Shown piece by piece: positions 1 to 35,705 of a stretch of 35,705 bases of DNA. The notes beneath the pieces are model-generated. The model saw nothing but the letters and a program-made list of their open reading frames with translations. It made no database searches and was not told the origin of the DNA. The DNA is from Candidatus Woesearchaeota archaeon. GTDB taxonomy: Archaea > Nanobdellota > Nanobdellia > Woesearchaeales > GW2011-AR4. Made by a program: the position numbers and the translations under genes. Positions within the stretch are counted from its first letter, which is position 1, and the number at the start of each line of letters is the position of its first letter. The stretch is from contig JACPMQ010000032.1 of the NCBI GenBank assembly GCA_016185955.1, positions 1-35,705 on the forward strand, in the 5' to 3' direction.

Positions 1-196
1 ACTTGACAGTTATTGATTGGCTGCTTCCGCATACCACATCAGTATAGTTTATTGTTCTTGAGCCGTCAGCATCAACCGAGCCGTTTAAAATACTGTTGCT
101 ATAGAGTTTAACATCTGTTAAGGGATTGTTTTTGGTGTCTGTGACTATTGTTAACATGATTCTGTTAAAATTTTTGGGTAATTTTTTAATCGCCAT
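1..196 (-). CDS. hypothetical protein, N-terminal fragment (continues past left edge)
   Basis: ATG at 196 opens a minus-strand frame with no stop down to position 1 (MAIKKLPKNFNRIMLTIVTDTKNNPLTDVKLYSNSILNGSVDADGS...). It starts 2 nt after the stop of ORF 198-503, so it looks like the next gene of the same operon. It is absent from the ORF track because it is truncated. Confidence 0.35.
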   Translation of the reverse strand, partial: MAIKKLPKNFNRIMLTIVTDTKNNPLTDVKLYSNSILNGSVDADGSRTINYTDVVCGSSQSITVK

Positions 197-197
197 T

Positions 198-503
198 TTA
201 TATATCCTTATATTGAAATGGATTTAAGTCTAATAATAATAACCAAATTAAATAAACAACAATAGCTAAATAGACTGCGATAAAAATAAGTAATAGGGTA
301 TTGTAAATTATTTTATTTTTCTTGAAATGGTGCGTTAATAATCCAAATGCCCCACTAATAATCCCTACAACTAAAAGTTGTGTTAAAAGCATGTCCATAA
401 ATCTAATACGTTTAATTAAGATAGATTCTAGGATTATAATTAATAAGTATGGGATAACCCCAATAAAACTAAATTTCATAAATTTTTTTAGATATTCTTT
501 CAT
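198..503 (-). CDS. small integral membrane protein (about 3 TM helices), unknown function
   Basis: ORF track 101 aa with three long hydrophobic segments. GAGGTGA Shine-Dalgarno-like site just upstream of ATG 503. Abuts ORF 504-932. Confidence 0.55.
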   Translation of the reverse strand: MKEYLKKFMKFSFIGVIPYLLIIILESILIKRIRFMDMLLTQLLVVGIISGAFGLLTHHFKKNKIIYNTLLLIFIAVYLAIVVYLIWLLLLDLNPFQYKDI

Positions 504-932
504 TTAGTTCACCTCACTAATAAAATGTCTAATGCTGTCTCTAGTTTCTAAGTTATCTGGTAAGCTTTCTTGTTCATTTGTGCTTGTATGATAAACATCC
601 CTAATCCTTTGAATTTGTCTATGAATTTTTGAAACATTAACAGAATTATCTAGACCTTCAGAGTCTTCCACCGAGACTATTCCGTCACTATTTCCTATAA
701 CATTTTCTCTAAACCTAAGTGTACCATAAATCATTAAGAAATTATTTAGGGTAACACCTGTTCCAACTTGGCTCCAATTCGAGCCTAATGCTCCTCCTAC
801 AGAGCCTTCAAAAGTCAAATTTCCGTCAAGAATCGTAACTCCATTTATTTTTGTCAAGGGAAATGTAAAAGAATAAGCAGAAGGCATGACTAATAAAAAC
901 AATGCAAACATCCAGATAAGTGTGTTTTTCAT
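504..932 (-). CDS. secreted hypothetical protein (N-terminal signal peptide)
   Basis: MKNTLIWMFALFLLVMPSAYS signal-like N-terminus. Strong GGAGGTG 5 nt upstream of ATG 932. 4-nt overlap with the upstream gene. Confidence 0.6.
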   Translation of the reverse strand: MKNTLIWMFALFLLVMPSAYSFTFPLTKINGVTILDGNLTFEGSVGGALGSNWSQVGTGVTLNNFLMIYGTLRFRENVIGNSDGIVSVEDSEGLDNSVNVSKIHRQIQRIRDVYHTSTNEQESLPDNLETRDSIRHFISEVN

Positions 933-1537
933 TCTCCCACCTCCTTTAAAGCCAGGCTTGGCAAATGAAATGTTGGGTCATTTTGAACAAAGTCTTTTCT
1001 TGATGCTTTGTAAAGAATCTCTGTCTTATCTTGGCAGAACAAGAATTTCTGGCATGACTTGCCGCTATCACAGCCATTAAATATGCCATTGCGCGCGCTT
1101 CCGCCTTTTAAAGTGCCGCATGTAATTGCCAAACAATTGTTTTCAGTGGAATTAACACAAACACCCCAGCTTGAGAAGTCAATTTCTTTTTTCTCTATTG
1201 CAGAGCCTTGATTAATTGAAACAACAAATTTATTTAATGGGCTGCATTCTGTCATGTTCTTTTTAATAAAAACTTCTTCGGTTACGCATGTAAAATTACG
1301 CTGAATTTGGTTTAAAGAACAATCTGTGGATGCGCCAGAGGTATTTAAGCAGCTTGTATAGTTGTAGTAATCAATACAATTTCCAAATATTTGCTTCATT
1401 TCGTCATAAAAAATAATATTGCATGCTTTAGGCTCTTCAACAGTTATTGCATCGCTCACTTGAGAAATCTGGCTTGCTGCAGTCAATGCAAGCAAAGTGA
1501 TTGATAGGGCTATAACTAAAATTTTAATTATTTTCAC
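929..1537 (-). CDS. cysteine-rich secreted protein, unknown function
   Basis: The ORF track frame 929-1639 actually begins with GTG. An internal GTG at 1537 is preceded by GAGGTG at 6-nt spacing and gives a clean signal peptide (VKIIKILVIALSITLLALTAASQ). The mature part is rich in Cys. The longer 1639 start remains possible. Confidence 0.55.
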   Translation of the reverse strand: MKIIKILVIALSITLLALTAASQISQVSDAITVEEPKACNIIFYDEMKQIFGNCIDYYNYTSCLNTSGASTDCSLNQIQRNFTCVTEEVFIKKNMTECSPLNKFVVSINQGSAIEKKEIDFSSWGVCVNSTENNCLAITCGTLKGGSARNGIFNGCDSGKSCQKFLFCQDKTEILYKASRKDFVQNDPTFHLPSLALKEVGE

Positions 1538-1758
1538 AGAAAACACCTCTTTTTTATTATTATGGACTAAAATACTAGAATTTGATTTAAGAATGCTATT
1601 ATAATTTAAATCTCTTTTTTTTTTTGATATTGCCTGCACCCCAACAGCTATAGAAAGGGTGAATTCTTATTTAAACTTTCTTGTTTTTTACAGCTTGCAA
1701 AATTTTTTAAGCTAACAACACAAGAACATTTATAAATATCTTTGCATCATTTAGCTTT

Positions 1759-2064
1759 ATGGCATTTTCAAAATCATTTCCAAAACAAAGCAAAACAAGC
1801 GCTTATCCGCAATGGGAGGAAATAACCCTCACTAATGAAGAGGAAAGGCAAGAAGAGGGAAAGGCAAGAAGCGAGAATATAAGGCTGTTTAAAGAATGCA
1901 TTGAAGATGCAAGAAGCATTATGAAAGAAAAAGGGCTTAAGGATTATCAAACTGATTTAGTAAATATTGCAACAGCTCTTTTTGAAAAAAGGGCTTCCCA
2001 TGTTGTTTATTGGAAGGAAAGCAAAGCCAAAGAGAAGTTTGATGAGATGTTCAGCAAGCAGTAA
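1759..2064 (+). CDS. small charged hypothetical protein
   Basis: 101-aa ORF. tttataaata TATA box at 1729-1738 sits about 25 nt before the ATG (leaderless arrangement). No recognisable motifs. Confidence 0.5.
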   Translation: MAFSKSFPKQSKTSAYPQWEEITLTNEEERQEEGKARSENIRLFKECIEDARSIMKEKGLKDYQTDLVNIATALFEKRASHVVYWKESKAKEKFDEMFSKQ

Positions 2065-2069
2065 TCCTA

Positions 2070-2285
2070 TTACTTTGGCCTTTTATGCCCTGCATGATAC
2101 ATTGCAGCATCTGGGCCATATGTCATTGAAATCATAGAAGCTATAAACATCAATATGAAAAAGATAGTAAAGGCAAAGCCCCATCTTTCATTTCTCGGAA
2201 AAACATATATGGCAGAGATAATAAATCCAACTATGCTAGTAATCATATAGCTTCCTGATAATGGAGCAACATTAAGCATTCTCAT
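2070..2285 (-). CDS. small membrane protein (2 TM), unknown function
   Basis: 71-aa ORF with two hydrophobic helices, convergent with 1759-2064. Confidence 0.4.
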   Translation of the reverse strand: MRMLNVAPLSGSYMITSIVGFIISAIYVFPRNERWGFAFTIFFILMFIASMISMTYGPDAAMYHAGHKRPK

Positions 2286-2328
2286 TCTATCACCCTTTTT
2301 ATTTGCTTTTTATGCCCTTATTTCTGAA

Positions 2329-3417
2329 TTATTTAAACTTAACGAATTTCAGCTTATTGAGATTTTTTCTTGCGTCTTCTATGCCTTTATTAAAATCATT
2401 CATAAATTTTTCCATTTTACTGCATGCAATCTCTTTCAATTCGCCGCTTGTCATTTTTCCAGACTTATAGCTGCTATAGATTTCATTAAGCTCGCTGTCA
2501 TCTTCAACCAAATGCTGCTTCATCAGCTCAAAAACCATATCCTTCTCTATCGCAGCTCCTAACCTTCGGTGCTCTTCTAAAGTATCTCTGCCGCCGCTCA
2601 AGGCATTTTTTATTTTCCTTTTTACTGATTTGATGTCTTCTGGCAGCTCTATGCAGCTTTCCGGCTTGGACTTGCTCATCTTGATTGAGCCATCCAAAGA
2701 TGGAGTGTACTTATGATAAAGCCCCGAAGGCAAAAAGAACTTTTTTTCTTTTGTCCTCCTTACTATGTCCCTTGTTAATCTGATATGAGGATCCTGATCA
2801 ATCCCTACAGGAATAATTCCGGGCTTGATTTCCTTAAATTGCGGATACAAAATGTCTGCTACTTGTGCCATTGCTCCCATTATCCTTCCAGGATCAGCAT
2901 TGCCGTATATAGCTTCAAACTCATTCAGTGTAATTTTTTTTGCAAACTCATAAGCGGCATTCATTACTTCCTTGTTATCTGACTGAAAATAAAAAACTGT
3001 TTTTTCTATATCCAAGCCAAGAGCAACATAAGCGGGAATATGAAAATCTATGGCAATTTTTCTTGCATTCTCCACTGTAATTCCGCGTGTGGAAGCTGCC
3101 TCCAAATCAGCAACAAGAATGTAGGTATCTGCGCCATGCCCCTGAAAATACTTTATGTTCTCAACGACCATCTTAGTGCCAAAATGTATTTTCTCATTGG
3201 AGGGCATTATGCCGCTAAGAACGTAAAATTTCTTCTTCTTTTTGATGCAATCAGAAATAATTTTTAAGTCTCTGCCGGCAAAAACAACATTTCTTCTCAT
3301 TATTCTGTTCGGCTCTGGAAACAATTTGCTGTCAAAAACCTCTAATCCAAAGTCTTTCACGATTTTTCCATAATCCTCCAAAAGCCCAGAGCCCCAAGGG
3401 TCAATTATTTTTTTCAT
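2329..3417 (-). CDS. trpS: tryptophan--tRNA ligase (archaeal/eukaryotic type)
   Basis: DPWGS..DYGKIVKDFG N-terminus, KMSKS loop (IKMSKSKPES), and GIDQDPHIRLTRD and SGGRDTLEEHRRLG blocks that match archaeal/eukaryotic TrpRS. The HIGH position reads HFGT. Confidence 0.9.
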   Translation of the reverse strand: MKKIIDPWGSGLLEDYGKIVKDFGLEVFDSKLFPEPNRIMRRNVVFAGRDLKIISDCIKKKKKFYVLSGIMPSNEKIHFGTKMVVENIKYFQGHGADTYILVADLEAASTRGITVENARKIAIDFHIPAYVALGLDIEKTVFYFQSDNKEVMNAAYEFAKKITLNEFEAIYGNADPGRIMGAMAQVADILYPQFKEIKPGIIPVGIDQDPHIRLTRDIVRRTKEKKFFLPSGLYHKYTPSLDGSIKMSKSKPESCIELPEDIKSVKRKIKNALSGGRDTLEEHRRLGAAIEKDMVFELMKQHLVEDDSELNEIYSSYKSGKMTSGELKEIACSKMEKFMNDFNKGIEDARKNLNKLKFVKFK

Positions 3418-3435
3418 AAACCTCCAATTTTTATT

Positions 3436-4116
3436 TTAGTTTATATATTTTTGCTCGGAAAAGTTAGTTATTGAATCCATTATTCTTTTTATTGCTCCTG
3501 CTTTATTTTTGCTTTTGAAAATAAAAGAGCTTACCACCAAAATATTTGCGCCTGCTTTTACTGCTATTGGAGCTGTCTTATCGTTAATGCCGCCATCCAC
3601 TTCTATGTCCAAATCAGGTTTTAATCTCCTTAATTCCCTTACTTTCTCCATGCAGCTCTCTATAAATTTCTGTCCGGAAAAGCCCGGCTCAACAGTCATA
3701 ATTAACACCATATCAACTTTATCAAGGAATTTTTTTATTTTATCCAAGGGAGTTTTTGGGCTTATTGCAACACAAGGAATTATACCATTTTTTTTAATAA
3801 AATCCAATATTTTTTCCGGATTTTTGCATGCCTCATAATGGATGGTAATATTCTTGATTTTTAATTTTTTGTTTGCATTGATAAATGTTTTAATGTATTC
3901 TTGAGTTGGCTCCTTGACCATTAAATGCATATCTAAAGGGACTTTTGTGCTGAATTTTTTAAGAAGCTCTGCCTGCTGCGTTATATTCGGGACAAACTTA
4001 TTATCCATTATATCAACCTGCAATAAGTCAGAATAATCCTCAATATCTTTTATCTCCTCTTGCAATTTATGCTGATTGGCAGATAAAATTGACGGCACAA
4101 TTTTTATTTTTGGCAT
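3436..4116 (-). CDS. rpe: ribulose-phosphate 3-epimerase
   Basis: VPSILSAN, VDIMDNKFVPNIT, DMHLMV, MTVEPGFSGQKF and EVDGGIN motifs. Start moved from 4155 to ATG 4116 (MPKIKIVPS), which removes the overlap with fibrillarin. Confidence 0.9.
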   Translation of the reverse strand: MPKIKIVPSILSANQHKLQEEIKDIEDYSDLLQVDIMDNKFVPNITQQAELLKKFSTKVPLDMHLMVKEPTQEYIKTFINANKKLKIKNITIHYEACKNPEKILDFIKKNGIIPCVAISPKTPLDKIKKFLDKVDMVLIMTVEPGFSGQKFIESCMEKVRELRRLKPDLDIEVDGGINDKTAPIAVKAGANILVVSSFIFKSKNKAGAIKRIMDSITNFSEQKYIN

Positions 4117-4126
4117 TTTAAATAGA

Positions 4127-4795
4127 TTATTTCTTCTTGCATATAAACATTGCATGGTCTTTTTGGTATGGCTCCAAGTTTTTATAATCTACTATCGTAA
4201 GCTCCTTCTCAATTTTTTCCCTTACTTCTTTAAAGATTACGGATGGCTTTTTTGTGACATCTATGCTTCTTGCCTTTACTGCAATTATTGCATAGCCGTC
4301 TTTTTTTAAAAACGCGTTTATATTTTTTAGGAATATTTCAACTTGATTTTTCTGCGCAATATCCTGGTAGATAACATCAACAATGCTCATTCTTTCAGCA
4401 AGCGCCTTTGTATTATTTGCGTCAGCAAGTATAGCTCCAATATTTTGCCTTCCATTACAATTGAAAATCAGGTCTTTCATTACTCTGGGAGAAATCTCAA
4501 CTGCAAAAACAAAGCCATCTTTATTAGCAATGTCAGAAACATGGCTTGCTGTTGTGCCTGAAGCGCTTCCTAAGTATAAAACAATATGTCCTTTTCTCAA
4601 AAAAATATTAGTGCAATTGTTTAGAATTGCAGCAGCCAGCTTGCTTTTGTAAGGGTTCCATTCCCTGTATTCCGAATTATTCTGCACCGCAAAAATTTCA
4701 TCATAAACTTTTTTGCCTGGATTTAAATTAAGGGTATATAGCTTCCTGCTTGCTTTGTCCTCATAGACTTCGAATATTTTTGATTTGGTTATCAT
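4127..4795 (-). CDS. flpA: fibrillarin-like rRNA/tRNA 2'-O-methyltransferase
   Basis: EYREWNPYKSKLAAAILN, VLYLGSASGTTASHVSDI and VFAVEISPRV signatures. Directly downstream of nop5, as in most archaea. Confidence 0.93.
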   Translation of the reverse strand: MITKSKIFEVYEDKASRKLYTLNLNPGKKVYDEIFAVQNNSEYREWNPYKSKLAAAILNNCTNIFLRKGHIVLYLGSASGTTASHVSDIANKDGFVFAVEISPRVMKDLIFNCNGRQNIGAILADANNTKALAERMSIVDVIYQDIAQKNQVEIFLKNINAFLKKDGYAIIAVKARSIDVTKKPSVIFKEVREKIEKELTIVDYKNLEPYQKDHAMFICKKK

Positions 4796-4831
4796 TTTTA
4801 TTTTTTAATGTGTTTTTTATTGGGCTAATAG

Positions 4832-5785
4832 CTAATAAGGCATATTAAACTTTTCAATCAGATATTTTTTTAGCTTGTCTCCAATGAATTTTCCTTTAAA
4901 GTAATCAACTTTTACTGCTATGCAGAGCTTATCGGCCAATGTTCTGGCAATTTTTCCATGCAATTCTTTCTTTGATTTCTGTATTAATGGATGCTCATGC
5001 AAAAATCCATACTTAGGGGCTAAATTCCTTTTTTTGTTCCTCATGTGCCTGAATAATGCCTTTTCTGCTCCAAGCACCTGTATTGTGGAAGCGGGCATTT
5101 CAGCTATTTTCTTAAGGCTGCCTGCATGGCTTAACAGCTTTGCTGCAATTGATGCGCCTCCAACTTCCATAAAATTCGGGCATGTTTCCTTAAGAATCTC
5201 ACTAAGGTAATTTTCATAATTTAACTTCAGTTGATATAAATTTTTAATCTGCGAGGCTAAAAGCAATATTGTAGAAACGTCTTTTTCTTTAATCTCAGCT
5301 CCCATGGAATCATTTTTGCTTATGTTCCATTCCTTGAGAATCTGCATTTTTGGCTTGTTTATCACCAAAGAAACAAATTTTTCGTGCTCTTCAACAATAT
5401 AAGAGATTTCTGGATTATATAGGGAATACCATTCTCTTAGCCTCTTAACAAGGAGATTAGTAGTTTTGTTTATTTCCTCAATGCAGCTTATTGTTTGTGT
5501 TATCAATTCATCTGAAGCAACTGATTCCCTTATTGAATTTTTAGTAATATCCAAATTTTTTTCGTGGAAGTGCTTAAAGTACTTGCTGCTCTTAAAATGC
5601 AATAATATATCAAAAATATCAGCATCATTTGGAAATTCAGGATTGTGCTTCTGCATTAGTTTTTTTTCGTAAAAGCTTTTGTTTCTATATTGCTGGGCAT
5701 TTTCAAAAATTATGCTGTCAGCAATCTTATGCTTCCCGTCAAATACAAAGCAGCCTATTATGTTTGAAAAAATAAGTTTTGCCAT
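4832..5785 (-). CDS. nop5: C/D box sRNP scaffold protein Nop5 (Nop56/58)
   Basis: Nop domain block GAEKALFRH...PKYGFLHEHPLI. A TATA-like box (rc of 5807-5819) lies about 28 nt upstream of ATG 5785. Confidence 0.9.
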   Translation of the reverse strand: MAKLIFSNIIGCFVFDGKHKIADSIIFENAQQYRNKSFYEKKLMQKHNPEFPNDADIFDILLHFKSSKYFKHFHEKNLDITKNSIRESVASDELITQTISCIEEINKTTNLLVKRLREWYSLYNPEISYIVEEHEKFVSLVINKPKMQILKEWNISKNDSMGAEIKEKDVSTILLLASQIKNLYQLKLNYENYLSEILKETCPNFMEVGGASIAAKLLSHAGSLKKIAEMPASTIQVLGAEKALFRHMRNKKRNLAPKYGFLHEHPLIQKSKKELHGKIARTLADKLCIAVKVDYFKGKFIGDKLKKYLIEKFNMPY

Positions 5786-5863
5786 AAATCAAAAGAAGCA
5801 TGCCTGATTTTTAAATATTTGTTTATCAAAACATATTTATATGCCTCTTTCGTTGTAAATTAT

Positions 5864-7069
5864 ATGCGACATAAAATACTTGTAACAACAACAACGTTTC
5901 CAAGATGGGCAAATGACACCACGCCCAGATTTGTTTATGAGCTTTGCGAAAGGCTTGCCGCTAAATATGGGGTAATTGTTGTTGCTCCTCACGCGCAAGG
6001 CTCCCTAAAAAAAGAAAAAATTGGGAAATTGGACGTCAAGAGATTTGCATATTTTAAGCCTGAAAGCATGCAGAAGCTGTGCTATAACGGAGGCATAATG
6101 CCCAACATGAAAGAAAGCTTTCTGGCAAAAATACAGCTTCCTTCCCTTATATTTTGTGAATTCATTGCGTGCAGAAAAATAATGAAAAGGGAAAATGTGA
6201 GCATGGTGCATGCCCACTGGATATTGCCCCAGGGGTTAGTTGCTGTTTTTCTGAAAAAATTTTTCAAAGTTCCTTTATTGGTTACAGTGCACGGCACTGA
6301 CTTATTCCCGTTAAAAAAAATTTTTTATAGAATGCTTCAGAACTTCGTAATAAAAAATGCGGATTTTGCCACAGTTAACAGCAAAGCTACAGAAAATGAG
6401 CTTTTGCAGAGGTTTCCTGAGCACAGCGCTAAAATAAAAACAATTCCAATGGGCATTGACATAAAAATTTTCAGAAAAATAAAGATAAAAAAGCCGAAAA
6501 AATATTCAAAAAACAAAATACTGCTTTTTGTCGGAAGGTTAAGCGAGCAAAAAGGGCTGCAATATCTCATTGAATCATTAAGTAGCATAGTTAAGCGTTA
6601 TCCGAAAGCGAAGCTTTTGGTAATTGGAGAAGGCGCTTACAAAAAAACGCTTCAAGAGATAGTAAACAAAAAAAAGCTTGGAAAATATGTGGAATTTTTA
6701 GGCGCAATGCCGTCTTCAGAGCTGCCAAAACACTATAATTTTGCCGATGTTTTTATTTTGCCCTCGCTTTCCGCAAAAACAGGCACAGAAGCCCTCGGCT
6801 TGTCCCTTTTAGAGGCTATGTCATGCGGCTGCGCAGTTATAGGAACTGATGTTGGCGGCATAAAATATATAATAAAAAACGGCTACAATGGAATAATTGT
6901 CAGGCAAAAAGACAGCAATGCAATCTCAAATGCAATCATAAAATTATTAGGCAATAAAAAAATGGCAGAAAAATTTGGAAAAAATGCTGCTGAATTTGCA
7001 AGAAAAAACTACTCTTGGGAAAATGCTGCAAAAGAATTTATTAGACTTTATGATAAAATACTAAAATGA
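5864..7069 (+). CDS. glycosyltransferase family 4
   Basis: FVGRLSEQKG and ILPSLS..TGTEALGLSLLEAMSCGCAVIGTDVGG (GT-B/GT4 EX7E region). The track start 5819 is TTG. ATG 5864 (MRHKILVTT) lies about 26 nt after a TATA-like box at 5831-5845. Confidence 0.85.
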   Translation: MRHKILVTTTTFPRWANDTTPRFVYELCERLAAKYGVIVVAPHAQGSLKKEKIGKLDVKRFAYFKPESMQKLCYNGGIMPNMKESFLAKIQLPSLIFCEFIACRKIMKRENVSMVHAHWILPQGLVAVFLKKFFKVPLLVTVHGTDLFPLKKIFYRMLQNFVIKNADFATVNSKATENELLQRFPEHSAKIKTIPMGIDIKIFRKIKIKKPKKYSKNKILLFVGRLSEQKGLQYLIESLSSIVKRYPKAKLLVIGEGAYKKTLQEIVNKKKLGKYVEFLGAMPSSELPKHYNFADVFILPSLSAKTGTEALGLSLLEAMSCGCAVIGTDVGGIKYIIKNGYNGIIVRQKDSNAISNAIIKLLGNKKMAEKFGKNAAEFARKNYSWENAAKEFIRLYDKILK

Positions 7070-8175
7070 AAATTTCCTTAAGGCTAAAGCTGCTGCTGTA
7101 TAAATTTTTTTCCGGTAATTTTGGAAAAAAGCTGCTGAAGGCTATTTCCTTTGGCGTTAAAGTTAAAAATTTAGGCTCTAATTTTAATCCCAAGAATGCA
7201 AAAAAAAGGAAATTTTTTGTGGTTATAACAGTTGACACTGAATCTGGCTATGTGAATAGCGATGAAAGAAGAGTATGGCAGAAAGAAAATCCCAACGCGT
7301 TTGTTGGGTATTATTATGGCATTGCAAACTTATTAAAAATTCTTAGCAAGCATAATGCAAAGGCAACATTTTTTCTTTCAACGCAATGTTTTTCAGCCAA
7401 AAGCTTGGAATACGAAAAAATAAGGAATGCGATAATTAATGCCGCAAATAATGGGCATGAAATAGGATTGCACTTGCATCCTGACTCTGATTTTGCAATA
7501 CAAAAAAAATTATTTAAAAAATTTAATGCAACAAGCGCATTTTTTTATAGCTATAAGGAAAAACACGAAATAATAAAATCAGCCAGAGAAATAATAAAAG
7601 AGCATCTTGGAAAGAATGCAGAAAAAAAACTTATAAGCTTCAGGTGGGGCAATTGGGCTTTGGATACGGAAGGGGCAAAAGCGCTGCAAAAGCTTGATTT
7701 TAAGATTGACAGCTCTGCAACTCCGGGAATTAAAGGGCATTTAAATGATGGAATGAAATATGACTGGAGTAAGGTAAAATATCATTACCCATGGAAGCTA
7801 AGCATAACCGATTACAGAGCAATAAATCATAATAATTCTGGCATAATTGAAATGCCAATTGCAACCTTTAGTTTCTTTGGCTTGAATTTAAGGGCTGACC
7901 CATTGTATTCTGTTTTGCTCAAAAAAGCATTTATGGAATATTACCTCAAGGCAGACAGAGCAAAAAAAGCCTTTCCGTTTGTTGTAATAACTCATAGCTC
8001 AGAAGCAACTTATAAAGACGGCAATATTGCGCAAACATTAAAAGATTTGGAAGATTTCATTATTTTTGCAAAAAAATTTGAGGATGTAAGATTTGTTAGC
8101 TTAAGGGAGGCTTATAATCAAAATTTCCGCCAATCTTTAATTGGCGGAAATGCATTAACCGCAACCACAAAATAA
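7066..8175 (+). CDS. polysaccharide deacetylase-like hydrolase (tentative)
   Basis: FVVITVDTESGY and GHEIGLHLHPD pattern is reminiscent of CE4-like deacetylases. ATGA start/stop overlap with the GT4 gene. The last ~19 codons run through a palindromic repeat. Confidence 0.5.
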   Translation: MKISLRLKLLLYKFFSGNFGKKLLKAISFGVKVKNLGSNFNPKNAKKRKFFVVITVDTESGYVNSDERRVWQKENPNAFVGYYYGIANLLKILSKHNAKATFFLSTQCFSAKSLEYEKIRNAIINAANNGHEIGLHLHPDSDFAIQKKLFKKFNATSAFFYSYKEKHEIIKSAREIIKEHLGKNAEKKLISFRWGNWALDTEGAKALQKLDFKIDSSATPGIKGHLNDGMKYDWSKVKYHYPWKLSITDYRAINHNNSGIIEMPIATFSFFGLNLRADPLYSVLLKKAFMEYYLKADRAKKAFPFVVITHSSEATYKDGNIAQTLKDLEDFIIFAKKFEDVRFVSLREAYNQNFRQSLIGGNALTATTK

Positions 8176-8798
8176 TATGTCGGCCATCTTTTTGTAATGT
8201 CTAAAAAATCAAGCAAGCTGAAAATCTGCGCAGCGACATAAAAAGGATAAAACAAAACAACTGAAAAAAATTTCGCAATTCCCTTCAAATATTTTGGAGC
8301 TATCAAAGGCAATCCCTTGATTAATGAATGGATTAAGACTGTAGGAAGATTAAAAATTCCTCCAATTGCTTTAATGTCTTTTATTATAAAGCCGCTTAAT
8401 ATTTCTCTCAAGCCATACTCGGTAAAGCGGTATTTGTCATAAGGAGCATCATGTATCGGATAAATAAATGGAAGAACAAGCACAAATTTCCCATTATGCT
8501 TTAAAACCCTCTTTATCTCATTTATTGATGCAAAGGGATTCTTAAAGTAATAAAATGAATTAATGCTTATAATTTTGTCAAATGAGTTATTTTTGAAAGG
8601 AAGCTTATCTGCATCGCCAACAGCATGCGTTATTTTTGTCTTAACTTTGTCAAAGCATATTATTTTGCCTTTAATATTCTTATGGTAGTTTGGATTGTTG
8701 CCGCAGCCCAAATCAAGAATTTTGTCGTGCTTATTGATAAAAATATTAGTGATATGCCCTTTTATTTTTTTTGATATTATAAAAAATTCGAAAATCAT
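8118..8798 (-). CDS. class I SAM-dependent methyltransferase with hydrophobic C-terminal tail
   Basis: ILDLGCGNNP motif I, DKIISINSFYY, and a C-terminal hydrophobic region. The 3' end overlaps the convergent gene by 58 nt across hairpin 8123-8151. Confidence 0.75.
   Translation of the reverse strand: MIFEFFIISKKIKGHITNIFINKHDKILDLGCGNNPNYHKNIKGKIICFDKVKTKITHAVGDADKLPFKNNSFDKIISINSFYYFKNPFASINEIKRVLKHNGKFVLVLPFIYPIHDAPYDKYRFTEYGLREILSGFIIKDIKAIGGIFNLPTVLIHSLIKGLPLIAPKYLKGIAKFFSVVLFYPFYVAAQIFSLLDFLDITKRWPTYYFVVAVNAFPPIKDWRKF
8123..8151. terminator. perfect 12-bp hairpin of the (a)attccgccaa family between/within convergent gene ends
   Basis: atttccgccaat-cttta-attggcggaaat. Lies inside the 58-nt overlap of ORFs 7066-8175 (+) and 8118-8798 (-). 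Confidence 0.55.
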
Positions 8799-9520
8799 TT
8801 TCTTGCCTTTACAATAATATAATGGCTATGATAGGGGTCTATACCTGATAAGGGTTTTGCCATTAATGGAAGCAATGGGTAATAGCCAAAGCCTTTTATA
8901 AGCTCTATTTTTAAATTAAAGTCATTTAACAATCCTGTTAAGGCTCTGGTTGTCATAACCTTAATATGCTCTAAGTCCTTTGTTTTATTTCCATAAAAAA
9001 CCTTATCGAGCCTTTTTTTGTTTATTTTTTTGACTAATGAAATATCAGACTCGTAATCCGGCTTTATTGTAGGGCCTGAAAAAGGCTGTAATCCGAGCAG
9101 CAAAGCAAAGACATTGTGCCAGCTTGCTAAATTTGGAGTTCCTATAACCGCATAACCGTTTTTTTTTAGCACTCTGTGGATTTCTGATATAAAATTTCTC
9201 ACATCGACAAGATGCTCTATTACATGATTGGCAATTACAACATCAAAAAAATTATCTTGATACGGGAAACTTTTGTTTAAATCGGAAACTTTGACCTTTA
9301 CGCTGTTTTTTAATGCCTGCATGGCTTTTTGCTTGTTTATTTCTATCCCGTAAAGCAGGTTTGTTCCTATAAAACTGCCAAACTTTTTTGTGTTGTTGCC
9401 ATCCCAGCAGCCGCAGTCCAGAAGCTTTGCATTTCTGTTTTTTTCAAGAAGCGAGTGAAGAGAATTTTTATATTCTTCTTCAGTATTTTTGTATAAATAA
9501 GAAAAGTAACCCTTTAACAT
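8795..9520 (-). CDS. class I SAM-dependent methyltransferase
   Basis: LLDCGCWDGNNT motif I and FDVVIANHVIEHL. Start moved to ATG 9520 (MLKGYFSY) to remove the overlap with the upstream gene's stop at 9525. Confidence 0.8.
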   Translation of the reverse strand: MLKGYFSYLYKNTEEEYKNSLHSLLEKNRNAKLLDCGCWDGNNTKKFGSFIGTNLLYGIEINKQKAMQALKNSVKVKVSDLNKSFPYQDNFFDVVIANHVIEHLVDVRNFISEIHRVLKKNGYAVIGTPNLASWHNVFALLLGLQPFSGPTIKPDYESDISLVKKINKKRLDKVFYGNKTKDLEHIKVMTTRALTGLLNDFNLKIELIKGFGYYPLLPLMAKPLSGIDPYHSHYIIVKARK

Positions 9521-9524
9521 AAAA

Positions 9525-10406
9525 TCAACTCCTGAACATGTCTGCAAGCAGCGCAAATGTCAAAAGCTGAAAGCCTATGCTTAATATCAGCACATTGAGC
9601 ATCAACAATGCAATATGTCCTGAAATGCCTGTAGTAAAGTGCAGATAAACCATATAAAATCCGAGCAAAACTCCAATTGAGAATATCAAAAAGCCAATAA
9701 TTCCAAAAAGCCTTAATGGCTTGTAGTCCCTGTAAATTCTTATAATATTAATCCATGCCCTCAATGCATAAGAAAAAGGATTCCTTATTAGCCTGCTTTT
9801 GTCTTTTCGTTTTGCAAAATAGATGGGCACTTCCTTAACTTTAAACTTGTTTTTAACTGCCCTTAAAATTTGCTCTTGAGTGTAAGTATGGTCGGACTTT
9901 ATAGCCACTTTTCTGGCAAAATTGCCTGTAAACGCCCTAAATCCTGTTTGAGCATCAGAAATATCGGTTTCTGCAATCTGGGATACCGCCTTAGAGAAAG
10001 CAATGTTTCCAATACGGTTTATAAAGGGCATATGCTCTATTTTTCCCATAAACCTGCTGCCAAGCACAAGCTCATAGCCATTTTGTATTTCCCTGATTAA
10101 TTTTGGTATTTCCTCTGGCTGATATTGCAAATCAGCATCAATATGGACAATTATATCTGCGCCAAGCTCCAAAGACTTCTCTATTTCTGTCCTAAAAGTT
10201 TCTGCCAGCCCATAATTTTTCGGATGGGAATAAACAACTGCTCCAGCATTTTTTGCTATTTTTGTCGTGCTATCTTTGCTTCCGTCATCAACAACAAGAA
10301 TTTCGTAATTATACTTATTGCTTTTCATTATCTTATGTATTTTATTTATAACTGCACCTATTGTCTTTTCTTCGTTGTATGACGGTATTGTCACTATTAT
10401 TTTCAT
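9525..10406 (-). CDS. family 2 glycosyltransferase, dolichyl-phosphate hexose synthase-like (C-terminal TM helices)
   Basis: IVTIPSYNEE, VVDDGSKDST, HIDADLQY (DXD) and two C-terminal TM helices. ATG 10406 gives an ATGA overlap with the upstream gene. Confidence 0.85.
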   Translation of the reverse strand: MKIIVTIPSYNEEKTIGAVINKIHKIMKSNKYNYEILVVDDGSKDSTTKIAKNAGAVVYSHPKNYGLAETFRTEIEKSLELGADIIVHIDADLQYQPEEIPKLIREIQNGYELVLGSRFMGKIEHMPFINRIGNIAFSKAVSQIAETDISDAQTGFRAFTGNFARKVAIKSDHTYTQEQILRAVKNKFKVKEVPIYFAKRKDKSRLIRNPFSYALRAWINIIRIYRDYKPLRLFGIIGFLIFSIGVLLGFYMVYLHFTTGISGHIALLMLNVLILSIGFQLLTFALLADMFRS

Positions 10407-10969
10407 AAGGCTGTTATTAAACTGCATCTATCGCATTTAATTGCATTTTTAATTTTTCTGGCTTTAAAGCCGCATTTGCAGACATACCCTTTAAGCTTTG
10501 CGGGATTGCCATAAACAAGCGCATAATCCGGAACATCTTTTGTTACTACACTTCCAGCGCCTATCATGGCAAACTTTCCAATTGTTATGCCGCATAATAT
10601 TGTTGAATTTGCTCCCAAAGAAGCTCCGTATTTTATTCTCGTTTTTGCTATTTTCCAATCAGAATAGCCTTTTAATGTTCCATCAGCTTTTATGGCTCTC
10701 GGCATCAAGTCATTAGTAAAACATACATGAGGACCTATAAAAACGCCATCTTCAATTGCAACTCCATGATAGATTGACACATTATTCTGTATTTTCACCT
10801 TATTGCCAATAATAACATTTTCATCTATATAAACATTCTTGCCTATAACGCAGTCATTGCCTATTTTTGCGCCTTTTCTGATATGAGCATTATGCCATAT
10901 TTTGGTGTTAATGCCAATATCATGGCTTTCTATAAAAGCGCTTTTATGAAAAAAACTGTTTTGTTGCAT
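10403..10969 (-). CDS. hexapeptide-repeat sugar N-acetyltransferase (WbpD/WlbB-like) with C-terminal zinc-ribbon tail
   Basis: Left-handed beta-helix repeats (IGNDCVIGKNVYIDENVIIGNKVKIQNNVSI). C-terminal CKCG...CDRC motif. Confidence 0.85.
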   Translation of the reverse strand: MQQNSFFHKSAFIESHDIGINTKIWHNAHIRKGAKIGNDCVIGKNVYIDENVIIGNKVKIQNNVSIYHGVAIEDGVFIGPHVCFTNDLMPRAIKADGTLKGYSDWKIAKTRIKYGASLGANSTILCGITIGKFAMIGAGSVVTKDVPDYALVYGNPAKLKGYVCKCGFKARKIKNAIKCDRCSLITAL

Positions 10970-11006
10970 TATATCAACTCTTTTTATACACTCTTTTTAT
11001 AATTTA

Positions 11007-11021
11007 CGAAAATTTATAAAC
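11007..11021 (+). promoter_or_regulatory. BRE/TATA promoter (cgaaaatttataaac)
   Basis: Matches the motif seen upstream of Hef (26641-26655) and of gene 12899 (rc of 12921-12936). Lies back-to-back with a minus-strand cgtaaattataaaaag element (rc of 10993-11008) that serves gene 10969. Confidence 0.55.
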
Positions 11022-11128
11022 AAATTAATGCCTCATATTTCTGGATGTAAAAATTCCGCCAATTGCTATGATGGTAGTTTTTGACATTTGGCATCGTTTT
11101 GCTTTGGCATAGATCGTCATTGCCAAAA

Positions 11129-11159
11129 CACTAAAAAATCCGAAAACGGATTTTTGGTG
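11129..11159 (+). terminator. hairpin plus T-runs upstream of the GT2 start codon
   Basis: aaaaatccg-aaaa-cggattttt core (9 bp) extendable to cac(t)..ggtg, followed by gttttg. Ends 18 nt before ATG 11177. Confidence 0.45.
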
Positions 11160-11176
11160 TTTTGATTAAAAGAAAA

Positions 11177-11878
11177 ATGGAGTCTCTAACTGTATTAATT
11201 CCAGCACATAACGAAGAAAGGCTTATTGGAAATACTTTGCCGCATATTCTTAATTACTTAAAGTCCCTAAAAGTAGATTTTGAGATTATTGTCTGCATTA
11301 ACAGCAGCACTGATAAAACAGAGCAGATTGTAAGCTCATTCAGCAAGAAAGACAAAAGAGTAAAGTACTTGCTAATAAAAGAAAAAGGCTTCGGAATTGC
11401 CGTCAGAAAAGGGATTAAATCTGCAAAAAAAAATGTAATTGTGTATATGCCTGCTGACAATGAGGTTGATAAAAGCTTTATTGGGATGGCGCTAAAGCAG
11501 ATTAAGGATTATGACGTTGTTTCTGGCTCAAGATACCTCGATAAGGATTATTTGTTAGAAGACTTATTCAGGGACTTTCTGAGCAGGGCTTATGCCAAAA
11601 TAACAAGGGCATTTATTTCAAATAAAATCACTGAGTGTGGAACTGTTAAGATGTATAAAAGCAAATGGGCAAAAGAATTTGTGGAATATTGCACGCGCGA
11701 TGGCTGGGATTTTCAGCTGGAAGAGCTTTATCTTGCATTAAAGCACAAAAAAAAGATTGTTGAGATTCCCATAAAAGTTAATGAGCAAAATGAAAGGCAG
11801 TCAAAAGTCCATGTTGTCAGCACAACACTGTCACTTTTAAAGTCTGTTATGAAATACTGGATAAAGTTAAGAGTTTAG
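11177..11878 (+). CDS. family 2 glycosyltransferase
   Basis: LIPAHNEE and MPADNE (DXD-like). The track start 11162 is TTG. First ATG at 11177 (MESLTVLIPAHNEE). Confidence 0.8.
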   Translation: MESLTVLIPAHNEERLIGNTLPHILNYLKSLKVDFEIIVCINSSTDKTEQIVSSFSKKDKRVKYLLIKEKGFGIAVRKGIKSAKKNVIVYMPADNEVDKSFIGMALKQIKDYDVVSGSRYLDKDYLLEDLFRDFLSRAYAKITRAFISNKITECGTVKMYKSKWAKEFVEYCTRDGWDFQLEELYLALKHKKKIVEIPIKVNEQNERQSKVHVVSTTLSLLKSVMKYWIKLRV

Positions 11879-11879
11879 A

Positions 11880-12899
11880 TTATTCAACAGAAACAGGCTT
11901 CCTTTGTATGCCCGATTCCAACATCAAGAGGGCTATTTCCAATGCTCTTAAGGCTTCCCATGGATTATCCATCAAAGGCTTTTTGTTTTTTCTTACGCAT
12001 TCCATTAAATGCTCAAGCTCAAGTTTCAAAGGCTCTTCTTTTTTGATAGGATACTCTATAATTTTGCCTGAGCTTATGTTTCCAGAAAGAAAAACACTCT
12101 TGTAATAATCCAAGCCATTTGTCATCTGGCCGCTTTCTGAATTTTCATAAAATTTTAAAGTCTGCTCTTGGTAGTTGCCTTCAAGCACGCCCTTTGTGCC
12201 GTAAATATTAATTGTCCTGACTCTCTTTGGAGACACCCAACTGAATTCAGAAGAGCCGTTAATATCGGCTCCAATTTTAAACAGAGACTTGCAATAAATT
12301 GACACTTTCTCAGAAAGTATCAATTGAGAGTATACTTGTTTTATTTCCCCGATAAGGTAACTAATAATATCTATATCATGTATAGCCAAATCTATCAAGA
12401 CACCAACATCTTTTATTCTTTTTGGGTATGGCCCTGCTCTAACGGTATTAACAAGATAAATATCTCCAAGCATGCCTTCATCAATGAATTTTTTTATTTG
12501 CGTCACGACAGGATTAAACCTTTCAATATGCCCTACTACAAGCAATTTTTTATGCTTGTCTGCAGCATCTATCATCTCCTTAGCTTCTGCAACAGTGGCT
12601 GATATTGGCTTTTCGACAAAAACATCTATGCCTTTTTTTATGCAATCTAATGTTATTTGCTTATGCTTGGCTGTCGGCACAGCTATCAAAACAACATCAA
12701 GATTATGCTTGCTTATCATATCCTTATAAGAAATATATTTGTTAGGCACACTGAATGTGTTGGAAACCTTGTCTAAAGTCTCTTTATTGGAATCTGATAT
12801 TGCAACCAGCTTCACATTTTCCATGCCAAGCAGAACTCTTATATGGTTATAGCCCATTACGCCTGCTCCAATGACTCCAACATTTAATGCCCTGCTCAT
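11880..12899 (-). CDS. Gfo/Idh/MocA family NAD-dependent sugar oxidoreductase (WbpB-like)
   Basis: GVIGAGVMG Rossmann motif and FVEKPIS (EKP) motif. Consensus BRE/TATA (rc of 12921-12936) about 27 nt upstream of the ATG. Confidence 0.85.
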   Translation of the reverse strand: MSRALNVGVIGAGVMGYNHIRVLLGMENVKLVAISDSNKETLDKVSNTFSVPNKYISYKDMISKHNLDVVLIAVPTAKHKQITLDCIKKGIDVFVEKPISATVAEAKEMIDAADKHKKLLVVGHIERFNPVVTQIKKFIDEGMLGDIYLVNTVRAGPYPKRIKDVGVLIDLAIHDIDIISYLIGEIKQVYSQLILSEKVSIYCKSLFKIGADINGSSEFSWVSPKRVRTINIYGTKGVLEGNYQEQTLKFYENSESGQMTNGLDYYKSVFLSGNISSGKIIEYPIKKEEPLKLELEHLMECVRKNKKPLMDNPWEALRALEIALLMLESGIQRKPVSVE

Positions 12900-12920
12900 C
12901 CTATTTCAATAAAATGGTGC

Positions 12921-12936
12921 TATTTTTAAATTTTCG
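12921..12936 (-). promoter_or_regulatory. BRE/TATA promoter of the oxidoreductase gene (cgaaaatttaaaaata on the minus strand)
   Basis: About 27 nt upstream of ATG 12899. Confidence 0.55.
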
Positions 12937-12963
12937 TATGGTATCTGCTAACACGCCATAAAA

Positions 12964-13111
12964 GGTTTTTGCGAAAGTCGGTGCTTGTGCGCAATTGCCA
13001 ATTCTGAAAGCTCCGCAGGATTGTGATAAACGACCTGAGCAATGCCGCAGCATTGCGAGGTTGAGAGGAATGTATGGCTCCGCACAAGCACAATTAGATT
13101 TCGCAAAAACC
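12964..13111. repeat. GC-rich palindromic repeat element, copy A (terminal inverted repeats ggtttttgcgaaa..gtgcttgtgcg)
   Basis: Left arm 12964-12991 and right arm 13081-13111 are inverted repeats (13 + 11 perfectly matching nt around a short bulge). The interior contains hairpin gcaatgc-cgca-gcattgc (13039-13056). An outer, weaker inverted repeat pairs 12941-12957 with 13128-13144. Confidence 0.8.
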
Positions 13112-13147
13112 CTGCTTCTCGGACAAAGCCATGTTAGCAGTTACTAT

Positions 13148-13164
13148 GTAAAACTTTATAAATC
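13148..13164 (+). promoter_or_regulatory. BRE/TATA promoter of the epimerase gene (gtaaaactttataaatc)
   Basis: TATA 13155-13163 lies about 23 nt upstream of ATG 13182. Confidence 0.55.
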
Positions 13165-13181
13165 ATGTATTAATTCAATTT

Positions 13182-14090
13182 ATGATGAAAGCTTTTGTCA
13201 CAGGCGGTTCTGGATTTATGGGGCTTTCCCTTGCAAATAAATTGCTTAGCCAAGGGCATAAAGTCAAAATACTGGACTTAAAAGAGCCGGAGATAAAACA
13301 CAAAAACCTTGAGTTTGTCAAAAAATCAGTAGTAAACGAAATAAAAGACGACATTAAAGGTAGCGACATATTATTTCATTTTGCAGCGCTCTTGGGAGTA
13401 GAAAATTCTGATAAAATGCCTTTGGAAACAATGAGAATAAATTTAGAAGGCTCTGTTAATGTGTTTAAATCAGCTATGGAAGCCAATGTTAAGGACATTA
13501 TTTTTTCATCTTCCTCAGAAGTTTATGGAAATCCAAGGGAGCTTCCTATAAAAGAAGATAGCGTTAAAGGTCCCATTTCAACTTACGGAGTTTCAAAGCT
13601 TGCCGCAGAAATTTATGCTAAAGCCTATAATCATGAATGTGGAAGCAGCATAAAGATAGCAAGGTTTTTCAATGTATACGGCCCAAGGCAATCAAATAAT
13701 TTTGTTGTGCCTATATTTATTGATAATGCCCTGCAAAATAAGCCAATTAAGGTTTTTGGCAATGGCTCGCAGACAAGATGCTTTACTTATGTGGATGATG
13801 CAATTGATGGCATCTTTAAAGTAGTTGAAAAAGGAAAAACAGGAGAAGCTTATAATATAGGCAATAATCACCCGACTACTATTTTGCAGCTTGCTGAGAC
13901 AATAAAAGAGCTTGCCAACAGCAAATCAGAGATAATTAAAGTTGATTTCGGCAAGAATACAAGAACAAAGGAAAGAGAAATAGATTACCGCATTCCAGAC
14001 ATATCAAAAATGAATGCTCTTGGTTGGGAGCCAAGAATAAGGATTGTTGAGGGAATAAAAAAAATTCTTGAGTGGAAAAGAAATAATTAA
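13182..14090 (+). CDS. NAD-dependent nucleotide-sugar epimerase/dehydratase (SDR family)
   Basis: VTGGSGFMG, SSSEVYG and YGVSKLAAE (YxxxK). TATA 13155-13163 lies about 23 nt upstream. Confidence 0.88.
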   Translation: MMKAFVTGGSGFMGLSLANKLLSQGHKVKILDLKEPEIKHKNLEFVKKSVVNEIKDDIKGSDILFHFAALLGVENSDKMPLETMRINLEGSVNVFKSAMEANVKDIIFSSSSEVYGNPRELPIKEDSVKGPISTYGVSKLAAEIYAKAYNHECGSSIKIARFFNVYGPRQSNNFVVPIFIDNALQNKPIKVFGNGSQTRCFTYVDDAIDGIFKVVEKGKTGEAYNIGNNHPTTILQLAETIKELANSKSEIIKVDFGKNTRTKEREIDYRIPDISKMNALGWEPRIRIVEGIKKILEWKRNN

Positions 14091-15370
14091 TGCCTTCCAA
14101 TGCCCCTGTAAGTTATGCCTAATGACTTTATCTTCTCTTTGTCCATGCAATTTCTACCGTCAATCACTATTTTTATATTATTTTCCTTAAGGGTTTTTGC
14201 ATCAATGTTTTTGAACATTTTATGCTCAGTTACTAAGATGATATAATCAGACTTTTTTAACAATTCATTCAGACTTGAAACATTTGATTTGGATTTTATG
14301 TAAGGATCAAATATAAAAATTTCTGCGTCCTTGCCTTTTAATATTTCAATTATTCTTAATGCAGGGCTTTCCCTTATGTCATCAACATCTGCCTTGTAAG
14401 CCAATCCAAGAATACCTATCTTTGCATTTTCAATTTTTTTGCCTTTTTTGTCCAGCTCTTCTTCTAAAAGAGACACTGTATAAGAAGGCATGCTCTCATT
14501 TATTTCTCTTGCCAAGGAAAGAAATTTGTGCTCAAAGCCAAGCTGCCTTGCTTTTGATATTAAGTAATATGGATCAATGCTTATGCAATGCCCGCCAACA
14601 CCGGCTCCAGGATAATGAGGCATAAATGCAAAAGGCTTTGTGGAAGCGCCTTTGATTACCTCAATAATATCCACGTTTGCTTTATCAAAGCTTTTTGCCA
14701 TTTCATTTACAAATGCAATATTCACATCTCTGAAAGTGTTTTCCATTATTTTGGTGGCTTCAGCGTCTTTTACGCTTTTTAGCTCGACAATCTGCGCATT
14801 TATTATGCTCCTGTAGAATTCAGCAGCCTTTTTTGCAGCTTCTTTTGTGATTCCGCCAATAACTCTTGGCAAAATGTCTATAGTCCATTTTTTGTTTCCT
14901 GGATCGATTCTTTCAGGGCAATGCGCCACAAAAACATCATTCTTGCAAGCGTCAATTTTATTGTTTTTTAAAATAGGCAGGATTATCTCTTCCACTGTTC
15001 CAGGATAAATTGTTGATTCTATTACAAGAACTGATTTTTTCTTTATTGACTTGGCTATTGATGACGCTGCATCTTTTAATGCAGTTAAATCAGGAGAATT
15101 GTCTTTATTTACAGGAGTAGGCACGCAAACTATAATAAACTCTGAGTTCGGAATGCATTCATTAGCATCTGCTGTCGCATAGATATTATTCTTAAGAGAT
15201 TTTAACTTTTTAATTATATACTCGTCATCAATAGGGCTTTTTTTCTGGTTTATCAGCTCAACTTTGTTTTTATTTGTTTCAAAGCCATATACTTTATATC
15301 CTTTTTCAGCGCACAGGCATGCCAAAGGCAGTCCAACATATCCTAAGCCTACAATTGTGACTGTTTTCAT
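14087..15370 (-). CDS. nucleotide-sugar 6-dehydrogenase (UDP-GlcNAc/UDP-ManNAc dehydrogenase, WbpA/WecC-like)
   Basis: IVGLGYVGLPLA N-terminus and catalytic Cys block GVGGHCISIDP. Typical family length of 427 aa. Confidence 0.9.
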   Translation of the reverse strand: MKTVTIVGLGYVGLPLACLCAEKGYKVYGFETNKNKVELINQKKSPIDDEYIIKKLKSLKNNIYATADANECIPNSEFIIVCVPTPVNKDNSPDLTALKDAASSIAKSIKKKSVLVIESTIYPGTVEEIILPILKNNKIDACKNDVFVAHCPERIDPGNKKWTIDILPRVIGGITKEAAKKAAEFYRSIINAQIVELKSVKDAEATKIMENTFRDVNIAFVNEMAKSFDKANVDIIEVIKGASTKPFAFMPHYPGAGVGGHCISIDPYYLISKARQLGFEHKFLSLAREINESMPSYTVSLLEEELDKKGKKIENAKIGILGLAYKADVDDIRESPALRIIEILKGKDAEIFIFDPYIKSKSNVSSLNELLKKSDYIILVTEHKMFKNIDAKTLKENNIKIVIDGRNCMDKEKIKSLGITYRGIGRH

Positions 15371-15446
15371 TCGTCAAAAAAACTTAAGTTAATTTATAAA
15401 ACTTGTTATAAAGTTTGCCGATTAAATTTGTTTAGTTTGGTGCATA

Positions 15447-15470
15447 TAAGCCAAAGCGGTGGCGAATGCC
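15447..15470. repeat. solo copy of taagccaaagcggtggcg(a/t)atgcc repeat
   Basis: 24 nt identical to 28928-28951 except for one position. There is no local inverted partner for the ccaaagcgg part. Confidence 0.7.
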
Positions 15471-15614
15471 GCCTTTTGCCGGCATCATCAAGCTACATAA
15501 TAACAAAGTTCAGAGGGTTGGCTACGACGGAGCATGACCGATACTGCACTATAATCAAAAATGGCTACTCGCCACTTATCAGTTTATTTGACAAATTCAA
15601 CACCTTCCATGCCT

Positions 15615-16094
15615 TTAAACATATAATCTCCTAATTTTATTTATCAGCTGGGTTGTAGAATGCCCCTTAACAAGAGGTATAAGCGCAATTTTGCCTTTAT
15701 TTTTTTCTACAGCATCTTTTTCTATTATCTGGCTTATATTATAATCGCTGCCTTTTGCGTGTATATTGGGCTTGATTATCTCCAGAATTTTTATAGGATT
15801 ATCTTCGCTGAAAATTGTGGCATAATCAATACATTCAAGCGAAGCTAAGGCTTCTGCCCTGTCATTTTCATTGTTTAATGGCCTTTTAGGTCCTTTGATT
15901 TTTTTAACAGAGCTGTCCGAATTTACTGCAACAATTAAGACATCTCCGAGCTTTTTGGCTTCCTGCAAATACCTTATATGGCCTATATGCAAGATGTCAA
16001 AAACGCCATTTGTTGTAACTATTTTTTTATTCTGCTTCTTTAGGTTTTCAACTGTTTTTTTTAGTGCTTCTTTAGTTAAGATTTTTTTGCGCAT
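15615..16094 (-). CDS. cytidylyl/adenylyltransferase-like protein (RfaE domain II / RibL-like)
   Basis: TNGVFDILHIGHIRYL (HxGH nucleotidyltransferase motif) and VAVNSD. Start moved to ATG 16094 (MRKKILTKE) to avoid overlap with the stop of the upstream gene at 16108. Confidence 0.8.
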   Translation of the reverse strand: MRKKILTKEALKKTVENLKKQNKKIVTTNGVFDILHIGHIRYLQEAKKLGDVLIVAVNSDSSVKKIKGPKRPLNNENDRAEALASLECIDYATIFSEDNPIKILEIIKPNIHAKGSDYNISQIIEKDAVEKNKGKIALIPLVKGHSTTQLINKIRRLYV

Positions 16095-16107
16095 TTTAGC
16101 AAAAACC

Positions 16108-17049
16108 CTATATGACAACCTTTAAAACATTTATTTGTTTTAAAATCGTTGATTTATAGCCATACTTTAGTTCGATATTCAGAGGGCTTGTAAAAGTAGG
16201 TATATTTTTAAAATCTTCTTTGTCAAGTGTGCATATTGCAAAGCCCTGCCCGTTAAAAAGCCTTATCTTATTATTCTCAGCATTGCATTTCAGTTCTTGC
16301 TGTCCTAAAGTGACTTTTACAAGCTCCACTTTATCAAAGTCATCTCTTTCAAGCCTTTTGTCTCCATAAGGATTGCATTTTTCCAAAACCTCGCGGTTTA
16401 TTACATCACCATTTCCAGCATTGCTTATGCTTATCTTAAAATGAATCTTATCAGATGAAACCTCCTCGTCAATTCTTGTAACTGCAACAGGCGCTCCTTG
16501 TGAGGTTAGAGTTTTGCTTTCTGCACTGCAAACCTTATTTTTTTCTAATGGGGCTGTATCAACACATACGCTTGCAGCAGCCTTTGTGGCATAAGAATAG
16601 CATAAAGTAGCCATAATATTGGCTTCGTATTTTTCAGCCCTTAATTTTTCCGATAAAATTTTTCCATCAAATTGGATATTATCTAAGCTGCCTTCAGGAT
16701 AAGCAACAAATGCGCTCGGCAATAAAACATCTGCTAAATCCTTTTCCTTCTCAATATCAATAATAGATTTGTCAAAGCCGCTGATGTAAACCTTGCCATC
16801 AATTTTTTGCTCTTCAGTTTCAGGGTAAGCGCCTTTGTTTCTAATTTCCAATATAATATCCACAGGCACGTCTTTTTCTATTGTGTATTTTTCCTGAGGA
16901 TAATCCTTAATAAAATCTATAGTAATCCCTTCTGTCCCCTTTAGCTCTTTGTCGGAAAAACTCTCTTCTTTTATGCAGCCAGAAATTATATTAACGGCAA
17001 AAAGCAGCAACATGACAAAAAAAATCCTTGGTTTTATAAAATCTGCCAT
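16108..17049 (-). CDS. lipobox lipoprotein, paralog of 17050-18015, unknown family
   Basis: Signal peptide ending in ISGC. Shares KGTEG(I/L)T..F, RNKGAY, A.CY.Y.TKA..SVC.D, QGAPVAVT and YGY blocks with the adjacent gene. Confidence 0.65.
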   Translation of the reverse strand: MADFIKPRIFFVMLLLFAVNIISGCIKEESFSDKELKGTEGITIDFIKDYPQEKYTIEKDVPVDIILEIRNKGAYPETEEQKIDGKVYISGFDKSIIDIEKEKDLADVLLPSAFVAYPEGSLDNIQFDGKILSEKLRAEKYEANIMATLCYSYATKAAASVCVDTAPLEKNKVCSAESKTLTSQGAPVAVTRIDEEVSSDKIHFKISISNAGNGDVINREVLEKCNPYGDKRLERDDFDKVELVKVTLGQQELKCNAENNKIRLFNGQGFAICTLDKEDFKNIPTFTSPLNIELKYGYKSTILKQINVLKVVI

Positions 17050-18015
17050 TTAATCAGCCTTTTCTATTATTATCTCTTTTGATGTTGTAAAAGTATACCC
17101 GTAATTGGTATATATGGTTAATGGTGCGGTGAAAGCATCCTCATTTTTGCTTATTCCCTCTTTTGATTTGCATACCATTCTGTTTTCACCCTCTTCTGCA
17201 TTTTCTTTAAGCAGTATTTCTGCATATTCATTTTGCTCCAGCTTATCAGTCTTGCTGCATTCTAATTCGTTTCCTGATAAAGATGCCTTTACAAGAACAG
17301 CACCAAAGTCTCTTGGAGCGAGCGCTTCACTGCTGCACGCATTGCTTATTTTATTAGCCTTTATAATCCTGCCTTCACCTTTATTCTCCATATAAATAAC
17401 AAACTGCGGCCTTATCATTTTTTCATTTTCTTGAGGCAGTATCTTAGTTTCAATTTTTGTCACTGCAACAGGCGCTCCTTGCCCCTCGCTAAATTCAAGC
17501 ACTTTCATTTCACAGGGCTTCTGCCTTCTTGCAGCATTTGGACTGGCATCAATGCAAACAGAAACATCAGCCTTAGTGCTGTAAGGATAGCATGCAGTCG
17601 CTAAAATTGTTGAAGTATGCGTTTCACTTGAGCCTATGTTTTTTGCGCGCGCATTAATTGTTAAATATTCACTATTACCTTCAGGATTTAAAATAGACTT
17701 GCCTTTAATGCTGAATATCTTTTCCTTTTTTGCGCTATCAGCATCCACATACTGGGTTTCAAATCCAAAAAACAATCTGCCATCTGTTATATCATAAGCC
17801 CCTTTGTTTTTTAGGTTTAATCCAACTTCAAAAATATCTTCTTCAAAAACCTTTTCAGGCATAAATTCTAAAAATTCCATAGTTAAGCCTTCTGTGCCTT
17901 TTCTGATTTCAATATCCGTTATGGGATTTGTATTTTGGCTTGATTTGCAGCCAGCCAAAGCTAAGACAAAAATCAGCACAATCCAAACAATTATTTTGTT
18001 GTGCATTTTAGGCAT
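17050..18015 (-). CDS. lipobox lipoprotein, paralog of 16108-17049, unknown family
   Basis: Signal peptide ending in LAGC. GGAG 5 nt upstream of ATG 18015. Conserved blocks as listed for the paralog. Stop abuts the start of the next gene with 0-nt gap. Confidence 0.65.
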   Translation of the reverse strand: MPKMHNKIIVWIVLIFVLALAGCKSSQNTNPITDIEIRKGTEGLTMEFLEFMPEKVFEEDIFEVGLNLKNKGAYDITDGRLFFGFETQYVDADSAKKEKIFSIKGKSILNPEGNSEYLTINARAKNIGSSETHTSTILATACYPYSTKADVSVCIDASPNAARRQKPCEMKVLEFSEGQGAPVAVTKIETKILPQENEKMIRPQFVIYMENKGEGRIIKANKISNACSSEALAPRDFGAVLVKASLSGNELECSKTDKLEQNEYAEILLKENAEEGENRMVCKSKEGISKNEDAFTAPLTIYTNYGYTFTTSKEIIIEKAD

Positions 18016-20467
18016 ATTGCTCCATAATCCCGTCTACTTTATCTACATAGCCCAAATTTCCAGGAGCGCATCCAAAGCCGTTATAAGCCCTCAAAGCCCT
18101 ATCCCAGCCAGTATAGTCCTTATATTGCTGGCAATTTGAATTTGAGACACTCGCTGCGTAATCCACGTCTGCATTAGGACTAATGACGTACTTACTGTAG
18201 TAATCTAATAAAATGCCAATTCCGCTTTTTATATTACAATCTAGATCATAGGCAGTTTCATCTTCCTTGCAGCCATATTTAACAGCACCGCCACGCACAA
18301 ATACCTCTGGATGGGCATTACTATTGCCGTTTATTTGCATCACCCCACAATCCCCGCCAGAATTGCAAAGAACATTGGCTTTATTATTGGTCCCGCAATT
18401 TATGCTCCCATCCCTACAATGATTTAATCCGGATTCATGTTTAGCAATAGCCAAAGATATTGGAATGCATTTTTGCTCTGCAATGCATTTTTGCTCTGCA
18501 ATTTTTCTGACTTTACTTTCAATCTCTCTTTTAACATTCTCGCTTGACTGCACTATCTGCACTGTATTACTGCCACTTGACGTAAACTCCTCATTATCTT
18601 TCTCAACCATCACACTTACAGGCTTCTCAACCCTGTACTCATATCTTGTTTTAACCTTGAAGTATTTTGTTGTTATTTTTGGACCTTTTAAAACTTTAGT
18701 GCTTGGCTGAAATCTGCATTTTACCTCTTCAAACAAGCTTTCTTCAGAAGACCTTTCCCTTCGCTCTTTTAATTTGATAGAATATCCATTGTATTTAGAG
18801 TCACCTTCACTAAAAAGCCTTGCGCATTCTTTTTTTCCTTCGTCAGCTTTATCATCGCATGATTTTATGCAATTATCCAAGCCGGTATTTTTGTAACTAT
18901 TGCATGCTTTCCTGCAAGGCTCTCTTGCAAATTTTTCTATTGAGCCTTCACACTGCGGCATTTCATACTTATCCCAATTGCAGTCGTCAGTGGAGATTAA
19001 GCTTACAGATTCCGGCATTAAAATCACAAGCTCGCTTATTTTTTTTAGCTTTCCCTGCCAACCCTCATTATTTTTCAGCTCTATTGTCATTGACGGCTCT
19101 ATCAGGTAATCATCACTTACTCCTATCAAAAATGTGCCTTCATGCGAGCTGGAAACCCCCATTTCTATCCTTAATGGACCATTGCTAAATGTTGCAATAG
19201 GATTTTTATCATCAATTTTAGAATCCTCAAAAGGGTCTATATTAACATTTGTCATTGACCTTAAAGTTTCCCTATTAATAAGATAAACCTTTTGCTCGGC
19301 TCCTGTCTCAAAATTAAATTCTGCAAAAGCAGTTATTGTGTTAGAGCCGTCTTTTAATTTGTCGCCTAGAAAGGTGCATGTAAAATCCTGCTCTTCCAAT
19401 GAAAATACAGGGAACGGCTTTTCAGGAACAACTTTATAGGCATATTCTTTCTCATTTTTCCTGCTGCCGTCTTTATAGCAGCCAACCTGTATATTAATTG
19501 GATCGCTTAGCGCTTTGGCTTTTACAGTTCCCCATATTATCGCAGGCTCACTGCCGTAATATACAGAATCAGCAGGCTTCACATTTTCAAGATAAACACC
19601 TAAAGGCTCAAACCTGTTTTCTTCAACTTTGCCCGATATTGCGTAATCTATCCGGCTTTGCAATCCAACCCTAACCGAATTTTTAATATTGTTTAATCCT
19701 TTACTAAAATCCCCCCACATATCTTCCAATGTTAGTCCGCTTTTGTCTCTTACCCATTTAAATCCTACTCCCTGGGCTTGAATATCTTTATATGAAAACA
19801 CAAATAATACTATCAAAAGCCCTATAAAAAAGGCAATAGAAAGTGTATTTTGTGTTTTGGTGTAAATATAGAATATGGTAAACACAAAGAAGAATGGGAT
19901 ATAACTGAAAAAAACAAATTTCTTTAGCAAAGCAAATCCAAAAAAGTCTATAAGAATTAAAAGAATCATAGATTTATAAGCTGCAGAAAAACCGTCGTAA
20001 CTTGCTATAAATGTGAATCCAAAAAGCAATATGTATCCAATATGAATAATCGCTTTTATATTGCCCATCCATTGATTGCTGAGGAATAAAAATGACAGCG
20101 TAATGGCAAAAAACATAAAGCTGATGGATTCTTCTCCTAAAAATTCCCAATCACCTCTTCTCAATTTATTAGTGAGATATACAACTATCAGAAAGCCAAA
20201 AAGAGGAAAAGTAACAACTTTACTTATCACGTTCAGAGAACTCCAATTCAAGTTAATAAGATTTGAATCCCATACAAATCCGGTGTATCTTCCACCGAAA
20301 GCATTCATTAAGTCTATTACAAAAATCAGTAAAGCAACCAATAAAAAAATTGTGCCAGTGTCAGAACCAGTTACACCAACTCTGCTTCTTGAGCTAGCAC
20401 TATTATCATATGCTCTCCCTTCAAAGCCAGGCTCCGCAGTTATAGTGCCGCTGTCGCCCATTCCCAT
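18008..20467 (-). CDS. polytopic membrane protein with C-terminal GH23/SLT lytic transglycosylase domain
   Basis: About 7 N-terminal TM helices, a long extracytoplasmic region with a Cys-rich Cx3C segment, then AIAKHES (catalytic E-S), CGVMQIN, NIKSGIGILL, ALRAYNGFG and YVDKV motifs in the order typical of family-1 lytic transglycosylases. Confidence 0.8.
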   Translation of the reverse strand: MGMGDSGTITAEPGFEGRAYDNSASSRSRVGVTGSDTGTIFLLVALLIFVIDLMNAFGGRYTGFVWDSNLINLNWSSLNVISKVVTFPLFGFLIVVYLTNKLRRGDWEFLGEESISFMFFAITLSFLFLSNQWMGNIKAIIHIGYILLFGFTFIASYDGFSAAYKSMILLILIDFFGFALLKKFVFFSYIPFFFVFTIFYIYTKTQNTLSIAFFIGLLIVLFVFSYKDIQAQGVGFKWVRDKSGLTLEDMWGDFSKGLNNIKNSVRVGLQSRIDYAISGKVEENRFEPLGVYLENVKPADSVYYGSEPAIIWGTVKAKALSDPINIQVGCYKDGSRKNEKEYAYKVVPEKPFPVFSLEEQDFTCTFLGDKLKDGSNTITAFAEFNFETGAEQKVYLINRETLRSMTNVNIDPFEDSKIDDKNPIATFSNGPLRIEMGVSSSHEGTFLIGVSDDYLIEPSMTIELKNNEGWQGKLKKISELVILMPESVSLISTDDCNWDKYEMPQCEGSIEKFAREPCRKACNSYKNTGLDNCIKSCDDKADEGKKECARLFSEGDSKYNGYSIKLKERRERSSEESLFEEVKCRFQPSTKVLKGPKITTKYFKVKTRYEYRVEKPVSVMVEKDNEEFTSSGSNTVQIVQSSENVKREIESKVRKIAEQKCIAEQKCIPISLAIAKHESGLNHCRDGSINCGTNNKANVLCNSGGDCGVMQINGNSNAHPEVFVRGGAVKYGCKEDETAYDLDCNIKSGIGILLDYYSKYVISPNADVDYAASVSNSNCQQYKDYTGWDRALRAYNGFGCAPGNLGYVDKVDGIMEQYA
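18465..18500. repeat. perfect 18-bp tandem duplication inside a CDS
   Basis: atgcatttttgctctgca occurs twice (18465-18482 and 18483-18500). It encodes IAEQKC-IAEQKC just N-terminal of the SLT domain. Confidence 0.9.
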
Positions 20468-20523
20468 TTTAATGCTCTCATTGTTTATGAATTTTTACTA
20501 CGCAGAATTCTTTCCAACCATTA

Positions 20524-21675
20524 TTATTTTTCCCTTGATTCTACCCTTATCTCAACAATATCAAGCTTTGTTCTTGGCTTTATCTCAATGAAATTGTTGC
20601 CTTCCTTCACAAAATCATTAATATTTTTTGAAAATATGTTTTTTTCTTGGTCTATTTCTGAAAGCCTGTTGTTTATGCTCAAGTCAGCCCTTTTATTCTG
20701 CCTATCATCCACAAATTCTATTATCAATATTATGTCCTTTGCTTTTTGAGTCCTATTAACTTCAAAGAAATGGACATTTGTTTTTACTTCCTTTTCCCTG
20801 AATTTAAATTCAATTTGCTCAACACTATAGCTTCCTTTGCTCGTTTTAAAAATTACCTTGTTTTCCCCGGCATTTAAAACAGAAACAGGCACCTGCTGCT
20901 CGTATGGGTCATCACAAACAGGCACTCCTAAAAATACCTCTCTATTGTTTACTAAAACCTGTAATCTGCCAACTTCATCAACATTACGGCAATATGGCAC
21001 AAACCTTAATGCAGCGCTTTCTATATTTGCCAATTCTGCTCCAGTTAATGTGAATATATTCCTGCTTTCCTGCTTGCTCCTGTCTGTTATGTCGCCTATA
21101 ATTTTTATGTCTTCTAAGCTATATTCATTTGTTTTCCAGAACTTGTAGCCAACGGAAGAAACGCTAAAAACAAGCGTGTTTTCCTTCATAAGCAGGCTCT
21201 TTTTTAATCTTACCGGCGCAACAGTCTCAGAGTTAATCTCATTTTCATATATAAGCTCATTATTTAGCTTAATTGCTAAGATTCCATCATGCTTTTTGGC
21301 TTTAAAGGATAAAATAACATTATCCGTATTTTCCAAGTCATTCACGTTAAAGCTAACGGATTTCTCTTTTTTGTCAAACCATGCGTTTCTTGCCACTAAT
21401 GGATTGATTTTTTCAATTTCTTGGGCATTAGTCATTTCAAAAAGGAATATGTTTGGAATTGACTTGTCTTCTATGCTTTTAGCAACATCAATCCTGCCAG
21501 GAAATACCTTAAGCAATACATTTTTGTCTTCTTTCTCATCAATAGTTTTTTTTATGCTCTTGTTTTCAAGCAGCATTTCTCTTTCTGTCTCAGGTAGAAA
21601 AAGTATATATAATGCAATCAATCCAGCAATAACCGCAACTAAAACAGCAGCATTAATGCCCTGAGCTTTCCTCAA
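20524..21675 (-). CDS. N-terminally anchored extracytoplasmic protein with three internal repeats, unknown family
   Basis: MRKAQGINAAVLVAVIAGLIALYILFL anchor. Three modules share L.(I/V).(L/V/I)NN(E/R)...(G/E)(E/N)N..(V/I).(F/I)...(Y/L).(L/V/I)E.I..: IKLNNE..KENTLVF..YSLEDIKI, VLVNNRE..GENKVIF..YSVEQIEF and LSINNRL..GNNFIEI..LDIVEIRV. Confidence 0.6.
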   Translation of the reverse strand: MRKAQGINAAVLVAVIAGLIALYILFLPETEREMLLENKSIKKTIDEKEDKNVLLKVFPGRIDVAKSIEDKSIPNIFLFEMTNAQEIEKINPLVARNAWFDKKEKSVSFNVNDLENTDNVILSFKAKKHDGILAIKLNNELIYENEINSETVAPVRLKKSLLMKENTLVFSVSSVGYKFWKTNEYSLEDIKIIGDITDRSKQESRNIFTLTGAELANIESAALRFVPYCRNVDEVGRLQVLVNNREVFLGVPVCDDPYEQQVPVSVLNAGENKVIFKTSKGSYSVEQIEFKFREKEVKTNVHFFEVNRTQKAKDIILIIEFVDDRQNKRADLSINNRLSEIDQEKNIFSKNINDFVKEGNNFIEIKPRTKLDIVEIRVESREK

Positions 21676-21768
21676 AAATCATCACCTTTTTAAAATAATT
21701 TTATTTACCCTAATGTGAAAAATGAATAGCTTTATATTTAAATGTTTTGAATTTTTGTATGCTTTAAA

Positions 21769-22851
21769 ATGAAAATTATACACCAAGATTTTAAAAAAGG
21801 CGAAGTTAAGGTAAAAGTTGACAATCTCGATGATTTGTGGTATTTAAGCAGCATAGTGGAAAAAAATGATTTTATCAAAGGCAAAACCCTAAGAAAAATA
21901 AAGTTTGGGGATGAAACCCAAAGAAACCAAAAATCAGTAAAAAAGGCGCTTTTTCTTCTTATTCAGGCAGAAAGGGTTGAATTCAGCAAATTTTCAAACG
22001 AGCTTAGGATATCTGGAATAGTGAAACAAGGAACAGAAGATGTGCCTTTAGGCTCTTACCACACTTTTAATGTCGAAGAAAACTCAGTTATCACGATAAT
22101 CAAGCAAAAATGGCTTAAATTCCAATTAGACAAATTAAAGGACGCCAGCAGTAAAGCAGATTCAAAAATTTTAATCTGCGTGCATGACAGGGAAGAGGCA
22201 TATTTTGCGCTGATTAAAAAATATGGCTACGAGCTTCTTTCGCATATCAAAGGCAATGTGGCAAAAAAGGCAGATATTAAAAAATTTGAAGCCACTTTTT
22301 ACAGAGATGCAGCAAAACAATTAAAAGAGTACAATTCAAGATATAAGCTAAACAAAATCATAATTGCAAGCCCGGCATTTTGGAAAGAAGAGCTGCTTAA
22401 AGAAATAGATGAAGAAATAAAAAATAAAATAATAATTGCAACGTGCTCTTCAGTGACTGAAAATGCCATTAATGAAGTGCTCAAAAGGCCAGAGACAGAA
22501 AAAGCATTAAAGCAGGACAGGATTGCAAAAGAATACAGGCATGTTGAAAGGCTTTTTGTAGAAATATCCAAGAATAATCTTGCTTGTTATGGATTGGAAG
22601 AAACAAAAAATGCAGCCATGTCAGGAGCTGTAAGCTTATTGCTGATAACTGATAATTTTATACAGAAAAAAAGAATTGAGAATCAATATAGCCCAATAGA
22701 GGAAATAATGAAAGCTGTTGATAACTCTAATGGAGATATAGCAATAATAAGTTCAGAGCATGAGGCAGGGAAAAAATTAGATGGCTTAGGAGGAATTGCA
22801 GCTATATTGAGGTTCAAGTTTAATACAACCTACAAATTTTCTGCCAATTGA
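21769..22851 (+). CDS. pelA: Pelota (aRF1-related mRNA surveillance factor)
   Basis: MKII...GEVKVKVDNLDDLWYLSSIV N-terminal domain and length typical of archaeal Pelota. TATA-like box about 30 nt upstream. Confidence 0.9.
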   Translation: MKIIHQDFKKGEVKVKVDNLDDLWYLSSIVEKNDFIKGKTLRKIKFGDETQRNQKSVKKALFLLIQAERVEFSKFSNELRISGIVKQGTEDVPLGSYHTFNVEENSVITIIKQKWLKFQLDKLKDASSKADSKILICVHDREEAYFALIKKYGYELLSHIKGNVAKKADIKKFEATFYRDAAKQLKEYNSRYKLNKIIIASPAFWKEELLKEIDEEIKNKIIIATCSSVTENAINEVLKRPETEKALKQDRIAKEYRHVERLFVEISKNNLACYGLEETKNAAMSGAVSLLLITDNFIQKKRIENQYSPIEEIMKAVDNSNGDIAIISSEHEAGKKLDGLGGIAAILRFKFNTTYKFSAN

Positions 22852-22916
22852 TGATTGCAGAAAATTTGTAGTTTTACTACCACAAATTATATATAACTAT
22901 TGCTTAATTTGAGCTT

Positions 22917-23927
22917 ATGGTTACTATAAGCCAAAGCTCTTTTGGCAACATAATATTGGGAATATTTGCTATTCTATCCCTTATTTTCTTCTCTAACAAG
23001 GTTATTGAAAAATCCATAAAAATAAGCAAAAGGCTTGGCATTTCCCAAATGTTTATAGGTTTAACAATAATCTCGATAGGAACAAGCCTGCCTGAAATAA
23101 CAACCCATATTGTAGCCAGCATTGGCATACTAAAAGGAAACTTGGATTATTTTATAGCTTCTTCAACTGTTATCGGGATTAATATCGGTTCAGATATTGT
23201 GCAGCAGACATTTATTTTAGGGATCATAGGGCTTTTAGCTGTTATGCATTCCACTCCATTAAAGATGAAAAAGTCTTTCCTGAAAAAAGATTTTTTGATA
23301 ATGATAGTTGCATCAGCGTTATTGCTTTTATTAGCAATAGATGGCAAAATAAGCAGAACAGAAGGCGCATTGATGTTTTTTGGCTATATGGCTTACTTAT
23401 GGGCTTTATGGAAGAAAGAAAACAAGAGAAAAAATAATAAGGCACCTATTAACAAAAAAGATAAAAAGGGCTTATTCGCGGATTTTGCTTATATAATTTT
23501 GGGGATAATAATAATTTTCTTCAGCGCAGAATATATTTTAAAAATTGCTGAATTTTTTGTGGCAAACTATAATATAGGCGCCTCATTGATTGGAGTAGTT
23601 ATCATCGGCGTTGCTGCCGCGCTTCCAGAATTTACCACATCAGTTACAGCTATTCTGAAGAATTCTTCCTCAATTTCTATCGGAACCTTAATAGGAAGCA
23701 ATATAACAAATCCGATGTTTGCTCTGGGCTTAGGAGCTATGATTTCATCTTACCATGTGCCAAAGCCAGTAATAATTTATGATGTTCCTGTTAAAATAGC
23801 AACCGCAGTTTTGGTGATGTGGATGCTATGGAAAAATGAAGAGTTAACAAAGAAAAATTCAGCAGTAATGGTAGGAACATACCTTATTTATGCTGTGATT
23901 AGGCTAAAATATTTTTCTTTAGATTAA
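22917..23927 (+). CDS. Ca2+/cation (Na+/Ca2+) antiporter, CaCA family
   Basis: Two alpha-repeat motifs (IGTSLPEITTH and AAALPEFTTS) separated by a basic loop, with about 10 TM helices. Confidence 0.85.
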   Translation: MVTISQSSFGNIILGIFAILSLIFFSNKVIEKSIKISKRLGISQMFIGLTIISIGTSLPEITTHIVASIGILKGNLDYFIASSTVIGINIGSDIVQQTFILGIIGLLAVMHSTPLKMKKSFLKKDFLIMIVASALLLLLAIDGKISRTEGALMFFGYMAYLWALWKKENKRKNNKAPINKKDKKGLFADFAYIILGIIIIFFSAEYILKIAEFFVANYNIGASLIGVVIIGVAAALPEFTTSVTAILKNSSSISIGTLIGSNITNPMFALGLGAMISSYHVPKPVIIYDVPVKIATAVLVMWMLWKNEELTKKNSAVMVGTYLIYAVIRLKYFSLD

Positions 23928-23960
23928 TTTTATGCCAATATTAAACCAATATTAAAGATA

Positions 23961-24233
23961 TCACTGCTTTTCCTCTTCTTCAGAATAAGAGGGTATAGCA
24001 GCCTTGCTTATAATCATTATGTCTCCTATAGACTTAACAAGCTGATGGGGCACAATAACTCCTTTAGCAGAACCAAGAACCTTGTTAAGGAAAGAATTTT
24101 TTGTGGCTCTTACACGCCATCCAAAAATCTTGTTTTGAGTTATTATCGCTTCCTCAACATCGCCAAAATATTCGCCTGTATCAGTAAATACCCTTATATC
24201 GTAAGTCTCAGACACGCTTTTCATCTTGAGCAT
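23961..24233 (-). CDS. PRC-barrel domain protein
   Basis: 90-aa protein with the V.TDTGEYFGDVEE...GWRV pattern typical of small archaeal PRC-barrel proteins. Confidence 0.65.
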   Translation of the reverse strand: MLKMKSVSETYDIRVFTDTGEYFGDVEEAIITQNKIFGWRVRATKNSFLNKVLGSAKGVIVPHQLVKSIGDIMIISKAAIPSYSEEEEKQ

Positions 24234-24323
24234 TAAACATCACCTTTATTACTTCTAAATGATTTAAAAGGCACAAGTATTTAAAATCTTCGATTTTTAG
24301 AATGTTTTTTACTGGTATCTAAA

Positions 24324-24983
24324 ATGGGCTATGAAAACCTTACAATAATAGGAACATCTCATATAGCAAGGCAAAGCCTTAATGATGTAAAAAAGGCAAT
24401 TGGGGAGATAAAGCCAGACATAATTGCTTTGGAATTAGATAAAAGGAGATTTTACAGCCTTTTTAAAAAACAAGGAAAGATAAGCATTTATGCAATTAAA
24501 AAGGTTGGAATAAAGGGATTTGTTTTTTCTGTTATAGGAGCTTGGGCTGAGAAAAAACTCGGAAAAATTGTTGGAGTTGCTCCAGGCTCTGAAATGAAAA
24601 AAGCCATAAAGCTGGCAAAAAAACACAACATACAGATAGCATTAATCGACCAAGACATAGAAATTACCTTAAAAAAATTCTCAAAAAGCATTACTTGGAA
24701 AGAAAAATGGAATTTTTTAGTGGATATGCTTAAGGCTATTTTTTCCAAAAAAAAGGCTATTGAATTTGACCTTTCAACTGTGCCGAGCAAGGAAATAATA
24801 GGAAAATTAATAGAGAATGTAAAAGAGCGTTATCCTAATGTCTATGAAGTGCTTATAGAGGAAAGAAACATTATAATGGCAGAAAACATAAAAAAAATCA
24901 TGGAAGAAAATAAAGACAAAAAGATTTTAGCAATTATAGGAGCAGGGCATGAAGATGAAATAATGAGGTTAGCGGCTCAGTAG
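24324..24983 (+). CDS. TraB/PrgY family protein
   Basis: IIGTSHIARQS...IALELD N-terminal block and C-terminal IIGAGHE block. Confidence 0.8.
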   Translation: MGYENLTIIGTSHIARQSLNDVKKAIGEIKPDIIALELDKRRFYSLFKKQGKISIYAIKKVGIKGFVFSVIGAWAEKKLGKIVGVAPGSEMKKAIKLAKKHNIQIALIDQDIEITLKKFSKSITWKEKWNFLVDMLKAIFSKKKAIEFDLSTVPSKEIIGKLIENVKERYPNVYEVLIEERNIIMAENIKKIMEENKDKKILAIIGAGHEDEIMRLAAQ

Positions 24984-25062
24984 AAATCCTTAACAAATAT
25001 AAGTGGCTGCTCCAAAATAAGGGGCGGTAGGCAAGCAGAAGAATGTTAATTGTGCTATCAAA

Positions 25063-25209
25063 ATGGCGCGTATGTGCAAAAATAATTTTGTTATATAGGC
25101 ACGGACATTAATTTCCGTAAATAAATTATCCGTGCCTATATACTGCGGACTTTGACAATTATTACGGAAATCAAAGTCCGCTCGTATAGTAAGAAGAAAG
25201 ATGCGCCAT
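25063..25209 (+). ncRNA. candidate structured RNA/leader: closing stem plus two perfect hairpins with complementary loops
   Basis: P1 is atggcgcgt (25063-25071) paired with atgcgccat (25201-25209). Hairpin 1 has a 13-bp stem, 25093-25105 / 25129-25141. Hairpin 2 has an 11-bp stem, 25145-25155 / 25171-25181. Loop 1 tttccgtaa (25112-25120) is complementary to loop 2 ttacggaaa (25162-25170). Strand and transcription are not established. Confidence 0.35.
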
Positions 25210-25232
25210 AAGATGCCTATAAAATAAGCATT

Positions 25233-25994
25233 ATGAGGGAGATAGTTGATTTCAAAGATAAAGTGCAGCGCTACTTTAAATTTACTCCTTTAGAAGTAAA
25301 GAACCTTATAATTGCAGTTTCGGCAATAGCTTTTATAATCTCTTTTAGGGAATGGGGATACGGCAGAGAATTTAGCTTTAGGATAGGGCTTTTTAATTTT
25401 TTTAATGCGATTTTAATTGTTGCGTTATCTTTCTTATTCCACATATCGATGCAAAGAATATGGTCATTAGCTACTGGCTATAGGTTGGAATGGAAAATGT
25501 GGGGCTTAGGATTATTATTTGGGATAATAATGGCATTTCTGACAAATGGTGTTTTTTGGCTCATATTGCCCGGAGGCTTTATAGTGCACCATATGGCAGG
25601 CCATAGGCTTGGCTGGTTTAGATACGACATAAATTATTGGGCTTTGGGGGTTATTGCAGTAACAGGAACTTTTGCTACCGTAACTCTTGCAGCAATATTC
25701 AAAGCATTAAGCGGCTTTTTTACCAGTTCTATAATCCAGAAAGTCATAATTTTTAATTTAGTTTATGCTTTTTATAGCTTAATTCCCATCTCGCCTTTAG
25801 ACGGCAGCAGAACCTTTTATGGCAGCAGAATGCTTTATGCATTCTCAACATCAGCTATTTTGGCTGCAATAGTATTGTTAAACCCTAAATTAAATATTAG
25901 CGTGGGGTTTTCCCTGCTCTCTTCACTTTTAATTGCAATAATATCGTGGGTTATGTACTACATATTTTTTGAGCACAAGGCTTGGGCCCCATAA
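25233..25994 (+). CDS. M50 (site-2 protease)-like polytopic membrane protein lacking HExxH
   Basis: LIPISPLDGSRTF matches the NxxPxxPLDG motif of M50 peptidases. The position where HExxH is expected reads FHISMQRIW. Confidence 0.55.
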   Translation: MREIVDFKDKVQRYFKFTPLEVKNLIIAVSAIAFIISFREWGYGREFSFRIGLFNFFNAILIVALSFLFHISMQRIWSLATGYRLEWKMWGLGLLFGIIMAFLTNGVFWLILPGGFIVHHMAGHRLGWFRYDINYWALGVIAVTGTFATVTLAAIFKALSGFFTSSIIQKVIIFNLVYAFYSLIPISPLDGSRTFYGSRMLYAFSTSAILAAIVLLNPKLNISVGFSLLSSLLIAIISWVMYYIFFEHKAWAP

Positions 25995-26003
25995 AAACGA
26001 TTT

Positions 26004-26033
26004 TTCCACTGTTCATAGAACGGCGGAATTTTT
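26004..26033 (+). terminator. hairpin plus T-run downstream of the M50-like gene
   Basis: ttccactgttc-ata-gaacggcggaa followed by ttttt, starting 10 nt after the stop at 25994. One mismatch and one G-U in the stem. Confidence 0.5.
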
Positions 26034-26050
26034 AAAAGACAAAAATAAAA

Positions 26051-26383
26051 ATGGCAGATTTTTTTTATAAGAGCTGGGCAGAATTCTTTTTTTTTGTAGT
26101 TATGATTTTAGGATTTGTTTTTGCTTTATGGGCTACAAGCCATAGCCCATTTATCAGCTATATTGTTGTTTTTTTAAGCGGCATGATAGGAGGCAGACTG
26201 CTTTACTACAGAAAAAAAAATCTTATGTTTCCTTATTACATAATCCTTGCCGGATTTTTAATTGGGTATTTGTTTGGAACATATTACGGCAACAAGAAAG
26301 TTGTAATATTACTTTTTGTTTTGGGAATCTTGTTAAACTATCATCTTCACAATAAAGGATATATAAGGGATATAGCGTTTTAA
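26051..26383 (+). CDS. small membrane protein (3-4 TM), unknown function
   Basis: 110-aa hydrophobic ORF followed 4 nt later by the terminator-like hairpin 26387-26421. Confidence 0.5.
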   Translation: MADFFYKSWAEFFFFVVMILGFVFALWATSHSPFISYIVVFLSGMIGGRLLYYRKKNLMFPYYIILAGFLIGYLFGTYYGNKKVVILLFVLGILLNYHLHNKGYIRDIAF

Positions 26384-26386
26384 TAC

Positions 26387-26421
26387 AAAAATTCCGCCAA
26401 TCCAAGGTTGGTGGAATTTTT
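26387..26421. terminator. A-run/hairpin/T-run palindrome (bidirectional terminator-like)
   Basis: aaaaattccgccaa-tccaagg-ttggtggaattttt, 4 nt after the stop of 26051-26383. Confidence 0.55.
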
Positions 26422-26424
26422 GAT

Positions 26425-26626
26425 TACATTCCTCTCAACCTCGCAATGCTGCGGCATTGCTCGGGTCATTTATCACACTCCTTTGGAGATTTCTGAATTG
26501 GCAAATTTCAGCGGAGAACACAAATAATTTATTGAAGTAGTTTGTGTTCTCTAGCATAGTGGCGCAATAATTATTGTTCCATTATTTAGTTGCGCCACTA
26601 TACGCACAAGCACTGAATTTCGCACC
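26425..26626. repeat. palindromic repeat element, copy B (inverted orientation relative to copy A, with ~95-nt insertion)
   Basis: The reverse complement of 26425-26500 aligns with 12992-13076, including a 38-nt identical core (gagcaatgccgcagcattgcgaggttgagaggaatgta). 26601-26624 matches the left arm of copy A. 26511-26600 is extra sequence made of two hairpins (26514-26551 and 26557-26600). Confidence 0.8.
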
Positions 26627-26640
26627 GACCCCATTTTACA

Positions 26641-26655
26641 CGAAAATATATAAAC
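26641..26655 (+). promoter_or_regulatory. BRE/TATA promoter of hef (cgaaaatatataaac)
   Basis: TATA centre is about 27 nt upstream of ATG 26677, which implies a leaderless mRNA. Confidence 0.6.
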
Positions 26656-26676
26656 AAAAACACATTCTTTAGTCGT

Positions 26677-28896
26677 ATGGTCAATATCAAAAACTTTACG
26701 CCAAGGCTTTATCAGGAAACTATAATGGCTACATGTGTAAAGAGCAATTGTTTAGTTATACTTCCAACTGGTTTGGGAAAAACAAAAACAGCAATACTCG
26801 CATCTGCCCAAAGATTAAATTCTTATCCCAACTCAAAAATACTTTTTTTGACAGTAACAAAGCCGCTTGCAGAGCAAATATACAGTGAGATCAAGGACTG
26901 CCTTGATTTAGAAGAAAATAAAATAACGCTTTTTACTGGTGCTGTTGCGCCGGAAAAAAGGCAGGAATTATGGAAAAATTCTGTTGTGACAGTAAGCACT
27001 CCTCAATGCATAGAAAATGATTTCATTAATGGAAGGGCTGATTTGGAAAATGTTTCTTTGCTTGTAGCAGATGAAGCTCATAATGCGGTAAAAGATTACT
27101 CGTACACATGGGTTGCAAAGCAATATCATAAGAAATCAAGATTTCCAAGAATCATAGGGCTTACAGCATCTCCAGGCTCTGATATTGAGAGAATACAGGA
27201 AGTATGCAAAAACCTGTATATAGAGGAAATTGAGATAAGAACAGACAAGGATCCGGATGTAAAGCCTTACATATATGACATTAAGGTTGAATGGGTTGAA
27301 GTTCATCTGCCCCAGATATTTTTAGACGCAAGAAAATATTTGCAGGACTTCTTAAATGAGAAGCTTGAAAAATTAAAGAAATGGGGCATTTTAAAAAGGG
27401 CAGACTTGAGGTTTGTAAATAAAACTGACTTGCTTAACCTGCAAGCGCAATTGAGGGGAAGAGTCTCCACAGGAGAAAAGGATTTTGTAGTATGGAATGC
27501 AATTTCTGTATTAGCTGAAATAATGAAAGTCAGCCATGCCCTTGAGCTGCTTGAAACACAGGGAGTTATATCCTTATTTAATTATATGGAGAAACTAAAC
27601 AGAGAAGCGCATTCTACAAAGGTAAAGGCAGTCAAGAATGTTGTTAATGACCTAAATTTCCGCTCTGCATTAGTTAAGGTATCCAAGCTGTATGAAGAGA
27701 AAATAGAGCATCCAAAGCTTATAGAGCTGCAAAAAATTGTTGAAAAAGAAATGAAGGAAGCAAATAAGAAAATAATAGTTTTTAACCAATACAGGGATAA
27801 CGCCTCTGATATAAAGGAAAAGCTGAATAAGCTCCATGGAGTTAAAGCGCAATTGTTTGTCGGGCAGCTTAAGAAAAATGACACGGGCTTAAGCCAGAAA
27901 GAGCAAAAAAAAGTTCTTGACGACTTTAAGGGAGGAATATTTAATGTGCTGGTTGCGACATCAATAGCAGAGCAAGGCTTGGATATTCCGGAAGTTGACA
28001 CTGTCATTTTTTATGAGCCAATACCCTCTGCAATAAGGCAGATACAAAGAAGAGGAAGAACCGGCAGGCATGGAGAAGGAAAAGCCATTGTCCTGCTTAC
28101 CAAAGGAACAATGGACGAGGGCTTCAGATGGGCAGCGCACCACAAAGAAAAAAGAATGTACAGGAACCTTGAAAATTTAAAAAGGAAGCTTGCCTTTGTT
28201 GTAAGCGCAAAGCAAGAAAAGATTGCAAATTATAATAATGAAAGCAAAGTAAAGGTTTTTGCCGATTACAGGGAAAAAGGCTCTGCAGCCATAAAAGAGC
28301 TTATCGAGATGGAAGTTGAGCTAAAGCTTGATACGCTGCCAAATGCGGATTATATCTTGAGCTCAAGAGTCGGAGTTGAGCTGAAAACAGTTGAAGATTT
28401 TGTGCAAAGCATCATTGACGGCAGATTATTGGAGCAGATAAGGAACCTTAAAAATAATTTTGAGAAGCCCCTGCTTATAATAGAGGGCATAGAAGACATA
28501 TATTCTGTGAGAAATGTGCATGCAAATGCAATTAGGGGCATGTTGGCTGCGATAACTGTCGGCTATGGCGTTCCGATTTTATACACAAAAAATTTTAGGG
28601 ACACAGCAACCCTTATAAAGATTATAGCAAAAAGGGAGCAAGAGGAAACAAGCAAAGATTTTTTACTGCATCCGCAAAAAAAAGCGTTAAGCCTTAACGA
28701 GCAGCAGGAATATATAATAAGCTCGCTGCCTGGCATTGGAGCTGCACTGTCTAAGCCGCTGCTGAAGCAATTTAAAAGCGTCAAGAATGTAATAAATGCC
28801 GAGCGCAAAGAGCTTGAAAATGTCGAGGGCATAGGCAAAAAAACAGCAAAAAAAATAAAAGATGTTGTTGAGAGGCAGTACCAGACATTAGAGTGA
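26677..28896 (+). CDS. hef: Hef/XPF-family helicase-nuclease (SF2 helicase + ERCC4 nuclease + (HhH)2)
   Basis: Helicase motifs PTGLGKT, DEAH, TASPG and QRRGRTGR. ERCC4 region ADYRE...ADYILSS..VELK..EDF..IIDGRL. C-terminal LPGIGAALS and VEGIGKKTA hairpins. Consensus BRE/TATA at 26641-26655 gives a leaderless ATG. Confidence 0.9.
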   Translation: MVNIKNFTPRLYQETIMATCVKSNCLVILPTGLGKTKTAILASAQRLNSYPNSKILFLTVTKPLAEQIYSEIKDCLDLEENKITLFTGAVAPEKRQELWKNSVVTVSTPQCIENDFINGRADLENVSLLVADEAHNAVKDYSYTWVAKQYHKKSRFPRIIGLTASPGSDIERIQEVCKNLYIEEIEIRTDKDPDVKPYIYDIKVEWVEVHLPQIFLDARKYLQDFLNEKLEKLKKWGILKRADLRFVNKTDLLNLQAQLRGRVSTGEKDFVVWNAISVLAEIMKVSHALELLETQGVISLFNYMEKLNREAHSTKVKAVKNVVNDLNFRSALVKVSKLYEEKIEHPKLIELQKIVEKEMKEANKKIIVFNQYRDNASDIKEKLNKLHGVKAQLFVGQLKKNDTGLSQKEQKKVLDDFKGGIFNVLVATSIAEQGLDIPEVDTVIFYEPIPSAIRQIQRRGRTGRHGEGKAIVLLTKGTMDEGFRWAAHHKEKRMYRNLENLKRKLAFVVSAKQEKIANYNNESKVKVFADYREKGSAAIKELIEMEVELKLDTLPNADYILSSRVGVELKTVEDFVQSIIDGRLLEQIRNLKNNFEKPLLIIEGIEDIYSVRNVHANAIRGMLAAITVGYGVPILYTKNFRDTATLIKIIAKREQEETSKDFLLHPQKKALSLNEQQEYIISSLPGIGAALSKPLLKQFKSVKNVINAERKELENVEGIGKKTAKKIKDVVERQYQTLE

Positions 28897-28900
28897 AATA

Positions 28901-29043
28901 ATCAGTACCTATGCAGGTAAATCAAATTAAGCCAAAGCGGTGGCGTATGCCTCCGAAAATTCCGCTGTTCGCAACAGCGGAATTTTTACGAGCCACCGCT
29001 TTGGTTTTTGTATCAAAAAAAAGGTGCTTACATAGATACTGAT
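28901..29043. repeat. triple-nested palindrome (contains ccaaagcggtggc repeat family)
   Basis: Outer inverted repeat 28901-28913 / 29031-29043 (12 of 13). Middle 28932-28944 / 28992-29004 (13 of 13). Inner 28956-28969 / 28973-28986 (14 of 14). Confidence 0.8.
28956..28986. terminator. A-run/hairpin/T-run palindrome (innermost part of the nested palindrome)
   Basis: aaaattccgctgtt-cgc-aacagcggaatttt, a perfect 14-bp stem 60 nt after the Hef stop. Confidence 0.5.
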
Positions 29044-29062
29044 AATAGAGCAAGATAATAAA

Positions 29063-29806
29063 ATGATAAAAGTAGCCGCTGCGCAAATTAAGATAAATAA
29101 AAATGCAGAAGAAAATCTTAATAAAATAATTCAATATATAAAAAAGGCATCATTTAAAAAAGCGGATATTATCTGCTTTCCAGAAGCTTCATTAATGCAC
29201 AGCAAAAACAAAAACACAATAAATAAAATACCTTTTAAAAAATATCTGGAAAAAATAAAAATATCGTGCAGAGAAAATAAAATACACTGCATTTTTGGAA
29301 CTAACTTTCTGAATAAGAATAAAAAGAATAAAATTACCAATTCTGCATTTTTTATCGATGATGAAGGCAAAGTGTTATATAAGTATGACAAAATAAACCT
29401 GTTCAGAAAAGAGAAGAAAACAATTAATTCAGGAATTTCAAATAAAGCCATAGAGACAAAATTTGGAAAAATCGGATTGATTATATGCTGGGATATTGCC
29501 CATCCGGAATTTGTAAAAAAAATAAGCAAAAAGGGCGCGTGGATTATTTTTTGCCCTTCATACATCAAAAATTATGGAAGAGAGCTTGAAAGCTATCTGC
29601 AAATTCCTTATGTAAGGGCTTTTGAGAATTCCTGCTATTTTGTTTCATGCGATTCAGCAAATGAGGAATGCGCGCAGTATTCTGTTATATGCAGCCCATC
29701 TAAAATTCATTCAAAAATAAAAGGAAGGGAAGGAATTATTTTTGCAAATTTGGACAAAAGAAAAATTGTTGGATTAAGGAAATTCTATAAGCTTATTGCA
29801 TACTAG
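29063..29806 (+). CDS. carbon-nitrogen hydrolase (nitrilase superfamily)
   Basis: Glu-Lys-Cys triad contexts: CFPEASL, KYDKINLF and LIICWDIAHPE. Confidence 0.85.
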   Translation: MIKVAAAQIKINKNAEENLNKIIQYIKKASFKKADIICFPEASLMHSKNKNTINKIPFKKYLEKIKISCRENKIHCIFGTNFLNKNKKNKITNSAFFIDDEGKVLYKYDKINLFRKEKKTINSGISNKAIETKFGKIGLIICWDIAHPEFVKKISKKGAWIIFCPSYIKNYGRELESYLQIPYVRAFENSCYFVSCDSANEECAQYSVICSPSKIHSKIKGREGIIFANLDKRKIVGLRKFYKLIAY

Positions 29807-29822
29807 CTGTATACCCACTAAA

Positions 29823-31373
29823 CTATTGGCTATAAGGCTTCCCGCCTAAAATCTGCCCTCTGGAAGAATAATAATATTTGTAGTCGTATACAAATTTTTC
29901 AATGGAAAATTTAACTCTCACTAAATCCAATCTTTTGATATATGAAAATAACTGGACTGTAAGCCCCATTCTGTTCAATAGCAGCCTGAAAAATTTTAAT
30001 CCATGCTTTATTAAAGGCGCAAACACAGATTCCCGAACAGATTTTTTTAAGAGAAATTCCTTGAATTTTCTTGGGATATATGGTTTTTCCACAACAGAAT
30101 ACATAAGATTCAGGTAGTTATTTTCCATGCCGCTGTAATGCTTTGACAGCACATCATAATCTTTTGATATTTTGCCGTCTTCTAACGCTTGCTTATGAAT
30201 GTCTGTGTTTGGAAAAAATGCCAGCGAAAATACGGACAAAGAATATGGATGTGGTATGTCCATTGCCAAAATTAATGTAGCCAATTTGTCCTCATCTGTT
30301 TCCCAAGGATTGTCTGTTATAATATCATAACTGGCTCTCACTCTGTCTTTAAACTTATTAATTATTTTGCATGCCTCAAGTATTCTCCAGTTGGGATAAT
30401 TTCGCTGGTACAACTTTTGAATTTTAGATGATCCTGATTGTATTCCCATTCTTAGCCTATACATTCCTGCTTCGACCATAGGCTTTAATTTCTCTTCTCT
30501 GATAACCATTGGCTGGCCGCCGGTAACATAAATTGGCAAGCCCATAACCTTAACATAGCCATCTCTAAATTCCTCAAGCTCTTCCTTGCTGTAAAAGAAA
30601 AAAGTGTCATCATCAATTCTAAGCTCGCGGAAAAAAGGAAATTTTTTGTAAATTTCCTGAAGTTCGCTAAGCACATTTTTAATTGGCCTCATCCTATGCT
30701 GATACTTAAATTGCTTGTTGATTATGTTATGGATGCAAAAAGAGCAGGTAAAGGGGCATCCAAAAGCCATTTGTGTTGCATAAACCTCGCCATAAAAGCA
30801 TCTAAAAAGCCGGTAAGTCATTGGGATTATCTTGCCCTTAAATAAGATGTAATGGTCTTCCAAGTCATAATCCGGAGTTCCTATAAGCTCGATTTTTTCA
30901 AATTTTCCGCTTTGGTTTCTGAAAATTTTTCCATTTTGCTTATAAACAAGATTTATAATTCCGGAATAATCCTTAATTCCTTTAACAACTCTTGTCAGAA
31001 GCTCTAATAAAGTATCATCTCCCTCGCCAATGCAAATAAAATCCATCTCTTCCAGGCATTGTTCAGGATTTGTAGTTGGGTGAGGTCCTCCACCTATAAC
31101 CAAAGTTTCAGGAGACGATTCTCTTAATGCTTTGATAATCTGCTTGGAATTATACCAGTAATTGCTCATGAAGGATATGCCTACAAGCTTGCTGCCCTTG
31201 CATAAATCAACCATTTGCTCCAATACTTTAGCGCCATACCTATTGGCAAATGGCTGCGGCAAAAAAATTATTTTGACTTTATACCCAAACTTTTTTAGGT
31301 AAGCAGACACTCTCCTTATGTTATAGCAGTGTATATCAGATGCAGTTGAAATAAAAACCATGTCAGCTTCCAT
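29823..31373 (-). CDS. B12-binding domain radical SAM protein (class B), substrate unknown
   Basis: N-terminal Rossmann-like B12-binding region followed by GCPFTCSFC (CxxxCxxC). Confidence 0.85.
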   Translation of the reverse strand: MEADMVFISTASDIHCYNIRRVSAYLKKFGYKVKIIFLPQPFANRYGAKVLEQMVDLCKGSKLVGISFMSNYWYNSKQIIKALRESSPETLVIGGGPHPTTNPEQCLEEMDFICIGEGDDTLLELLTRVVKGIKDYSGIINLVYKQNGKIFRNQSGKFEKIELIGTPDYDLEDHYILFKGKIIPMTYRLFRCFYGEVYATQMAFGCPFTCSFCIHNIINKQFKYQHRMRPIKNVLSELQEIYKKFPFFRELRIDDDTFFFYSKEELEEFRDGYVKVMGLPIYVTGGQPMVIREEKLKPMVEAGMYRLRMGIQSGSSKIQKLYQRNYPNWRILEACKIINKFKDRVRASYDIITDNPWETDEDKLATLILAMDIPHPYSLSVFSLAFFPNTDIHKQALEDGKISKDYDVLSKHYSGMENNYLNLMYSVVEKPYIPRKFKEFLLKKSVRESVFAPLIKHGLKFFRLLLNRMGLTVQLFSYIKRLDLVRVKFSIEKFVYDYKYYYSSRGQILGGKPYSQ

Positions 31374-31404
31374 TTTTGGCTCTCAACTGGTTTAACTATC
31401 AATA

Positions 31405-31758
31405 CTATTTAAATTTAATTGAATGAAGGGCTTCTACCTGCCTTAATTTTGTATTTTTGAATAAAAATTCCCTTAAATTGTTGTTAATTTTTACTCCAAG
31501 ATTTTGCAGGCTTGAGTTTAATTTTCCGTATATTTCTTTTCCTTTTTTGTCCGAATCAGTAAGGATAATGCATTCCTTATTGGATTTTGCTATTTCTTCA
31601 ACAATCTGGAATAGCGGCTTTTTGCTTAATTCAATAATATTGCTGATTCCTAAATTATTTAGTGCTTTTTTGTCTTTCTTGCCTTCTACTATTACGACTG
31701 CCTTGGATTGTTTTATTTTTTCTATAATATCCAAAAATTCCTTCTCTAAAGGCCCCAT
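31405..31758 (-). CDS. small stand-alone Toprim domain protein (COG1658-like)
   Basis: VVIVEGKKDKKAL (Toprim Glu) and IILTDSDKKGKE (DxD). Confidence 0.8.
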   Translation of the reverse strand: MGPLEKEFLDIIEKIKQSKAVVIVEGKKDKKALNNLGISNIIELSKKPLFQIVEEIAKSNKECIILTDSDKKGKEIYGKLNSSLQNLGVKINNNLREFLFKNTKLRQVEALHSIKFK

Positions 31759-31871
31759 TTCGAATATGGCTTAGGGGAGAGTAATATAAAAAACTTTGCT
31801 CCATGCTAAAGCAATAAAATTTTACAGTCGGGATTTTTGTTTTTAAAGCAACTTTAATATATTATAACGAC

Positions 31872-33212
31872 ATGCTACATAGCATGTTGCCGCTAAATGT
31901 AACCTTAAGCTACTATAAAAGAAAAGATATTCAAGAAGAAATTATTATGGCTGCTGCCAACAAGGAAGTTGCTGTTAGATATGATGATAAATTTGGCAAT
32001 AGGCCTGATGTGCTTAAAAATCCAAATGATATTTTAGAGCTGGCAAAGCAGAAAGCTACTTCTTTTCATTGCTCTGAAGAGCTTTGGAGCAACCCTTTGC
32101 AATTAAATCCCAATATGAAAAAAAATGAATTAGACTCATTAAGGATAGGATGGGATTTGGTGCTTGACATTGATTGTAGTTTTTTTGAATATTCAAAGAT
32201 TGCGGCTGATCTTGTGGTTAAAGCGCTTAAGTTTTGTGAAATAAATGGAATCTCATGCAAATTTTCCGGCAATAGAGGCTTTCATATAGGCGTTCCATTT
32301 GAGTCTTTTCCAGAAATGATTGGCAATGAAAAAACAAGGGATATGTTTCCTAATGCTGCAAGAAAAATAGCTTGCTACATAAAAGAACTGATAAAAAAGC
32401 CTCTTGGAGATAAAATAATGCAGCTTGAGAAAAACAATTTTTCCAGAGTAATGGAAAAAACAAAACAAGACGCTAACAAAATTACTTATTATGAGCAGAA
32501 TGATCTTAATGATAAGGTTGCAAGACTAAATGTCGAGCCTTTCTTGCATATTGACACTCTATTAATATCCTCAAGGCATTTATACAGAATGCCGTATTCG
32601 CTGCATGAGAAATCTGGCTTGGCATCAATTCCAATAAATGCTGCTCAAATTCTGGATTTTAGAAAGGAGGATGCAAACCCAAAAAACCTCAAAATTTCCA
32701 AGTACATGTTTTTGGACAGGGGGAATATCGTTAGGGGAGAAGCCAAAAAGCTGATTATGCAGGCTTTTGATTTTACTTCAAAAATGGAAAAACAAACAGA
32801 ATTCAAGATAAAAAGGGAATATACGCTCAAATCAGCAATTCCAGAAGAATTTTTTCCCCCATGCATAAAGCTGATAAGCAATGGATTATCAGACGGAAGA
32901 AAAAGAGCTTTGTTTATATTAATTAATTTTCTGGCAAGCCTTGGCTGGAAATATGAAGACATAGAAAACTACTTAAAAGAATGGAACAAAAGGAATAAAG
33001 AGCCATTAAGGGAAAATTACCTGCTGGGGCAATTGAGGTATCATAAGTCGCAAAAGAAAAAAATATTGCCGCCAAATTGCAATAGCAACATGCACTATAT
33101 AGGAATAGGGGTGTGCAAGCCCGATAATTTATGCAGCAAAATTAAGAATCCCGTAACATATGCCCTAAGAAAATCGCCATTTTCGCAGAAATATGACAAA
33201 CAGACAAAATAA
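31872..33212 (+). CDS. priS: DNA primase, PriS catalytic domain fused to PriL-CTD-like Fe-S domain
   Basis: AEP motifs GWDLVLDIDC (DxD), FSGNRGFHI and SRHLYRMPYSLHEKSG. The C-terminal part has FPPCIKLI...GRKRALFILINFL plus PPNC, GVC and NLC cysteines like the PriL 4Fe-4S domain. ATG 31884 (MLPLNV) fits the TATA-like box at 31853-31862 better than ATG 31872. Confidence 0.8.
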   Translation: MLHSMLPLNVTLSYYKRKDIQEEIIMAAANKEVAVRYDDKFGNRPDVLKNPNDILELAKQKATSFHCSEELWSNPLQLNPNMKKNELDSLRIGWDLVLDIDCSFFEYSKIAADLVVKALKFCEINGISCKFSGNRGFHIGVPFESFPEMIGNEKTRDMFPNAARKIACYIKELIKKPLGDKIMQLEKNNFSRVMEKTKQDANKITYYEQNDLNDKVARLNVEPFLHIDTLLISSRHLYRMPYSLHEKSGLASIPINAAQILDFRKEDANPKNLKISKYMFLDRGNIVRGEAKKLIMQAFDFTSKMEKQTEFKIKREYTLKSAIPEEFFPPCIKLISNGLSDGRKRALFILINFLASLGWKYEDIENYLKEWNKRNKEPLRENYLLGQLRYHKSQKKKILPPNCNSNMHYIGIGVCKPDNLCSKIKNPVTYALRKSPFSQKYDKQTK

Positions 33213-33228
33213 AAAATTCATAGCAACC

Positions 33229-33238
33229 TTTATAAATA
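33229..33238 (+). promoter_or_regulatory. TATA box (tttataaata) upstream of the ribosomal protein operon
   Basis: Identical to the TATA at 1729-1738. It lies about 165 nt before the L3 ATG, implying a long leader. Confidence 0.45.
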
Positions 33239-33403
33239 CAAAACCATTCCTCGTTTTTTAAAATTAGCCTGAAAAGAAGGACTTTGCAAAAGGAACTTGA
33301 TTCTAAAAAAGGACTTCAATAAAAGGCTTTTTTGCATAGACAGCTGTCTTATTCAGATTTATCTATGCTAATACCTCATGTAAATTTAGAAATAAAATAA
33401 AAA

Positions 33404-34402
33404 ATGCCAACAACAAAACAGCCAAGAAGAGGAAGTCTGCAATATTGGCCAAGAAAAAGGTCAAAAAGAGCTTTTCCTAGAATAAGGATTTGGCACAAAA
33501 CAAAAGAAACAAAAGATGTAAAGCCTCTGGGATTTGCAGGCTACAAAGTCGGCATGACTCATCTCATAATAAATGACAACAGAAAAAGCTCAACTACAAA
33601 GGGCATGGATATCTTTTGTCCAGCGACAATTATTGAGTGTCCTCCTTTAAAGGCTGCTTCTATAAAATTTTATAAAAAAACCGTAAATGGCTTAAAAACT
33701 GTTTCTGAATTTTGCGCTGATAACCCTGAAAAAGAGCTTGCAAGGGCGATAAAATTGCCGAAGAAGCAAAGCATGGCTGAAAATAAAATACCTTCTGATT
33801 TTGATGAAGTAAGATTATTGGTTCATACAATGCCGAAACTCACAGGCATAGGAAAGAAAAAACCAGAGATATTTGAAATAGCAATTAGCGGCAATAAGGA
33901 GGAGCAGCTTAATTACGCAAAAAATAAGATTGGAAAAGAGATAATTGTAAGTGAAGTGTTTAAAGAAGGGCAACAGCTTGATGTGCATGCAGTGTCCAAA
34001 GGAAAAGGCGTGCAAGGTCCTGTAAAAAGATTTGGAATTTCACTAAAGCACCATAAATCTGAAAAAGGAAGGAGAAGGCCAGGAAGTTTAGGCGCATGGA
34101 ATTCTCAAGGGCATATAATGTGGAGAACATCTCAGGCAGGAAAAATGGGATACCATGCAAGAGTTGAGCACAATAAATGGCTTTTGAAAATAGGCAACCC
34201 AAATGAAATAAACAAGAAAGGGGGTTTTCAGCATTATGGTGTTGTTAACAATACATGCATACTTATTAAAGGCTCGGTAATTGGTGCAAAAAAAAGACTG
34301 ATACGCCTTACAGAGTCATTTATGCCAAATAAGTCATTGATTAATATTTCACCGATGATAGAATATGTGCATTCAAATCAGTTAAATCAAAAATCCGCGT
34401 AA
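33404..34402 (+). CDS. rpl3: 50S ribosomal protein L3
   Basis: PRRGSLQYWPRKR N-terminus, FAGYKVGMTH and GKGVQGPVKRFG blocks. First gene of the L3-L4-L23-L2 order. Confidence 0.95.
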   Translation: MPTTKQPRRGSLQYWPRKRSKRAFPRIRIWHKTKETKDVKPLGFAGYKVGMTHLIINDNRKSSTTKGMDIFCPATIIECPPLKAASIKFYKKTVNGLKTVSEFCADNPEKELARAIKLPKKQSMAENKIPSDFDEVRLLVHTMPKLTGIGKKKPEIFEIAISGNKEEQLNYAKNKIGKEIIVSEVFKEGQQLDVHAVSKGKGVQGPVKRFGISLKHHKSEKGRRRPGSLGAWNSQGHIMWRTSQAGKMGYHARVEHNKWLLKIGNPNEINKKGGFQHYGVVNNTCILIKGSVIGAKKRLIRLTESFMPNKSLINISPMIEYVHSNQLNQKSA

Positions 34403-34403
34403 A

Positions 34404-35210
34404 ATGAAACTAAATGTTTTAGATATTTCAAGGAAAAAAGTAGGAGAGATAAACTTACCAAAGCAGTTTCATGAAGGCATAAGAACAGATTTGATAAGCA
34501 GAGCTGTGCTTGCAGTACAAAGCAACAAGAGACAGCCTTATGGCGCTATGCCCAGAGCTGGCTTAAGGCACTCCACAACACTGTCAAAAAGAAGAAGGCG
34601 TTACAGAGGCTCTTACGGATTTGGCATTTCGAGAACTCCTAGAAAAATTTTGTCGAGAAGAGGGACAAGGATGTATTGGGTAGGTGCATTTTCGCCAAAT
34701 ACTGTAGGCGGCAGAAGAGCACATCCGCCAAAAGCTAACAGGATTTTCAGCAAAAAAATCAACAAGAAGGAAAGAAAGATGGCAATAAGAGCAGGCATTT
34801 CAGCTACAATCATAAGCAAATTGGTGAAGGAAAGAGGGCATGTTCTGCCTGAAGGCTACCCATTTATCATTGACAGAAAATTTGAGGATATTATTAAAAC
34901 AAAAGAAGTAATAACTGCATTAAAGGCTTTTGGGCTTGAAGAAGAGCTAAACAGGGCAGCCCATAAAAAAGTCAGAGCCGGGAAAGGCAAAAGAAGAGGA
35001 AGAAAGTACAAAATGAAAAAGGGGCCCTTAATTGTTGTTTCAAAAGACGGCCCTTTGATGAAATCAGCAAGCAACATTCCCGGAATAGATATTGTCAATG
35101 TAAGAAATCTTAACGCTGAGCTGCTCGCTCCAGGGGAATTTCCTGGAAGATTAACCTTATGGACAGAAAGCGCAATCGAAGCATTAGAGAAAGAAAAATT
35201 GTTTTTATAA
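34404..35210 (+). CDS. rpl4: 50S ribosomal protein L4
   Basis: Position in the operon (1 nt after the L3 stop). RAGKGKRRGRKYK and GRLTLWTESA blocks are typical of archaeal L4. Confidence 0.93.
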   Translation: MKLNVLDISRKKVGEINLPKQFHEGIRTDLISRAVLAVQSNKRQPYGAMPRAGLRHSTTLSKRRRRYRGSYGFGISRTPRKILSRRGTRMYWVGAFSPNTVGGRRAHPPKANRIFSKKINKKERKMAIRAGISATIISKLVKERGHVLPEGYPFIIDRKFEDIIKTKEVITALKAFGLEEELNRAAHKKVRAGKGKRRGRKYKMKKGPLIVVSKDGPLMKSASNIPGIDIVNVRNLNAELLAPGEFPGRLTLWTESAIEALEKEKLFL

Positions 35211-35211
35211 A

Positions 35212-35469
35212 ATGGACCCTAACAAAATTATCAAGTACCCATTATCTACGGAAAAGGCAATAAGGCTGATGGAAAGCCAAAACAAACTGGTTTTTGTAGT
35301 GGATATTGATTCAGACAAGAAAATGATTAAGGATGCAATTGAAGATTTATTTAAGGTAAAAGTAGAAAATGTAAATACCCATATGCAAAACGGAGAAAAA
35401 AAGGCATATGTAAAACTTTCAAGTGAAAATCCCGCTATAAATATAGCAACCCAATTGGGTCTTATTTAA
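35212..35469 (+). CDS. rpl23: 50S ribosomal protein L23
   Basis: 85-aa protein with IKYPLSTEKA and LVFVVD..ADKKMIKDAIEDLF patterns, 1 nt after the L4 stop. Confidence 0.92.
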   Translation: MDPNKIIKYPLSTEKAIRLMESQNKLVFVVDIDSDKKMIKDAIEDLFKVKVENVNTHMQNGEKKAYVKLSSENPAINIATQLGLI

Positions 35470-35506
35470 ATAAAATAGCAAGTGTCAAAAAACCAAAGTC
35501 GGAGGT

Positions 35507-35541
35507 AAAAATTCCAGCGTTCAGAGAACGCTGGAATTTTT
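35507..35541. promoter_or_regulatory. perfect 16-bp A-run/hairpin/T-run palindrome in the L23-L2 spacer
   Basis: aaaaattccagcgttc-aga-gaacgctggaattttt. GGAGGT (35501-35506) lies immediately 5' of it and the L2 ATG lies 3 nt 3' of it. Confidence 0.6.
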
Positions 35542-35544
35542 AAA

Positions 35545-35705
35545 ATGGGAAAAAATTTAATACAACAGGCAAGAGGAAAAGGATCGCCGACATACAGAGC
35601 GCATTCATTTAGATGGAAGTATACAATAGGATATAGAAAGTATGACGAAGTAGAAAAAACTGGATTCATCAAAGGCAGAGTAGTTGATATCATTGATGGA
35701 CCGGG
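35545..35705 (+). CDS. rpl2: 50S ribosomal protein L2, N-terminal fragment (runs off right edge)
   Basis: ATG 35545 opens MGKNLIQQARGKGSPTYRAHSFRWK..., the conserved archaeal L2 N-terminus. No stop before the window end. Absent from the ORF track because it is truncated. Confidence 0.9.
   Translation, partial: MGKNLIQQARGKGSPTYRAHSFRWKYTIGYRKYDEVEKTGFIKGRVVDIIDGP

What the first reader, a model, noticed from the sequence alone, without database searches (positions are those of the whole stretch)
16108..21675. Operon made only of envelope proteins, built around a membrane-anchored murein-type lytic transglycosylase in an archaeon
Four co-directional minus-strand genes are packed with gaps of 56, -8 and 0 nt. 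(i) A 383-aa N-terminally anchored protein with three internal repeats. (ii) An 819-aa protein with about 7 TM helices, a large extracytoplasmic region and a C-terminal GH23/SLT domain. (iii, iv) Two paralogous lipobox lipoproteins. Apart from the SLT domain, I recognise no characterised family in any of them. The surrounding genes are clearly archaeal, and archaea do not make murein. A murein-cleaving domain displayed outside the cell therefore has no obvious self substrate. Working hypothesis (inference): this is a contact-dependent attachment or wall-breaching module of an episymbiotic or predatory small archaeon that targets a bacterial partner. The lipoproteins and the repeat protein would be structural or adhesive partners. 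The adjacent glycan cluster and a cytidylyltransferase directly downstream may decorate it.
Basis: partly seen in the sequence, partly recalled or inferred. Interest (0 to 1): 0.8.

Follow-up and report, generated by a model that had tools for sequence, protein, structure and literature searches.

The report
Archaeal surface module carrying swappable wall-cutting enzymes
A gene cassette found throughout Woesearchaeota (tiny, uncultured archaea) encodes four cell-surface proteins, one of which carries at its outer tip an enzyme that cuts bacterial cell wall, so these wall-less archaea appear built to act on the walls of bacteria.

Summary
Four minus-strand genes (A 383 aa, B 819 aa, C 321 aa, D 313 aa; gaps 56/-8/0 nt) lie on a genuine Candidatus Woesearchaeota contig.

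A is an N-terminally anchored protein with three carbohydrate-binding-like jelly rolls. B has about 7 TM helices, a beta-sandwich ectodomain and a C-terminal GH23/SLT domain. C and D are paralogous lipobox lipoproteins.

The SLT call is below Pfam threshold for this sequence alone. It is secured by 30 orthologous tails with an invariant catalytic Glu and G-x-M-Q motif, whose profile hits only murein lytic transglycosylases in PDB.

New here:
- The order pelota | A-B-(2-5 C/D lipoproteins) recurs in all 76 related loci wherever the contig is long enough.
- B's C-terminal module is swappable. Of 53 orthologues, 30 carry SLT (one also Amidase_2), 3 GH73 and 1 M23. So 64% carry a murein hydrolase, drawn from unrelated catalytic classes. 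This points to peptidoglycan as the real substrate.

The idea that Woesearchaeota SLT proteins mean bacterial hosts or prey is already published (2013-2022). The cassette and the head-swapping were not in the papers I searched. The adjacent glycan genes are not part of the module. Contact-dependent attack is still inference.

The parts
20524..21675 (-). Gene A: 383-aa bitopic surface protein. It has an N-terminal signal-anchor helix (residues 9-27) followed by three beta-jelly-roll (galactose-binding/CBM-like) domains. It is the most conserved member of the cassette.
   Evidence: ORF; TM helix. 472 homologue clusters at 59-70% identity, all Woesearchaeota/Nanoarchaeota. AF2 model pLDDT 71. Foldseek top hits are the CBM-like jelly rolls of GH35/GH2 enzymes and BcsB, E 2e-7 to 1e-5. 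No Pfam or PDB sequence hit.
18008..20467 (-). Gene B: 819-aa polytopic membrane protein that carries the ectodomain and the hydrolase head.
   Evidence: ORF. The family has 1066 representatives at 50% identity clustering. It lies directly downstream of A in all loci with room.
19775..20362 (-). B membrane domain (residues about 36-231, about 7 TM helices). D52, H142 and D174 are conserved inside helices.
   Evidence: Hydropathy and AF2 helices. Conservation is at least 89% across 58 orthologues. No Pfam or PDB relative.
18593..19654 (-). B conserved ectodomain (residues about 272-625): beta-sandwiches plus a Cys-rich helical hairpin (residues 503-552).
   Evidence: AF2 pLDDT 70-88 in this stretch. 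Foldseek returns only generic Ig-like hits. Invariant Cys and Gly/Pro positions.
18464..18502 (-). Exact 18-nt tandem duplication (IAEQKC x2) in the linker before the SLT domain.
   Evidence: TRF: period 18, 2.2 copies, 100% match. Residues 656-667.
18032..18466 (-). B C-terminal GH23/SLT lytic-transglycosylase domain (residues about 668-812). The catalytic Glu678 codon lies at 18434-18436.
   Evidence: Pfam SLT 21.0 bits, E 2.5e-4, for the domain alone. Lineage profile E 1.4e-40. Invariant Glu, G-x-M-Q and YNGxG motifs in 30 orthologues. The profile hits EtgA 1e-5, Slt70 4e-4 and MltC 1e-3 in PDB.
17050..18015 (-). Gene C: 321-aa lipobox lipoprotein (LAG|C23), C/D family.
   Evidence: ORF. 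184 homologue clusters. Invariant Cys23 and conserved Cys pattern.
16108..17049 (-). Gene D: 313-aa lipobox lipoprotein (ISG|C25), paralogue of C.
   Evidence: 30% identity to C, E 1e-32. Matches the C/D profile at 1.5e-87.
21676..21768 (.). 93-bp AT-rich divergent intergenic region between A and pelota. It presumably holds the promoters of both (inferred).
   Evidence: Sequence read. The divergent pelota-A arrangement is conserved in essentially every locus with upstream sequence.
21769..22851 (+). Pelota (aRF1-like ribosome rescue factor). It is an invariant divergent neighbour and a positional marker of the cassette, not a functional part.
   Evidence: Pfam eRF1_1/2/3. Synteny.

Best explanation
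This is the local copy of a lineage-wide Woesearchaeota surface module. It is always arranged as pelota <-> A, B, then 2-5 C/D lipoproteins.

B sits in the membrane with its N-terminus inside and about 7 TM helices. It projects a disulfide-rich beta-sandwich stalk, and its distal C-terminus carries an exchangeable 'head'. Here, and in most species, the head is a murein hydrolase. In this window it is a GH23 lytic transglycosylase with an intact catalytic Glu678.

A has three carbohydrate-binding-like jelly rolls on a membrane anchor. The lipid-anchored C and D proteins are co-inherited partners and probably form the scaffold and glycan-binding part.

These archaea are not known to make murein, and the enzyme is tethered to their own membrane. 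The module therefore most likely cuts the peptidoglycan of bacteria (or bacterial sacculi) that touch the archaeal surface. That would open the wall locally for attachment or access and release muropeptides.

What is shown: gene structure, synteny, domain identities, head-swapping. What is inferred: complex formation, topology, foreign substrate, contact dependence, biological purpose.
For: Synteny:
- The order pelota(-) A(+) B(+) C/D(+) appears in all 76 related loci wherever the contig extends. Pelota is adjacent in 66-67 of 67 loci with room upstream. B follows A in 61 of 61: 58 directly adjacent, two (L007, L036) with 1.1-1.7 kb inserted, and one (L075) with a divergent B found only at the laxer threshold. 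C/D follows B in 49 of 49. The apparent misses are artefacts of stop-to-stop ORF coordinates.

Head-swapping:
- Of 53 complete B orthologues, 30 have an SLT-type tail (26 by Pfam, best 4.5e-20).
- L071 has SLT plus Amidase_2 (1.4e-28). Its best PDB relatives are AmpDh2/AmpD at 2e-14.
- L021, L035 and L045 have GH73 (2e-18). The best PDB relative is FlgJ.
- L070 has M23 (4.5e-8).
- An independent set of 48 metagenome representatives gives SLT 20, GH73 2 and phage-tail lysozyme 1.
- Head types are interleaved on a tree of A.

Catalytic motifs: the Glu and the G-x-M-Q motif are invariant, and all PDB profile hits are murein transglycosylases.

Other points:
- A's fold is CBM-like.
- The lipobox is invariant in C/D, and lipoproteins are prevalent in DPANN (PMC12462473).
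- Among archaea, only Methanobacteria and Methanopyri are known to make a murein-like wall (PMC12352652, PMC10117817).
Against: - About 36% of orthologues lack any recognisable hydrolase (short B, or fn3/Ig/crystallin tails). The conserved core function is therefore something other than wall cutting and is unknown.
- There is no evidence that A, B, C and D physically assemble.
- The AF2 model of the SLT region is low confidence (pLDDT below 40).
- This sequence alone is below the Pfam gathering score.
- I could not test genome-wide that these archaea lack mur genes.
- No bacterial partner has been shown for any Woesearchaeote.
- A membrane-tethered enzyme could not reach the murein of a diderm bacterium without some way through the outer membrane.
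Confidence: 0.5

Rival explanations
1. Nutrient scavenging rather than interaction with living cells. The surface-tethered hydrolases digest free peptidoglycan debris (necromass). The released amino sugars and peptides are captured next to the cell by an auxotrophic, fermentative archaeon.
For: The same domain evidence applies as for the main model. The SLT + AmpD-like amidase tandem in L071 processes glycan strands and then strips stem peptides, which looks like a degradative pipeline. The literature reports muramoyl-tetrapeptide carboxypeptidase as abundant in related Pacearchaeota (PMC11537232). Tethering enzymes to the cell surface is a common way to retain products.
Against: The nearest solved relatives of the SLT and GH73 heads are machine-associated wall-breaching enzymes (EtgA, FlgJ), not bulk degraders, though the margins are small. 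A single hydrolase on an elaborate, strictly conserved four-to-seven-protein scaffold is unusual for simple polymer foraging. No transporter or amino-sugar catabolic genes are linked to the cassette in any locus examined.
Confidence: 0.2
2. The cassette is a housekeeping envelope scaffold of this lineage, such as a surface-layer anchor or cell-surface organiser. The hydrolase head is an opportunistic add-on used for defence or competition against bacteria, much like a membrane-bound bacteriocin.
For: The cassette shows universal presence, fixed genomic position and very high conservation of A (59-70% identity over 472 clusters), whether or not a hydrolase is present. Tails are replaced by fn3/Ig/crystallin or are missing in about a third of species. 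Archaeal PG hydrolases that kill bacteria exist (PMC12352652).
Against: No member matches any known S-layer or envelope family. 64% carrying a muralytic head is high for an optional weapon, which in other archaea is patchy at about 5% of genomes (PMC12352652). This rival overlaps with the main model on substrate and differs only in purpose.
Confidence: 0.15
3. Autolysin for an undiscovered endogenous wall polymer. Woesearchaeota would make a murein-like or other GlcNAc-containing sacculus, and the module remodels it during growth or division, like membrane-bound Mlt enzymes or FtsEX-controlled hydrolases in bacteria.
For: The cassette looks essential: conserved, syntenic and of housekeeping character. 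Mixing SLT, GH73, amidase and M23 domains is also typical of bacterial autolysins. B's conserved polar TM residues could couple to a cytoplasmic signal.
Against: No murein or pseudomurein has been reported outside Methanobacteria and Methanopyri (PMC12352652, PMC10117817). Papers analysing Woesearchaeota genomes treat these enzymes as foreign-directed and report mur genes only in co-occurring bacteria (PMC9723730). A third of species have no hydrolase head. No wall-synthesis genes lie near the cassette in any locus.
Confidence: 0.08
4. The GH23 domain acts on a non-murein glycan, such as chitin or the archaeon's own surface glycans, or is catalytically dead and serves as a binding module.
For: Some GH23 members are chitinases (own knowledge). 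This sequence scores below the Pfam threshold. The AF2 model is poor for this domain.
Against: The catalytic Glu and the motifs are intact and invariant. Orthologous positions are occupied by Amidase_2 and M23 domains, which attack the peptide part of murein and have no role on chitin.
Confidence: 0.05

Closest known systems
Murein-like lytic transglycosylase proteins of Woese-/Pacearchaeota (Castelle 2021 fam00969, PMC8204110; Vigneron 2022, PMC9723730; earlier AR20 genome, Castelle 2015; Rinke 2013)
   Same: The lineage, the GH23/SLT domain, the extracellular prediction and the hypothesis that they target bacterial walls are all the same. B may well belong to, or overlap with, that family.
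   Different: Those reports flag the domain in scattered MAGs (5 of 28 in one study). They do not describe the 7-TM scaffold, the pelota-linked A-B-C/D cassette, or the replacement of SLT by GH73, M23 or amidase domains at the same position. I could not verify family identity because the supplement is not held.
Bacterial membrane-bound and machine-associated lytic transglycosylases (MltC, Slt70; EtgA/VirB1-type of T3SS/T4SS; FlgJ for GH73)
   Same: The catalytic motifs match (E-S, G-x-M-Q, A-Y-N-x-G). The enzyme is tethered to the membrane. The best PDB relatives are EtgA (1e-5), Slt70 and MltC, and FlgJ for the GH73 heads. The logic is also shared: a hydrolase attached to an envelope structure cuts murein locally.
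   Different: The host is an archaeon with no known murein. The enzyme is fused to a 7-TM protein with a beta-sandwich stalk. No secretion ATPases, pilus genes or flagellar genes are linked.
Secreted archaeal peptidoglycan hydrolases that kill bacteria (M23 + PG_binding_1, Halobacteria; PMC12352652)
   Same: Archaeal enzymes with bacterial-type muralytic domains directed at foreign murein. Domain shuffling of the catalytic module is seen in both. The paper notes that PGH homologues are prominent in Nanoarchaeota.
   Different: Those enzymes are soluble, have canonical wall-binding domains, are patchy (about 5% of genomes) and look horizontally acquired. Here the head sits on a vertically inherited, lineage-wide membrane scaffold without a known wall-binding domain.
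Gram-positive conjugation wall hydrolases (PrgK/TcpG/CwlT type; own knowledge)
   Same: Membrane-anchored proteins with interchangeable muralytic modules (SLT, NlpC/P60, M23), used to breach murein locally for a surface machine.
   Different: They act on the producer's own wall and are encoded with VirB4/VirD4 ATPases. Neither applies here.
BcsB, periplasmic subunit of bacterial cellulose synthase (structural analogue of protein A)
   Same: A single-anchor membrane protein with tandem carbohydrate-binding jelly rolls, encoded next to a polytopic membrane partner. Foldseek E is about 2e-6.
   Different: The TM-scores are low (0.2) and reflect only domain-level similarity. A lacks the flavodoxin-like domains, its anchor is N-terminal rather than C-terminal, and no GT2 synthase is present.

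Membership tests
GH23 / SLT family lytic transglycosylase (PF01464) | Catalytic glutamate in the E-S motif at the end of the first helix | tested here: met
   HES at B residues 677-679. The Glu is invariant in 30 orthologous tails.
GH23 / SLT family lytic transglycosylase (PF01464) | Motif II G-[LIV]-M-Q and motif III A-Y-N-x-G | tested here: met
   GVMQ at 708-711 and AYNGFG at 794-799. G, M and Q are invariant or at least 90% conserved.
GH23 / SLT family lytic transglycosylase (PF01464) | Score above the Pfam gathering threshold (21.3 bits) | tested here: inconclusive
   The window protein scores 14.6 bits (full length) and 21.0 bits (domain alone), both just below threshold. 26 of 53 orthologous tails match at E<=1e-3, up to 4.5e-20, and the window tail matches their profile at 1.4e-40.
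GH23 / SLT family lytic transglycosylase (PF01464) | Lysozyme-like alpha-helical fold | tested here: inconclusive
   The AF2 model has pLDDT below 40 over residues 622-819, because only four sequences cover that part of the alignment. The sequence profile hits only murein transglycosylases in PDB.
GH23 / SLT family lytic transglycosylase (PF01464) | Cleaves MurNAc-beta-1,4-GlcNAc and forms 1,6-anhydro-MurNAc | not testable with these tools
   This needs an enzyme assay.
Lipobox lipoproteins (archaeal AliA/AliB-dependent) | [LVI][ASTVI][GAS]C after a positively charged n-region and a hydrophobic h-region | tested here: met
   C has LAG-C23 and D has ISG-C25. The Cys is invariant, and the consensus is A-G-C in 30 family members.
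Lipobox lipoproteins (archaeal AliA/AliB-dependent) | The lipidation enzyme (arCOG02177/AliA) is present in the genome | not tested
   Only 35.7 kb of the genome is available. AliA is reported as present in DPANN with gaps (PMC12462473).
Specialised wall hydrolases of secretion systems, pili or flagella (VirB1/EtgA/FlgJ type) | Encoded with, and dependent on, a T3SS, T4SS, T4P or flagellar apparatus (ATPases, secretin/rod/pilin genes) | tested here: not met
   No such genes appear in the window or in the annotated neighbourhoods of L001-L003. The A N-terminus does not fit the archaeal class III (prepilin) signal pattern; this was read from the sequence and is my own judgement.
Known archaeal S-layer or envelope protein families | Match to a described S-layer or envelope family or solved structure | tested here: not met
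   A, C, D and the B core have no Pfam, NCBIfam or PDB sequence hit. Foldseek returns only generic Ig-like or CBM-like domains.
BcsB (cellulose synthase subunit B) | Two CBD plus two flavodoxin-like domains, a C-terminal TM anchor, and a BcsA GT2 partner | tested here: not met
   Only the jelly-roll domains resemble BcsB (TM-score about 0.2). The anchor is N-terminal and no GT2 is in the cassette.

The most novel reading that the evidence does not exclude
The pelota-linked A-B-C/D cassette is the conserved host-contact (feeding or attachment) organelle of Woesearchaeales-type archaea. B's exchangeable head is matched to the wall chemistry of the partner. This would mean that most species of this very large archaeal radiation live on bacteria rather than on other archaea. 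It would also supply a genetic marker (head type) for predicting each lineage's host class.
Probability: 0.3. Interest if true: 0.85.

Novelty: new variant of a known kind. Interest (0 to 1): 0.6.

Why it matters
No Woesearchaeote has been cultured, and whether these abundant archaea depend on bacteria is an open question.

Earlier work rested on sporadic SLT annotations. This analysis shows that the hydrolase sits on a strictly conserved, vertically inherited surface module. The head position has been filled repeatedly by four unrelated classes of murein-cleaving enzyme. Many of these, including the one in this window, are too divergent for routine annotation; NCBI calls it 'hypothetical protein'.

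The result is a defined set of proteins to express, localise and image. It also gives a predictor (head type) to correlate with co-occurring bacteria, which makes the episymbiosis or predation hypothesis directly testable. Separately, it identifies three large uncharacterised protein families (A, B core, C/D) that appear to be core envelope components of a major archaeal lineage.

Tried and rejected
1. Secretion-system or pilus reading (VirB1/VirB6/VirB7/VirB8-like or TssJLM-like composition). No ATPases or other components are linked in the window or in annotated relatives. I keep this only as an analogy.
2. A as an archaeal type IV pilin. The N-terminus (MRKAQG-INAAVLV...) does not fit the class III signal pattern, and the model shows a plain signal anchor.
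3. Known S-layer or envelope families for A, C and D. Nothing turned up in Pfam, NCBIfam or PDB profile searches.
4. Identity of B's membrane domain. A profile of 58 sequences finds nothing in PDB or Pfam. The conserved D52/H142/D174 remain unexplained.
5. Homology between the C/D lipoproteins and the B ectodomain. hhalign gives only E 0.017 and 0.01, essentially a shared C-terminal beta-hairpin motif. Not established.
6. Functional link to the downstream nucleotidyltransferase and glycan cluster. These genes are absent from all 76 related loci. Rejected.
7. Phage origin of the SLT domain. tblastn against 50,697 phage records found no match.
8. Foldseek of the B model. The PDB search gave only generic Ig-like hits, none below E 1e-3. 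The viral library gave nothing meaningful: a single hit below 1e-3 (E 1.8e-4, TM-score 0.07).
9. Sigma-70 promoter and terminator scan. Promoter-like matches were at chance level and terminator-like matches only slightly above it (9 against 4.5 expected). The scan does not apply to archaeal promoters.
10. Checking whether fam00969 of Castelle 2021 is the B family. The relevant supplement is not held.


Full report
**1. What is in the window**

- A: 20524-21675, 383 aa
- B: 18008-20467, 819 aa
- C: 17050-18015, 321 aa
- D: 16108-17049, 313 aa

The gaps are 56, -8 and 0 nt. A fifth ORF (15615-16118) overlaps D by 11 nt.

GC content is even, at 0.30-0.41 across the window. The neighbours are archaeal: pelota, a Hef-type DEAD/ERCC4/HhH helicase-nuclease, a fused PriS-PriL primase, and ribosomal proteins L3 and L4. 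NCBI holds proteins A and C as hypothetical proteins HYX01_02150 and HYX01_02140 of a Candidatus Woesearchaeota archaeon, on a contig of exactly 35,705 bp. The contig is therefore archaeal and not chimeric.

**2. The four proteins**

*Protein A.* It has one N-terminal hydrophobic helix at residues 9-27. An AlphaFold2 model (mean pLDDT 71) shows three consecutive beta-sandwich domains.

Foldseek against PDB gives E 2e-7 to 1e-5 and probability about 1.0. The hits are the galactose-binding/CBM-like jelly rolls of GH35 and GH2 glycosidases and BcsB, the membrane-anchored glucan-guiding subunit of cellulose synthase. TM-scores are low, so the resemblance is at the level of single domains.

Sequence support for three internal repeats is weak: R1-R2 E 0.0012, R2-R3 E 0.084, and no match between R1 and R3.

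A is strikingly conserved, with 472 clusters at 59-70% identity.

*Protein B.* It has about 7 TM helices between residues 36 and 231. A long helix follows, then a beta-rich ectodomain that is modelled reasonably (pLDDT 70-88 for residues 290-620). The ectodomain contains a Cys-rich helical hairpin, and all 20 cysteines lie after residue 330. The C-terminal domain comes last.

Foldseek finds only generic Ig-like matches for the ectodomain.

Within the membrane region, D52, H142 and D174 are at least 89% conserved in 58 orthologues. A profile of that region matches nothing in PDB or Pfam.

*Proteins C and D.* They are paralogues (30% identity, E 1e-32). The lipobox cysteine is invariant, and a conserved cysteine pattern runs through 30 family members. 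Lipobox proteins are reported to be prevalent in DPANN archaea (PMC12462473).

None of A, C, D or the B core matches Pfam, NCBIfam or PDB sequences.

**3. Is the SLT call real?**

On its own the call is marginal. Pfam SLT scores 14.6 bits for the full protein and 21.0 bits for the excised domain, against a gathering score of 21.3. The AlphaFold model is poor there, with pLDDT below 40.

The call is rescued by orthologues:
- Among 53 complete B proteins from related genomes, 26 tails hit SLT at E<=1e-3, with a best value of 4.5e-20.
- An iterated lineage profile unites 30 tails, including the window's at E 1.4e-40.
- In their alignment, the catalytic Glu (window Glu678, in HES) and G-x-M-Q are invariant or nearly so. 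CN(I/V)xxG and YNG(W/F)G are conserved.
- A profile of these 30 tails hits only murein lytic transglycosylases in PDB: EtgA 1e-5, Slt70 4e-4, MltC 1e-3.

I accept the domain as a GH23 lytic transglycosylase with an intact active site. Activity is untested.

**4. Synteny**

Three first look-ups already showed the arrangement pelota (divergent), A, B, then two or more C/D-type genes.

A scan of one genome per GTDB species returned 73 further loci. All are from Woesearchaeota, Nanoarchaeota or Nanoarchaeia MAGs. Local HMM searches across all loci gave the same order everywhere the contig is long enough:
- Pelota is adjacent and divergent in essentially all 67 loci with room upstream.
- B follows A in 61 of 61. 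In 58 it is directly adjacent. Two (L007, L036) have a 1.1-1.7 kb insertion. One (L075) has a divergent B detected only at the laxer threshold.
- A C/D gene follows B in 49 of 49.

The apparent misses printed come from stop-to-stop ORF coordinates.

The usual cassette has three lipoproteins (31 of 40 loci). The window has two, and L001 has five.

An exhaustive profile search finds 1066 B-family representatives at 50% identity clustering. The first, word-indexed search had found only nine.

The refuting condition 'never syntenic' therefore fails decisively. This is a lineage-wide, vertically inherited module.

**5. The key new result: the head of B is exchangeable, and it is nearly always a murein hydrolase**

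The conserved part of B ends near residue 625, and what follows varies. Among the 53 complete tails:

| Head type | Count | Notes |
|---|---|---|
| SLT-type | 30 | two subtypes, one with a Cys-rich insertion as in the window |
| SLT + Amidase_2 | 1 (within the 30) | L071; Amidase_2 1.4e-28; best PDB relatives AmpDh2/AmpD/AmiD at 2e-14 |
| GH73 glucosaminidase | 3 | L021, L045, L035; up to 2.3e-18; best PDB relative FlgJ |
| Peptidase M23 | 1 | L070; 4.5e-8 |

So 34 of 53 (64%) carry a muralytic head. The rest have fn3/Ig-like or beta/gamma-crystallin domains, or B is simply short.

An independent sample of 48 metagenome representatives gave SLT 20, GH73 2 and phage-tail lysozyme 1. On a tree of the A proteins the head types are interleaved, which implies repeated replacement.

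GH23 and GH73 cut different bonds of the glycan strand. Amidase_2 removes the stem peptide. M23 cuts peptide cross-links. The only thing these unrelated catalysts share is peptidoglycan. This is much stronger evidence that murein is the real substrate than the single sub-threshold SLT hit in the window.

**6. What the cassette is not**

- The downstream ORF is an RfaE-domain-II-type heptose-1-phosphate adenylyltransferase (TIGR02199, 1e-57). Neither it nor the glycan-synthesis genes at about 8-15 kb occur in any of the 76 related loci. They are not part of the module.
- No secretion ATPases, pilins or flagellar genes are linked.
- The SLT domain has no phage match.
- A possible distant relationship between the C/D family and the B ectodomain stays unproven (E 0.01-0.017).

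**7. Mechanism**

What is shown: gene structure, conservation, domain identities and head-swapping.

What is inferred:
- B sits with its N-terminus in the cytoplasm and its C-terminal ectodomain and head outside. Seven helices and a cysteine-rich ectodomain support this.
- A, C and D are co-displayed and probably assemble with B. A provides glycan-binding-type modules.
- The tethered head cuts murein that comes into contact with the archaeal surface.

Among archaea, only Methanobacteria and Methanopyri are known to make a murein-like wall (PMC12352652, PMC10117817). The substrate is therefore most likely bacterial.

The evidence cannot decide among three purposes: attachment or penetration of a living partner, killing of competitors, or harvesting wall debris. 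The nearest solved relatives of the SLT and GH73 heads are machine-associated wall-breaching enzymes (EtgA, FlgJ), which is a mild hint towards local breaching.

Roughly a third of species lack a hydrolase head. The conserved core must therefore have another, unknown function, such as scaffold, adhesion or envelope organisation.

**8. Comparison with the literature**

SLT-domain proteins in Woesearchaeota and Pacearchaeota, and the inference of bacterial hosts or prey, are already published:
- Castelle 2021 (PMC8204110; family fam00969), which cites Rinke 2013 and Castelle 2015
- Vigneron 2022 (PMC9723730; 'vampiristic' MAGs, 5 of 28)
- Further mentions in PMC10936187 and PMC11537232

Archaeal peptidoglycan hydrolases that kill bacteria have been demonstrated for secreted halobacterial enzymes. 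That paper also notes that homologues are prominent in Nanoarchaeota (PMC12352652).

In the papers I could search and read, I did not find three things: the 7-TM scaffold, the pelota-linked four-to-seven-gene cassette, or the repeated swapping of muralytic classes at one position. The full-text searches cover open-access papers only, so prior description elsewhere cannot be excluded.

**9. Verdict**

- The substrate inference is strengthened.
- The phrase 'operon built around the transglycosylase' should be inverted. It is a conserved scaffold with an exchangeable head.
- The glycan-cluster link is rejected.
- The headline hypothesis is not new.

The finding is a new variant of a known kind. 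Interest is moderate to high, because it converts a long-standing speculation about an uncultured radiation into a defined, testable molecular module.

Noticed in passing
window 18464-18502: An exact 18-nt tandem duplication (2.2 copies, 100% match) encodes IAEQKC twice, in the linker just before the SLT domain of B. It looks like a recent slippage event and adds one extra cysteine.
   Followed up: partly
window 31872-33212 (+): A single 446-aa ORF matches both the small and the large subunit of the archaeal/eukaryotic DNA primase (PF01896 and PF04104). It is a fused PriS-PriL primase.
   Followed up: no
It overlaps gene D by 11 nt. Neither it nor the glycan genes at 8-15 kb occur in any of the 76 related loci.
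   Followed up: yes
window 19775-20362 (B residues 36-231): Three polar residues inside TM helices of B (D52, H142, D174) are conserved in at least 89% of 58 orthologues. This suggests a catalytic, ion-coupled or subunit-contact role for a membrane domain with no known relatives.
   Followed up: partly
L071:13996-15135: This B orthologue carries two muralytic domains in tandem: SLT (6.9e-13) followed by an AmpD/AmpDh2-like N-acetylmuramoyl-L-alanine amidase (1.4e-28). That combination would cut glycan strands and then strip the stem peptides.
   Followed up: partly
L001:10028-16300: Five C/D-family lipoprotein genes lie in a row after B, against two in the window and three in most genomes. The last is 585 aa, with a long Cys-rich C-terminal extension.
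   Followed up: partly
L007:9522-10662 and L036:11161-12895: Among loci long enough to show both A and B, these are the only two in which they are not directly adjacent; 1.1-1.7 kb is inserted. I did not examine the inserted sequence.
   Followed up: no
window 21676-22851 and all related loci: The cassette is always transcribed divergently from pelota, across a short AT-rich spacer (93 bp in the window). Why this linkage to a ribosome-rescue gene is so strictly kept is unexplained.
   Followed up: partly
window 24324-24983 (+): A TraB/PrgY/GumN-family protein, together with the two unknown ORFs after it (25233-25994, 26051-26383) and the Hef helicase-nuclease, recurs near the cassette in several close relatives (L003, L009, L010, L017).
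   Followed up: no

What the first reader, a model, noticed from the sequence alone, without database searches (positions are those of the whole stretch)
18011..18460. Complete family-1 lytic transglycosylase motif set, with a Cys-rich insertion, at the C-terminus of a 7-TM protein
Reading the minus strand gives four motifs in canonical order and spacing. AIAKHES has the catalytic Glu codon at 18434-18436 followed by Ser. CGVMQIN lies at 18331-18346. NIKSGIGILL follows. ALRAYNGFG lies at 18077-18097 and is followed by YVDKV. The stretch between the E-S and GVMQ motifs is longer than in Slt70-like enzymes and carries several Cys (CRDGSINC...LCNSGGDC), suggesting disulfide stabilisation outside the cell. 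An odd number of TM helices after a Ser/Gly-rich cytoplasmic N-terminus places this domain outside. I do not know of this fusion of a polytopic anchor to an SLT domain in characterised enzymes.
Basis: partly seen in the sequence, partly recalled or inferred. Interest (0 to 1): 0.7.

Follow-up and report, generated by a model that had tools for sequence, protein, structure and literature searches.

The report
Membrane-anchored cell-wall-cutting enzyme in a DPANN archaeon
A tiny, probably symbiotic archaeon (Woesearchaeota type) carries a real, apparently intact bacterial-cell-wall-cutting (lytic transglycosylase/lysozyme-fold) module on the outer tip of a seven-helix membrane protein; such enzymes were already reported in these archaea, but here the module turns out to be one of several interchangeable tips on a conserved surface protein of unknown function.

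Summary
ORF 18008-20467 (minus strand, 819 aa) ends in a module with E-S, G-V-M-Q, N-I-K-S-G and A-Y-N-G motifs and a Cys-rich insert.

Pfam SLT is just under threshold for this protein: 14.6 bits for the whole protein and 20.9 for the module, against a cutoff of 21.3. Stronger evidence supports the assignment:
- 20 of 25 homologous modules hit PF01464.
- The family profile hits solved MltC, Slt70 and EtgA.
- An AlphaFold model (pLDDT 95) matches only GH23 enzymes.
- The catalytic-position Glu is kept in 97 of 98 relatives.

An outside location is supported by seven predicted helices, positive-inside charge bias, and Cys that lie almost only after the membrane region.

The organism is a DPANN archaeon, and a roughly 340-residue beta-sandwich ectodomain separates the anchor from the enzyme. 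The SLT module is a swappable tip, replaced elsewhere by FN3, beta/gamma-crystallin, a Cys-rich module or nothing. The gene sits in a strictly syntenic cluster of unknown function.

Murein-transglycosylase proteins in Woesearchaeota are already published, so this is a new architectural variant of a known kind. The likely role is tethered cleavage of a bacterial partner's peptidoglycan; that role is inferred, not shown.

The parts
18008..20467 (-). 819-aa ORF: cytoplasmic tail, 7 TM helices, stalk helix, beta-sandwich ectodomain, linker, SLT/GH23 module
   Evidence: ORF list. About 50 of the top 150 module relatives share the polytopic N-terminus plus the middle domain. Whole-protein model has mean pLDDT 80.
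20360..20467 (-). N-terminal Ser/Gly-rich, basic cytoplasmic tail (aa 1-36)
   Evidence: pLDDT is below 50. Across the family the tail averages 12.4 K+R, which fits a cytoplasmic location.
19775..20359 (-). Seven transmembrane helices (aa 37-231), with invariant or near-invariant D52, H142 and D174 inside helices
   Evidence: Hydropathy. Model helices at 37-53, 78-103, 112-129, 137-158, 160-181, 185-205 and 208-231. Modal count of 7 across the family by a crude Kyte-Doolittle scan. Conserved D52/H142/D174.
19637..19729 (-). Long helix after TM7 (aa 247-277), ending at the start of the highly conserved YAI(T/S)GKVEEN..EPLGV motif (aa 275-291); possible stalk
   Evidence: Model secondary structure. 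Invariant columns 275-291.
18602..19600 (-). Conserved beta-rich ectodomain ('MID', aa 290-622), the family-defining part
   Evidence: Strongest conservation in the alignments. pLDDT is mostly 85-95. Foldseek finds only generic tandem Ig-like ectodomains: integrin alpha legs, complement MG domains, adhesins and pilins. No Pfam or NCBIfam hit.
18812..18961 (-). Helical hairpin (aa 503-552) carrying six conserved Cys (C506, C518, C522, C533, C537, C548), probably disulfide-stapled
   Evidence: Model helices 503-522 and 528-552. These Cys are at least 90% conserved.
18548..18592 (-). Low-confidence linker (aa 626-640) between the ectodomain and the tip module
   Evidence: pLDDT below 50 for 626-640. 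Family alignments diverge from here on.
18011..18544 (-). SLT / GH23 lysozyme-fold module (aa 642-819)
   Evidence: Module model has pLDDT 95.3 and pTM 0.91. Top PDB fold matches are MltC, Slt, MltF and g-type lysozymes. Top viral matches are phage LT_GEWL/SLT virion proteins. Profile hits to MltC, Slt70 and EtgA. Pfam SLT scores 20.9 bits, E=2.7e-4.
18434..18436 (-). Codon GAA for Glu678, the predicted catalytic acid (E-S motif)
   Evidence: Glu is present in 97 of 98 modules, followed by Ser or Thr in 94 of 98. It aligns with the ES of MltC.
18347..18418 (-). Cys-rich insertion between E-S and G-x-M-Q (aa 684-707; C684, C691, C701, C707)
   Evidence: About 15 residues longer than MltC. C684 is kept in 84, C691 in 75 and C701 in 72 of 98 modules. 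The insertion is a hallmark of the whole module subfamily.
18464..18499 (-). Perfect 18-bp tandem duplication (GCAGAGCAAAAATGCATT x2) encoding AEQKCI twice at the start of the module. It adds two Cys (C661, C667) not seen in relatives.
   Evidence: Column counts: the C661 column is a gap in 94 of 98 sequences, and the C667 position is usually Pro.
20524..21675 (-). Upstream co-directional gene: 383-aa single-TM protein, syntenic partner
   Evidence: Present immediately upstream in every locus whose upstream flank is held, at 59-67% identity in the full-length matches. No Pfam, NCBIfam, PADLOC or PDB hit.
17050..18015 (-). Downstream gene dn321: secreted, lipobox-like (LAGC) 321-aa protein. Its start overlaps the stop of the 819-aa ORF by 8 bp.
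   Evidence: Paralogue of dn313 (hhalign 7.9e-51).
16108..17049 (-). Downstream gene dn313: paralogue of dn321 with an ISGC lipobox-like signal

Best explanation
The gene encodes a surface protein of a Woesearchaeota-type (DPANN) archaeon. It has a short basic tail in the cytoplasm and seven membrane helices. Outside the cell it has a stalk helix and a disulfide-rich tandem beta-sandwich ectodomain. A flexible linker then leads to a distal GH23/SLT-fold muramidase module with an intact catalytic Glu.

Shown here:
- the fold
- the motif conservation
- the outside topology (by indirect evidence)
- the archaeal host
- the modular, swappable nature of the tip
- the strict synteny with three other envelope proteins

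Inferred:
- The module is catalytically active. It would cleave the MurNAc-GlcNAc bond of peptidoglycan as family-1 lytic transglycosylases do, with Glu678 as the single acid/base and a 1,6-anhydro-MurNAc product.
- Archaea of this group have no murein, so the substrate would be the wall of a bacterial partner or prey.
- Cutting would happen locally at the contact site, because the enzyme is tethered to the archaeal membrane rather than secreted.
- The conserved 7-TM plus beta-sandwich core is a lineage-wide envelope component. Lineages equip its tip with different contact modules: an enzyme (SLT) or binders (FN3, beta/gamma-crystallin).

Confidence by step: about 0.9 that this is a genuine extracytoplasmic GH23-fold module with catalytic residues intact, and about 0.5-0.6 that its job is cleavage of a bacterial partner's peptidoglycan.
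For: SLT/GH23 identity:
- Pfam SLT hit in 20 of 25 modules, best 5.7e-13; the window module scores 20.9 bits.
- Profile against PDB: MltC 9e-5 and 4e-4, Slt70 0.016, EtgA 0.039.
- The module model has pLDDT 95.3. Its 23 best PDB matches are all GH23, with probability up to 0.99 and TM about 0.5. Viral matches are phage LT_GEWL/SLT proteins.

Catalytic integrity in 98 modules: E678 97/98, S/T679 94/98, G708 98/98, Q711 92/98, N745 98/98, Y795 97/98, G797 98/98.

Outside location:
- Seven helices.
- K+R of about 16.5 in the tail plus even loops, against 1.7 in odd loops.
- 39 Cys in 17,769 residues before the ectodomain against 1,233 in 37,157 after it, with almost always even counts.

Archaeal/DPANN host:
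- Nop56/58, Pelota, Hef, fused PriS-PriL and L3/L4 in the window.
- Relatives lie in Woesearchaeota and Nanoarchaeota MAGs.

Modularity: tips are SLT, fn3, beta/gamma-crystallin, Cys-rich or absent in 16 genomes.

Synteny.

The literature interprets Woesearchaeota/Pacearchaeota SLT proteins the same way (PMC8204110, PMC9723730).
Against: - No activity, substrate or host is known.
- The Pfam score for this protein alone is below the gathering threshold.
- Structural similarity to solved enzymes is moderate: TM about 0.5 and Foldseek E between 0.05 and 0.5.
- GH23 also contains hydrolytic g-type lysozymes, and (from general knowledge) some chitin-active members, so both chemistry and substrate are open.
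- A Gram-negative partner's outer membrane would shield its peptidoglycan from a tethered enzyme.
- Family members with no tip at all (L014, L015) show the enzyme is dispensable for the core function.
- TM counts come from a crude hydropathy scan and AlphaFold, not a dedicated topology predictor.
Confidence: 0.6

Rival explanations
1. The module is a hydrolytic lysozyme (goose-type-like muramidase) rather than a lytic transglycosylase. The target is the same (peptidoglycan), but the reaction uses water and makes no anhydro-muropeptide.
For: G-type lysozymes (3gxk, 1gbs) are among the fold matches, with TM about 0.47. Phage 'LT_GEWL' proteins top the viral list. An acidic residue (D686, in the HC-x-D-G context) follows the catalytic Glu in many short-insert members.
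Against: The best sequence and fold matches are lytic transglycosylases: MltC, Slt and MltF. The motif set E-S / G-x-M-Q / A-Y-N-x-G is the family-1 lytic transglycosylase signature (general knowledge: Blackburn and Clarke classification). D686 is not conserved in the long-insert (HCC) members.
Confidence: 0.15
2. The module does not attack bacterial murein. It either binds or remodels another glycan (the archaeon's own envelope or S-layer glycans, chitin-like polymers, or pseudomurein of a methanogen host), or it serves mainly as an adhesion module like the FN3 and crystallin tips.
For: The alternative tips are binding-type domains: fn3 and beta/gamma-crystallin. The cluster lies next to a cell-surface glycan biosynthesis region containing GT4, GT2, a polysaccharide deacetylase, a UDP-sugar dehydrogenase and an epimerase. 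No host is known.
Against: Near-perfect conservation of the catalytic Glu and of the substrate-cleft motifs across 98 diverged modules argues for retained catalysis of the family's canonical reaction. All detectable relatives with known function act on murein.
Confidence: 0.2
3. The match is spurious (chance motifs), or the gene is bacterial contamination or a recent bacterial or phage transfer in an archaeal bin.
For: The Pfam hit on the whole protein is below threshold. A single-sequence PDB search finds nothing relevant.
Against: Convergent profile, family and structure evidence. Archaeal marker genes flank the gene on both sides of the same contig. The same gene sits in the same syntenic cluster in 16 Woesearchaeota/Nanoarchaeota-type MAGs. 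No relatives were found in phage, plasmid or viral collections.
Confidence: 0.02

Closest known systems
Family-1 lytic transglycosylases of bacteria (GH23, Pfam SLT PF01464): MltC, Slt70, MltF
   Same: Lysozyme-like helical fold. The E-S, G-x-M-Q and A-Y-N-x-G/Y motifs occur in the same order. Both are extracytoplasmic.
   Different: The host is archaeal. There is a 15-residue Cys-rich insert after the catalytic Glu, and 6-8 conserved Cys overall. Sequence similarity is only marginal (E 1e-4 to 1e-2 with a profile). The module is anchored through a 7-TM domain plus a beta-sandwich stalk. From general knowledge, the bacterial enzymes are lipoproteins, soluble periplasmic proteins or single-pass proteins.
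[quoted passage not shown] 2021, fam00969, PMC8204110; Vigneron et al. 2022, GH23, PMC9723730)
   Same: Same lineage, same domain type, and the same proposed role (binding or degrading bacterial walls). The Cys-rich module also occurs in 1,000-3,000-aa single-TM proteins in archaeal contexts.
   Different: Those reports describe very large, secreted or single-anchor proteins. Neither the passages retrieved from those two papers nor four full-text searches mention a 7-TM anchor, the conserved beta-sandwich core, the swappable tip or the syntenic cluster. Whether fam00969 includes this architecture could not be checked.
Specialised lytic transglycosylases of envelope-spanning machines and virions (EtgA of T3SS, VirB1-type, PRD1 P7, phage tape-measure or tail lysins)
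   Same: EtgA is a profile hit. Phage virion SLT proteins, including PRD1 transglycosylase and a tape-measure protein, are the best viral fold matches. The concept is the same: a locally acting, tethered enzyme that opens a wall at one spot.
   Different: No secretion-system, pilus or virion genes are detectable in the cluster. Here the wall to be opened would belong to another organism.

Membership tests
Pfam SLT (PF01464) / CAZy GH23, family-1 lytic transglycosylase | Significant match to the family HMM | tested here: inconclusive
   The window protein scores 14.6 bits whole and 20.9 bits for the module, against a gathering score of 21.3. However, 20 of 25 homologous modules match, best E=5.7e-13, and the window module is 30-51% identical to them.
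Pfam SLT (PF01464) / CAZy GH23, family-1 lytic transglycosylase | Catalytic Glu in an E-S motif at the end of the first core helix | tested here: met
   E678-S679. Glu is present in 97 of 98 modules and Ser or Thr in 94 of 98. It aligns with the ES of MltC.
Pfam SLT (PF01464) / CAZy GH23, family-1 lytic transglycosylase | G-L/V/I-M-Q motif and A-Y-N-x-G plus trailing Tyr, in canonical order | tested here: met
   Counts out of 98 modules: G708 98, M710 86, Q711 92, Y795 97, N796 90, G797 98, Y807 75 (plus 13 Phe).
Pfam SLT (PF01464) / CAZy GH23, family-1 lytic transglycosylase | Lysozyme-like alpha-helical fold | tested here: met
   The model has pLDDT 95.3. The 23 best PDB matches are all GH23, with probability 0.54-0.99 and query-normalised TM 0.46-0.54.
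Pfam SLT (PF01464) / CAZy GH23, family-1 lytic transglycosylase | Non-hydrolytic cleavage giving 1,6-anhydro-MurNAc | not testable with these tools
   This needs enzymology. GH23 also holds hydrolytic g-type lysozymes, which also appear among the fold matches.
Pfam SLT (PF01464) / CAZy GH23, family-1 lytic transglycosylase | Extracytoplasmic location | tested here: met
   The evidence is indirect: seven helices, positive-inside bias, and Cys restricted to the post-TM part with even counts. No dedicated topology predictor was available.
DPANN large extracellular murein-like transglycosylase proteins (Castelle 2021, fam00969) | Encoded by Woesearchaeota/Pacearchaeota-type archaea and carrying an SLT domain | tested here: met
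   Archaeal markers in the window. Relatives lie in Woesearchaeota/Nanoarchaeota MAGs.
DPANN large extracellular murein-like transglycosylase proteins (Castelle 2021, fam00969) | Membership of that protein cluster as defined by the authors | not testable with these tools
   The supplementary family table is not held as searchable text.
Specialised lytic transglycosylases of secretion systems or pili (EtgA/VirB1 type) | Encoded within a recognisable secretion-system or pilus gene cluster | tested here: not met
   The neighbours have no Pfam, NCBIfam, PADLOC or PDB sequence match. The cluster consists of lineage-specific envelope proteins.

The most novel reading that the evidence does not exclude
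The 7-TM/beta-sandwich protein would not be a mere anchor. It would be the core of a Woesearchaeota/Nanoarchaeota-wide envelope apparatus, together with the highly conserved 383-aa partner and the lipoprotein-like paralogues, and it has invariant intramembrane Asp/His/Asp residues. Its interchangeable distal tip (SLT enzyme, FN3, beta/gamma-crystallin, Cys-rich module or none) would determine which partner cell is engaged. In that reading the SLT-tipped version is the wall-breaching end of a host-attachment or feeding device of archaeal episymbionts of bacteria, and the tip repertoire is a readable marker of host type.
Probability: 0.2. Interest if true: 0.8.

Novelty: new variant of a known kind. 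Interest (0 to 1): 0.45.

Why it matters
How DPANN archaea attach to and exploit partners is largely unknown, and whether some have bacterial rather than archaeal hosts is an open question. A membrane-tethered muramidase with intact catalytic residues in an organism without murein is direct, testable genomic evidence for interaction with bacteria.

The new element here is the context. The enzyme is one of several plug-in tips on a conserved polytopic surface protein, which lies in a strictly syntenic, lineage-wide gene cluster of unknown function. That gives a concrete candidate for a cell-contact apparatus and a simple comparative handle (tip type against co-occurring hosts). The small (about 170 aa), confidently modelled module is also an easy target for expression and activity assays.

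Tried and rejected
- Single-sequence search of the module against PDB found nothing relevant.
- Word-indexed homologue searches with the module alone and with the module profile returned only 1 and 5 proteins. The exhaustive HMMER search was needed.
- The exact-sequence contig look-up for the window protein found nothing on record.
- Context look-ups for P0030 and P0012 landed on contigs too short to inform.
With the 5-sequence alignment it found no relatives.
- tblastn against annotated phages and plasmids gave no match. There is therefore no support for recent transfer from mobile elements, but a proper phylogeny for ancient bacterial origin could not be built because no bacterial sequence set is reachable from the script environment.
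- NCBIfam, PADLOC and PDB sequence searches of the four cluster proteins gave nothing.
- BLASTP and hhalign of the middle domain against the neighbouring proteins showed no relationship, so the idea that all cluster proteins are paralogous beta-sandwich modules is not supported at sequence level.
- Foldseek on the whole model gave only generic Ig-like ectodomain matches with very low TM, so no specific function can be assigned to the middle domain. The 7-TM part could not be searched separately.
- Model coordinates are not exposed, so disulfide pairing and active-site geometry could not be inspected.
- Castelle et al.'s family table could not be searched.


Full report
**1. What is in the sequence**

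The finding lies at the 3' end of an 819-aa ORF on the minus strand, 18008-20467.

| Motif | Residues | Window coordinates |
|---|---|---|
| AIAKHES | 673-679 | 18431-18451 |
| CGVMQIN | 707-713 | 18329-18349 |
| NIKSGIGILL | 745-754 | 18206-18235 |
| ALRAYNGFG | 791-799 | 18071-18097 |
| YVDKV | 807-811 | 18035-18049 |

The Glu678 codon is GAA at 18434-18436. The protein has 20 Cys, all after residue 330.

**2. Host and context**

The window is archaeal and low in GC (about 35%). It encodes Nop56/58, a Pelota/aRF1-like protein, a Hef-type helicase-nuclease, a fused small/large primase subunit and ribosomal proteins L3 and L4. From general knowledge, the fused primase is typical of DPANN archaea.

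Relatives of the whole protein occur in 16 species-representative MAGs. Most are labelled Candidatus Woesearchaeota or Nanoarchaeota; five bins carry the label 'uncultured Methanosarcinales' and one only 'archaeon'. The best is 42% identical. The exact protein is not in the public collection.

**3. Is the C-terminal module an SLT/GH23 domain?**

For this protein alone the Pfam evidence is marginal. The whole protein scores 14.6 bits (E=0.025) and the isolated module 20.9 bits (E=2.7e-4), against a gathering score of 21.3. A single-sequence search of PDB finds nothing relevant. The family context settles the question.

- An exhaustive HMMER search with a five-sequence profile found 302 cluster representatives at E<=1e-3 and 103 at E<=1e-10.
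- Of 25 diverse modules, 20 hit PF01464, best 5.7e-13.
- A 25-sequence profile hits solved lytic transglycosylases: MltC at 9e-5 and 4e-4, Slt70 at 0.016 and EtgA at 0.039.
- An AlphaFold2 model of the module is very confident, with mean pLDDT 95.3 and pTM 0.91.
- Its 23 best PDB matches are all GH23 enzymes: MltC, Slt, MltF and goose-type lysozymes. Probability reaches 0.99 and query-normalised TM is 0.46-0.54.
- Against predicted viral structures, the best matches are phage virion-associated LT_GEWL/SLT proteins, including the PRD1 transglycosylase.

Conservation in a 98-sequence module alignment:

| Residue | Conserved in (of 98) |
|---|---|
| Glu678 (catalytic position) | 97 |
| Ser/Thr679 | 94 |
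| G708 | 98 |
| Q711 | 92 |
| N745 | 98 |
| Y795 | 97 |
| G797 | 98 |

The domain is therefore a genuine but divergent member of the SLT/GH23 fold with the catalytic apparatus intact.

**4. The Cys-rich insertion**

The profile alignment to MltC opens a 15-residue gap right after the E-S motif. Glu to the Gly of G-x-M-Q is 30 residues here and 15 in MltC. The insertion is a hallmark of the whole subfamily. It comes in a short form (HC...C...C) and a long form (HCC...C...C...C).

Conserved Cys, out of 98 modules: C684 84, C691 75, C701 72, C733 98, C744 86, C779 96, C800 92.

Two further Cys in the window protein (C661, C667) come from a perfect 18-bp tandem duplication at 18464-18499. It encodes AEQKCI twice and is absent from relatives.

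**5. Topology**

- Hydropathy and the whole-protein model give seven helices: 37-53, 78-103, 112-129, 137-158, 160-181, 185-205 and 208-231. The whole-protein model has mean pLDDT 80.
- Seven is also the modal count across complete family members in a crude scan.
- Across 33 members, the N-terminal tail and even-numbered loops hold on average about 16.5 Lys+Arg, and the odd-numbered loops hold 1.7. By the positive-inside rule this indicates N-in and C-out.
- Independently, the family has 39 Cys in 17,769 residues before the ectodomain and 1,233 in 37,157 residues after it. Nearly all complete proteins have an even number after it. That pattern is expected for disulfide-bonded extracellular domains.

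No dedicated topology predictor was available, so the outside location is well supported but indirect.

**6.

The SLT module is not directly attached to the anchor.

- After TM7 comes a long helix (247-277) that ends at the start of the most conserved motif of the family, YAI(T/S)GKVEEN..EPLGV (aa 275-291).
- Next is a beta-rich domain (290-622) that contains a helical hairpin (503-552) with six conserved Cys.
- A low-confidence linker (626-640) precedes the module.
- Foldseek on the whole model gives only generic tandem Ig-like ectodomains: integrin alpha legs, complement MG domains, and Gram-positive adhesins and pilins. The middle part therefore looks like a stalk or adhesin-type scaffold.
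- Three polar residues inside membrane helices are invariant or nearly so: D52, H142 and D174. This hints that the 7-TM part does more than anchoring. It remains unexplained.

**7. The module is a swappable tip**

In the first nine homologues, only three besides the window protein carry SLT. Four carry what look like FN3-type ends, three of which reach Pfam fn3. In the 16 representative genomes the region after the conserved core varies.

| Tip type | Loci |
|---|---|
| SLT | L002, L004, L008 (followed by an FN3-like repeat), L009 |
| Divergent lysozyme-like variant | L006 |
| FN3-like | L001, L005, L007, L011, L012, L013, L016 |
| Cys-rich | L003 |
| Beta/gamma-crystallin | L010 |
| Absent (7 or 22 residues) | L015, L014 |

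L017 runs off its contig before the tip.

Conversely, the same Cys-rich SLT module appears in other architectures. These include single-TM proteins of 400-3,000 aa, some with beta-helix or esterase domains. The three whose contigs were informative lie in archaeal contexts with TFIIB, S8e, LSM, RadA and RPA. About 50 of the top 150 module representatives have the polytopic N-terminus plus middle domain.

**8. Gene neighbourhood**

Wherever the flanks are held, the locus has the same order:
- Pelota, divergently transcribed.
- A 383-aa single-TM protein, 59-67% identical in full-length matches. That is nearly as conserved as Pelota at 64-75%.
- The 7-TM protein.
- A dn321-like gene and a dn313-like gene, sometimes with further paralogues.

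In the window these genes are tightly packed. The ORF's stop overlaps the next start by 8 bp. dn321 and dn313 are paralogues with lipobox-like LAGC and ISGC signals. None of these proteins has a Pfam, NCBIfam, PADLOC or PDB sequence match. Profile-profile comparison shows no relation to the middle domain. The function of the cluster is unknown; a lineage-specific envelope complex is a reasonable guess.

**9. Mechanism proposed**

Shown:
- an extracytoplasmic GH23-fold module with catalytic residues intact
- tethering by a polytopic protein through a stalk and a flexible linker
- an archaeon as host
- a modular tip

Inferred:
- Glu678 acts as the single acid/base, as in family-1 lytic transglycosylases, cleaving MurNAc-beta-1,4-GlcNAc bonds.
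- These archaea lack murein, so the substrate is a bacterial partner's wall, cut locally at a contact site.

This agrees with the published interpretation of SLT proteins in Woesearchaeota and Pacearchaeota (PMC8204110; PMC9723730; mentioned in PMC12352652).

Alternatives that cannot be excluded are hydrolytic lysozyme chemistry, a different glycan substrate, or a mainly adhesive role. The tip-less family members show that the enzyme is accessory to the core protein's function.

**10. Comparison and novelty**

The enzyme module works like, and on present evidence belongs to, the SLT/GH23 superfamily. It is a distinct, Cys-rich subfamily seen only in archaeal contexts wherever context could be read. 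No close relatives were found in phage, plasmid or viral collections.

The presence of murein transglycosylase domains in Woesearchaeota and Pacearchaeota has been published since 2013-2015 and was generalised in 2021-2022. The headline observation is therefore not new.

As far as the accessible literature shows, the following are new:
- the 7-TM plus beta-sandwich carrier
- the interchangeable-tip organisation
- the strict synteny with three other envelope proteins

I rate this a new variant of a known kind, with moderate interest. Whether the authors' family fam00969 already contains this architecture could not be checked.

Noticed in passing
window 18464-18499 (minus strand): Perfect 18-bp tandem duplication (GCAGAGCAAAAATGCATT x2) encoding AEQKCI twice at the N-terminal edge of the SLT module. 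It adds two Cys that relatives lack, so the total Cys count stays even.
   Followed up: yes
window 16108-21675 (minus strand) and 21769-22851 (plus strand); loci L001-L017: Strictly syntenic Woesearchaeota/Nanoarchaeota cluster: Pelota divergent from a 383-aa single-TM protein (59-67% identical in full-length matches), then the 7-TM protein, then two to six paralogous lipobox-like proteins of about 320-350 aa. None has any database annotation.
   Followed up: partly
window about 19946-20314 (aa 52, 142, 174 of the 819-aa protein): Invariant or near-invariant Asp52, His142 and Asp174 lie inside predicted membrane helices 1, 4 and 5. This suggests the 7-TM domain has a function of its own (channel, relay or metal site) beyond anchoring.
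   Followed up: no
window 31872-33212 (plus strand): A single 446-aa ORF matches both the DNA primase small-subunit and large-subunit Pfam families, i.e. a fused PriS-PriL primase. This is consistent with a DPANN-type archaeon.
   Followed up: no
window 5819-15370: Cell-surface glycan biosynthesis region next to the cluster: GT4, polysaccharide deacetylase, GT2, Gfo/Idh/MocA oxidoreductase, NAD-dependent epimerase and UDP-sugar dehydrogenase. A cytidylyltransferase follows at 15615-16118.
   Followed up: no
L010 about 9950-11000; L006 about 9975-10520; L003 about 9800-10345: Alternative tips on the same core protein: a beta/gamma-crystallin repeat module (L010, Pfam 2.6e-8), a divergent lysozyme-like module with ESRWD...GLFQFN (L006), and a very Cys-rich module (L003).
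   Followed up: partly
L021 177-10123: A 983-aa single-TM protein carrying the same SLT module is the last gene of a run of 13 small co-directional ORFs without any Pfam hit. RPA and RadA follow it. The run could be an integrated element or an unknown surface-structure cluster.
   Followed up: no
L020 1-6326; L022 6375-15341: Other architectures with this module: a 1,820-aa protein with an esterase domain and five internal TM helices, next to an AliA_AliB (archaeal lipoprotein biogenesis) family gene; and a 2,988-aa protein with NosD/beta-helix repeats.
   Followed up: no

Follow-up and report, generated by a model that had tools for sequence, protein, structure and literature searches.

The window analysed here, a stretch of 35,705 nucleotides from a Candidatus Woesearchaeota archaeon, raises the question of why two intergenic copies of a diverged repeat, lying in opposite orientation, should share 38 identical nucleotides. 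A preliminary description of the locus had regarded this segment as being under selection, as an RNA or as a protein-binding site, within palindromic elements that insert into each other. The surrounding DNA is core chromosome, with fibrillarin, Nop5, aRF1, primase, L3/L4/L23 and a glycosylation cluster. We propose that the element is probably a MITE (miniature inverted-repeat transposable element) of marine Woesearchaeota MAGs, of which the window holds a dead copy.

The window contains exactly two occurrences of the 38-mer, GAGCAATGCCGCAGCATTGCGAGGTTGAGAGGAATGTA, at 13037-13074 (+) and 26425-26462 (-), where none is expected by chance. The inverted homology around it covers 80 nt at 91% identity (12995-13074 against the reverse complement of 26425-26504), every mismatch lying to the left of the 38-mer. 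The exact identity of the 38 nt and the opposite orientation of two homologous copies, both pointed out in the preliminary description, are thereby confirmed. The same is true of the small stem said to change while keeping its pairing, which is CTCCGCAGGAT in copy A and CTCCAAAGGAG in copy B. That the two are copies of one repeat element with terminal inverted repeats is likewise supported, by the alignment and by the homologs of the family described below. The features on which the argument draws are the following.

12962-13113, plus strand: copy A, a full-length diverged MITE of 152 bp (nhmmer E=5e-45; covariance model 136 bits, model positions 1-145).
12964-12991, plus strand: left terminal inverted repeat of copy A, GGTTTTTGCGAAAGTCGGTGCTTGTGCG, which pairs with 13081-13111 and has its homolog in the left repeat of the relatives.
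13037-13074, plus strand: the 38-mer in copy A, which holds the inner-hairpin extension GCAATGC-CGCA-GCATTGC (GC-GAA-GC or GC-AAA-GC in relatives).
13081-13111, plus strand: right terminal inverted repeat of copy A, CGCACAAGCAC-AATTAGA-TTTCGCAAAAACC, recognised by pairing and homology.
26386-26422, no strand assigned: palindrome A5-TTCCGCC...GGTGGAA-T5, directly after the stop codon of a 110-aa gene and abutting the far end of copy B.
26425-26507, minus strand: core fragment of copy B, including the 38-mer at 26425-26462 (nhmmer E=2e-12; covariance model 19.1 bits, E~0.09; model ~40-105).
26508-26601, no strand assigned: two-hairpin module of 94 nt inserted in copy B, with element sequence continuous on both sides.
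26514-26551, no strand assigned: hairpin 1, with a perfect stem 26514-26524/26541-26551.
26556-26601, no strand assigned: hairpin 2, with a perfect stem 26556-26567/26590-26601.
26602-26632, minus strand: left terminal inverted repeat of copy B, GGGGTCGGTGCGAAATTCAGTGCTTGTGCGT in minus-strand reading (blastn-short, 92% over 26 nt to the left repeat of the relatives).

The nature of the repeat became apparent from its relatives. After exact scans with 20-23-nt parts of the 38-mer had given nothing, more copies were sought via Hef-orthologous loci, two of which (L002 and L006) contained the first full-length relatives of copy A; a degenerate pattern fitting all four copies then known gave five archaeal matches in GTDB genomes. 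The distinct full-length copies are copy A of the window, L002 (the same as L058 and L064), L006 (the same as L067), L063, L065 and L066. The element measures 145 bp in the relatives and is non-coding; at 145-152 bp it is too short to encode a transposase. All copies are intergenic, and no ATG-started ORF of at least 70 aa overlaps any of them. The ends of the 145-bp element were set at GAGGTTGG...CCAACCTC, its terminus pattern being GAGGTTGGTG.GAAAGTC. The termini, GAGGTTGGTGCGAAAGTCGGTGCTTGTGCG ... CGCACAAGCACGAATTAGATTTTCGCACCAACCTC, form inverted repeats of ~28-30 bp, built of a 15-bp and an 11-bp paired segment with an asymmetric loop of 4/7-9 nt between them; in an alignment of six copies, 96-97% of the cells in these repeats are paired. 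Identity is 90-96% among the relatives and 71-74% between them and copy A. Derived characters common to copies A and B, chiefly the inner mini-hairpin extension, place the two in a lineage-specific subfamily. The targets are AT-rich intergenic spacers, and the GC content of the element is ~0.48 against 0.35 in the host genome. One MAG, CAYXZV01, carries at least three copies, spread over three contigs, and the window carries two; the one to three copies seen per genome are low for a MITE and come from genomes scanned by exact pattern only. Searches with nhmmer and the covariance model over ~700 kb of related loci revealed no further diverged copies. A link to the Hef neighbourhood was considered and abandoned, as the other copies lie elsewhere; the association largely reflects ascertainment, Hef having served to retrieve the loci. 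A 24-nt exact match to the left terminus in a viral sequence (L068 340-363, IMGVR_UViG_3300012667_000647) was judged a coincidence: it falls inside a viral gene, in a low-complexity Ala/Pro tail (...AQAPTFAPA...), with the rest of the element absent.

Two observations on these records concern their annotation. The contigs L063, L065 and L067 (CAYXZV01) and L066 (CAZTBE01) are titled 'uncultured Methanosarcinales archaeon', a label that looks doubtful: at the element and, close by, at the two-hairpin module, the profile and model scores of L067 equal those of the Woesearchaeota-type Tara contig L006. In addition, a TraB-family ORF is called at 290-291 aa in L002 (6727-7602) and L058 (2821-3693) and at 229 aa in element-free genomes, an annotation artefact of a reading frame that continues across the MITE.

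The evidence for transposition comes from the relatives, where five of five independent insertions are flanked by target-site duplications of ~9 bp, read in fixed register directly outside the 145-bp element.

L063: left GCTTTATCT, right GCTTTATCT, 9/9.
L065: left GGATTGAAA, right GAATTGAAA, 8/9.
L066: left TATTTACCC, right TATTTACCA, 8/9.
L006: left (T)GGTTTAAA, right (A)GGTCTAAA, 7/9.
L002: left GATTTTTT(T)G, right GATTTTTTG, 7/9, the two sides differing by one T in a T-run.

Agreement of at least 8/9 in fixed register is found at a fraction of 3.9e-4 of 118,448 control positions. The duplications are matched by empty sites. At the position of the L006 insertion, where the element is accompanied by two copies of TTTAAACC, just one is present in L054, L057 and L002; when filled and empty sites are aligned, a clean gap remains that comprises the element plus one repeat. 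The insertion in L002 is likewise filled against empty orthologous sites in L054, L057 and the window. Within the conserved gene block [90aa-][TraB+][251aa+][110aa+][Hef+], the element occupies three different spacers and orientations (in L002, in L006 and in the window), and it is absent from the same block in L054, L055 and L057. [quoted passage not shown] As a non-autonomous class II element, a MITE is expected to measure 50-800 bp and to encode no transposase, to end in inverted repeats of at least 10-15 bp and to be flanked by duplications of 2-10 bp. Between L002 and L006, the third-codon positions of Hef are 57% identical and the element copies 91%. With copies at 90-96% in the family, the insertions must be much younger than the split of the host species, which implies recent activity of the family and probably its horizontal spread between species.

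It can be hypothesised that an autonomous IS provides a DDE-type transposase in trans, which would bind both terminal repeats and cut the target with a stagger of 9 bp, leaving the ~9-bp duplication. No transposase was found in the window, and ~700 kb of related loci yielded neither an autonomous IS with the same termini nor any such termini standing solo or flanking an IS. Searches of plasmid, phage and viral collections for the element or its termini (by blastn for plasmids and phages) returned nothing meaningful. Related autonomous IS are often missing for accepted MITE families. One woesearchaeal genome is among the most MITE-dense archaeal genomes surveyed (PMC11602168).

Against this background, copy A is a structurally complete, diverged member of the family. 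It sits between divergent glycosylation-type genes, a GFO/IDH/MocA oxidoreductase (11880-12899, minus strand) and an NAD-dependent epimerase (13182-14090, plus strand), and no flanking direct repeat or target-site duplication was seen at it. This is expected of an old insertion, as the direct repeats of MITEs, which prefer AT-rich intergenic DNA, wane with time (PMC10969869). With no duplication at copy A and one end of copy B lost, the membership of the window copies in the family is read from sequence homology alone.

Copy B lies between the 110-aa gene and the gene for a helicase-ERCC4-HhH protein of the archaeal Hef type (26677-28896), whose nearest relatives are ~80% identical. It keeps a single terminal repeat, as the preliminary description had it; this repeat extends to 26602-26632 on the minus strand, covers nhmmer model positions 8-40 and stops ~10 nt short of the Hef TATA box. 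The right terminal repeat, which would follow the core fragment, is missing. Its expected place is occupied by the palindrome at 26386-26422, the hairpin that had been seen to adjoin this end of the copy and that we regard as a terminator-like hairpin outside the MITE. As one of its ends is lost, copy B is immobile. Its substitutions, moreover, break predicted inner pairs. Copy B is a dead, truncated and nested MITE copy, which makes it a genomic parasite of an ordinary sort and not a novel RNA or regulatory site.

Palindromes of the form A4-5-TTCCGC...GCGGAA-T4-5 stand directly after stop codons at six places in the window (8119-8151, 22827-22874, 26004-26037, 26386-26422, 28956-28986 and 35506-35542) and give T-runs on both strands. 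The string AAAATTCCRC, with at most one mismatch, occurs 24 times in the window against an expected 11.6 +/- 3.7. These palindromes are probably bidirectional terminator hairpins; alternatively, their common TTCCGC core could represent a repeat family or a binding site.

The ~95 extra nucleotides that had been noticed in copy B are indeed made of two hairpins, both perfect, and their insertion is exact, at 94 nt (26508-26601). The junction reads GTGCGT, insert, AATTTGCC in copy B and is an uninterrupted GTGCGTAATTTGCC in relatives, with neither loss nor duplication, and this exactness argues that the module was inserted into the MITE. Hairpin 1, hairpin 2 and a hairpin of L006 (9868-9925) are related, having common flanks and loops and different, fully paired stems. 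The whole module is homologous to L006 9871-9966 (the same as L067 2315-2408), which occupies the same 110aa/Hef spacer but has no MITE sequence beside it; in L002 and L054 this spacer is only ~40 nt long. No further copies of the module were detected in ~670 kb, and no obvious target duplication accompanies it. It may be a mobile piece that chose one spacer twice or an ancestral feature of the spacer; if the module is mobile, its homolog in the orthologous spacer is an unexplained coincidence. The proposition that palindromes here insert into each other holds in so far as the nested insertion is exact and nested palindromes exist elsewhere in the window. Its second half, that one segment is under selection, does not hold, for the reasons that follow.

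The contrast that drew attention to the 38-mer is real but weak. Copy B has no change relative to copy A inside it and ~15% elsewhere. When the 15 mismatches over 113 aligned nt are permuted, a clean run of at least 38 nt arises with P=0.02, or P=0.05 for the core alone, so that the run is marginally non-random and chance alone is a weak explanation for it. Relatives used as outgroup place seven of the eight core differences in copy B as derived. When six full-length copies drawn from four genomes are compared, the one large indel of the family, GC-GAA-GC in relatives against GCAATGC-CGCA-GCATTGC in the window copies, falls in the 38-mer region, along with several substitutions. Conservation across species is seen in the blocks TTGCCAATTC, AGCTCCGCAGGATTGT and CGACCTGAGC, which all lie outside the 38-mer, and copy B is mutated in two of the three (AGCTCCGCAGGATTGT and CGACCTGAGC). 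The region is therefore not the conserved part of the family, and copy B, which is without the 3' strand of the terminal stems, reaches only 19 bits with the covariance model. The 38-nt identity is best explained by DNA history, which we infer to have been short-tract gene conversion from copy A or an A-like copy, a chimeric origin of copy B, or uneven chance decay. Selection on the 38-mer would be less likely than recent DNA exchange or chance.

The alternative that fares best is that the element is mainly a structured small-RNA gene, mobile or domesticated, with a rod-like fold of ~145 nt and a long terminal stem under selection as RNA, and copy B as an exapted fragment in which the 38-mer is selected. 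We consider it unlikely. In its favour, the predicted RNA of copy A has a strong, well-defined fold, with a folding energy of -66 kcal/mol on the plus strand (z=-6.6, MFE frequency 0.31) and of -58.7 on the minus strand. Across six copies, 95.6% of cells pair, and five stem pairs are changed on both sides, as compensation would have it, a number equalled by none of 500 shuffles. A clear example is copy A itself, where AA replaces the CC of the relatives in the right repeat and a matching TT replaces GG in the left (pairs 7/150 and 8/149). One-sided changes on the plus strand are mostly G.U (four, against one A.C), and the GC content of copy A, 0.48-0.50 in a genome of 0.35, makes it the most GC-rich 150-nt stretch of the window (window GC 0.351). 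A TATA-like box ~25 nt upstream of the 5' end accompanies all copies, and the unchanged 38-mer of copy B could be counted on the same side. However, all five covarying pairs lie in the terminal repeats, while the 19 inner pairs are invariant or show mismatches only, so that the inner helices lend the fold no support. The 4:1 wobble bias is not significant. The lack of the 3' strands of both P1 and P2 in copy B and the substitutions in its predicted inner pairs speak against a retained RNA, as does the location of the 38-mer in the part of the family that is least conserved in length. Target-site duplications and empty sites, finally, are typical of selfish DNA.

The search for an RNA identity gave no indication either. 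No Rfam 15 family matched at gathering thresholds anywhere in the window, with only noise up to E=10 in the two intergenic regions, and ARAGORN predicted no tRNA or tmRNA. Prompted by the long terminal stem and the GAAAGTC motif, several RNA classes were considered by eye, namely 5S rRNA, SRP RNA, RNase P RNA, C/D-box and H/ACA guides, K-turn and hammerhead; their motifs are not conserved among the copies and Rfam gave no signal for them. An independent RNA gene with its own promoter was also rejected, since the TATA-like boxes stand at similar distance on both sides of the element and so define neither a promoter nor a strand, and since insertions of the element proved to be flanked by target-site duplications.

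The paired changes themselves (n=5) are not predicted by plain neutral decay of dead copies. Within the MITE interpretation, they would most simply be explained by template switching between the imperfect arms of the inverted repeat, a process that homogenises and expands such arms (PMC8604942, PMC13100816); selection on a folded transcript is the less likely alternative. The perfect stems of the nested hairpins would be accounted for by template switching as well, and so would the hairpin extension seen in the window copies. Only the concerted terminal-repeat changes and the GC richness could hint at more than selfish DNA. It is conceivable, if slightly less probable still than the small-RNA gene as such, that they are the mark of a mobile structured-RNA gene of DPANN archaea: a GC-rich rod with a long, compensated terminal stem and G.U-biased intermediates on one strand, which spreads by transposition and horizontally between Woesearchaeota species, and fragments of which, such as the 38-mer, are exapted near host promoters.

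Far less plausible than either is the idea that the 38-mer or its hairpin acts as an operator or terminator for the flanking genes, which would be the glycosylation genes at copy A and the 110-aa gene and Hef at copy B. The 38 identical nt beside diverged sequence, the perfect 7-bp hairpin that they contain and the intergenic position of both copies near promoters would suit such a role, but the statistics are marginal (P 0.02-0.05), and orientation and distance to the neighbouring genes differ between the copies. The orthologous spacers in relatives are entirely devoid of the 38-mer, the ~40-nt spacers of L002 and L054 included, and exact 20-23-mers drawn from it found no further copy in GTDB representative genomes, JGI metagenomes or IMG/VR. 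The least probable explanation, a plain local or segmental duplication of intergenic DNA in this genome without transposition, would account for the two copies in the window and the missing duplication at both, but is contradicted by the relatives, which carry elements with terminal inverted repeats, 9-bp duplications and empty sites at unrelated loci.

Other features of the window are recorded here as separate observations. Downstream of Hef, at 28928-29005, a 13-bp stem (CCAAAGCGGTGGC / GCCACCGCTTTGG) encloses a AAAATTCCGC hairpin; its left arm with flank, TAAGCCAAAGCGGTGGCG.ATGCC, recurs at 93% in another spacer (15447-15473), forming a small nested repeat. The spacer between TraB and the 251-aa gene (24984-25232) is ~250 nt long, against ~60-70 nt in relatives. 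It contains a perfect 14-bp hairpin (25092-25105 / 25129-25142, TATATAGGCACGGA...TCCGTGCCTATATA) and a second inverted repeat, GGACTTTGA...TCAAAGTCC, and its excess may be inserted palindromic DNA. In the spacer between the 90-aa gene and TraB, a promoter-like GCAAGTATTTAAAATCTTCGATTTT is conserved (L054 8030-8075, L057 6420-6470, L002 6695-6722, window 24268-24300). In L054 and L057 it is followed, before the TraB TATA box, by a segment of ~40 nt with a GCTAA-TTAT-TTAGC hairpin and a T-run, which could be a short non-coding transcript. Lastly, a single ORF of 446 aa at 31872-33212 matches the families of both the large (PF04104) and the small (PF01896) primase subunit, which suggests a fused PriS-PriL primase.

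The stretch singled out at the outset can be described as a decayed, nested transposon fossil, and neither as a conserved RNA nor as an operator. The broader interest lies in the family to which it belongs. In the literature searched, the mobile elements of these tiny-genome DPANN archaea appear only in a bulk survey; here a specific MITE family is documented in marine Woesearchaeota with proof from insertion sites. Between species whose synonymous sites are saturated, its copies are 90-96% identical. Its probable horizontal spread is of some interest in organisms that are thought to depend on cell-cell contact with hosts. There is also a practical consequence, since gene callers run ORFs through the element, as in the TraB proteins of 290 aa instead of 229 aa.

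The element resembles known prokaryotic MITEs, among them the archaeal MITEs of Sulfolobus and Halobacterium and QMITE2 of Coxiella burnetii, which has direct repeats of 7-9 bp, terminal inverted repeats of 23-29 bp and a core of 113-145 bp (PMC10969869). The shared traits are a small, non-coding, multi-copy element in intergenic, AT-rich targets, terminal inverted repeats of ~28-30 bp, a duplication of ~9 bp, a very stable predicted stem-loop and the loss of direct repeats in old copies. MITEs are usually described as AT-rich. The present element, in contrast, is GC-rich relative to its host, was seen in low copy number and shows paired changes in its terminal repeats between copies. No cognate IS came to light in ~700 kb of related DNA. 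Its host also differs from those of the MITEs cited in being a DPANN archaeon. Described MITE families of DPANN were not encountered in the literature searched, which offers only a bulk computational survey (PMC11602168).

As to the origin of the termini, the first 12 nt after the outer GA, GGTTGGTGCGAA, agree with GGAAGGTGCGAA of the IS5 family at 10 of 12 positions (11 of 18 overall; shuffle P=0.02), where the IS5 terminus, GGAAGGTGCGAA(T/C)AAG, was read from an annotated IS5-like copy of E. coli. The likeness is limited to these ~12 nt, and no IS5-type transposase lies near any copy. IS5 proper makes 4-bp duplications, which the 9-bp duplication of the element does not fit. Duplications of 9 bp are made by the IS903 subgroup of the IS5 family. 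An IS5-family origin may be taken as a lead and not as an assignment. Correia elements of Neisseria, and nested or composite bacterial MITEs in general, are similar in their short terminal inverted repeats, hairpin folds, position next to promoters and rearranged or nested state. Correia elements have documented effects on promoters and through RNase III; they are unrelated to the present element in sequence and differ in their duplication, which is TA. With REP/BIME sequences and the PATEs derived from IS200/IS605, the element has in common that they are intergenic palindromic repeats, the likeness behind the earlier wording of palindromic elements inserting into each other. The main element is set apart from those families, whose hairpins are subterminal, by long terminal inverted repeats and 9-bp duplications, both absent from them; the comparison may apply instead to the 94-nt module nested within copy B.
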